Positions 1 to 32,000 of a stretch of DNA of 32,000 bases are shown piece after piece. The number at the start of each line of letters is the position of its first letter. Within the stretch, counting starts at the first letter, position 1. The position numbers and the translations under genes are program-made. The DNA is from Candidatus Nanopusillus sp. (GTDB lineage: Archaea > Nanobdellota > Nanobdellia > Nanobdellales > Nanobdellaceae). Below the pieces are notes generated by a model. That model was given only the letters and a program-made list of their open reading frames with translations. It was not told the DNA's origin and did not search any database. The DNA lies in the NCBI GenBank assembly GCA_028276785.1, contig JAPYVP010000001.1, positions 1-32,000 on the forward strand, in the 5' to 3' direction.

Positions 1-529
1 CATGCCATACTGCATTATGTAATATTGTTCTATTATCTAATATTAAATCACCTTTAGGGTCTGTGTGTCCTTCGTAATTTATTACACCTTTTGGTACAAA
101 TCCTTGATATCCATCAGGAGATCCTACATAATGTACATTTTCGTTATTTGGAGATGGTAATCCATGTATTCCAGATAATACAAATAATCCAAGGGCAGCA
201 ACACCAGTACCTATTAGTAAATATCCAACAGCTTTACCTCCAAGACCTCTATATGTATTTTTCATAGATAATCCTGATGAAATTAAGACTTTTGGAGTAT
301 ATGGTAATGATTGTAATGCAGAATTTTTTATTATTGGCATATATTCTGATATTTTATTTTTGGTTTCTCTAAGTTTTTCATAGGTTTTATTTCCTATTTC
401 TTTTAATTTTTCATCTAAATATTCTACAGCTCTATTAACTCCTTCTTTAATTTTGCTAAGACCACTTCCTATACTTTTTCTCGCTCTATCCCTATATAAA
501 ATACTGTCTAAACTCCAGGGTAGTTGCAT
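1..529 (-). CDS. hypothetical membrane protein (3' end runs off the left edge of the window)
   Basis: Absent from the supplied ORF track because no stop lies in the window. My reverse-strand translation from the ATG at complement(527..529) stays open to position 1: MQLPWSLDSILYRDRARKSIGSGLSKIKEGVNRAVEYLDEKLKEIGNKTYEKLRETKNK...GKAVGYLLIGTGVAALGLFVLSGIHGLPSPNNENVHYVGSPDGYQGF...HNAVWH. It has one central hydrophobic helix and no family I recognise. It is divergent from the 734 cluster. Confidence 0.5.
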   Translation of the reverse strand, partial: MQLPWSLDSILYRDRARKSIGSGLSKIKEGVNRAVEYLDEKLKEIGNKTYEKLRETKNKISEYMPIIKNSALQSLPYTPKVLISSGLSMKNTYRGLGGKAVGYLLIGTGVAALGLFVLSGIHGLPSPNNENVHYVGSPDGYQGFVPKGVINYEGHTDPKGDLILDNRTILHNAVWH

Positions 530-733
530 ATAATATACTTTTAATAAAATTTTAAAAACATAATTATTTTTATAATTATTAAATAAATAAACCTTTTTAT
601 ATAGGTTTTATAAGCTTTGTGCATAGTCCATACATGTAAAAAACAGATACTATGTTTGTTTTAGCTCTTTGAATTTATTTGTCGAAAATTTATCGTAAAA
701 AATTTAATAAAATTCAAAATTTTTATAAATGGT
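530..733. promoter_or_regulatory. divergent non-coding region upstream of the 734-7314 cluster and the 1-529 gene
   Basis: At 204 bp this is the longest non-coding stretch in the window. It contains TATA-like runs, for example TTTTTATATA at 594-603 and AATTTAATAAAA about 25-35 nt before the ATG at 734. In this AT-rich background I cannot pick out the true promoter. Confidence 0.35.
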
Positions 734-1921
734 ATGAAATCTATAAGTGATAATGTAATAGAGCTCATTGTTATAATTATTATATTAATATTTGTAATAA
801 TAGTTTTCTTCAATGTATTAAAAGGTCTTATTTATGCAGGTAGACCAGAAGCAAAATTTGGGTATGCTTTGGCTGGAAGTACAAGTTTTATGATAAACCC
901 GGTGGCACAGGGAGTATCCAATGCTGCAACAATTGCAAATGATGTACTATTAGGAGTTGTTGCTGTTACAATTGCTGTTGGTATAGCATCTGGAATAAAA
1001 GCAAATTATAATCAGAACATAAAGATCTTAAAAAGTGCTGGATATGCTAAAGAAAATGTGGGTTTGGGAACTTTGTTACTTAAAGATCTTAATACTGGAA
1101 GAGCTCCAATAAAAACAATTGCGTCATATGTTGGGAATGCATATAAAAAAGTCTTTTTAAACCCAATGGGTAAAGGTTTATTGGCAGGAACAATTGGTTT
1201 AGATTTAGCTTTCTTAAATAATTTAGCACATGCAATTCAAGCACCAATTTTATACTATTTAGTTCCACAAGGTGTAATAGCTTTAAATTTAAGTAACATA
1301 GACAACTCTGAAATAAGAGGAATGTTTAAAGATTTAAATCAAACATATGTAGAATATATAGAAAAACAAGGATATTGTAGTAATCCAACAAAACAAGAAT
1401 GCCAAAACTTATATGCAACATATCTAATTGCAAAATATTTATTCTATACATACGGAGAAACATTGGGACAGAGTGTAACTATAACACAAAATCATAATGA
1501 ATATGCATTAATATTGTTTGATTATAATAGTAAATATGATGTTACATTAAATGATGTTTTATGTATGTTGGGAATGATGAAATATTATGATTATATCCCA
1601 TTGGAAGTTATGTATGGAAACAATGTAATAAAAAACAACAATAATAATGTAGCCTGTAATATTTTAAGTAGTGTAAGTCCTAGCGCAATGTCATCGAATT
1701 CTCAAACATCAAATGTATATAATAAACTATTAGTAAATTCATATATAGTAGATAAAAATGGTAATGTTGTTTCACAAAGTTCAACTGAAAATAATCTTTC
1801 ACCAGATCAAGTTATAATTATCCCAGGTAATATGAGATTACCAAATGGTATAATAATACAATATACATATGAAGGGGGAAATAGGGTAATTGTATTAACA
1901 TCAATTTCAGGCGAAAGTTAG
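734..1921 (+). CDS. hypothetical signal-anchored surface protein (cluster gene 1)
   Basis: 395-aa ORF. The N-terminus MKSISDNVIELIVIIIILIFVIIVFFNV is a short polar head followed by a long hydrophobic helix. A second hydrophobic stretch is VLLGVVAVTIAVGIASGI, followed by an Asn/Tyr-rich region. No family recognised. Confidence 0.7.
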   Translation: MKSISDNVIELIVIIIILIFVIIVFFNVLKGLIYAGRPEAKFGYALAGSTSFMINPVAQGVSNAATIANDVLLGVVAVTIAVGIASGIKANYNQNIKILKSAGYAKENVGLGTLLLKDLNTGRAPIKTIASYVGNAYKKVFLNPMGKGLLAGTIGLDLAFLNNLAHAIQAPILYYLVPQGVIALNLSNIDNSEIRGMFKDLNQTYVEYIEKQGYCSNPTKQECQNLYATYLIAKYLFYTYGETLGQSVTITQNHNEYALILFDYNSKYDVTLNDVLCMLGMMKYYDYIPLEVMYGNNVIKNNNNNVACNILSSVSPSAMSSNSQTSNVYNKLLVNSYIVDKNGNVVSQSSTENNLSPDQVIIIPGNMRLPNGIIIQYTYEGGNRVIVLTSISGES

Positions 1922-1951
1922 TTTATAAATTACAAAGTTTTTAGATTTATA

Positions 1952-2098
1952 ATGGAAACGGGAGAGCTTTTAAAGATAATTTTAGCATTAGTATTTATTG
2001 TATTAATATTAATATTTATTTTTATTATACTAGGGCCAAAAATAGGGCTAAATATAAATATATTTGCTAAATATCAATTAATAGGAGGAAATGGATAA
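1952..2098 (+). CDS. 48-aa single-helix micro-protein (cluster gene 2; not in supplied ORF track)
   Basis: My translation is METGELLKIILALVFIVLILIFIFIILGPKIGLNINIFAKYQLIGGNG*. It starts 30 nt after the stop of gene 1. Its last 8 nt (ATGGATAA) contain the ATG of the next ORF. The hydrophobic-helix architecture matches its neighbours. Confidence 0.45.
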   Translation: METGELLKIILALVFIVLILIFIFIILGPKIGLNINIFAKYQLIGGNG

Positions 2099-2276
2099 AA
2101 AAACAGAGGTAAATGCTTTTTTAATAGCAGTAATATTATTTATAGTAGCTTTAGTATTATTAGTAATGTTTATGTACTTTTATTTCAAAGGTGGAGTAAA
2201 TTTATTTAATAGTATACCTCAAACAAATGGCACAAATGTTGTAAATAGTATAAATAGCAATAATTATGGAAGCTAA
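2091..2276 (+). CDS. 61-aa single-helix micro-protein (cluster gene 3)
   Basis: ORF track product MDKKTEVNAFLIAVILFIVALVLLVMFMYFYFKGG.... A GGAGG motif lies a few nt upstream of the ATG. It overlaps both flanking micro-ORFs. Confidence 0.55.
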   Translation: MDKKTEVNAFLIAVILFIVALVLLVMFMYFYFKGGVNLFNSIPQTNGTNVVNSINSNNYGS

Positions 2277-2427
2277 TAATTCAATAAACTTTTTAATATT
2301 TTTAATAATAGCATTAGTAATAATCGTTTTGGCAATATTATTTTACTATAATATAGTAAATAACTCTATGCAAGTGAATGCAACAAACGTTGGGTACGAT
2401 TTACTAAATCGATCAGGATTGAGATAA
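2266..2427 (+). CDS. 53-aa single-helix micro-protein (cluster gene 4; not in supplied ORF track)
   Basis: My translation is MEANNSINFLIFLIIALVIIVLAILFYYNIVNNSMQVNATNVGYDLLNRSGLR*. It overlaps the end of the previous ORF by 11 nt and stops 1 nt before the ATG at 2429. Confidence 0.45.
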   Translation: MEANNSINFLIFLIIALVIIVLAILFYYNIVNNSMQVNATNVGYDLLNRSGLR

Positions 2428-2428
2428 T

Positions 2429-3343
2429 ATGAAGAGTAATTTTCTCAGAATAATTTTTGATATAATAATATTAATCGTATTAGCAGTTTTAATATTTTAT
2501 ATTATTATGGTTTTTATTGGAATAACAATGGGAGATGATGCAAGATATACTGGATACTTAAATTCAATTGCTGATAGTATAAATAAAAAAGATTATGGAA
2601 GAGTATTTATAAGTAATTATGATTACAATTATGTTTTTGTATTGACAAATAATGATGGATGGTACTTACAATTATATCGTTGTCTACCTCCAAATCAAGT
2701 TGTAGGTGCATTATCTGTTAAAATAGCCTATTGGAATGTTTCTACTGTAGATAATGGAAATACTGTTATATTTGCGCCAGCATTAGAATATTGTAAATTA
2801 ATAAAGCAGAGATCTTTAAATGTAGATGAAATAAATATAAAAATACAAGGATTAAATGTTGATGCAGGTTTGCTAGCATACTCTTCCAATGAAAATTCAT
2901 TGGGTAAATTTCAAATTTTTATAAGTATAGTGAATCGTTTCTTCCCAATATCTTCAATGTTTCTTACTATAGTAAATGATACTACAATAACATGTAATAA
3001 TAATGGATGTACATTTACATCTCCAAATGTTGGAGGTGGTAATATATATTGTGCTCCAAACCCAAATATAGATTACAAAAGTCAAAATTTACAATATAAT
3101 CCATCAAAATGTGTGGAATTATCGGGATTTCCAAAAAATCCGCAAGTATCTTATAGTAATTTAGTAGGTGAGATTATAAACTCTGTTACATTTGGTAATG
3201 TTTTTAAAAATATATTTGGGATAGATTTCCCAATATTGTATTTTGCAGGTTCTTTACCACCAACAGCAATATACATAGATACATATAGTGATGGAAGAAA
3301 AGCAGATATTAATATATACATAGGAGAGACTGTTCCAAAATAG
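2429..3343 (+). CDS. hypothetical signal-anchored surface protein (cluster gene 5)
   Basis: 304-aa ORF. The N-terminus is MKSNFLRIIFDIIILIVLAVLIFYIIMVFIGI, followed by a Cys-containing, Asn-rich ectodomain. No family recognised. Confidence 0.7.
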   Translation: MKSNFLRIIFDIIILIVLAVLIFYIIMVFIGITMGDDARYTGYLNSIADSINKKDYGRVFISNYDYNYVFVLTNNDGWYLQLYRCLPPNQVVGALSVKIAYWNVSTVDNGNTVIFAPALEYCKLIKQRSLNVDEINIKIQGLNVDAGLLAYSSNENSLGKFQIFISIVNRFFPISSMFLTIVNDTTITCNNNGCTFTSPNVGGGNIYCAPNPNIDYKSQNLQYNPSKCVELSGFPKNPQVSYSNLVGEIINSVTFGNVFKNIFGIDFPILYFAGSLPPTAIYIDTYSDGRKADINIYIGETVPK

Positions 3344-3344
3344 T

Positions 3345-4454
3345 ATGGATCTAGATGAACTATTAGATGCAATAATAGCATCAATATTTTTAATAATTGT
3401 ATCATTAATAGGAATATATTTTCCATATATTGTTGCAAGAATATTTGGTACACATAATCCCCATTTAGTATTAGAAGTTACTAGTTTTATTACATATTCT
3501 ACATCCGAACCCGGGAATATAAATGCGGCATTTTTATTAACCAATGAGCCAGTTTTTTTCTATGAATTTAGAATAACACCCCCAATACCTTCTTATTCAC
3601 CACTAAATCCATTATACGATAATAATAATTTTCTTATTAATATTGGAATATGTTATGTATATGATCTATGGCAAGAGCTTGCATATAATGTTATAGATTC
3701 ATTTGTAACTGCAGTATCTGCATATGTGCCAGGATTGAAGGCTGGTGGCGCTAGCGCTTTATCGAAAGTTTTAGCAGCTTTAAATAATGTATATAGATCT
3801 ACACCAGAGATTGCTAAACAAACAGTAATGAACTTTGCTGGTACATATACATTTTATACAGCACAATCTGCATATTTACAATATTCATATGGAAATCAAA
3901 ATATTTGGGGTAATATTTTCAATGCATTACAATCATCAGTGGGACCTACTATATGGTATACTGCTATATCTACTACAATGCAAGTTGTAGATATGATATT
4001 AATGCAAACTATGCCATTTCCAGCAGGTTTTTTTGCTGGTGTTGCATTTAATCTAGCACTTACTTCAGCAATCACATTAATTGAATATTTTCAGGCTACG
4101 TCCGATCCAAATATTGGTTGTTATTATAATAAATTTATAAATAAAGATAATGGAAATTCTATACTTCCAAGTGCAAAATATACAGTATATCATCCATATT
4201 TAACGTTATCAATATATTATAATCCGAATTTTACATTTTATAATGAATGTAAAGATCCTTATTTATGTGATCCAAGCTTTAGATATATTTATAATCCAAA
4301 TGATAAAACACAAAATAATATATTTAAATTAATTTTGGGAAATATAAATGATAAAGGACAAGAAGTATTTCCAGAGTTTATTATTTTGTCAAAAGTTGGT
4401 TCGGAATATGGGGGCCCATATTTAAGTGTATCAATATTATCATCTAAATCATGA
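3345..4454 (+). CDS. hypothetical signal-anchored surface protein (cluster gene 6), N-terminus fits a prepilin-like D-A-I-I-A-S motif
   Basis: 369-aa ORF whose ATG lies 1 nt after the previous stop. The N-terminus is MDLDELLDAIIASIFLIIVSLIGIYF. Further hydrophobic segments occur around FPAGFFAGVAFNLALTSAITLI. No family recognised. Confidence 0.7.
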   Translation: MDLDELLDAIIASIFLIIVSLIGIYFPYIVARIFGTHNPHLVLEVTSFITYSTSEPGNINAAFLLTNEPVFFYEFRITPPIPSYSPLNPLYDNNNFLINIGICYVYDLWQELAYNVIDSFVTAVSAYVPGLKAGGASALSKVLAALNNVYRSTPEIAKQTVMNFAGTYTFYTAQSAYLQYSYGNQNIWGNIFNALQSSVGPTIWYTAISTTMQVVDMILMQTMPFPAGFFAGVAFNLALTSAITLIEYFQATSDPNIGCYYNKFINKDNGNSILPSAKYTVYHPYLTLSIYYNPNFTFYNECKDPYLCDPSFRYIYNPNDKTQNNIFKLILGNINDKGQEVFPEFIILSKVGSEYGGPYLSVSILSSKS

Positions 4455-5299
4455 GGGCTTTATCTTTAAAGGATATAATAGAATACATAGCTGCTGCTGT
4501 TGTTATAATATTCGTATTTTTTGTTATAGCACTATTATATGCATTTTTTAATATAGAATCGTATTCTCAATATATGTTTCAGCAATTTACAAATAGTTTA
4601 TTAATAGATAGGTTAAATTATTGTTTATATGAAAGTACAAAAAATCCTTTTCTATTGTTTTATGCACCAAATGTAAATATTATAAATAAATATAATGATA
4701 CATATCAAAAATGCTTTATGAACATATCAGGAACATTTTATTATTTTATTAATCAAACAAATGAATCAAACAAACTTATATATACATATCTAAACTTTTC
4801 TTATAATAGTTATATATATTTCTTCTTCTATAATATTAACAATATAAATAAATCATATTCTTACGACCCATATAACCTTAGCTTTAAGTATAATATAAGT
4901 GTAATTCCATACAATGTTGCATATAATATTTATAATGTAAATTATACATATAATGGAAATTTACCAGCCTTAAATCAATTTTTACTTAACTATTTCCATA
5001 ATTATAGTTTATACATATATAATGAGACAAAAAATGCATACCAAAACTATGAAATCATAAATAATGCTAAAATAGTTGATCTTTCGGGATATGGAAGCTT
5101 TTATTATGATGAAGTGTATATTCATCCATTAGTGTCATATTATATTGTTTTACCTGAATATAATAGTGGAGAACCTGTAATAGTATCTTTATATGGGGTG
5201 GGATATCTTTACATGAATGGTATATATAATATGACATGTAATATGATTGCTGGAGGCCAAATAAATATATCTTCATGTAAAGTTACTAGAATACAATGA
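4451..5299 (+). CDS. hypothetical signal-anchored, heavily sequon-decorated protein (cluster gene 7)
   Basis: 282-aa ORF that overlaps the previous gene through ATGA. The N-terminus is MRALSLKDIIEYIAAAVVIIFVFFVIALL. I count 13 N-X-S/T sequons: NDT, NIS, NQT, NES, NFS, NKS, NLS, NIS, NYT, NYS, NET, NMT and NIS. Confidence 0.7.
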   Translation: MRALSLKDIIEYIAAAVVIIFVFFVIALLYAFFNIESYSQYMFQQFTNSLLIDRLNYCLYESTKNPFLLFYAPNVNIINKYNDTYQKCFMNISGTFYYFINQTNESNKLIYTYLNFSYNSYIYFFFYNINNINKSYSYDPYNLSFKYNISVIPYNVAYNIYNVNYTYNGNLPALNQFLLNYFHNYSLYIYNETKNAYQNYEIINNAKIVDLSGYGSFYYDEVYIHPLVSYYIVLPEYNSGEPVIVSLYGVGYLYMNGIYNMTCNMIAGGQINISSCKVTRIQ

Positions 5300-5784
5300 G
5301 AATACAGATAGGTTTCTTTTTATCATTTGTTATTGCTGTAATAATTATTATAACATTATTCTTTATATTTATCTTTAGCATATTTTCATTTGGAAATCCA
5401 ACACTAAATAATATAGCCAGTTTAAATGCTGTTGGTATTGAATATAAATCAGCAAATGGTTTTTTAAGTTCTTTAATTTATTTTAATAATGTAACAGTAC
5501 CTGTAATAGATATTTATGCTGGATTTCATAATAATAAAGCGTTGAATGATTATATAATAAATGAATTAACATATAATGCATTATATTATCTAAATAATTC
5601 TGCTACAATTATAACATTTTATTTAGATAATAGTACAATAATTGGGGTATGCCCAAATAGAGGATATATAGAGTATGTAGTTTATTTAAATGGTAAACCC
5701 AATAAATTTTATGTTTGTCCACCAACAGTATTATACAACTTTTATGTAAATTATAGTTTTTATTATAATTATACTCAAAATTAA
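5296..5784 (+). CDS. hypothetical signal-anchored protein (cluster gene 8)
   Basis: 162-aa ORF that overlaps the previous gene through ATGA. The N-terminus is MRIQIGFFLSFVIAVIIIITLFFIFIFSIF, followed by an Asn/Tyr-rich domain. Confidence 0.65.
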   Translation: MRIQIGFFLSFVIAVIIIITLFFIFIFSIFSFGNPTLNNIASLNAVGIEYKSANGFLSSLIYFNNVTVPVIDIYAGFHNNKALNDYIINELTYNALYYLNNSATIITFYLDNSTIIGVCPNRGYIEYVVYLNGKPNKFYVCPPTVLYNFYVNYSFYYNYTQN

Positions 5785-5811
5785 TAATATTTAAAACATA
5801 ATTGAATTTAT

Positions 5812-7314
5812 ATGAAAACATCTTTAGCACCAATTGCATTGTTTATGGGTGTAATAATTTTAACTGTCTTTGGTATATATTATTTAAATTCTCAAATCCA
5901 AATTGCGACAGAATCTTTAAAATATTTAAGTGAAGATTATATTGCATATCAAGGATTTTTATATTTACTATTTGTTTATATACCATTTGATATTAGATAT
6001 AATTTATTAAATAACCTTTTAACAAATATTTTTTCAGGATCTACATATAATATAAATTATGTATTTGGAAATAATATTCCCAATTATTATTCACAATGTC
6101 AAGTACCTTTTTTATTTAATTTAAAAAGTGTAGAAAATAATGGAAATAATTATAATATAAACTATTCATTATGCGTTCCAATAATTCCTTTAGATAATGT
6201 AAACAATTACCAAAATATAATAAATTTATTTGGTAATATTGGAAATGTTGTAAATCAAGACTTAAGGGAAGAAATTGGATATTTAAATGCAAATTTAAAT
6301 TTTAAATATGCGAATTTTTCATATCAAACTTTTTATTATGATATTTCTAAAAATAGTTTTATACTATCAAATCCACAGTATACGTTCTTTGTATTAAATA
6401 AATATGAAAGAAATTTGACTTTTCCGCAGCTAAATTATATGATAGAATATCCAATATATCCATATTTATTATACTATAATGAATTAATCAGTTATTTGTA
6501 TAATAGAACATTTCAATTTATATATTATAATTTAACAAACCAATCAAATTATATATATTTATATAAAAATGCATATTCTAAAGAAACAATTGGAGATAAT
6601 TTATACTTAAACTTATCATTTAATAATACATATTACTATGTTTTAGATTTATATACATCTCAACTTTTACCAGTACAATATCCAAATATTACAAATGTGA
6701 CAATTGTAATACCATGTGAATCAGTCGGACAAATTGTTAATAATCAATGTATAATAGATGATAAATATTCTGAATATATGTATGCATGCTTATATTTAAA
6801 TACAAGTCAAACTTTATCTATCTTTAATTATCAAGTATTAGATGAGGTAAATATATTCAATGGATATTGGTATAATATAACTAATGTAAATATTAGTACT
6901 GAAAAAAATGTAAAAGTTAGTAGAAGCTTTGTAGAAAATGTTTTAGAAAGATATACATATTATACTGGTGGATATTATCCAGCTTTAATACCTTTAAATA
7001 TTCAAATAAATTATAGTAATGTCAGTTGTTCTATAAATAATCAAACAATAAAATTTGGACCATATGATAATGATTTTAACTGTTTATCATCACAAAACTT
7101 ATTGAAAAATCTTTTATCAAATATGTGTACAATAAGTGAATTGGGATGTTATAGTGATAATGGAAATTATTATTTTAATGCTAAATGTTATGTTGTAGAA
7201 TCATATATAAATAATCAGTTTATGTACAATTATTATCTATATAAATTTATAAAAATAAATAATGAAACAATAGATAATTATTGTGATGAGTCATATTGTT
7301 ATATAATAGGATAA
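5812..7314 (+). CDS. hypothetical signal-anchored surface protein with Cys-rich C-terminus (cluster gene 9)
   Basis: 500-aa ORF. The N-terminus is MKTSLAPIALFMGVIILTVFGIYYL. It has many N-X-S/T sequons. The C-terminal 200 aa carry numerous Cys residues (CESVGQIVNNQC...NMCTISELGCYSD...NYCDESYCYIIG). Confidence 0.7.
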   Translation: MKTSLAPIALFMGVIILTVFGIYYLNSQIQIATESLKYLSEDYIAYQGFLYLLFVYIPFDIRYNLLNNLLTNIFSGSTYNINYVFGNNIPNYYSQCQVPFLFNLKSVENNGNNYNINYSLCVPIIPLDNVNNYQNIINLFGNIGNVVNQDLREEIGYLNANLNFKYANFSYQTFYYDISKNSFILSNPQYTFFVLNKYERNLTFPQLNYMIEYPIYPYLLYYNELISYLYNRTFQFIYYNLTNQSNYIYLYKNAYSKETIGDNLYLNLSFNNTYYYVLDLYTSQLLPVQYPNITNVTIVIPCESVGQIVNNQCIIDDKYSEYMYACLYLNTSQTLSIFNYQVLDEVNIFNGYWYNITNVNISTEKNVKVSRSFVENVLERYTYYTGGYYPALIPLNIQINYSNVSCSINNQTIKFGPYDNDFNCLSSQNLLKNLLSNMCTISELGCYSDNGNYYFNAKCYVVESYINNQFMYNYYLYKFIKINNETIDNYCDESYCYIIG

Positions 7315-7887
7315 AAGATTTTTATAAAATATATCTATTCTTTTTCTTACATTCTTTAATTTTTCATTCGCCTCTCTTACTAAATTATAAAAATATTCTT
7401 TACTTACTAATAATTTTTTATTTTTTGATACAATTGTTTCAATTTTTTCATTTCCTACAATTTCAACCATAACTCTTTTATCATCTATTAAAAATATTCC
7501 GGAATGTTTAAATCCGGATTTTCTCGCAATATTTAATAGTTCATATGCTTTTTCTATATTTTTTGAAGATACATGTAGAATAAATGGTTCTTGTTTGAAA
7601 TATATTTTCTCATCATAATTTTTATATACATCTAATAGTTTATTCCATATATAATAAAAGTTTACATAATAATGAGATTTAAATAAAAATTCTGCTTCAA
7701 ATTTTTTTCCACTTTTTGGTATTTTTAGTAAAATTATCCTACCAGCACATGAAGATGTTGTAAAAAAGAAGTCTAATGAGTTAATAAAATCTAAAATATA
7801 ATATATTGGTTGATCTGCTAAATATTTTTCTTTTGCTTCTTCGAGTTTTTTTATATGATATATTTTTAATTTATTAAATTCATCCAT
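7291..7887 (-). CDS. taw3: tRNA wybutosine/wyosine-synthesizing protein 3 (Taw3/TYW3 family methyltransferase)
   Basis: 198 aa. It has the FFTTSSCAGRI motif characteristic of the TYW3 domain (SSCSGRI-type), and its length and layout fit archaeal Taw3. Its 3' end overlaps the convergent 5812 gene by 24 nt. Confidence 0.75.
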   Translation of the reverse strand: MDEFNKLKIYHIKKLEEAKEKYLADQPIYYILDFINSLDFFFTTSSCAGRIILLKIPKSGKKFEAEFLFKSHYYVNFYYIWNKLLDVYKNYDEKIYFKQEPFILHVSSKNIEKAYELLNIARKSGFKHSGIFLIDDKRVMVEIVGNEKIETIVSKNKKLLVSKEYFYNLVREANEKLKNVRKRIDIFYKNLLSYYITI

Positions 7888-7892
7888 ATATT

Positions 7893-8366
7893 ATGGATAA
7901 AGAAAAGATAATATTAAATTTATTATTCTTAGCATTTTCCATACCAGTAATTTACCTAATATATTATTCATATTCAACATATTTTAGTGGGAATAAGATG
8001 GTAAATCCTAAAAATATATATGATCTATATATATCAAATTTTACAGTTAGTGGAAATTATTTTTCTTTTAATGTAAATAATCCGAATAATTATTCTGTTG
8101 AAATTTATTTCTCACTTTTGGGATTAAGGAATTCATACCAGACATCTTCAATAGTAACCTCTGGAAATTTTTTACAGAACATATATATAATACAACCAAA
8201 TAGCTATATTACTATACAATATAATTTTGAATTGGATGAACAAACAAGATTGACAATTACCCAATGGGAAAAACTTGGTGGGGTTTTATATTTAACATTA
8301 TATTATTCATCTGTAGGAAACAATTCTATTAGTGGAATAATAAATTACCAGATAGAAAAAAGCTAA
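7893..8366 (+). CDS. hypothetical signal-anchored protein, possibly LEA_2/NDR1-like beta domain
   Basis: 157 aa. An N-terminal hydrophobic helix (ILNLLFLAFSIPVIYLIYY) is followed by ISNFTVSGNYFSFNVNNPNNYSVEIYF. The NPN-containing strand pattern resembles LEA_2 domains, but the family call is weak. Confidence 0.55.
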   Translation: MDKEKIILNLLFLAFSIPVIYLIYYSYSTYFSGNKMVNPKNIYDLYISNFTVSGNYFSFNVNNPNNYSVEIYFSLLGLRNSYQTSSIVTSGNFLQNIYIIQPNSYITIQYNFELDEQTRLTITQWEKLGGVLYLTLYYSSVGNNSISGIINYQIEKS

Positions 8367-9550
8367 ATTTTATCAAGATCGCTTATTGTATATATCTTTA
8401 CTTTATTACTACCCTTTTGTATACTATCTATACATACTATATATTTTATATTTGTACTCTTTTCTATTAATTCTAATAATTCTCTTGTTAATATACCATC
8501 CATTACTAAATAAGCTAAATTATTATACTTTAATATTATTTCTCCCAATTTATCTACTTGTACTTTATTTAATATATTGAAGTGTTCATCCAATAATAAA
8601 GCCTGATCAGTTTTAAATATATCATTCATATATGACTTTAATTTTTGTAATATTGGATCTTTTATTTTCTTTTCACTTCTAATATTTTTTATATCTTCAA
8701 TATTTCCTTCTAATTTTTCATAATATGCTCTAACCTGGTCAAATGATATTTTATTCTTAAGAGCTTTTAATATTTCTTTTCCGGATAATTCTTCAACTTC
8801 TCTACCTGGTTCTGGTTTTGCTACAAAATCAATATCAACACCACTTAACATACATTCTTTCACTAATAGATCTCCACCCCTATCTCCATCGAAGAATGTT
8901 ATTACAATCTTTTTCTTTGATAAATCAACTATTGTTTTTGGCACATTTAATCCATTTAATGCTATTACATTTGTAATTCCATATCTTAATAAATTTAAAA
9001 CATCTGCTCTTCCTTCTACTAATATTATTTCTTCTGATTTATCTACATCAGGTCCTGCAGGTAATTTTTCTGGTCCATATTCAATTAGTGATTTCATATT
9101 ATGTGAGTATTCCAAATATAATAGTAATTCTTTTGGATCTGGTAATTCTTCATTTACTAATTTTGTTAATAATTCTCTAGCTCTTTCTAATATTTGTTGT
9201 ACTTTTGTTTTTCTTATATCTTCTATTTTTTGTACTTTTATTGTTGCATGTGTTGGTCCAATTCTTGTTACAGTCTCCAATGTTGCAGCAATTAGTGCTG
9301 TCTCAAATCTATTTAAACTTGTTGGTATCTTAATTTCTCCTATTGTTTTATCATTTTCTACTCTAAGATTCACATCTATTCTTCCAACTTTTCCAGATCT
9401 TTGTAATTCTCTTAAATCCATTTCTGATCCTAACAATCCTTCTGTTTGTCCAAATATTGCTCCTATTACATCTGGTTTCTCAACTACTCCATCAATATAT
9501 ACTGACGCATGTATCATATATTTTATGTAAGGTGGTGAACTCTTTGCCAT
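8363..9550 (-). CDS. dnaG: archaeal DnaG primase-like Toprim protein (exosome-associated DnaG)
   Basis: 395 aa. The N-terminus YMIHASVYIDGVVEKPDVIGAIFGQTEGLLGSEMDLRELQRSGKVGRIDV is the conserved archaeal DnaG signature. The Toprim region is ILVEGRADVLNLLRYGI...FFDGDRGGDLL. Confidence 0.92.
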   Translation of the reverse strand: MAKSSPPYIKYMIHASVYIDGVVEKPDVIGAIFGQTEGLLGSEMDLRELQRSGKVGRIDVNLRVENDKTIGEIKIPTSLNRFETALIAATLETVTRIGPTHATIKVQKIEDIRKTKVQQILERARELLTKLVNEELPDPKELLLYLEYSHNMKSLIEYGPEKLPAGPDVDKSEEIILVEGRADVLNLLRYGITNVIALNGLNVPKTIVDLSKKKIVITFFDGDRGGDLLVKECMLSGVDIDFVAKPEPGREVEELSGKEILKALKNKISFDQVRAYYEKLEGNIEDIKNIRSEKKIKDPILQKLKSYMNDIFKTDQALLLDEHFNILNKVQVDKLGEIILKYNNLAYLVMDGILTRELLELIEKSTNIKYIVCIDSIQKGSNKVKIYTISDLDKI

Positions 9551-9646
9551 TATTAAATATTTTTAGGAAAGGTATTTAACCATTGAAATTTTTATACCTT
9601 TGGGTGGTATAACAATACTATAAAAAATGAAATTAAAAAATATTAT

Positions 9647-10765
9647 ATGACCTCATCAGAAAAAATAACAATAAGTGTTTTAAAAGCAGATATAGGAAGT
9701 CTGGTTGGGAATTCGAATATTCCAGAAATATTTGAAGAAACAGCTTCAGATATACTAGATAAATATAAGGGAGAAAAAATATTTGATTATTTTGTATCTC
9801 ATGTAGGAGATGATTTGAATTTAATAATATTGCATAATAAAGGGGAAAATAATAGAGAAATACATCAAATAGCATTTGAAATATTTAAGAAAAATTCTGA
9901 AATTGCAAAAGATATGCATTTATATGGTGCTGGTGGAGATTTATTAAAAAATGAATTTACAGGTTCATTGATTGGAATGGGACCCGGAGTTGCTGAAATG
10001 GAATTTACATTGAGATCTTCAGAGCCAATAATTGTATTTGCTGCAGATAAAACAGAATCTGGAGCATTTAATTATCCTTTATTCCAAATGTTTGCAAACC
10101 CATTTAACACACCAGGTTTAGTAATTGATCCTGATATGAGACCCGGATTTAGATTTGAAGTGTGGGATTTATATAATCATAAAAGAATATATTTAAATTC
10201 TCCAGAGGAAATTTATGACTTATTATTATTAATTGGAACATCTGAAAGATTTGCTATAAAAAGAGTATATCCAAGGTCTGATAAATATCCAAATAATGAA
10301 CCTGTTGCTGTTTCTTCTACAGAAAGATTATATGAAGAAGCTGGTAGATATGCTGGAAAAGATGATCCAGTAATGATTGTAAGAGCGCAAAAAGGATTTC
10401 CTTCAGTGGGAGAAATATTGGAAGCTTTTTCATTTCCATATATGGTAAATGGATGGATGAGGGGATCATATTGGGGTCCTTTATTACCTGTAAGTTTAAA
10501 GAATGCAAGGGCAACAAGGTTTGATGGACCTCCAAGAGTAATTGCATTGGGATTTCAGGTGAAAAGAGATAAATTATATGGACCTGAAGATATGTTTGAT
10601 GATCCAGCATTTGATTATGTAAGAAATAAAGCATTGGAAATTGCAGATTATATTAGAAGACATGGTCCTTTTGAACCCCATAGGGTATCCCATGAAGATT
10701 TATTAACAACAACGGCAAAACCCATATTGGATAAATTAATTCAAAGGTTTGAAGATATAAAATAA
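9647..10765 (+). CDS. fbp: fructose-1,6-bisphosphate aldolase/phosphatase (class V FBPase)
   Basis: 372 aa. It is collinear with archaeal FBPA/P as I remember it: ITISVLKADIGSLVGNS, GPGVAEMEF, FANPFNTPGLVIDP, GKDDPVMIVR, MRGSYWGPLLPVS, ATRFDGPPRVIALGF and FDDPAFD. Confidence 0.95.
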   Translation: MTSSEKITISVLKADIGSLVGNSNIPEIFEETASDILDKYKGEKIFDYFVSHVGDDLNLIILHNKGENNREIHQIAFEIFKKNSEIAKDMHLYGAGGDLLKNEFTGSLIGMGPGVAEMEFTLRSSEPIIVFAADKTESGAFNYPLFQMFANPFNTPGLVIDPDMRPGFRFEVWDLYNHKRIYLNSPEEIYDLLLLIGTSERFAIKRVYPRSDKYPNNEPVAVSSTERLYEEAGRYAGKDDPVMIVRAQKGFPSVGEILEAFSFPYMVNGWMRGSYWGPLLPVSLKNARATRFDGPPRVIALGFQVKRDKLYGPEDMFDDPAFDYVRNKALEIADYIRRHGPFEPHRVSHEDLLTTTAKPILDKLIQRFEDIK

Positions 10766-10807
10766 TAAGGTATTATTTTTAAATATATTTTTTTTAACAA
10801 TAATAAA

Positions 10808-11116
10808 ATGGGTCTTGAATATATATATGCGGTATGGTTATTACATGAAGCTAAAAAAGAAATAAATGCAGATAATATAAAGAAGGTATTGACCTCAGTG
10901 GGAATAGAACCAAATGATGCGATGGTAAATGCTGTATTAGCAAGCTTACAGGGAGTTGATTTGGATAAAATAAAGGAAGAATCATTATCTTTTGCTCCAG
11001 TACAAGTTAGTCCACAGCAAGTAGAACAAAAGAAAGAAGAAAAGCAAGAGAAGAAGGTAGAAGAGAAGAAAGAAGAACAAGCATTAGAGGGTTTAGCATC
11101 TCTATTTGGTTTCTAA
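10808..11116 (+). CDS. rpl12: 50S ribosomal stalk protein P1 (aP1 / L12e)
   Basis: 102 aa. The sequence runs EYIYAVWLLHEAKKEINADNIKKVLTSVGIE, then a Lys/Glu-rich hinge, then the conserved stalk tail EGLASLFGF. Confidence 0.9.
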   Translation: MGLEYIYAVWLLHEAKKEINADNIKKVLTSVGIEPNDAMVNAVLASLQGVDLDKIKEESLSFAPVQVSPQQVEQKKEEKQEKKVEEKKEEQALEGLASLFGF

Positions 11117-11151
11117 AATTTATAAATTTTTATATACAATTTTATTTTAAG

Positions 11152-12012
11152 GTGACAGATCCAGATAAGATTTATAGGGGCATCATCTTAACAAAAAAGG
11201 AATTAATTAAGTTAGGAGAAGAAAAGGAAAATTTATACTCTAGAAAGAGAGTTTTATATAAAGAAAGAAAAAAATTGTTAGAAAAATTAAAGGAGTTGAG
11301 AAGTAAAAAGGAGGAATATAGTAAAATATTAGATAATTTAATGAATGAAAGAGAAAAAACATTAGAAAAATTAGAAGAATTAAAGAAAAAGTTGGATGAA
11401 ATAAAACAAACAAGAAAGGATGTATTTAAGAATAAAGATATAATAAAAGATATAAATAAATATAAAAAAGAGTTGGAAACATTGGAATATGTTTTACAGA
11501 CAGAAGTTTTATCATATTCTCAGGAAAAGAAAATTTGGAATAGAATAAAATATTTAAGGAAACTTTTAGGTAAATATGAAGAAATATCTTCTATTTTACA
11601 AGAAATCGATAAATTAAGAGAAGAGTATAATGCTTATAGATCTAAATTATCAATAATAGGTCAAAATATTAGAAAAAATATTGATGAAAGAAAGGTTGTA
11701 AAAGAACAAATAAAACAGATAAAGGAAAGATTAACACAAATAATGGATGAATATAATAAAATTAAGGAACAAATAAAACAGATAAAAGAGAGAATAAGAG
11801 AACTTGAAGATAAATTAAATGAAGATTTACAAAGATATATAAGTCAGAAATTACAAAAACAGACTGTTGAAATATCAGAAGAAGAAAAGAACAAAATAAT
11901 TGAAGAATATTCAAAGATACAACAAAAAATTATGAATGGTTCTGAACTATCAATGGATGAAATATTAGTAATGCAGAAATATGAATTATTAAAGAAAAAG
12001 GGTGCAATCTAA
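11152..12012 (+). CDS. Lys/Glu-rich coiled-coil protein (COG1340-like archaeal coiled-coil family, tentative)
   Basis: 286 aa with a GTG start at 11152. Almost the whole protein is heptad-like K/E/L/I sequence. It has an internal duplication KEQIKQIKER...KEQIKQIKER. Its stop overlaps the alaS start. Confidence 0.75.
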   Translation: MTDPDKIYRGIILTKKELIKLGEEKENLYSRKRVLYKERKKLLEKLKELRSKKEEYSKILDNLMNEREKTLEKLEELKKKLDEIKQTRKDVFKNKDIIKDINKYKKELETLEYVLQTEVLSYSQEKKIWNRIKYLRKLLGKYEEISSILQEIDKLREEYNAYRSKLSIIGQNIRKNIDERKVVKEQIKQIKERLTQIMDEYNKIKEQIKQIKERIRELEDKLNEDLQRYISQKLQKQTVEISEEEKNKIIEEYSKIQQKIMNGSELSMDEILVMQKYELLKKKGAI

Positions 12013-14608
12013 TTATGAAAAATTATATCCAAAAAGGGCTTTAGAAAGTTTAGGCTTAATTAGAAAAAAATGCAGAATTTGTGGAAAATATTTTTGGACA
12101 TATGATAAAAATAGAGAAGTATGTGGGGATCATGAAAATTATGGTTTTATAAATAACCCTGTTGGAAAAAAATTATCATATAGAGAAGTATGGGAAAATT
12201 TCTCAAAATATTTAAATAGAAGGGGTTATGCAATAATAAATAGATATCCTGTCGTAGCTAGATGGAGGGATGATATAGACTTTGTAATTGCATCAATTGC
12301 GGATTTCCAACCATGGGTTGTTGAAGGATATACAGAACCACCTTCAAAAAAATTAACCATTCCCCAATTTTGTTTAAGATTTAATGATGTTAGAAACGTT
12401 GGATTGACAGGAAGGCATTATACTGGTTTTGTAATGATTGGACAACATGCATTTGTAAAACCTGGAGAATATGATATAAACCAATATTTTTTAGATTTAT
12501 ATTATTGGTTTGAAGATAATAATTTTCCAATGAATGAATTTATATTTCATGAAGATAAATGGGAAGGTGGGGGAAATGGTGGAACATCGATTGAATTTTT
12601 TATAAGAGGTTTAGAGGTTGCAAATCAAGTATATATGCAATATAAAATAGTTAATAATGAATGGATAGAGTTGGATAAATTAAAAGTTTTGGATATGGGT
12701 ATGGGTCAGGAAAGGGTTGCATGGATTACAAATGGTACAAGTACATCATATGATATTGTATTTCCAAATACGATAAAATTTTTATTAGATAATATAAAAT
12801 ATGAAATTGATATAGATTTATTATCAAAGATTTCAATGTATTCTTCATTATTTGATTTTGAAAAAAATGATATAAAATCTTTTGAAGAATTTTTAAAGGA
12901 AAAAGGAATAGATCCTAAAAATAATATTGAAATAATGAGGGCAATATATTCAATTTCAGATCATGTTAGATCATTATACATTGCAATATCTGATGGGGCA
13001 TTACCTTCAAATATTGGTGGAAATTACAATTTAAGATTGATCGCAAGGAGAATGTTTTATTTTATTGATAAATATTTTGAAATAAATGATATAGAAGATT
13101 TCTTAAGAAAATTATTGATAAAAATTTCTGAGGATTGGTATGAAGAAAAATTAAAGGAAAATATAAATGAAATTATTGATATATTAAAATATGAATATGA
13201 AAAATATGTAGAAGTAAAGAAAAATGCACAAAAAATTTTAAATAATTTAAAGAATATTGATACAAAGAAAATATTTGAATTATATACATCATATGGAATC
13301 TCTTTAGAAATTATAGAGGATATAAATCCAAATATAAAAATAAATAGAGAAGAATTAAATAAATTAATTGAGGAACATAAAGAAAAATCTAAAAAAATAA
13401 GAAAAGAAGAAAAATTAAATTTAAATATAAATTATCCTGAAACATATAAGTCATTCTATGAATCATGGAAAAAATATTATGATATTGGAAAATTAATTGG
13501 AATAGAAAATGAATATTTAATATTTGATAGAACAGTATTTTATCCAACAAAAGGTGGACAGGTAAATGATACAGGATATATATTTAATTTAGATGAAATA
13601 AAGAATTATTCGAGAGAAATTTTGAATAATTATGATTTTCCATATTATGTAAAAGAAATATTAAAGGATTATTTAAACGGTAAAAAAGTTGAAGGATTTG
13701 AAAATTATTATGCAAAGGTTATTGATGTAATTGAATATGAAAAGATAATATTACATAAAATAGATAGAAAAATTAATTGGGATAAAAATTCAAATATTTT
13801 ACAAATTATTGATAAAGATAGAAGATATGGAATATCAAGGCATCATACCGCAACACATTTATTAACATCTGTGTTAAGAAAAATATATGGAAATCATATA
13901 TGGCAGGCAGGTGCTGAAAAAAATGAATATGAAGGAAAATTGGATGTTACACATTATAAAGTACCTTCATATAATGAAATAAAGTTAATTGAAAGAGAAC
14001 TAAATAAAATAATATTAGAAGGAAGAAAAATAAATAAATTTTATTTATTAAGAAACGAAGCTGAAGAAAGATATGGATTTATAATATATCAGGGAGGATT
14101 TATACCAGAAACAAAATTAAGGATTGTTGAAATAGAAAATACAGATGTCGAAGCATGCTCCGGAACACATTTAGATAATACATTAGAAATTGGATTGGTA
14201 AAAATAAGAAGTGTAGAAAAAATTGCAGATGGATTGATAAGATTTAGGTTTGTTGCAGGTGATAGGGTTATAGAAGAATTTGAGGATTATGAGGAAAAAA
14301 TTTTAGACATAAAAAGTAAGTATAATGTTGATATAAATAATTTAAACAACTATATTGAGAAAATAAATAGGGAAAGAGAGGAATATAATAAAAAGTTAAA
14401 TATAATACTAGAAGAATATATTAAAAACAATATAAAGGATGGAAAATTATACTTAGAAACAAATTTATATATTTCTGATATAATAAAATATGTCTTAAAG
14501 TATAAAGATTTGATAAAAGATATAAATTTAAAGTGTAGAGATGGAATAATTAATTTAAAAGAAGGTGAAAAGAAAGTTGATAAGTTTTATATAAAGAAAG
14601 TCAATTAA
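12002..14608 (+). CDS. alaS: alanine--tRNA ligase, archaeal type, single unsplit polypeptide
   Basis: 868 aa. It has the N-terminal RKKCRICGKYFWT element typical of archaeal AlaRS. The catalytic core includes FCLRFNDVRNVGLTGRHYT and GMGQERVAW. The editing-domain motifs are HHTATHLL and CSGTHL. The start must be the GTG at 12002 because the nearby ATG at 12015 is out of frame. Confidence 0.93.
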   Translation: MQSNYEKLYPKRALESLGLIRKKCRICGKYFWTYDKNREVCGDHENYGFINNPVGKKLSYREVWENFSKYLNRRGYAIINRYPVVARWRDDIDFVIASIADFQPWVVEGYTEPPSKKLTIPQFCLRFNDVRNVGLTGRHYTGFVMIGQHAFVKPGEYDINQYFLDLYYWFEDNNFPMNEFIFHEDKWEGGGNGGTSIEFFIRGLEVANQVYMQYKIVNNEWIELDKLKVLDMGMGQERVAWITNGTSTSYDIVFPNTIKFLLDNIKYEIDIDLLSKISMYSSLFDFEKNDIKSFEEFLKEKGIDPKNNIEIMRAIYSISDHVRSLYIAISDGALPSNIGGNYNLRLIARRMFYFIDKYFEINDIEDFLRKLLIKISEDWYEEKLKENINEIIDILKYEYEKYVEVKKNAQKILNNLKNIDTKKIFELYTSYGISLEIIEDINPNIKINREELNKLIEEHKEKSKKIRKEEKLNLNINYPETYKSFYESWKKYYDIGKLIGIENEYLIFDRTVFYPTKGGQVNDTGYIFNLDEIKNYSREILNNYDFPYYVKEILKDYLNGKKVEGFENYYAKVIDVIEYEKIILHKIDRKINWDKNSNILQIIDKDRRYGISRHHTATHLLTSVLRKIYGNHIWQAGAEKNEYEGKLDVTHYKVPSYNEIKLIERELNKIILEGRKINKFYLLRNEAEERYGFIIYQGGFIPETKLRIVEIENTDVEACSGTHLDNTLEIGLVKIRSVEKIADGLIRFRFVAGDRVIEEFEDYEEKILDIKSKYNVDINNLNNYIEKINREREEYNKKLNIILEEYIKNNIKDGKLYLETNLYISDIIKYVLKYKDLIKDINLKCRDGIINLKEGEKKVDKFYIKKVN

Positions 14609-14617
14609 TTTTTATAA

Positions 14618-14701
14618 GCGGCGGTGCCCGAGAGGTCAAAGGGGGTCGGTTTAGGTCCGATTGGATAAGGTCCGCCAGGGGTTCAAATCCCCTCCGCCGC
14701 A
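14618..14701 (+). tRNA. tRNA-Leu (anticodon UAG), class II with long variable arm, no intron, no encoded CCA
   Basis: Hand fold: acceptor GCGGCGG/CCGCCGC plus discriminator A, anticodon stem GTCGG/CCGAT, loop TT-TAG-GT, long variable arm, and T arm AGGGG-TTCAAAT-CCCCT. It forms a GC-rich island that begins 9 nt after the alaS stop. Confidence 0.9.
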
Positions 14702-14791
14702 TTTAAGAATTTAATAAAATTTTTAAATTTAATCTAATACGATAAGATCTTGCAGTGTAGTTAAGATAACATTCTAAACTTTAGTCTCATA

Positions 14792-15418
14792 CTACATGAA
14801 TATTTCAAGTATCTTAACATCGGTAGGAGTAAATATATGATTTTTAGAAGTATCATCATCAATAACAATGAACAAACCAGCTTTCCTCATTCCATCCTTT
14901 CCACTACTTGTAGAATATATTCTATTGTATATAATAAAACTAATCAAATCTGCCGAATTAGTAACATTTTCTAAATATAGAATATATTCTCTTGGATTTT
15001 TACGATCCTGTAAAAAGTCAAGTCCACCAATACCTTTTATATGCATCTCCAATAATTTGTTTTTTTCTTCTCCTATAATTTTTATATCATGTGCATAGAT
15101 TAAATTATTTAGCGGCACATGGGGTGGTATTTCTTTTGCATATCCTATAACTAAGGCAAAGTATCCATCAAAAGGAATGAGTTGTCCATGAATTTCTGGT
15201 AATGGTGGGGGAAATATAAATGCTGCAGGATAATATTCATCCTTATCCAATTTTCTATAAATTTCTAATACTTCCGGTATCTTTCTTCTTGTTTGAAAAG
15301 TATAAGATATAAATCCTTTTTCATGATGCATACGATATGCCAATATTTCATCTAGATCATTTCTTCTTCTTATTGCATAGACTCTTGTATTAAGATATAG
15401 ACCGGGTTTTTCAAACAT
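14792..15418 (-). CDS. hypothetical soluble protein, family not recognised
   Basis: 208-aa ORF with balanced, globular-looking composition (MFEKPGLYLNTRVYAIRRRNDLDEILAYRMHHEKGF...PPPLPEIHGQLIPFDGYF...). It sits between tRNA-Leu and tRNA-Arg. Confidence 0.7.
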   Translation of the reverse strand: MFEKPGLYLNTRVYAIRRRNDLDEILAYRMHHEKGFISYTFQTRRKIPEVLEIYRKLDKDEYYPAAFIFPPPLPEIHGQLIPFDGYFALVIGYAKEIPPHVPLNNLIYAHDIKIIGEEKNKLLEMHIKGIGGLDFLQDRKNPREYILYLENVTNSADLISFIIYNRIYSTSSGKDGMRKAGLFIVIDDDTSKNHIFTPTDVKILEIFM

Positions 15419-15483
15419 TTTGTTATAATATTTGGAAAAACGCTTTTATTATTATTTTTTAGTAACAAAGATTTTTATAAAGA

Positions 15484-15558
15484 TGGACCCGCGGGGATTC
15501 GAACCCCGGACCTCTCGGACCGCAACCGAGAATTCTATCCATGCTGAACTACGGGTCC
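15484..15558 (-). tRNA. tRNA-Arg (anticodon GCG), no intron
   Basis: The reverse complement folds as GGACCCG-TA-GTTC-AGCATGGATA-GAAT-T-CTCGG-TTGCGGT-CCGAG-AGGTC-CGGGG-TTCGAAT-CCCCG-CGGGTCC-A. Its 5' end lies 8 nt after the stop of the upstream gene. Confidence 0.9.
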
Positions 15559-15566
15559 TATATATA

Positions 15567-16052
15567 TTATATCTTTGGTAGTATTAAATTTCCAAATTTT
15601 TCATATTTATTTAATTTAAAGAATAAACCAGATAAATAGGATAAATATGCATCATAAATGTCCTTATATTTAAATACTTTTGAAAAATATTGGTATTTTA
15701 ATTTTAATATTTTTTCCACCGCTCTTGGAAATGTTTCATATACTTTTATATCATTATCAATCTCCATTATTTTATTTTTTAATAAGTTAGCCCTTTCATA
15801 TAATAATTTCATTGATTTTAAAGATAATGGTAATGGTTTGAATCCATATTTATATAATAATCTTTCTTCTATCCTATATGGATATTCATAACTTAAAGGT
15901 GCATCAATAAATACATATTTAAATTTTTCTTTTTCTATTAAATTCAATATTTCATCATTTTTATATAATACCCCAAATATTGGTTTATTATTAAAGTAAA
16001 AATATCCGGTTCTATTATTTTCTTTTGCGGATAGATCTAAACCGAGTATCAT
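15567..16052 (-). CDS. predicted RNase H-fold nuclease (DUF429/COG2410-like, tentative)
   Basis: 161 aa. The N-terminal MILGLDLSAKENNRTGYFYF resembles the first beta-hairpin and acidic residue of RNase H-fold proteins, and FIDAPLS supplies a second acidic motif. The family call is tentative. Confidence 0.6.
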   Translation of the reverse strand: MILGLDLSAKENNRTGYFYFNNKPIFGVLYKNDEILNLIEKEKFKYVFIDAPLSYEYPYRIEERLLYKYGFKPLPLSLKSMKLLYERANLLKNKIMEIDNDIKVYETFPRAVEKILKLKYQYFSKVFKYKDIYDAYLSYLSGLFFKLNKYEKFGNLILPKI

Positions 16053-16672
16053 TCTCTATAAATAAATTTATATGAGGTATCATATATATCCTTTTCAAAA
16101 TTCATTTTATCTAAATAATAATTTAATATTACAATAACCTGTGACGAAAAATAATTAATATCCCCCAAAGAAATCTTTATTACAGCATTTTCTATCTTTT
16201 TCTTAATATCTTTTGGTATTCCTAAGAAATCTCCAATAATAAATACAGGATTTTCAATTTTTATATTTTCAATAAATTCCCCATCTTTATCCAATAAATA
16301 TATATTTTTTCCATTATTTTTATATTCTTTTAATAAATCAAAAAAATCAACTTTATCAACATATACACCTGGAAAAGGATTTCTAATATTTTTTTTATTA
16401 TATTTTTTCAATGATATTGATAATAATGTTGATATATCCTTTTTTGACCATGGTGTATTTATATCAGATTCTATCCTTATTAATCTGGGAGGAACGGGTT
16501 TTCCAGTTAAATATAAATCAAATCTAATATTTTTTCTCAACCCATTTGATACAAAAAAAGCATGTATAATTGAATTAATTGCTATGTCCAATCTCCCAGA
16601 ATAATATATATTTTTAAAATTTCCGTCAGTTCTTATAGTATTTGAATAAAAAATAAATATTCTCATAATCAA
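16049..16672 (-). CDS. trmY: tRNA (pseudouridine54-N1)-methyltransferase TrmY (SPOUT, DUF358)
   Basis: 207 aa. It matches Methanocaldococcus TrmY closely as I remember it: GRLDI, GKNIYLLDKDGE, ENPVFIIGDFLGIPKD and KISLGDINYFSSQVIVILNYYLDK. Its stop overlaps the start of the downstream gene through ATGA. Confidence 0.85.
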   Translation of the reverse strand: MIMRIFIFYSNTIRTDGNFKNIYYSGRLDIAINSIIHAFFVSNGLRKNIRFDLYLTGKPVPPRLIRIESDINTPWSKKDISTLLSISLKKYNKKNIRNPFPGVYVDKVDFFDLLKEYKNNGKNIYLLDKDGEFIENIKIENPVFIIGDFLGIPKDIKKKIENAVIKISLGDINYFSSQVIVILNYYLDKMNFEKDIYDTSYKFIYRE

Positions 16673-16718
16673 ATATTTAAATAAAACTTTATAAAAAATT
16701 AAATAATAATAAACTTTT

Positions 16719-19004
16719 ATGAAAAAAATAAAGCTATTTGCATTATTAACTTTGATATTTAATCTTTTTAATATATATTCGCAAAATTATTCATCAACAT
16801 TATTTAATATTCCAATAGATCCAATAAATATAAGTCAATTAAATCTGTATAATTTGGAACAAGGTTCTTATAGCCATTTTTATATTTTATATCCAGAATA
16901 CTATTATTATTATCCGGCAAATTCATCAAACCAGTATTTAAACATATATTTTAATTCATCAATTCCTCTAAATTTTTATATAATGGATCAACAAAATTAT
17001 CAAAATTTTAAAAGCAGTGGAAATTTTACTTCAATCTATCAGAACTATACAAATTATATAAACCAAAGTATAAACCTATCTTCAGGAAATTATTACATAA
17101 TAATTTATAATAACAATACACAAAATGCATCTTATTTTTTTATATATAGTTTGACAAATCAATCTGAAAAAAATATTTATTCTCCAATAGGAATTTCTGA
17201 TTATGGTATATATATTAACAATGGAAGTATTTATGGATATAATGTTAAAACCAATAAAGTTATTGGAGAAATTTATTTAGATAATTTTAGTTCATATGTT
17301 AATCCTTTATGTTCTAATAGCTTTTTAGGTGAAGATTCAGGTTCAATACAATTAAATGCGATTCTAGAATTAAGTAATGGCCAACATTATTGGCTACAGA
17401 ATGTTTTATTAATAAATAATACTGGTAGATATTTTATTTTTGTTAATAATATATGGAATTTTACATCTTTAAATTCTAATTTATCAAATAATTTAATTAA
17501 AGGTAATGGAATAATAAGTAAACATGATGATAAATATTTTTATGTATATGCAACTGATCATTTTTCTTTACAATATCCATTAAATGTATATTTAATAATT
17601 AATATTACTCAAAACAATTCTTATCCAGAAATACAATTTGGTTATAGTCTAGATGGACAAAACATAAATTGGTACGATAATGTTACATTATTAATTCCAT
17701 CAAATGGTAGTATAGTTATTTCTCCCAATTTTACAGGTTCTAGAAATATTAAAAATTTAGAATTGGTTATTGGTGGACCTGGAAATGGAGCTTGTATAGA
17801 TATAAAAAATATTAGTGGATTTTTGGGTTTATATTATTCTTATAAAAATAATGGAAGTTATTATCTTACTCCAAGTCCTTCAATATTTAATTATGGTTTT
17901 AATACTGCAGAATATTCTTCAAATATTAATGAGGACATAATATCGCAGGGATTTGTAAATTTATCTGTAGGACCTTTTTATCCAAAGTATTTAGGAAATG
18001 TAAATATTACAAACTATAATATATCTGTTTATTATTCTTACAATAATTCATACATAAATCATCAATATCCATTTGGGATAATTTTTAATGTAAATATTCC
18101 AATATATATTTATCAAAACAACACATTGTATGTATTAAATAATTTAACAATAAATGGGGTAAATTATAGTATAAATTATTCTCAGCAGTATGTAAATATA
18201 AGTCTGCTAGTAGATAATAATTATAATATCTCTACAAACTATATTGAATATTATTTAGTTATTATAAATAATAGCATTGGAATAAATTTTACAATTTCTG
18301 GAAATTATTTAAATGAAACACATTATAATAATACATATTATCTTTATGCAAAAGATCTATTGAATATATACTTAAATCAAATATATAATTTTGGAAATTA
18401 CCGATATTATTGTCCAAATAACATAACGTTAAATATAAATACTTCGAAAGTTGTTGAAATATCTGATTATTGTTATTTGCAGTATCAATTAAATATATTT
18501 TCACCATTTAATTATACAATAAACAATAATACATACTATGGAAATACTAGTTTTTATATAAATGCAAATAATAATGTAACTATATTAATAAACACAACCA
18601 ATTATATAAATAATTATGAAAGATTTTATTGCAATAAGAACAATATAACAATAAATGTATCCTCTCCAATAAATATTAATCTATCTAGCTATTGTATATA
18701 TCAATATTTAGTAAATATTAATACACCATTTCTAGTAAATATTTCCATAAATAATTCTATAAATACTTATGGAAATACTTCTATTTTTTTAAATAAAGGA
18801 ACTGTAATAAATATTTTACCAGCTAAGTATATTGAATCAGGATTCTTTTATGATACAATTTATTATGAAGATGGATATAATTTTATTGTAAATCAACCAT
18901 TAAATATTACTGTACAATTCAATAAGAAAGTTCAATATAATTATTTAAATATCGGGTTGTTGATTGGTGTAATAGTTGGAATAATAATATTTATTCTATA
19001 CTAA
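16719..19004 (+). CDS. membrane-anchored thermopsin-family (peptidase A5) surface glycoprotein
   Basis: 761 aa with a Sec-type signal MKKIKLFALLTLIFNLFNIYSQN. Roughly aa 153-405 is collinear with Sulfolobus thermopsin as I remember it: SPIGISDYGIY, SIQLNAILELSNGQHYWLQNV, FVNNIWNFTS, IKGNGII, ELVIGGPGNGA, LGLYYSY and FNYGFNTAEYS. Repeated Cys-pair modules follow, then a C-terminal TM helix LNIGLLIGVIVGIIIFILY. Sequon density is very high. Confidence 0.85.
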   Translation: MKKIKLFALLTLIFNLFNIYSQNYSSTLFNIPIDPINISQLNLYNLEQGSYSHFYILYPEYYYYYPANSSNQYLNIYFNSSIPLNFYIMDQQNYQNFKSSGNFTSIYQNYTNYINQSINLSSGNYYIIIYNNNTQNASYFFIYSLTNQSEKNIYSPIGISDYGIYINNGSIYGYNVKTNKVIGEIYLDNFSSYVNPLCSNSFLGEDSGSIQLNAILELSNGQHYWLQNVLLINNTGRYFIFVNNIWNFTSLNSNLSNNLIKGNGIISKHDDKYFYVYATDHFSLQYPLNVYLIINITQNNSYPEIQFGYSLDGQNINWYDNVTLLIPSNGSIVISPNFTGSRNIKNLELVIGGPGNGACIDIKNISGFLGLYYSYKNNGSYYLTPSPSIFNYGFNTAEYSSNINEDIISQGFVNLSVGPFYPKYLGNVNITNYNISVYYSYNNSYINHQYPFGIIFNVNIPIYIYQNNTLYVLNNLTINGVNYSINYSQQYVNISLLVDNNYNISTNYIEYYLVIINNSIGINFTISGNYLNETHYNNTYYLYAKDLLNIYLNQIYNFGNYRYYCPNNITLNINTSKVVEISDYCYLQYQLNIFSPFNYTINNNTYYGNTSFYINANNNVTILINTTNYINNYERFYCNKNNITINVSSPININLSSYCIYQYLVNINTPFLVNISINNSINTYGNTSIFLNKGTVINILPAKYIESGFFYDTIYYEDGYNFIVNQPLNITVQFNKKVQYNYLNIGLLIGVIVGIIIFILY

Positions 19005-19005
19005 T

Positions 19006-19078
19006 GGGACCGCCGGGACTTGAACCCGGGACCACCGGTACCCCAAACCGACATCCTTCCAGGCTGGACTACGGTCCC
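19006..19078 (-). tRNA. tRNA-Pro (anticodon GGG), no intron
   Basis: The reverse complement folds as GGGACCG-TA-GTCC-AGCCTGGAA-GGAT-G-TCGGT-TTGGGGT-ACCGG-TGGTC-CCGGG-TTCAAGT-CCCGG-CGGTCCC-A. Its 3' end lies 1 nt from the stop of the convergent 16719 gene. Confidence 0.9.
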
Positions 19079-19105
19079 AGATAAAATATATAGAAAAATC
19101 AAAAT
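19078..19105. repeat. 28-bp perfect direct repeat, copy 1 (CAGATAAAATATATAGAAAAATCAAAAT)
   Basis: Identical to 20008-20035; the match is 30/31 if extended 3 nt to the left. Copy 1 starts on the first nucleotide of tRNA-Pro and fills the whole gap up to the stop of the 19107 gene. Confidence 0.9.
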
Positions 19106-19106
19106 C

Positions 19107-19967
19107 TTATGAATTTAGTAATAATTGGGGTGCTGTTGTATATGTTGTTGTAACTTTATATGATAATGTAATTTCTGTATTGTTGTTTGGGTTATATATA
19201 AGGACTATATAAAAGCCCGGACCTACAGATACTTTTTCATTTATATACGATCCTTGACTATGTAAGTAATATCCGTAAGGATTGCCTTTAATAGCTTGTA
19301 TTAGATTGTTTAAATCAAATACGAAGACATTAACTGAACTTGATGCAGATACCATTATGTATATTATTCCTGAAAATCCAGGTGGTACAGCAATTTCTTT
19401 ATATGTAAATTGATAAGGTTGTAATATAACACTATTATTACCTTGACCTAGAAATGTTAATATATTCCAATAGGTATTATTTAAATTGTTGTATTGATCT
19501 TTTAATGAATTATATTGAGATTGCAATGTTTGATATTGGTTTTGTAAGGTTGTATAATTTGTCTTTAGATTTTCATAATTGGATTCTAGTATATTATATT
19601 GAGACTGTAATGTTTGATACATATTTTGTAGAGTTGTGTAATTTGATTGAAGGATTGAATACATATCTTTTAATGAGCTATAATTATTTTGTAAAGAGTT
19701 ATATTGCATTTGTAATGTTTGATACATATTTTGTAAATCTGTATAATTTATTTTTAGACTTTCATAATTGGATTCTAGCATATTATATTGAGATTGTAAC
19801 ATTTGGTATTGGTTTTGTAAAGCCGTATAATTATTTTTAAGGTTTGCAATTTCAAGTTTCGTAAATTCAAGATTTGTGTTGGACGTAGGATTGGTAAATA
19901 ATAACAATGCCGATACTACCGCAATTAAAATGATCAAACCAATTAAGTATATCTTAGGAGATTCCAT
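19107..19967 (-). CDS. signal-anchored heptad-repeat (L-x3-Y-x2) stalk protein with C-terminal beta module
   Basis: 286 aa. The N-terminal helix is IYLIGLIILIAVVSALLLF. It is followed by 18 uninterrupted heptads with invariant Leu (L43...L162) and Tyr (Y47...Y166), then a globular C-terminal domain (VNVFVFDLNNL...GPGFYIVLIYNPNN). Confidence 0.8.
   Translation of the reverse strand: MESPKIYLIGLIILIAVVSALLLFTNPTSNTNLEFTKLEIANLKNNYTALQNQYQMLQSQYNMLESNYESLKINYTDLQNMYQTLQMQYNSLQNNYSSLKDMYSILQSNYTTLQNMYQTLQSQYNILESNYENLKTNYTTLQNQYQTLQSQYNSLKDQYNNLNNTYWNILTFLGQGNNSVILQPYQFTYKEIAVPPGFSGIIYIMVSASSSVNVFVFDLNNLIQAIKGNPYGYYLHSQGSYINEKVSVGPGFYIVLIYNPNNNTEITLSYKVTTTYTTAPQLLLNS
19464..19841 (-). repeat. 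coding tandem repeat, 18 x 21 bp, with a higher-order 189-bp duplication
   Basis: The 21-bp periodicity encodes LQNQYQM/LQSQYNM/LESNYES/LKINYTD... units. The segment from about 19564 recurs from about 19753, an offset of 189 bp, with about 4 mismatches in the first ~47 bp. Confidence 0.85.
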
Positions 19968-20007
19968 ATTAAAATGGTACCAATGTTGAATTTTTTAAGT
20001 ATTATCT

Positions 20008-20035
20008 CAGATAAAATATATAGAAAAATCAAAAT
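20008..20035. repeat. 28-bp perfect direct repeat, copy 2
   Basis: Identical to 19078-19105. Copy 2 includes the last codons and the TGA stop (complement of 20029-20031) of the ICMT-family gene. Confidence 0.9.
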
Positions 20036-20619
20036 ATATAAGGAATAAATCTAAAAGTTTCTTTCATATATTCTTCATATTCCTTTCCAAATTTTTCCAA
20101 CATATATTTTTCTTCCGGAACTACTTCTCCAAAATACACCATTAATGATACAATGAAAGCTCCCAATATTCCCAATAAACTATATGTTACAAAACCAAGT
20201 CCAAAGAATATTAATATTTCTCCCAAATATCCTGGATGTCTTATATATTTATATATCCCATTTTTAATTATCTTTTGACCTTCAACAGTTCCAATAGATG
20301 GTAAATAATATTTTCCAAGGGTTGCTTCAGCAACACCTTGTAATACTAATCCTAGTATAAATAATATGAACCCAATACTATAACCCAAATTATAATCGAA
20401 CAGTGAAAAATTATAATAATAGTCTATTGATGCTAATATCACTATAAGCGTCATTCCAACAAGTACATATAATATAAAACCTACCAGAGAATATAATTTT
20501 AGCTCCATTATTTTTCCTTTTTCCCCTTTTATTAATATGAATGGCAATATTAGTCCAACTATTATTTCTGTTACTATAAAAAGAAACAAATATTCTTGTA
20601 TGCCATAGTTTATTATCAT
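20029..20619 (-). CDS. isoprenylcysteine carboxyl methyltransferase (ICMT/PEMT) family membrane methyltransferase
   Basis: 196 aa and multi-pass. The C-terminal motif block is IYKYIRHPGYLGEILIFFGLGF...EEKYMLEKFGKEYEEYMKETFRFIP, containing the RHPxYxG and EE signatures of this family. Confidence 0.8.
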   Translation of the reverse strand: MIINYGIQEYLFLFIVTEIIVGLILPFILIKGEKGKIMELKLYSLVGFILYVLVGMTLIVILASIDYYYNFSLFDYNLGYSIGFILFILGLVLQGVAEATLGKYYLPSIGTVEGQKIIKNGIYKYIRHPGYLGEILIFFGLGFVTYSLLGILGAFIVSLMVYFGEVVPEEKYMLEKFGKEYEEYMKETFRFIPYIF

Positions 20620-20815
20620 TTTAATATTTTAGTATTTTTAAAATATAAATTTATGCTATCAACAAATTCGAACTAAAACTTCCAGTTGTAATCATTAGTT
20701 TGTGACAACTATGTAGGTTAATAGTGAGGATGATTTTTGCTGTAGTTAGGAAAAATATGCTGTTGTCACTAAATTATAATGGAAATGCCATTATATTATT
20801 TGTGTTATAGACAAA

Positions 20816-21208
20816 TCACTGTTCGGTAGTATTAGATAATGTTATAAACGGTATTGTTGGTGTATATACAATTGTTATATTACCATTTATATATGTATAT
20901 TGTGCATCTGGGAGTACATTGCTAATTACTAAATAATAGCCACCGTTGGATAATTGATATGTATCTAACAAAATTTCTATGTTAAATGTTGTTGATTTAC
21001 CACCATAATAATATGCAGGTCCTATAAATGACCATGCTTCTTGTTGATATAGATTTCTAAAATAATTAAATTGGGCTGGTGTGAATAAGAATAACTTAAC
21101 AGGGCTTGTTGATCTAAGGTTTATGGTCAATTTCACATATTTGTCATTTTGTTGGTAAGTTATATTGTATTGGTAGATATACATAATATTGTTGAGGAAG
21201 ATCTTCAT
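20816..21208 (-). CDS. beta-module ORF, possibly the frameshifted C-terminal part of the upstream CAP-like gene
   Basis: 130-aa ORF that overlaps the 3' end of 21144-22157 by 65 nt in another frame on the same strand. It has no anchor or signal of its own. It carries the VKLFLFTPAQFNYF...YYYGGK...GGYYLVISN module also seen in the 16719 and 19107 proteins. Confidence 0.5.
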   Translation of the reverse strand: MKIFLNNIMYIYQYNITYQQNDKYVKLTINLRSTSPVKLFLFTPAQFNYFRNLYQQEAWSFIGPAYYYGGKSTTFNIEILLDTYQLSNGGYYLVISNVLPDAQYTYINGNITIVYTPTIPFITLSNTTEQ

Positions 21209-22157
21209 TAATTACCGATACTGGTAGTGTTATAGGCCCATTGCACCAGTTACTTAATTCAATTACTAACCAAGTATTGTTTTCAAGTTCTGTCGAACAT
21301 CCATATGACTGAAAATACTTTGGTATATTTATGTCTGGACCTGGTATTTCAGTTACCGGACAAGAACCAATAATTGCATAAGTTGGCCCGTAGCCAATAT
21401 AATATCCATAATATGTATAATTGCTATCTATTAAACCTTCCCAATGAATTGGAGCCTTTGATTGTAGGACCTGTACATACTCACTCGGTGTATAGTCACT
21501 TGGGTACAGACCTTCCTCACCAATAATGAGGAAGTTTTGGTATTGGCTTAGGTATTCACTAAAATCCTGGTCAAAGCCGTAGTGGCTTATTGAGGGGTTC
21601 TGGATCATTGTTTTAAATCTGATATAAGCAAATTCATCTAGCCAAGGACAATATTGTAGTGGCGGAGCATCAATTGACTGTCTATACTGATTTACAATGC
21701 TAAAGAATTGGAAAACCCATGTTGAATTTATTGTAGATTGTTTATATGTGATTGTTGATTGTATGGTTGTTGAAATATTGTTAATGCTCGTTTGTAAAAT
21801 TTGTAGTATTTGTTTTATATATGGGAGATAATAAATGACTATAATTATTATTAACAAAACTATTATGATGCGAGTAATAATTTTATGAATTCTAAATCTT
21901 TTAGGTCTATCTTTACTTCCATCATTATACCAGTATTCATATTTTTTATATTTGTAATTATCCCAGTCATCTTCATAGTTTGATAAATATATATATTCTC
22001 TTACTTTACGATCTTTTCTATTAATCTTAGGTTGTTTATAGAAAATATAAAACCATAATATAATTATTTGTTTGATATTTAGGAATATTTTACTTATTAA
22101 CTTTTCAATATTTTTTATATAATCTAAATAATTAGTATTGATGGTTTTATTTTGCAT
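21144..22157 (-). CDS. membrane-anchored CAP/SCP (YkwD-like) domain protein, tentative
   Basis: 337 aa with a basic, Tyr-rich cytoplasmic head and a TM helix IITRIIIVLLIIIIVIYYL. The ectodomain has a spacing like CAP domains: FSIVNQYRQSIDAPPLQY..LDEFAYIRFKTMIQNPSISHYGF...IGEEG...APIHWEGLIDSNYTYYGYYIG. Confidence 0.65.
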   Translation of the reverse strand: MQNKTINTNYLDYIKNIEKLISKIFLNIKQIIILWFYIFYKQPKINRKDRKVREYIYLSNYEDDWDNYKYKKYEYWYNDGSKDRPKRFRIHKIITRIIIVLLIIIIVIYYLPYIKQILQILQTSINNISTTIQSTITYKQSTINSTWVFQFFSIVNQYRQSIDAPPLQYCPWLDEFAYIRFKTMIQNPSISHYGFDQDFSEYLSQYQNFLIIGEEGLYPSDYTPSEYVQVLQSKAPIHWEGLIDSNYTYYGYYIGYGPTYAIIGSCPVTEIPGPDINIPKYFQSYGCSTELENNTWLVIELSNWCNGPITLPVSVINEDLPQQYYVYLPIQYNLPTK

Positions 22158-22219
22158 TAAATTATAATATTATTAAATTTTAAATATATTTATAATGTGA
22201 AAAATTAAATGAAAAAACA

Positions 22220-22291
22220 TGCCACCGCCGGGATTTGAACCCGGGACCTCTACCTTACCAGGGTAGCGCTCTACCGCTGAGCTACGGTGGC
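22220..22291 (-). tRNA. tRNA-Thr (anticodon GGU), no intron
   Basis: The reverse complement folds as GCCACCG-TA-GCTC-AGCGGTA-GAGC-G-CTACC-CTGGTAA-GGTAG-AGGTC-CCGGG-TTCAAAT-CCCGG-CGGTGGC-A. Its first G is the last base of the TAG stop of the upstream gene. Confidence 0.9.
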
Positions 22292-23205
22292 TATTTTCCT
22301 ATCTTTTTTGATATAATATTTATATATTGTGGATTTATACTATAAATATATTCGTTATTATCTACTTCTCTTATTAATATACCTTGTTTATACATTTTAT
22401 TCAAATATTTTGATACAGTGTTTCTTGGAAGATTTAATATTCTTGATATATCCTTTGAAGACATTTTGTTTTTATATAATATCTCTAAGATCATTTTTTG
22501 TGTGTTAGACAATTTTATTTCATTTTCTAAATTCTTTATTTCTTTCAAATCTTTATTTATGTTATCTATTCCCCCTTCTAAAAGGTTACTTAATTCAATA
22601 AATATTTGCCTAACATTATTATTATTCTTTCTTATTAAATTTCTTAATATTCTTTCATCTAAATTTACCCTTCCTTTTAATTTTTTATTTATTAATTTTA
22701 ATATTTCATCTTCTGGAGGGAATTTCATTTCTATCTTTCTATATAGTCTATTTAAGAAAGATAGGGTAGCATTCATTATTTGCGGAGATGGTTGAATTAA
22801 CATTATTGAATAAACAATCCTATTATCATATAAATATTTTAGTTTTTTAGATACATCCTCTGGAAAATTATAATATTCATCCAATATCAATACTATGGGT
22901 AGCTTATTTTCAAATTTAAAGAATAAAAACTTATTATATTTATTTTTTTCTATTATTTCTTCCAAATCTTTATCTCTTTCATATTCTCCATTTATATATA
23001 TTACATTATATCTATCTGATAGATCTCTTTTAATTTTAAATGCTAAAGAAGTTTTTCCAGAACCAATTGGTCCATATAATAGAAATATTTCGCCATTTAT
23101 TATAGAATCTTTTACTTTTTTTATTATATCATCTACCCCAACCAAATCTTCATTTGGTCTTATATCTAAAGGATTTTTAGAGAAACCGTATTTTTTCCAC
23201 CACAT
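22291..23205 (-). CDS. AAA+ ATPase with C-terminal winged-helix DNA-binding domain (miniature Orc1/Cdc6-like or archaeal-ATPase-like architecture)
   Basis: 304 aa. Walker A is LYGPIGSGKTS and Walker B is VLILDEY. The C-terminal segment is LSNTQKMILEILYKNKMSSKDISRILNLPRNTVSKYLNKMYKQGILIRE (HTH plus wing). Confidence 0.75.
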   Translation of the reverse strand: MWWKKYGFSKNPLDIRPNEDLVGVDDIIKKVKDSIINGEIFLLYGPIGSGKTSLAFKIKRDLSDRYNVIYINGEYERDKDLEEIIEKNKYNKFLFFKFENKLPIVLILDEYYNFPEDVSKKLKYLYDNRIVYSIMLIQPSPQIMNATLSFLNRLYRKIEMKFPPEDEILKLINKKLKGRVNLDERILRNLIRKNNNNVRQIFIELSNLLEGGIDNINKDLKEIKNLENEIKLSNTQKMILEILYKNKMSSKDISRILNLPRNTVSKYLNKMYKQGILIREVDNNEYIYSINPQYINIISKKIGK

Positions 23206-23206
23206 C

Positions 23207-24853
23207 TTATTTTATATTATTTAATAATTCTATATAAGTTGATATTGACCATAGTTGATGCAAGGCCCCTGCTGGTTTTAATTCATATGCACTAGATCTT
23301 TCTGGTAATGTTCCTATCATTTTTATTAATCTTTCGTTAGATTTCATAATACTATTTATTATATCCCAATATTTTTCCTTATTTAAATTATATAGATCCA
23401 TAGCAGCAATGTTATTTATAAAAATCCATGAATCTCCATTATGCATTGATTTTCCTTCATTTCTAAAATAATTATCTTCATTGCTATATGGGATAAATTC
23501 TTTATCAAATATAGATAAACTACTAATTCCTCCCCATTTTAGATATAAATGTGTTAATGAATAATCAAAAATATTTTCCCATTCATAATTTGAAAAAATC
23601 TTTGGATAAAAGTAATAAGATAAAAATACATTACATCTTATCTTCTTATTTTTTATATCATCATATAATGAAGAATCTGATAAATAATTTTTTCTAATAG
23701 AATTCTTTATTTTTTCTAATTTTTCTTTATACTCATCTTTTTTTGTATAATTATATAAATTATCATATGCATTTGCCATCAAAAATTGTATTTCTATTGG
23801 ATAAATTCTATTTAATGTGTCCATCCATGTCTCATTTGGATATGCTTTAAACAAAAATAATTTTTCATCTAAATAGTTTTCTTCAAATATATTTAATTTT
23901 TCAATAATATTATTTACTAATTTATCAAATATTTCTTTTTCAAATAAATCTTTAAATTGAAATAATCTGAAAATATACAACCCTATTCCATCGGAATTTC
24001 CAATATTTTCATTTTTTATATTCTTTAATCTTCCATCTGGCAAAAAATAATTTGAATATTCAATTAACTTATTCTTTACTATATCTTTATTGATATAGTA
24101 TAATCCTCCCAATGAAATTAGAACATCTCTACTCCATTCCTGAAAATACCATGGAAAACCTGCAGAAATGTTATTATCATAAATAAAAGATAATAACCCA
24201 TTTTCAATTAGATTTTTTCCATTCAAATTATCCTTATCATTTTTATATATTATTTCTAATTCTTTTGCATAAAAAGAAAATGGTAAATATATATATCTTT
24301 CAAATGGTGGAGATTTTCTATATAAGTCATAATTATAATTAACTTTTATCCATTTATTTAATTCTTGATAAACTTCAAATCTTTTTATTATTACTTCATA
24401 GTTTAAATCCCCTTTATTAAATTTTATTTTCACGTAATCATTATTTTTTTCAATATTATATATCCTTCCCCATTCATCTATATCATACAAATATCTTATA
24501 TCAAAATAAACATTTAATGTGGAATATTTATTTGTTTTATATATTAATTTATTATCTATTAATTTATATTCTTCCCATCCATCTTTATATATTATCTTTA
24601 AATCATTATAATCTTTTAATATTATCTTTTCAATTTCATTATAGTTTATATCTCTATTTTCTATTTTTTCTAATATTTTGATAAAATTGTTGTTATAATA
24701 TTGTAATAAACCAAAATATCTACTGTTATATAGTAAAGGTAAAAACAAAAAAGAACCTTTATTATATATAACAGCATAATCAAAGTTTTCTAATTCAATT
24801 TCTTTTTCCATACAAATAATTTCATTAAAAGATTTATAATTATTTTTATTCAT
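23207..24853 (-). CDS. glycogen debranching enzyme, archaeal type (amylo-alpha-1,6-glucosidase, GDE_C domain)
   Basis: 548 aa. The motif AGFPWYFQEWSRDVLISLGGL corresponds to the PWF..WGRD..I.L.G signature of GDE_C. The C-terminal HNGDSW and HQLWSIS fit the (alpha/alpha)6 family. Confidence 0.8.
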   Translation of the reverse strand: MNKNNYKSFNEIICMEKEIELENFDYAVIYNKGSFLFLPLLYNSRYFGLLQYYNNNFIKILEKIENRDINYNEIEKIILKDYNDLKIIYKDGWEEYKLIDNKLIYKTNKYSTLNVYFDIRYLYDIDEWGRIYNIEKNNDYVKIKFNKGDLNYEVIIKRFEVYQELNKWIKVNYNYDLYRKSPPFERYIYLPFSFYAKELEIIYKNDKDNLNGKNLIENGLLSFIYDNNISAGFPWYFQEWSRDVLISLGGLYYINKDIVKNKLIEYSNYFLPDGRLKNIKNENIGNSDGIGLYIFRLFQFKDLFEKEIFDKLVNNIIEKLNIFEENYLDEKLFLFKAYPNETWMDTLNRIYPIEIQFLMANAYDNLYNYTKKDEYKEKLEKIKNSIRKNYLSDSSLYDDIKNKKIRCNVFLSYYFYPKIFSNYEWENIFDYSLTHLYLKWGGISSLSIFDKEFIPYSNEDNYFRNEGKSMHNGDSWIFINNIAAMDLYNLNKEKYWDIINSIMKSNERLIKMIGTLPERSSAYELKPAGALHQLWSISTYIELLNNIK

Positions 24854-24862
24854 TTTTTAATT

Positions 24863-26059
24863 ATGAAAATATTATTTTTATCTTGGGGAGTATTTCCTCA
24901 GAAAGGTGGTGGATTAGAAAAAGTAACATATTATTATTTGAAATATCTCGATTATTTTAATAATAATGTTTATTTATTTATTTTAAATCTGACTGATGAT
25001 GTAAAATCTTTCTGGAATAATAAATTAAAGAACTCAAAAATTTTTGGATTAGATATGAAAGTATATCAATCGTACATAGATTATTTTAAATATGAATCTT
25101 TTACTTTATATAAGAGGAAAATTATAGACTATAAGAAGGCAGTAATTGAATATAAAGATAAAATAATAGATTTATTGAAAAAAATGAAATTAGATTTTGA
25201 TATAATATATGCATATGATTGGTTGACTGCTTTAGCAGGAATAGAAATAAAGAAGATATATAAAAAGCCATTGGTTGTTCATTTTCATTCTCTAGTATAT
25301 GACAGAGTTGGAGGAAATCCGGACGCATTAAAATATTTATATGATTATGATTATGGAATAGAATTGGAAGCATGTAAATACGCGGATAAAATTATAGTAG
25401 TAAGTAAGAGAGAAAAAGATATATTGGTAAAATATTATAATTGTGATGAGAAGAAGATTGATGTGATATATAATGCTCCAGATGACGATTTTAATATAAG
25501 AGAAAAAATAAATAGTAAAATAAAAGAAAAATATAAAATAGTATTATATCTCGGAAGAATGACAATGCATAAAGGCCCAGATTATTTATTAAAAGCAGCA
25601 AAAAAAGTTTTGGAAAAAAGAAAAGATGTATTATTTATATTCGCAGGAACTGGAGAAATGTTAGAATATTTAATAAAAATGGCTGCAGATTTAAATATAT
25701 CAAAAAATGTAATATTTACTGGATGGGTTGATGATGATTTAGCAGAATATTTATATTCAATAGCAGATATATTTGTTTTACCTTCTGTATCAGAACCCTT
25801 TGGTTTAACCCCATTTGAAGCTTTAAAATATAAAGATTTTATTATAATATCAAAACAAACAGGGGTATATGAAGTATTGAAAAATGCGTTAGCAGTTGAT
25901 TTTTGGGATATAAATAAAATGGCAGATTATATATTAGCATTATTATATTACCCAAAATTGGGAGAATATGAGATAAAGTTATGTTTGGATGATATAAAAA
26001 ATTTATCTTGGAAAAATTCTGTAGAAAAATTAATTTCTATTTTCAATAGTTTGATCTAA
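24863..26059 (+). CDS. GT-B glycosyltransferase (GT4/GT5-like), probable glycogen/alpha-glucan synthase
   Basis: 398 aa. Motifs are MKILFLSWGVFPQKGGGLEKV, AYDWLTALAG, VVHFHSL, and the E-x7-E region PSVSEPFGLTPFEALKY, in a glycogen gene context. Confidence 0.75.
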   Translation: MKILFLSWGVFPQKGGGLEKVTYYYLKYLDYFNNNVYLFILNLTDDVKSFWNNKLKNSKIFGLDMKVYQSYIDYFKYESFTLYKRKIIDYKKAVIEYKDKIIDLLKKMKLDFDIIYAYDWLTALAGIEIKKIYKKPLVVHFHSLVYDRVGGNPDALKYLYDYDYGIELEACKYADKIIVVSKREKDILVKYYNCDEKKIDVIYNAPDDDFNIREKINSKIKEKYKIVLYLGRMTMHKGPDYLLKAAKKVLEKRKDVLFIFAGTGEMLEYLIKMAADLNISKNVIFTGWVDDDLAEYLYSIADIFVLPSVSEPFGLTPFEALKYKDFIIISKQTGVYEVLKNALAVDFWDINKMADYILALLYYPKLGEYEIKLCLDDIKNLSWKNSVEKLISIFNSLI

Positions 26060-27205
26060 TTCTATATCTCTTAAAATGTTCATATATGATATAAAAGAAT
26101 CATAAGGAGTTGCAAAAGCTTCTTCCCTAAAATATTTGTGTACATCACCATCGCTATTATATTTTAGACTCATATAATAGAAATTATCGGAAGTTGATAA
26201 ATATCTCAATATATTTAATGTTTTTTCGTCATTTTTAAACTTTCTATATAATTCTCTTAAATAATCTAAAGCTTCTCTTTGTATACTATCTCCAATCCAT
26301 GCAGATAGATCTCTTTCAATATCTGCCCATGATATTAGTTCAGGTATATCTAATTCATCTTTATAATTAAATTCTTCAGTAGCTTCAGTTATATTATATG
26401 TTTCAAAATATTTCTCTTTTCCAATATATTCAAATAGCTTGTTCCAAAATTCAAATATTCCAGATTCTTTCCATATATGTTCTCCTATTGTTTCAAAATC
26501 CATAAATATGTTTATTATATCTCCAGGAGTATTCTTTAACCATAAATAATATTTATCTGCGGTTAATGGATATTCTGACCAATACTTATTTGTAAATCTA
26601 AATCCTATATCATCAGACAATCTATAATTTCTTAATAATAGCCTTAAATTATTTATTTTTAATTTATATACATAATTTGGACTTCTATTTCCCAAAATTT
26701 TTTCAGTCCCTTCAGTTAATGCCACTTTATATCCCAAAGAATATACAATTTCCCCAATTTCATTATTAAATACAAGCTCAAAATTCCTAAAGCTTCTAGA
26801 TTTATAATTAAATATTTCCTTTATTTTTTTTCTATGTAACTTTATTTGATTAATAAATTCATCTTTATCAATTAAATATGCCAATGAATGATAATAAGTT
26901 TCTGATACAATTTCTACATTTCCTGTATCTACTAATTTTTTCCATAGTTCTAGAATTTCTGGATGATATAATTCTAATTGTTCAATTAACGTTCCAGAAA
27001 TTGAAAATGATACTTTTATATCGTATTTTATGATATTATCGTATATCATTTCCAATGCTGGTTTATAACATTTATATACAACTCTATCCAATATCCTTTT
27101 ATTTAAATCATCGTTGAAATAATTTTTTGATCCTATATCAAAAAAAGAATAATATCTTATTCTTCTCGGTTGATGAGCATGGAAATAAAATACAATACCG
27201 GTCAT
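26030..27205 (-). CDS. glycoside hydrolase family 57 protein (alpha-amylase/branching-enzyme family)
   Basis: 391 aa. The N-terminal IVFYFHAHQPRR is the GH57 HxHQP signature. FMDFETIGEH fits the catalytic region. The 3' end overlaps the convergent GT gene by 30 nt. Confidence 0.85.
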   Translation of the reverse strand: MTGIVFYFHAHQPRRIRYYSFFDIGSKNYFNDDLNKRILDRVVYKCYKPALEMIYDNIIKYDIKVSFSISGTLIEQLELYHPEILELWKKLVDTGNVEIVSETYYHSLAYLIDKDEFINQIKLHRKKIKEIFNYKSRSFRNFELVFNNEIGEIVYSLGYKVALTEGTEKILGNRSPNYVYKLKINNLRLLLRNYRLSDDIGFRFTNKYWSEYPLTADKYYLWLKNTPGDIINIFMDFETIGEHIWKESGIFEFWNKLFEYIGKEKYFETYNITEATEEFNYKDELDIPELISWADIERDLSAWIGDSIQREALDYLRELYRKFKNDEKTLNILRYLSTSDNFYYMSLKYNSDGDVHKYFREEAFATPYDSFISYMNILRDIELDQTIENRN

Positions 27206-27241
27206 AAATATTTTTTAAAGATATAAAATATAAAATTTAAT

Positions 27242-27556
27242 ATGATTGAAGTTGATAATGAAAAAGAAGCATTTATCACTATTGATGGACAAAAATTATA
27301 TGGTCTTCAAGATCTATTAATTTGGTTATATAATGCAGATCAGGACAAATTTAATTATCATAAAGATCATTTTCTAGAATGGATAAAAAATGCATTAAAA
27401 GAGGAAGTTTTATATGAAAAGATAAAGGAAGCAAAAGATAAGGATGAATATATAAAAATTATAGGAAATTTCTTAAAAGCTCACGAAATATATGTAAAGA
27501 AAAAGCTTTCAAAAGAAGAGGCTGAAGTAAAATTTTCAAAATTATTAGGATTATGA
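27242..27556 (+). CDS. small soluble hypothetical protein, first gene of the ParA/GT3 operon
   Basis: 104 aa: MIEVDNEKEAFITIDGQKLYGLQDLLIWLYNADQDKFNYHKDHFLEWIKNAL... It is Lys/Glu-rich and overlaps the next gene through ATGA. It may resemble small proteins found beside GH57 or glycosyltransferase genes elsewhere, but I cannot verify this. Confidence 0.6.
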   Translation: MIEVDNEKEAFITIDGQKLYGLQDLLIWLYNADQDKFNYHKDHFLEWIKNALKEEVLYEKIKEAKDKDEYIKIIGNFLKAHEIYVKKKLSKEEAEVKFSKLLGL

Positions 27557-28215
27557 TAATATCTTTTCTATCATTAAAGGGAGGAGTTGGAAAAACCACA
27601 TTGGCAAATAATCTTGCAGCATATTTAAAGAAGGAATATAATTATAAAGTATTAATAATAGATACAAACGGAATATATTCTTCAAATTTAATATTTTTAA
27701 ATAATGAAAAATTATTTGGAAATAAAGTATATCAAGGAATAAAGGTATTGCCATATTTTCATTTAAAAATTATAGATAATTTAGATTTTAGTATTAATGA
27801 TTTAAATTATTTGAAAAGATATTATGATGTAATTATCTTTGATGTACTTCCAAACATAAATTATATACTAAGTATTGAAAAAATATCAGACATAAATTTC
27901 TTAGTAATAAATCCTGATTTCTATTCTTTATATGTAAATAAAAAATTATATGATCTTTTAGATAAAAATAAGGTTAAGATAATATTAAATAAATATGATA
28001 AGAGTATTGAAATAGACTTTATAGAAGATGTATTTAAGAAAGAAATATATACAGTTATTCCAATAATTAAAGACTTTATTAATTATCAATTTCAATATCA
28101 ACCCATTGCATTTTATAATGAAAGATCAAAAGCATTAAAATATATAGATGAGCTGGCATATTGTATAACTGGTAATAAAAGGAAGAGGAGTATATTTGAT
28201 ATTATATTTAGATGA
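27553..28215 (+). CDS. ParA/MinD-family P-loop ATPase
   Basis: 220 aa. It has the deviant Walker A SLKGGVGKTTLANNLA and a Walker B-like VIIFDV. ATGA overlaps occur at both ends. Confidence 0.85.
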   Translation: MIISFLSLKGGVGKTTLANNLAAYLKKEYNYKVLIIDTNGIYSSNLIFLNNEKLFGNKVYQGIKVLPYFHLKIIDNLDFSINDLNYLKRYYDVIIFDVLPNINYILSIEKISDINFLVINPDFYSLYVNKKLYDLLDKNKVKIILNKYDKSIEIDFIEDVFKKEIYTVIPIIKDFINYQFQYQPIAFYNERSKALKYIDELAYCITGNKRKRSIFDIIFR

Positions 28216-29831
28216 TATTGTTTGAACAATCTTGGGAAGTATGCAATAAAGTCGGGGGAATATATACTGTATTGTATACTAAGGCAAAGTATATAAAAGA
28301 AAAGTATAATGATAAATATTTTTTGATAGGTCCATATAAAAATAGTTCGGAATTTATTGAATTAGATCCTCCAAGTTATATAAAAGAAATAAATTATCAA
28401 TTAGATGGGATTAAAGTACACTATGGATATTGGAATATTGAATCAAAACCAAACGTATTCTTAATAGAATTTGATGAATTTTTCAATAAGGAAAGAAATT
28501 TATGGAAATATAAATATTGGGAGTGGTATAAAATAGATTCTTTAAATTCGGACTTTACTTTTGATGAACCACTTTTATGGTCTGTTGCTGTTGGTATATT
28601 TTTAGAAAAGTTAGATAAATATTTTAATGAGAAAAAAATATTACATGCGCATGAATGGTTGTCTGGAGGTACAATATTATATATAAAGAAAAATAATTTA
28701 AATTATAAGACAATATTAACGATTCATGGAACAGTAATTGGAAGAACTTTATCTGAAAAAAATGTAAATATGGAGAAAGCATTGGATATTATAGATCCAG
28801 ATAAAGATTCTTATAGATTAGGAATAAATTCAAAGTATCAATTGGAAAAGCAAGCAATATTAAATTCTGATATATTTACAGTGGTATCTGATAATTTGGG
28901 AGAGGAAGCATATAAAATATATAAGAGAAAACCAGATTATATAACGTATAATTATATAAATGTAAAGGAAAAAGATTTATTTAATTATTATAAAATTTCA
29001 AAGAAATGGATGGATGAATTTTTGACCTGGTATTTTTACCCATATTATGATCTACCAGAAAAATATTTATTGATATATACAATTGGTAGATATGAGCCAT
29101 ATAATAAGGGTCTAGATCTATTTATTGATTTATTAAAATATTTAGATGAAAATAAATTAAATACTATTACATTCATTTTTGTTCCTTACAATATTAAAGG
29201 ACAAAATAATGATATAATTAGATCTTATAAAGAGTATATTAAATTGAAGGAAAATATAGAAGAAAATATACATTTAATCATTAGATCTTTATATAATGGA
29301 AGAAATATATTAGATAAATTAGACAGAATAAAGAATAAGAATCCACCAATATGTACTCATGATGTGGAAAATAATATTATAATTGAGAAATTAAGAGAAA
29401 ATAATTTAAACAATGATAAAAATAACTATGTAAAAGTTATATATGTTCCAGTTTATCTTGGAAATGATGTATTATTTAGTTTGGATCTGGAATATATATT
29501 ACCAGTATTTGATTTTGGCATATTTTTATCAAGGTATGAACCTTACGGGTATACACCTTTAGAAGCATTGAATAATTTTGTTCCGATTGTTTTATCCAAT
29601 AAAACGGGATTTTATAGAAATTTAATAAGTAAAAATATAAATCATGAATATATAATTAGTGTAGATCCAAATAATTTGGATAAAGAATTTATATATAATA
29701 AATTTTTACAATATTATAATTTAGATTTATATGATAAAATGGAAATAAAAAAGCAAATGTATGATATATCTAAGAAATTTGATTGGAAAAATAATATAAA
29801 CGAATATGTAAATATTTATGACTCTATGTAA
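28212..29831 (+). CDS. glycogen synthase, GT3 (animal/fungal-type) family
   Basis: 539 aa. It is collinear with human/yeast glycogen synthase as I remember it: LFEQSWEVCNKVGGIYTVLYTKAK, YFLIGPY, HAHEWLSG, TIHGTVIGRTL, IGRYEPYNKGLDLF, PPICTHD, VKVIYVPVYL and SRYEPYGYTPLEA. It lacks the eukaryotic phospho-regulatory tails. Confidence 0.92.
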   Translation: MILFEQSWEVCNKVGGIYTVLYTKAKYIKEKYNDKYFLIGPYKNSSEFIELDPPSYIKEINYQLDGIKVHYGYWNIESKPNVFLIEFDEFFNKERNLWKYKYWEWYKIDSLNSDFTFDEPLLWSVAVGIFLEKLDKYFNEKKILHAHEWLSGGTILYIKKNNLNYKTILTIHGTVIGRTLSEKNVNMEKALDIIDPDKDSYRLGINSKYQLEKQAILNSDIFTVVSDNLGEEAYKIYKRKPDYITYNYINVKEKDLFNYYKISKKWMDEFLTWYFYPYYDLPEKYLLIYTIGRYEPYNKGLDLFIDLLKYLDENKLNTITFIFVPYNIKGQNNDIIRSYKEYIKLKENIEENIHLIIRSLYNGRNILDKLDRIKNKNPPICTHDVENNIIIEKLRENNLNNDKNNYVKVIYVPVYLGNDVLFSLDLEYILPVFDFGIFLSRYEPYGYTPLEALNNFVPIVLSNKTGFYRNLISKNINHEYIISVDPNNLDKEFIYNKFLQYYNLDLYDKMEIKKQMYDISKKFDWKNNINEYVNIYDSM

Positions 29832-29864
29832 TAATTTAAAAGTAATAAAAATTAATTTTGATAT

Positions 29865-30524
29865 ATGGCATCATTTGCAGATTTTATAATAAACCTAGTA
29901 AATATATTGGGAATAAACTTAATATTTGTTTTTCTATTCTATTTTGGAGTATTGTATTTTTTAATAAAATTTTTGCTAGATAGTATTGTAGGAAAAGATG
30001 AAAAAGGAGGAAAAAAAGATATAAATAATATATTAGCGTTTATTATATCAACTTCTGCATCATTTTTATTAACAACATTTACTGGTTTTGTTTTATATAC
30101 ACAATATTTTGTAGCTTTTATAGTTTCAAAGATTCTAGTATTATTTTTCTTTATACTTATAACAGCTTTCTTAACAAATGGTAAAATATTCGAATTAATG
30201 GAAAAAGGAATGTTTTCTGGTGAAGGAAAACGAGGTAGTGCCAGACTTATACCACCAATAATGCTAATAATATTTATTATTGTATTTGCTTTATTATCAA
30301 TGTATTATGCATATCAAGATTATTTTTTATCAATAACCTTTGGTACATCTCCACAAGCACAAATTTATACAATAACTTTTAATCCTTATATATTATTTGC
30401 AATGATGTTCTTTATTTTAATAGGAATATTTTTGATATTCTCTAGTACTGGTTTTAGTTCTGAAGGTGGAAAAGGATCTGAAAAACAGGAAGCAAAAGGT
30501 GGGGATAAAGGAAAATCACAATAA
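29865..30524 (+). CDS. hypothetical multi-pass membrane protein with Gly/Lys-rich tail
   Basis: 219 aa with about five hydrophobic helices and the C-terminal tail SSEGGKGSEKQEAKGGDKGKSQ. No family recognised. Confidence 0.65.
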   Translation: MASFADFIINLVNILGINLIFVFLFYFGVLYFLIKFLLDSIVGKDEKGGKKDINNILAFIISTSASFLLTTFTGFVLYTQYFVAFIVSKILVLFFFILITAFLTNGKIFELMEKGMFSGEGKRGSARLIPPIMLIIFIIVFALLSMYYAYQDYFLSITFGTSPQAQIYTITFNPYILFAMMFFILIGIFLIFSSTGFSSEGGKGSEKQEAKGGDKGKSQ

Positions 30525-31214
30525 TTATTTTTTTATTTCTTCAACTATGCAATCATCTCCACATAATTTTCCTATATCTGAATAAAATTCTGATAACAAT
30601 CCAATTGGGATTTCTAATATTGCTTCATAAGTTTCATCCCAGCTCTCTTTTATAATTTTATATTTATTTTTTATTATTCCTATTATTTTAAATCTATTTG
30701 GATATACTATAAGTTTTATATTTTTATATTCTACTTTTAATGGATATTTTTTTCTTATTTCTTTTAAAACTTCTTCAGCTTGCTTTTCTACTGGTTTATT
30801 TATATCTACATTATATTTTATCATTTCAAATAGTTCTTTAGCTCTTTCATATGTTAATGGCATGTTATTTTTACTATCATATGCTATTTTTCTTATATAT
30901 TCAATAATTTGTTTTTTCTTTTCTTCAATTAATTCTCTCTTATATTCTGTTGGTAATGGAATTTCAGAATTTTCTAATATTTCTTTAGCAATTTCAAGAA
31001 TATCTGTAGTTCCGAAAGCTTTCTTTAAAGATTCGCTTGATGCCCTTTCTCCCTTTTTAGAATCTTTAAAAATTTCTTCTACAGCTAATACTTCTCTTAT
31101 ATCTTTTATTTTTCCTTCTTTATATTCAAAAGCCTTTCTTAAATATACAATTATCTCAAAATTATAACCTTCTTTCTTATATTTTATACTTATTTCTGTA
31201 TCTTTATTCTTCAT
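30525..31214 (-). CDS. ribosome maturation protein SBDS/Sdo1 homologue
   Basis: 229 aa. It contains FKDSKKGERASSESLKKAFGTTDILEIAKEILENSEIPLPTEYKRE, which is the conserved FYSH-domain core. Its position directly downstream of psmA matches many archaea. Confidence 0.9.
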   Translation of the reverse strand: MKNKDTEISIKYKKEGYNFEIIVYLRKAFEYKEGKIKDIREVLAVEEIFKDSKKGERASSESLKKAFGTTDILEIAKEILENSEIPLPTEYKRELIEEKKKQIIEYIRKIAYDSKNNMPLTYERAKELFEMIKYNVDINKPVEKQAEEVLKEIRKKYPLKVEYKNIKLIVYPNRFKIIGIIKNKYKIIKESWDETYEAILEIPIGLLSEFYSDIGKLCGDDCIVEEIKK

Positions 31215-31920
31215 ATAGTTCTTTTACTTTATGATTTTCAAGTGTTCTAACTTTTTCACCTCTCTTCACATAGGACAATATTAATCTCTCATATGCAAAA
31301 TTATTTCCCAAATATTCTTTTAATACATCTATTCCAAATTTAATTGCTTCATTTAAATCCATTTCTTTATATCTTTCTTCTAATATTGGTGTAATCTTAT
31401 CTTCACCCTCTCCAATTACAACAGCTTTATATCTATAGAATATTCCAGAAGGATCTAATGAAAACAATTTTGGTTCACCATCTTTATCTATCCCACCAAT
31501 TATTAATGATACGGCAAAAGGTCTTATACCACCGAATCTTGTATAAGATTGCATTATATCACTTATTTCCCTTACTAATAATTCTATATCTATTTGTTTT
31601 CCATATTGTAGTTTATGTTGTTGAGCAATTTCTCTTGCATAATCTATTAGTACTCTACCATCTGGTATGAATCCAGAAAATGTTCCAATTATGTGATCAT
31701 CAATTTCCATAATTTTTTCAATAGAATCTGTTATAATTAGTTTGCTTGGAATTTTTTTATCTGCAATTATTAATATACCATCTGTTGCACATATTCCAAT
31801 TGCTGTTGATCCAGCCTTTGCAGCTTGTTTTGCATATTCTACTAATATCAATTTTCCTTCTGGTGAAAATATTGTCCACCCCCTATCCATTGGTCCAAAA
31901 TGCCCAATATCAGTTTCCAT
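31204..31920 (-). CDS. psmA: proteasome subunit alpha
   Basis: 238 aa. Motifs are DRGWTIFSPEGKLILVEYAKQAAKAGSTAIGI, GFIPDGRVL and RPFAVSLIIGG. Its stop overlaps the SBDS start by 11 nt. Confidence 0.93.
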   Translation of the reverse strand: METDIGHFGPMDRGWTIFSPEGKLILVEYAKQAAKAGSTAIGICATDGILIIADKKIPSKLIITDSIEKIMEIDDHIIGTFSGFIPDGRVLIDYAREIAQQHKLQYGKQIDIELLVREISDIMQSYTRFGGIRPFAVSLIIGGIDKDGEPKLFSLDPSGIFYRYKAVVIGEGEDKITPILEERYKEMDLNEAIKFGIDVLKEYLGNNFAYERLILSYVKRGEKVRTLENHKVKELYEE

Positions 31921-32000
31921 AAAGATAAGGTTTAAGATATATTTAAAAAAGATTTTGCACCTTTTAATGTTTTAAATATTTTAAAATTTTTTATATTTTG

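Follow-up and report, generated by a model that had tools for sequence, protein, structure and literature searches.

Nanoarchaeota encode numerous 'hypothetical external' proteins, i.e., unannotated, fast-evolving proteins that carry a single N-terminal helix and are predicted to be surface-exposed (Jarett et al. 2018, PMC6142677). Cryo-ET of strain YN1, Nanobdella aerobiophila, and YN4 has visualized an attachment organelle, described as a cone, portal, tube or filament, that is built on the outside of the symbiont membrane from repeating subunits, which take the place of the S-layer. The proteins of this Nanobdellota organelle have no gene assignment in any of these three. Entry machines assembled from many small N-anchored, disulfide-bonded proteins are found among viruses, including the poxvirus entry-fusion complex and the baculovirus PIF complex.

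This paper describes a block of nine genes (g1 to g9) encoded in a window of 32,000 nucleotides, i.e., the whole stretch of DNA that was analysed. The window is DNA of a Nanopusillus-like nanoarchaeon, with Nanopusillus, Nanobsidianus, and Nanobdella as relatives, in agreement with the initial annotation, which had proposed a nano-sized ectosymbiotic archaeon as its source. The block is real, strictly conserved, and confined to Nanopusillus-type nanoarchaea.

The nine ORFs are located on the plus strand at positions 734-7314 and encode proteins of 395, 48, 61, 53, 304, 369, 282, 162, and 500 aa (g1 to g9, respectively), with successive junctions of +30, -8, -11, +1, +1, ATGA, ATGA, and +27; re-derivation of the list reproduced the number, strand, sizes, and junctions reported initially. 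The block is surrounded by housekeeping genes, as had been noted before. The last gene, g9, overlaps at its 3' end with TYW3, which lies in the convergent orientation and is followed by the N-anchored g11 (7893..8366, plus strand, 157 aa) and DnaG. With its conserved sequons and its invariable position after TYW3, g11 is a possible tenth member of the cluster. Upstream, minus-strand coding sequence occupies bases 1-529, and the gap preceding g1 is therefore only about 204 nt (530..733); this is still the longest non-coding gap of the window, as claimed. This divergent intergenic region contains a TATA-like box, TTTAATAAAA, at approximately 703-712 (-31 to -22 relative to the g1 ATG), with a geometry that agrees with that of other first genes in the window. 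In this AT-rich DNA, a candidate TATA-like box is seen at -24 to -34 of the g1 start in most related loci compared. The GC content is about 24%, and part of the Asn/Tyr/Ile richness to which attention had been drawn is attributable to this genome composition.

The g1 product (734..1921), annotated as uncharacterized membrane protein Nps_00225 / MJ1_0042 and 100% identical to P0091, is the most widely traceable cluster member. It consists of an N-terminal helix, a variable loop (residues 89-137), and a C-terminal domain with four conserved Cys. Two additional Gly/Ala-rich hydrophobic segments flank the charged, length-variable loop, which implies that g1 is not a simple signal anchor; it probably has three membrane spans. 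The g2 product (1952..2098) is a single helix with an acidic N-terminus (METGELL) and a short basic tail, leaving just about 13 residues beyond the helix. The plan of a signal anchor plus ectodomain, which had been extended to every product, is thus not followed by g1 and g2. The identity of g2 is 58-92% within Nanopusillaceae and 47% in locus L013, with an HMM match in the far lineages. The start codon of g3 (2091..2276) is directly preceded by AGGAGG, and the protein has a basic N-terminus, a helix, and a tail with an N-G-T/S sequon that is kept across the loci examined, whereas g4 (2266..2427) has a helix and a short sequon-rich tail in which NVT and NQS are conserved. In g5 (2429..3343) the N-anchor is followed by a domain with six near-invariant Cys and no sequon enrichment. 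The sequon-depleted g6 (3345..4454) has an acidic N-terminus, four conserved Cys, and a highly conserved region comprising its first 57 residues; with low confidence it is predicted to form a helical bundle at residues 108-253, including a Gly-rich hydrophobic helix, followed by a beta-rich C-terminus. The g7 product (4451..5299) starts with M-[KR]-[ASG]-LSLKDIIEY, continues with a long helix, and contains conserved Cys at 58/88 and 263/276. The start of g8 (5296..5784), QIGFFLS, is invariant in Nanopusillaceae and has a G to S change in far lineages, and its C119-C141 loop carries a CPPT motif. Finally, g9 (5812..7314) combines an N-anchor with a large domain containing 12 Cys and 17 sequons.

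Synteny of g1-g9, TYW3, g11, and DnaG was found in at least 12 relatives, including N. acidilobi, Nanobsidianus, Nanobdella aerobiophila, strain YN1, and far metagenomic lineages. All members are present in every complete locus, including a g2 in L016 that had remained uncalled. This comparison, which had been put forward as a check, establishes that the genes are real and that the block is co-conserved over deep divergence. DnaG is 68-94% identical between relatives, as compared to 20-68% for the cluster proteins, and in the far lineages DnaG is still 68-71% identical whereas the cluster proteins are detectable by HMM alone. The cluster sequences diverge several-fold faster than the adjacent housekeeping genes, while gene set and order are intact. 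In L015, L016, L017, and L019, one ORF of similar size fills the position of g3 and g4, and this ORF matched the g3 and/or g4 HMMs in L015-L017, the three of these loci to which the HMMs were applied. Within g1, g6, and g7 the N-terminal region is better conserved than the remainder of the protein. Upstream flanks differ between lineages while block content and order are identical; in Nst1, a VKOR gene is located a few genes upstream of the block. The N. acidilobi listing has the cluster genes as uncharacterized (membrane) proteins without arCOG.

A strongly hydrophobic N-terminal stretch was detected in all nine products, in line with the initial annotation. Among the 25 other proteins of the window, only about 5 have such a stretch, and nine in a row is therefore far beyond chance. 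Charged residues constitute 8-17% of the cluster ectodomains, as compared to 30% of the cytoplasmic neighbours TYW3 and DnaG. Moreover, Cys counts are even and nearly invariant in the C-terminal domain of g1 and in g5, g6, g7, g8, and g9, and the Cys residues remarked upon in g5 and g9 were counted as 6 and 12. With one exception, every Cys is shared by 11 or more orthologues, of 11-14 compared; for g9 this holds for 11 of its 12 Cys (at least 11 of 12 orthologues), the exception being C496 (8 of 12). Sequon enrichment, judged against composition-matched shuffles, was most pronounced in g7 (13, reproducing the earlier count, versus 4.4 expected, P<0.0002) and g9 (17 versus 8.3 expected, P=0.0006), with an excess in g4 (P=0.017) and a weak excess in g8 (P=0.06). 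Sequons in g1 and g5 are below the shuffle expectation, and g6 is depleted (1 versus 4.6 expected, P=0.04), so that the sequon density ascribed to the products applies to four of the nine, and weakly so for g8. The combination expected of an exported N-glycoprotein, i.e., extracytoplasmic location with sequon excess, was found in g4, g7, and g9, was borderline in g8, and was absent from g1, g5, and g6, although these three resemble exported domains in their low charge and conserved Cys. The secreted thermopsin of the window displays the same sequon-excess signature, with 51 sequons. Taken together, low charge, even and near-invariant Cys, and sequon enrichment indicate that the bulk of the cluster proteins probably faces outward, which agrees with the extracytoplasmic location that had been anticipated for the large domains.

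Searches in Pfam, NCBIfam, PHROGs, and PDB, and for viral relatives, gave no match of the cluster products to a characterised family, in accordance with the earlier failure to recognise any family. Profile-profile comparison among the nine detected no relatedness beyond the helices. None of the papers found in the literature searched describes the nine genes as a fixed block, their deep synteny, or their Cys and sequon patterns, and the main text of a Nanobdella surface-protein survey makes no mention of MJ1_0042-50.

Deep co-conservation as a block, extracytoplasmic-looking domains, and lack of a match to characterised families make the multi-subunit envelope role suggested in the initial annotation a reasonable inference; the data favour none of its more specific proposals, i.e., an attachment organelle, a pseudopilus-like fibre, or an S-layer-associated complex. 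The favoured explanation, with a confidence somewhat short of even, is that the nine gene products are different subunits of a single complex, specific to this lineage, that lies within the cytoplasmic membrane of Nanopusillaceae and on its outer side. The products would be inserted as N-in/C-out signal anchors, with g1 as a three-span protein, would be oxidatively folded and in part glycosylated, and would associate with one another by way of conserved helices and ectodomains. The membrane-proximal base could comprise the sequon-poor g1 and g6 with the tiny g2-g4, and g5 and g7-g9 might form the exposed part. In the most speculative step, this envelope module would serve host-cell contact and could belong to the cone/portal attachment organelle. 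YN1 and N. aerobiophila, whose organelle parts lack assigned proteins, carry the cluster, which was counted in favour of a complex. Counted against it were the absence of relatedness among the nine beyond their helices, the TATA-like spacers before g2 and g9, and the N. acidilobi proteome, in which none of Nps_00225-00255 was detected; only one third of all proteins was detected in that proteome.

The main rival is a type IV pilin-like set. In this reading, the products of g1, g5, g7, and g8, together with those of additional small ORFs located upstream in far lineages, would resemble prepilins; a divergent prepilin peptidase would remove their very short class III signal peptides by cutting behind a small residue, and nanoarchaeal secretion ATPase/TadC pairs would build the pilus or pseudopilus. 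In the g1, g5, g7, and g8 families, [KR] and then G/A/S, with Ser frequent at -1, precede [VIL]S or FF and the hydrophobic helix, and the small residue persists in g7, in g8, and throughout the g1 family, even where identity drops to 21%, but it may merely cap the helix. Charged residues follow the putative cleavage site in g1, g5, and g7, including a conserved acidic residue at +5 in g7, and both g7 and g8 have a C-terminal Cys-Cys loop. However, g2, g4, g6, and g9 do not fit the FlaFind-type N-terminal pattern, both g2 and g6 start with an acidic N-terminus, Val may occupy the candidate -1 position of g6, the g7 of L016 begins at the putative +1 without a leader, and the probable polytopic nature of g1 is at odds with a pilin. 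Profiles of pilins, class III signal peptides, archaellins, Flp, and TadE gave nothing even at E=0.1-1, in the window proteins or in 60+ orthologues. Both AlphaFold models obtained were too poor to speak for or against a pilin or any other fold. The low-confidence g8 model (pLDDT 56) has a long N-terminal helix followed by strands and is partly helical; compared with PDB by Foldseek, it had no match at E<=0.001, and pilins were absent from the 50 best matches listed. A nanoarchaeal ATPase clade without identified pilins has been described (Makarova et al. 2016), and N. acidilobi has ATPase/TadC (T2SS-F) pairs elsewhere in its genome and no annotated pilin, both of which fit this reading. Against it, neither the window nor the loci with gene tables (L001, L002, L015-L019) have a gene for a secretion ATPase, a TadC/FlaJ platform, or an A24 peptidase within 10 kb of the block, and the complete N. 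acidilobi genome has no annotated A24 peptidase. On balance, a pilin-like identity is considered unlikely.

The nine products could also be functionally independent surface or membrane proteins (adhesins, S-layer anchors, binding proteins) that are kept together by genome compaction and shared regulation. Their ectodomains are mutually unrelated, sequon density and evolutionary rate are heterogeneous, and many other N-anchored hypotheticals are scattered in these genomes, including elsewhere in the window. Possible internal promoters also fit with independence. The conserved 30-nt spacer between g1 and g2 (1922..1951, plus strand) carries a candidate internal promoter, TTTATAAAT, at -30 to -22 of the g2 ATG, with a spacing of the TATA-like element as in other promoters of the same genome. 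This spacer is near-invariant in L003-L009, and its core, TTATAAATTACAAAG, is retained in L014 and close in L012, while the gap in L016 is merely 9 nt. The 27-nt spacer between g8 and g9 (5785..5811, plus strand) has a similar TATA-like box, TATTTAAA, at promoter distance (-24 to -17 of the g9 ATG); this possible second internal promoter is lineage-specific, with g8 and g9 overlapping in L011, L012, and L017 and separated by 2 nt in L016. With TATA-like spacers ahead of both g2 and g9, the block may not depend on one transcript; the single transcript initially deduced from the packing is doubtful, and parts of the block may be transcribed separately. Independence of function is nevertheless improbable, as block content and order are identical where DnaG is only 68% identical and upstream flanks differ, g2-g8 overlap or abut in all lineages with overlapping stop/start codons retained throughout, the g3 and g4 position is one ORF in several far lineages, and the tiny g2-g4 could hardly act alone.

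A more far-reaching reading, in which the block specifies building elements of the Nanobdellota attachment organelle, the envelope-embedded cone/portal bridging the cytoplasms of symbiont and host, is quite improbable. In it, the Gly-rich hydrophobic helices that g1 and g6 have outside their anchors might engage or remodel the host membrane, in a manner resembling the entry-fusion complexes of large DNA viruses with their many N-anchored, disulfide-bonded subunits. The many other 'hypothetical external' proteins in nanoarchaeal genomes give this particular cluster a low prior as the organelle. A virus or mobile-element remnant that encodes envelope proteins and became fixed in the chromosome is close to refuted, because the sub-threshold matches in its favour (the L015 g6 orthologue to Baculo_p74, PF04583, E=4e-4, 20.3 bits versus a gathering cutoff of 23; small proteins to poxvirus A28, I2-L1, and similar families, E ~0.02-0.3) are opposed by the silence of the other 15 of 16 g6 family members for P74 and of PDB sequences, by the lack of a PHROGs match for any of the nine, of a relative in 2.9 million viral contigs, and of a structural match in BFVD, by a cluster GC content equal to that of the flanks, by the absence of an integrase, tRNA target, or repeat at the block borders, and by vertical inheritance with fixed housekeeping flanks.

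With regard to the proteins by which nanoarchaea attach to their hosts and draw nutrients from them, the block offers taxon-restricted, co-inherited, and apparently outward-facing products. It is carried by three cultivated systems, Nanobdella aerobiophila (MJ1_0042 onward), N. acidilobi (Nps_00225-00255), and strain YN1, and constitutes a short, concrete candidate list for studies of nanoarchaeal host contact. Were the cluster part of the organelle, the molecular parts of a cytoplasmic bridge between two archaea would be listed for the first time, and if pilin-like it could contain the pilins that the orphan secretion ATPases of nanoarchaea lack. Failing both, it exemplifies a fast-evolving yet architecturally frozen surface-protein operon.

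Among known systems, archaeal type IV pilins (Sulfolobus Ups/Aap, Haloferax PilA, Methanococcus Epd) and bacterial pseudopilin/ComG-type operons resemble the cluster in their tightly packed gene runs, in the few polar residues, often K/R plus a small residue, that precede a hydrophobic helix of some 20-25 residues, and in the C-terminal disulfide loops of some products. Unlike these, the cluster lacks a pilin N-terminal profile match and nearby ATPase, platform, or peptidase genes, its motif varies (with an acidic N-terminus in g2 and g6 and a Pro behind the small residue in g9), and several of its products are far larger, with g1 probably polytopic. The archaellum proteins FlaF/FlaG (ArlF/ArlG) are similar in size to g8 and g11 (~160 aa) and likewise N-anchored, but there is no profile match, N. 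acidilobi has its own FlaG annotated elsewhere (Nps_01855), and the g8 model is partly helical. With the poxvirus and baculovirus entry machines the cluster shares architecture only, i.e., about ten co-conserved, mostly N-anchored small proteins with conserved Cys, two of which have hydrophobic helices outside the anchor, and in Nst1 a disulfide-forming enzyme (VKOR) is encoded nearby; this likeness comes without significant homology and at a cellular, not a viral, locus. The attachment organelle belongs to the same lineage that carries the cluster, and the cluster is one candidate among many for its parts. Finally, the cluster proteins belong to the same class as the 'hypothetical external' proteins, which were handled in that work (PMC6142677) as a bulk category and not as the fixed block that is described here.

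The nine adjacent plus-strand ORFs at 734-7314 (g1-g9; 395, 48, 61, 53, 304, 369, 282, 162, and 500 aa), joined from g1 to g9 by junctions of +30, -8, -11, +1, +1, -4, -4, and +27 nt, were recovered exactly as described in the initial annotation, and they are real genes, since all nine have orthologues. The window has a GC content of approximately 24% and contains archaeal housekeeping genes encoding TYW3, a DnaG-type primase, FBP aldolase/phosphatase, ribosomal protein L12, AlaRS, proteasome alpha, and SBDS, as well as a glycogen metabolism set (23207-29831; GDE_C glucosidase, GT4 glycosyltransferase, GH57 enzyme, and glycogen synthase, interspersed with a small ORF and a ParA/MinD-like ATPase gene), which fits the published view of a heavy investment of Nanopusillus in sugar metabolism for surface glycosylation. 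The non-coding DNA preceding g1 spans only some 204 nt, since a minus-strand ORF that leaves the window has its 5' part at 1-529. This ORF encodes a charged N-terminal part, followed by a hydrophobic segment and a low-charge part, and from its position and a weak similarity it seems to be the counterpart of the membrane protein Nps_00220 of N. acidilobi. Genes further upstream in Nanobsidianus stetteri Nst1 encode VKOR together with several additional uncharacterized membrane proteins, and the membrane-protein neighbourhood thus exceeds the nine genes. Moreover, a tenth N-anchored ORF in the style of the cluster, with conserved sequons (N-X-S/T), is located 3' of the convergent TYW3 gene (g11; 7893-8366, plus strand, 157 aa); it is always positioned between TYW3 and DnaG, and its identity of 55-91% across the Nanopusillaceae exceeds the conservation of the nine cluster proteins.

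Comparison with other genomes, as proposed in the initial annotation, revealed that the block is kept in the Nanopusillaceae and in far lineages. The full arrangement of g1-g9, TYW3, g11, DnaG, FBPase, and L12 is found in N. stetteri Nst1, a Nanopusillus MAG, N. acidilobi 7A, Nanobdella aerobiophila MJ1, Nanoarchaeota archaeon YN1, and further Nanopusillaceae MAGs. A search with g6 yielded 55 proteins at 56-92% identity, those with a name being hypothetical proteins from Candidatus Nanopusillus or Nanobsidianus. An exact look-up found no record of the g6 sequence itself; the g1 sequence fully matches (100% identity) a public protein from a 67-kb contig. Exhaustive HMMER screening of 1.84 billion proteins detected 25 relatives of g1 with identities down to 21%, none of which carries an annotation or recognisable domain, and which adjoin cluster orthologues wherever genomic context was looked up. 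Contigs were examined for five of the most distant of these relatives (L015-L019). L015, L016, and L017 contain a recognisable, HMM-confirmed gene series, in L016 and L017 together with TYW3, g11, and DnaG, and L019 displays the same order and gene sizes up to g6, after which the contig ends. In L018, the most divergent contig bearing g1, the downstream context differs, with two polytopic membrane proteins replacing g2-g9 (L018:4780-5942), and a protein with a weak transglutaminase-core match is encoded upstream (L018:2281-3009). The DnaG proteins of L016 and L017 share 68-71% identity with that of the window, and the cluster proteins of these contigs were found by HMM only; within the Nanopusillaceae, DnaG identity is 82-94%, versus 28-68% for the cluster proteins. 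Therefore, the block is vertically inherited and frozen in content and order, while evolving several times faster than its neighbours. It is real, lineage-restricted, and deeply conserved, and it appears to be missing from N. equitans. A fast-evolving class of proteins that carry an N-terminal helix has been reported in Nanoarchaeota under the name 'hypothetical external' (Jarett et al. 2018; PMC6142677).

The far lineages also display variations on this arrangement. Gene g2 is present in L016, where it was overlooked by the gene caller, and at the position of g3 and g4 there is one ORF of 108-118 aa in four contigs (L015:1936-2262, L016:11326-11682, L017:5544-5888, L019:4229-4555). This ORF matched the g3 and/or g4 HMMs in L015-L017, and a basic cluster precedes its second helix; internal initiation or processing is possible, because in a true two-helix fusion the sequons of g4 would face the wrong membrane side. 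Directly upstream of g1, two or three extra ORFs, mostly small and N-anchored, are present (L016:9071-9903, L017:2111-3985, L019:2032-2797, L015:72-536), a position taken in the window's clade by a divergent membrane-protein gene; examples of the starts of these ORFs are KKA-ISLP, KRS-VSLPIELIV, KRG-FSF, and RKA-VSTDV.

In a hydropathy scan, each of the nine cluster proteins showed a strongly hydrophobic stretch at its N-terminus, as against about 5 of the 25 other proteins of the window. The parts following this helix in g1, g5, g6, g7, g8, and g9 contain 8-17% charged residues, compared with approximately 30% in cytoplasmic neighbours, and the numbers of Cys residues in these six proteins are even (4, 6, 4, 4, 2, and 12, respectively). 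Across the 11-14 orthologues compared, among them those near 30% identity, every Cys is conserved in 11 or more, apart from C496 of g9 (8 of 12), a pattern that would be expected of structural disulfides; in Nst1, the VKOR gene lies a few genes upstream of the cluster. With regard to the assignment of Cys pairs in g6 from co-loss, C302 and C308 are lost together in L016 and L017; C103/C259 was set aside as ambiguous, because L017 has a Cys located three residues away. Besides its N-terminal helix, g1 has two further Gly/Ala-rich hydrophobic segments around a charged and variable loop (7 to 68 residues, 18-39% charged), and for this reason it probably spans the membrane three times, with its C-terminal domain outside. 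In g6, a conserved Gly-rich hydrophobic helix falls within a helical region predicted by a low-confidence model.

Sequons exceed their frequency in shuffled sequence in g7 (13 versus 4.4; P<0.0002), g9 (17 versus 8.3; P=0.0006), g4, and marginally g8, making four products sequon-rich; no excess was found in g1 and g5, and g6 is depleted. Many cluster sequons are kept at the same positions among orthologues, the conserved ones including the NGT of g3 and sites in g7 and g9. The initial annotation's view of every product as a signal anchor with a sequon-dense ectodomain is therefore upheld for the N-terminal helix of all nine but for the sequons of only these four, g1 moreover being the likely three-span protein. 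The same sequon signature as in g7 and g9 characterises a thermopsin-family protease (16719-19004; 761 aa) that combines a Sec-type signal peptide and a C-terminal anchor with 51 sequons (18.5 expected) and is a useful internal standard for a secreted glycoprotein of this genome. The window contains three further low-charge, Asn/Tyr-rich ORFs on the minus strand (19107-19967, 20816-21208, and 21144-22157), one of which is N-anchored with coiled-coil-type matches and one of which has a weak CAP-domain match; an overlap of 65 nt between two of them may mean a frameshift or a mis-called start. Overall, the cluster products are membrane-anchored proteins, the bulk of which appears to be extracytoplasmic and disulfide-stabilised.

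Profile searches agreed with the earlier statement that no family could be recognised: Pfam, NCBIfam, and PHROGs returned only sub-threshold noise from hydrophobic helices for the nine proteins and g11, and Pfam searches member by member with 19 g1, 16 g6, and 8 g8 relatives, far orthologues, and extra upstream ORFs yielded nothing consistent. The L015 orthologue of g6 (L015:3024-4025) matched Baculo_p74 (baculovirus P74/PIF-0 conserved region; E=4e-4, 20.3 bits), which was rejected as chance similarity of hydrophobic segments, being below the gathering cutoff of 23 and confined to 1 of 16 members. PDB sequence-profile searches with g1 and g6 gave nothing meaningful. Rfam had no match in the cluster region; elsewhere, an ordinary tRNA-Leu (14618-14701) was found by ARAGORN and by a local Rfam pass (52 bits), its absence from the whole-window Rfam pass being due to speed filters. 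Alignment of all ten families against each other with hhalign showed similarity in the helices only, and the ectodomains are thus not paralogues. The structure-based comparisons that had also been proposed matched no characterised family, Foldseek returning no PDB or BFVD hit at E<=0.001, but the AlphaFold2 models from the available alignments (pLDDT 49.5 for g6 and 56.2 for g8) are too weak to exclude any fold.

Genes g2-g8 overlap or abut in every lineage and AGGAGG precedes g3, which fits a polycistronic core. The single transcript proposed for the whole cluster is, however, not established, as TATA-like boxes precede g2 and g9. The 30-nt g1-g2 spacer (1922-1951) is near-invariant in close relatives, and its core TTATAAATTACAAAG persists where the flanking proteins are approximately 33% identical; its TATA-like box spans -30 to -22 relative to the g2 ATG, a geometry equal to that before g1 and other first genes of the window. 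A similar box is found in the g8-g9 spacer (5785-5811) at promoter distance from the g9 ATG. These spacers suggest internal promoters for leaderless or short-leader mRNAs, which are likely in the window's clade. Genes g8 and g9 overlap in L017 and in the related loci L011 and L012, and in L016 they are 2 nt apart and the g1-g2 gap is 9 nt only.

One envelope complex of several different subunits is the best-supported explanation for these observations, although it is advanced tentatively. The two chief alternatives are a type IV pilin-like assembly and surface proteins that act independently of each other. The pilin-like assembly, with short class III signal peptides, is unlikely. Conserved N-termini and Cys-Cys loops do confer a likeness to such peptides: essentially all of the 19+ members of the g1 family, down to 21% identity, start with K/R, then G/A/S, then I/V-S, followed by the helix, g7 starts with M-[KR]-[ASG]-LSLKDIIEY, g8 has an invariant QIG-FFLS in which S replaces G in far lineages, and the C-terminal Cys-Cys loops are found in g7 and g8. 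Moreover, the N. acidilobi annotation includes an ATPase/T2SS-F pair and no pilin, and one nanoarchaeal secretion-ATPase clade is without identified cognate pilins (Makarova et al. 2016). However, profile searches of the cluster proteins and their relatives for pilin, class III signal peptide, archaellin, Flp, and TadE families all failed, the N-termini of g2 and g6 are acidic, the candidate -1 residue of g6 may be Val, and a leader is lacking altogether in one g7 orthologue. Furthermore, there are no assembly genes near the cluster and no annotated A24 prepilin peptidase in the complete N. acidilobi genome, where the 5-TM protein Nps_01785 could be a candidate for a divergent one, and the small residue after the basic one may merely cap the helix. 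Independent surface proteins, for which the unrelated ectodomains and the possible internal promoters speak and against which the frozen gene order stands, are an equally unlikely reading. A viral origin is nearly excluded; viral contigs contained no relative of the cluster proteins.

Within the envelope-complex explanation, a role in host contact or as part of an attachment organelle is an attractive candidate, improbable in its strong version. An attachment organelle of cone/portal/tube form, whose repeating units lie on the symbiont membrane's outer face, has been described in cryo-ET papers on YN1, N. aerobiophila, and YN4, which name no organelle component. Literature searches by locus tag (Nps_ and MJ1_) found no paper discussing the cluster genes, and the main text of a Nanobdella surface-protein survey makes no mention of MJ1_0042-50. 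Nps_00225-00255 of N. acidilobi, for which one or two helices are predicted, were listed as uncharacterized (membrane) proteins lacking an arCOG, and were not among the detected proteins, only about a third of the proteome being detected (Wurch et al. 2016). The value of the finding lies in a concrete, testable list of candidates in three cultivated symbiont-host systems. The cluster proteins themselves are new, in view of their lack of homology to any family, and the general kind to which they belong, clustered N-anchored archaeal surface glycoproteins, is already known.

Follow-up and report, generated by a model that had tools for sequence, protein, structure and literature searches.

ATPases of the ParA/MinD superfamily position a range of cargos: DNA, carboxysomes, chemoreceptor arrays, and flagella. 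Several such systems, including McdAB of carboxysomes, PpfA, and MinD4 of Haloferax, keep the gene for a deviant Walker A ATPase beside genes for a small partner and the presumed cargo, and Sulfolobus SegA/SegB joins a 220-amino-acid (aa) ParA-like ATPase to an overlapping small partner gene. The closest analogue of the trio of genes considered here is BcsR-BcsQ-BcsA of enterobacterial cellulose secretion, in which a small protein, a MinD-like ATPase, and a glucan synthase follow one another. BcsR and BcsQ assemble with ATP into stable sandwich dimers that hydrolyse it weakly, and the synthase depends on them for its level and function (PMC7840130). Glycogen metabolism and its regulation remain largely unexplored in Archaea, where it is unclear how GT3 glycogen synthases are primed without glycogenin and where no GT3 enzyme activity has been measured to date (2024 review, PMC11046441). 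The glycogen stored by Nanopusillus has been proposed as an energy reserve of host-detached cells (PMC4935971). An initial annotation of the locus knew of no described system that ties a ParA-like ATPase to glycogen; the literature that we searched likewise contained no description of a ParA/MinD-glycogen link, although BcsR-BcsQ-BcsA is a close precedent involving a glucan synthase.

The window that we analysed is a stretch of 32,000 nucleotides from Candidatus Nanopusillus sp. that carries a compact cluster of glycogen genes (Table 1). Three of its open reading frames, located exactly where the initial annotation had placed them, are chained by ATGA start/stop overlaps at positions 27553-27556 and 28212-28215 and encode a small protein, an ATPase, and a GT3 synthase. 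The identities first given to the latter two also held, with ParA-type Pfam domains matched by the KGGVGKTT ATPase and Glycogen_syn (PF05693) matched by residues 5 to 475 of the synthase at 5.2e-74 and 250.4 bits (gathering cutoff 27). The AT-rich spacer between the divergent GH57 and small-protein genes is presumably their shared promoter region, and the NCBIfam glgA-like matches of the GT4/GT5-like protein fall under cutoff. The membrane protein encoded downstream matched no Pfam or NCBIfam model; its gene lies 3' of the GT3 gene in Nanopusillaceae loci, overlapping the GT3 stop codon in one (L005) and following an inserted transporter and KaiC-like gene in another (L015), and five transmembrane segments are listed for its orthologue in N. 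acidilobi (Nps_00390). The window has a GC content of 24.4% and is very compact: 8 of its 19 same-strand neighbour pairs overlap, and in 5 of these the shared stretch is exactly 4 nt long. Overlaps being so frequent, those within the trio are not special per se, so we dropped translational coupling as stand-alone evidence and placed the weight on comparison across genomes.

Table 1. Features of the glycogen cluster in the window
Feature	Position	Strand	Details
AAA+/winged-helix regulator	22291-23205		flanks glycogen cluster
GDE_C amylo-alpha-1,6-glucosidase-like debranching enzyme	23207..24853	-	548 aa; PF06202 1e-18
GT4/GT5-like glycosyltransferase, glycogen-synthase-like	24863..26059	+	398 aa; Pfam Glycos_transf_1, Glyco_transf_4, Glyco_transf_5
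GH57 alpha-glucan-active enzyme	26030..27205	-	391 aa; PF03065 3.4e-73
AT-rich spacer	27206..27241	.	36 bp; between divergent GH57 and small-protein genes
Single-repeat DUF5752/OrfY protein	27242..27556	+	104 aa; acidic, pI 5.6
MinD/ParA-type deviant Walker A ATPase	27553..28215	+	220 aa; pI 9.0; KGGVGKTT
GT3-family glycogen synthase	28212..29831	+	539 aa; PF05693
Conserved membrane protein, function unassigned	29865..30524	+	219 aa; maybe fourth gene of unit

From its motifs and modelled fold, the 220-aa protein belongs to the ParA/MinD (deviant Walker A, SIMIBI) superfamily. The KGGVGKTT motif spans residues 9 to 16, and the protein matches the Pfam domains CbiA, AAA_31, and ParA, with all Pfam and NCBIfam matches falling under the family cutoffs. 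Its key residues, the signature lysine K9 together with K14, D37, N39, and D97, are conserved in orthologues; K9 and K14 are invariant across both the orthologues and the wider family, and the Walker B aspartate D97 is invariant as well. The AF2 model (pLDDT 90.7) has the alpha-beta-alpha fold of MinD and ParA, and Foldseek returned MinD, ParA, Soj, FlhG, SegA, and BcsQ (E values of 6e-11 to 1e-8, TM scores of 0.65 to 0.79), with FleN-FleQ structures also present among the fold matches. In place of the water-activating switch I aspartate (D40 of MinD, D44 of Soj), the ATPase has Asn39, which aligns with the catalytic Asp for which Ala was substituted in Aquifex MinD (4V02) and is nearly invariant across the whole of a DPANN MinD-like family. 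This family, of ~262 aa, and Pyrococcus MinD (1G3Q/1ION) provide the best sequence and structure matches of the ATPase, and the family shares with it a DxN switch I and an LNK motif. The ATPase is, however, ~40 residues shorter through the loss of a loop and of the C-terminal PKRQEINREIFYE extension, and it sits among glycogen genes, whereas the ~262-aa family lies among housekeeping genes.

Several established lineages were considered for the ATPase and rejected. MinD proper falls well short (43.2 bits against a cutoff of 201.75 for TIGR01969, and 27.5 against 212.9 for TIGR01968), and even the best orthologue reaches an E value of only 3e-14 with the MinD models. The Mrp/NBP35 iron-sulfur carriers do not fit a protein with a single cysteine and no CxxC, which scores 22 bits against 450 for NF041136 and matches PF10609 over the P-loop only (residues 2 to 39). 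Membership of the partition ParA/SegA group is countered by 44.9 bits against 180 for NF041546 and by an adjacent partner that belongs to DUF5752, is acidic, and matches nothing ParB- or SegB-like. The BcsQ model TIGR03371 gives 35.4 bits against 157.85, over the N-terminal 39 residues only, so the JGI name "BcsQ" carried by many orthologues is unsupported. BY-kinases were set aside on the reading IIDTNG instead of the Walker A' DxDxR and on the absence of the C-terminal Tyr cluster, and the matches to TIGR01007 and TIGR03018 cover the P-loop only (E ~1e-3). Orthology to Mrp/NBP35 or to a chromosome-segregation lineage, which the initial annotation had named as grounds for abandoning its proposal, is thus opposed by the missing CxxC and by scores far below the Mrp, ParA-partition, and MinD cutoffs. 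The C-terminal tail of the ATPase, KRKRSIFDIIFR, has a conserved basic and hydrophobic pattern reminiscent of the membrane-targeting helices of MinD; its hydrophobic moment of 0.49 equals the shuffled mean and reaches significance only in the orthologues of L003, L010, and L015, on a measure that gives no higher values for the membrane-targeting sequences of true MinD proteins.

The small protein had been called unknown, a description that no longer applies. The 104-aa copy in the window, taken alone, matches no Pfam or NCBIfam model, and 9 of 10 orthologues match DUF5752 (PF19027; best E value 1.2e-5). A profile built from the orthologues retrieves PF19027-annotated proteins and 4861 clusters, and the motifs F..DG..L..L and HVN..NDF..WI..LA are common to the small protein and DUF5752. 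When two-repeat DUF5752 proteins were used as the profile in a search against the PDB, they matched Thermoproteus tenax OrfY (4CSO; E value 3.2e-7), the sole solved structure of the family. The same structure is the top PDB fold match of the AF2 model of the 104-aa protein (pLDDT 88.5), a weak match (probability 0.69) that the profile-to-PDB result makes convincing. On profile and modelled fold, then, the 104-aa protein belongs with OrfY in DUF5752 and has a single repeat; OrfY has two repeats in 216 aa, and no ATPase partner of it is known. The orfY gene presumably sits in the treT trehalose-synthase operon, which would again place a DUF5752 gene beside an alpha-glucosyl transferase. Small proteins of the Nanopusillaceae are acidic (pI 4.6 to 5.9), and the ATPase is basic. 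The DUF5752 domain, often present in two or three repeats, is found fused to KaiC-like and HerA-like P-loop ATPases, and these fusions fit a role as an ATPase-partner domain.

We examined nine separate types of related locus, and each keeps the trio with overlaps of 1 or 4 nt; the Nanopusillaceae-type loci that do so are L001, L003, L005, L006-8, L009, L010, L015/16, and L018-21. The trio is intact in the most diverged of the nine, where the identity of the small protein falls to 42%, and in L015/16, where the downstream neighbourhood is rearranged. Such retention of both trio and overlaps exceeds chance. The whole region, SBDS, proteasome alpha, and TFB included, is nevertheless syntenic across the Nanopusillaceae, which makes synteny within the family weak evidence. 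It is on this regional synteny, and on the overlaps common throughout the window, that one alternative draws: the ATPase may be a generic housekeeping MinD-like protein with a role in division or cell organisation, lying beside the glycogen genes through genome compactness and having no functional link with them. The proteome of N. acidilobi, in which the GT3 orthologue (Nps_00385) alone of the trio was detected, also favours this alternative. The ~0.6-Mb genome of the same species, however, encodes two arCOG00589 ATPases, one in the cluster (Nps_00380) and one beside Dph2 (Nps_03280); the housekeeping context of the second marks the cluster copy as an extra paralogue, and the keeping of both in so small a genome speaks against a generic function for the cluster copy.

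Comparison beyond the Nanopusillaceae is more telling for both genes. A DUF5752 gene lies within 8 kb of the GT3 gene in 22 of 39 archaeal GT3 loci from outside the Nanopusillaceae and in none of 37 bacterial loci, and DUF5752 is present in every GT3 locus with a complete GH57 gene. Other DPANN clusters carry it directly after GH57, and most of them have no ParA, from which it follows that the ATPase is accessory and that DUF5752 needs no nearby ParA. The small protein therefore cannot be cast as the dedicated ParA adaptor that was first proposed, since its family is tied chiefly to the glycogen cluster; it is instead a component of that cluster that may form a bridge to the ATPase. MinD-like ATPases, for their part, lie directly beside DUF5752 genes in two other arrangements inside glycogen clusters, GH57 > DUF5752 > long DUF5752 > ParA > GT3 in the Woesearchaeota-type loci L039, L043, and L049, and GH57 > DUF5752 > ParA > DUF5752 > GH15 glucoamylase in L134 and L137. 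The linkage, which the initial annotation had suggested checking by gene neighbourhood, is thus conserved outside this genome. The nearest relatives of the ATPase are scattered among housekeeping genes (S15-like, RecJ-like, Bud32-like, SRP54, and Dph2), as the generic alternative would have it, and a metagenome scan led us to reject a glycogen link for the 262-aa DPANN MinD-like family as a whole: 40 of 42 sampled members (L098-L139), and P0093, have housekeeping surroundings with no glycogen genes nearby. The two glycogen-linked exceptions fall in different subclades, which indicates that entry of the ATPase into the cluster, or its retention there, happened on more than one occasion. In a neighbour-joining tree, the Nanopusillaceae ATPases form a long branch pulled toward the outgroup, and they may or may not share an origin with the other glycogen-linked ATPases. 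Among the loci sampled, MinD-like genes with a DUF5752 neighbour occur solely inside glycogen clusters, and all three glycogen-linked ATPase groups lack the C-terminal extension of the housekeeping members. Set against three layouts that each put the ATPase directly beside DUF5752 in a glycogen cluster, and against this shared loss of the extension, the generic alternative is in our view unlikely.

Since ATPase and DUF5752 genes are paired again in distant relatives, their products probably form a module, so far undescribed, that controls or positions glycogen synthesis, and a functional link between the ATPase and glycogen is likely. Of the positioning or regulatory module envisaged in the initial annotation, the ATPase-DUF5752-glycogen linkage persists through three layouts, and the dedicated-adaptor role of the small protein does not. 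Our preferred reading, to which we give about an even chance, is that the ATPase is a specialised DPANN MinD-like paralogue that was recruited into the glycogen cluster, is co-expressed with the one-repeat OrfY/DUF5752 protein and GT3, and organises glycogen synthesis. We put forward more tentatively a glycogen-organising system of DPANN archaea, undescribed to date, in which a MinD/ParA ATPase and OrfY/DUF5752 proteins tether, position, or partition granules or switch GT3.

Such a module might work as follows. On binding ATP, the ATPase would form a sandwich dimer that is probably long-lived, since its switch I Asp is replaced by Asn, comparable to hydrolysis-trapped MinD mutants and to the Cys or Ser of BcsQ. 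The basic dimer would bind an acidic partner, the DUF5752 protein, and, through that partner or directly, would organise the glycogen-making machinery, either the GT3 synthase itself or the granule as it forms. The surface on which it acts could be the membrane, reached through the basic-hydrophobic tail. The outcome would be control over the site and timing of glycogen synthesis and over the division of glycogen between daughter cells, whether by positioning, tethering, or regulation of the synthase. As a counterpoint to positioning, cells of 100 to 300 nm may need little active placement.

The resemblance to BcsRQA is one of order and of switch I chemistry, where BcsQ has Cys39 or Ser and the ATPase has Asn39, and it has clear limits. 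BcsQ is without the signature Lys that the ATPase possesses, the 7-kDa BcsR is unrelated to DUF5752, and BcsA is a membrane-embedded GT2 exporter of beta-glucan, whereas GT3 makes an intracellular alpha-glucan; the c-di-GMP components of the Bcs system are absent here. The cargo-positioning systems of the ParA/MinD type differ in turn, the catalytic Asp being substituted in the ATPase. McdA (6NON/6NOO) matches the ATPase more weakly than MinD does, and McdB-like partners are disordered, in contrast to the folded helical domain of the DUF5752 partner.

A different use of the same pair would be transcriptional control, with the OrfY-like protein as a DNA-binding regulator of sugar-storage genes and the ATPase as its modulator, in the manner of FleN/FleQ or of Soj at promoters. 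The depositors of 4CSO named OrfY a transcription factor, the small gene heads its unit beside the 36-bp divergent spacer, and MinD-like ATPases are known antiactivators, with FleN-FleQ among our fold matches. The acidity of the Nanopusillaceae small proteins, however, is at odds with this reading, as are a model with no recognisable DNA-binding fold among its PDB matches, the fusion of DUF5752, often in two or three repeats, to KaiC-like and HerA-like ATPases, and the separate AAA+/winged-helix regulator that already flanks the cluster; nor did the literature searched contain a published function for OrfY or DUF5752. We regard transcriptional control as quite improbable. That the genes are a pair of the SegAB/ParAB kind that segregates a chromosome or plasmid, present in the cluster by chance and with the small protein as DNA-binding partner, is very improbable: Sulfolobus SegA, also of 220 aa, is the best single-sequence PDB match of the ATPase (E value 6.5e-6) and a small partner gene overlaps the ParA-like gene, but in the profile search Pyrococcus MinD comes out ahead of SegA, SegA keeps a DxD switch I, the partition model falls far below its cutoff, the small-gene-first order is the reverse of segAB, and we rejected the SegAB analogy as the main reading on the family, the charge, and the distribution of the partner, an acidic protein with no SegB/ParB-like fold whose family goes with glycogen clusters that have no ParA.

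If the organisation of glycogen synthesis is indeed the dedicated task of the ATPase, a storage polysaccharide would join the cargo list of the ParA/MinD superfamily, and would do so in archaea with among the smallest known cells and genomes. DUF5752 genes accompany GH57, GT4/5, and GT3 genes in nearly every DPANN cluster and are candidates for missing accessory factors; if the more tentatively proposed system exists, DUF5752 proteins would be widespread and unrecognised partners that join alpha-glucan or trehalose glycosyltransferases to ParA-like, KaiC-like, and HerA-like P-loop ATPases, with a possible bearing on how GT3 synthases function without glycogenin. The association with the glycogen cluster also supplies a testable role for the 4CSO structure and for a domain family found in thousands of protein clusters. 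Since glycogen is the proposed reserve of detached cells, its control and inheritance may matter for symbiosis. As a separate observation from the loci surveyed, L084, from the Phycisphaerae, encodes a ParA that carries a fused AMPK-type glycogen-binding module, with a GT3 gene 6 kb away.

Comparative sequence data best support a scenario in which a specialized MinD-type ATP switch would organize or regulate glycogen synthesis. The 220-aa ATPase would be co-expressed with a small OrfY-like partner and the GT3 synthase, and could tether or position the synthase or the granule, possibly at the membrane, or lend the synthase a BcsRQ-like support. ORF calls and sequence reproduced exactly the ORF positions that the initial annotation gave for this trio and the ATGA overlaps that join its genes (27553-27556 and 28212-28215); its ATPase and synthase identities were upheld by motif and domain match. 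The overlaps are real yet unremarkable taken alone, because 8 of the 19 same-strand gene pairs in the window (GC content, 24.4%) overlap, five of those eight by 4 nt.

Glycogen cluster and associated genes in the window
Feature	Position	Strand	Remarks
Class V fructose-1,6-bisphosphatase	9647-10765	+	PF01950, 2.5e-154
304-aa protein	22291-23205	-	AAA_14 ATPase domain and C-terminal winged helix (ArsR/MarR/TrmB-like)
GDE_C debranching enzyme	23207-24853	-	Glycogen cluster member
GT4/5 glycosyltransferase	24863-26059	+	Glycogen cluster member
GH57	26030-27205	-	Glycogen cluster member; trio next
Small protein, 104 aa	27242-27556	+	ORF
ATPase, 220 aa	27553-28215	+	Deviant Walker A KGGVGKTT; weak CbiA, AAA_31, and ParA domain matches
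GT3 glycogen synthase, 539 aa	28212-29831	+	PF05693, 5e-74, clear
Membrane protein, 219 aa	29865-30524	+	After trio; then SBDS and proteasome alpha

Linkage outside this genome, on which the initial annotation had staked its proposal, was found in all Nanopusillaceae loci examined (L001, L003, L005, L006-8, L009, L010, L015/16, and L018-21): each keeps the order small protein-ATPase-GT3 with overlaps of 1 or 4 nt. ATPase copies are 91-99% identical in Nanopusillus acidilobi, N. massiliensis, and Nanobsidianus stetteri, and identity falls to 46% among orthologues from Nanobdella aerobiophila and unnamed Nanopusillaceae. This synteny is limited proof, because outside L015/16 it covers everything between the debranching enzyme and TFB, both included. 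In L015/16, the most diverged lineage, the small protein retains just 42% identity, and the trio is intact even though an insertion downstream of it (8667-10357) separates GT3 from the membrane protein by two genes, one for an AI-2E-family transporter and one for a KaiC-like ATPase of 255 aa. The KaiC-like insertion is notable in that DUF5752 is elsewhere fused to KaiC-like ATPases.

Searched alone, the 104-aa protein matched no Pfam or NCBIfam model. Nine of its 10 orthologues match DUF5752 (PF19027; best E value, 1.2e-5), the orthologue profile retrieves PF19027-annotated proteins, and a confident AF2 model (pLDDT 88.5; a short beta-hairpin, then helices) finds its best PDB match in 4CSO, OrfY of Thermoproteus tenax, so that the initial annotation's "unknown" protein now has a family. 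Since a profile of 12 two-repeat DUF5752 proteins matches 4CSO (E value, 3.2e-7), OrfY is, by profile comparison, the family's solved representative; the window protein is a single repeat. We take orfY to lie in the treT trehalose-synthase operon. An exhaustive search with the orthologue profile returned 4861 clusters at 50% identity, 2949 of them at an E value of ≤1e-10. Representatives P0160, P0170, P0173, and P0205 fuse DUF5752 repeats to KaiC-like (PF06745) and HerA/DUF87-like P-loop ATPases; some such fusions reach 1300-1970 aa and also carry CarboxypepD_reg repeats, and many proteins of 390-470 aa combine DUF5752 with ~250 residues that match nothing in Pfam. These fusions fit the idea that the small protein would act as a partner, and so does the pairing of its acidic charge with a basic ATPase.

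Among 80 loci from a GT3-alignment scan (one genome per species, annotated with local profiles), a recurrent archaeal layout emerged: GT4/5, GH57, one or two DUF5752 genes, GT3, GalT-like/DUF4921, a variable stretch, and GDE_C. It is common to the DPANN loci L022-L058, L061, and L075. Of the 39 archaeal loci that are not from Nanopusillaceae, 22 have DUF5752 no more than 8 kb from GT3, and none of the 37 bacterial loci does; contig ends cut off most loci lacking it, and every GT3 locus with a complete GH57 gene has it, nearly always immediately after GH57, even where the GH57 block and GT3 are transcribed divergently. Pairs typically comprise a short basic copy (pI 9-11) and a longer acidic one (pI 4-5, up to 675 aa), and in L011 DUF5752 overlaps the GT3 start with no ATPase in between. 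With DUF5752 thus fixed in DPANN glycogen clusters, the gene-neighborhood record indicates that the small protein is tied primarily to the glycogen enzymes and not to ParA. The clusters of MAGs titled "uncultured Methanosarcinales archaeon" (L022, L025, L028, L030, L036, L039, L041, L045, L049, and L056) are indistinguishable in layout and identity from Woesearchaeota ones, and those taxonomic labels may be unreliable.

The ATPase's nearest solved proteins are Pyrococcus MinDs (1ION and 1G3Q) by sequence profile and Sulfolobus SegA by single sequence; MinD, ParA, Soj, FlhG, FleN, SegA, and BcsQ match its fold about equally, and it falls far under every cutoff of the curated NCBIfam models. Among the database copies (P0002, P0006, P0014, and others), the JGI name "cellulose biosynthesis protein BcsQ" on many and "sporulation initiation inhibitor Soj" on one are unsupported by those cutoffs. 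Because it lacks a CxxC motif, the ATPase is not of the Mrp/NBP35 lineage, which the initial annotation had named as a competing identity. Its orthologues conserve the signature and P-loop lysines, D37, and the Walker B Asp. The second switch-I Asp, which activates water in MinD and Soj and is mutated to trap ATP dimers, is replaced by Asn39; this Asn lines up with the residue changed from D to A in Aquifex MinD 4V02 and is nearly invariant throughout the DPANN family. In BcsQ the corresponding residue is Cys or Ser. The C terminus forms a conserved tail, basic then hydrophobic, whose amphipathicity is significant in three orthologues and not in the window copy.

BcsR-BcsQ-BcsA is the closest known system, sharing logic and gene order with the trio, whereas every component family differs. 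Isolation of BcsRQ yielded a stable ATP sandwich dimer whose ATPase activity was weak (PMC7840130). From this parallel and the Asn39 substitution, we reasonably infer that hydrolysis would be slow and partner-gated. The literature searched, in line with the initial annotation's remark on ParA-like ATPases, describes neither a ParA/MinD ATPase nor a DUF5752 protein in glycogen metabolism. A 2024 review of alpha-glucan enzymes (PMC11046441), in its archaeal glycogen cluster figure, uses white arrows for genes that it considers to have no bearing on glycogen, and it describes archaeal GT3 enzymes as uncharacterized and their priming as unexplained.

The chief rival holds that the ATPase is an accidental neighbor of the glycogen genes. 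Its next-best match group is a DPANN MinD-like family of ~262 aa, and 40 of the 42 members recovered by a metagenome scan with this family, Walker A trimmed (L098-L139), lie among housekeeping genes with no glycogen or DUF5752 genes near; P0093, to which the L049-type proteins are most closely related in the database, likewise lacks a glycogen link. The remaining two (L134 and L137) have GT4/5, GH57, DUF5752, ATPase, DUF5752, GH15 glucoamylase, GAPDH, and PGK, with overlapping starts. In L039, L043, and L049, family members lie directly upstream of GT3, in the order GH57, DUF5752, long DUF5752, ATPase, and GT3. With the Nanopusillaceae trio, three layouts thus place the ATPase beside DUF5752 inside a glycogen cluster, in a family otherwise found elsewhere, and all three groups lack the family's C-terminal PKRQEINREIFYE extension. 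A rough NJ tree assigns the two non-Nanopusillaceae groups to separate subclades and cannot place the long-branched Nanopusillaceae clade. For these three groups, repeated recruitment, or selective retention, is difficult to account for unless a functional link exists. The large ~262-aa family (L098-L139 and L178) has a switch-I DxN, a conserved C-terminal motif, PKRQEINREIFYE..F, and S15-like, RecJ/DHH-like, Bud32-like, eIF2-alpha-like, SRP54, HIT, and Dph2 neighbors.

The gene table of N. acidilobi lists two CobQ/CobB/MinD/ParA ATPases of arCOG00589, the glycogen-cluster Nps_00380 and Nps_03280, which adjoins diphthamide synthase Dph2 (Wurch et al. 2016) in a housekeeping context resembling that of P0093. 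Two copies kept in a 0.6-Mb genome argue that the cluster ATPase is an extra paralogue with a role of its own. In the N. acidilobi proteome, the GT3, GT4/5, and debranching enzymes were detected, and neither the ATPase nor the small protein was (Wurch et al. 2016).

A second rival casts the small protein and ATPase as a transcription-factor pair. The depositors of 4CSO gave OrfY the label "transcription factor"; DUF5752 and OrfY went without mention in the literature searched. A SegAB-like pair, the third, draws on the single-sequence match to SegA, one of several folds matched about equally.

Beyond the proposed switch of the Nanopusillaceae, a single case hints at a ParA-glycogen connection in more than one lineage: in a Phycisphaerae bacterium (L084, OY776568.1), a 419-aa ParA, unrelated to the window ATPase, carries a C-terminal AMPK1_CBM/CBM48 glycogen-binding module (PF16561, 1.3e-13), and its gene (15859-17118) follows one for GT3 glycogen synthase at a distance of 6 kb, on the downstream side. 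No second fusion of ParA to a glycogen-binding module occurs among the 37 bacterial loci.

The 219-aa membrane protein, which matches no family, directly follows GT3 only in Nanopusillaceae, and in L005 its gene runs over the stop of GT3. The gene may be cotranscribed with the trio. Its N. acidilobi counterpart, Nps_00390, is listed with five TM segments. The 304-aa protein may regulate the glycogen cluster; its gene lies 1 nt from that of the debranching enzyme, a position kept in L001, L003, and L015. The fructose-1,6-bisphosphatase in the window fits a gluconeogenic glycogen supply in this symbiont.
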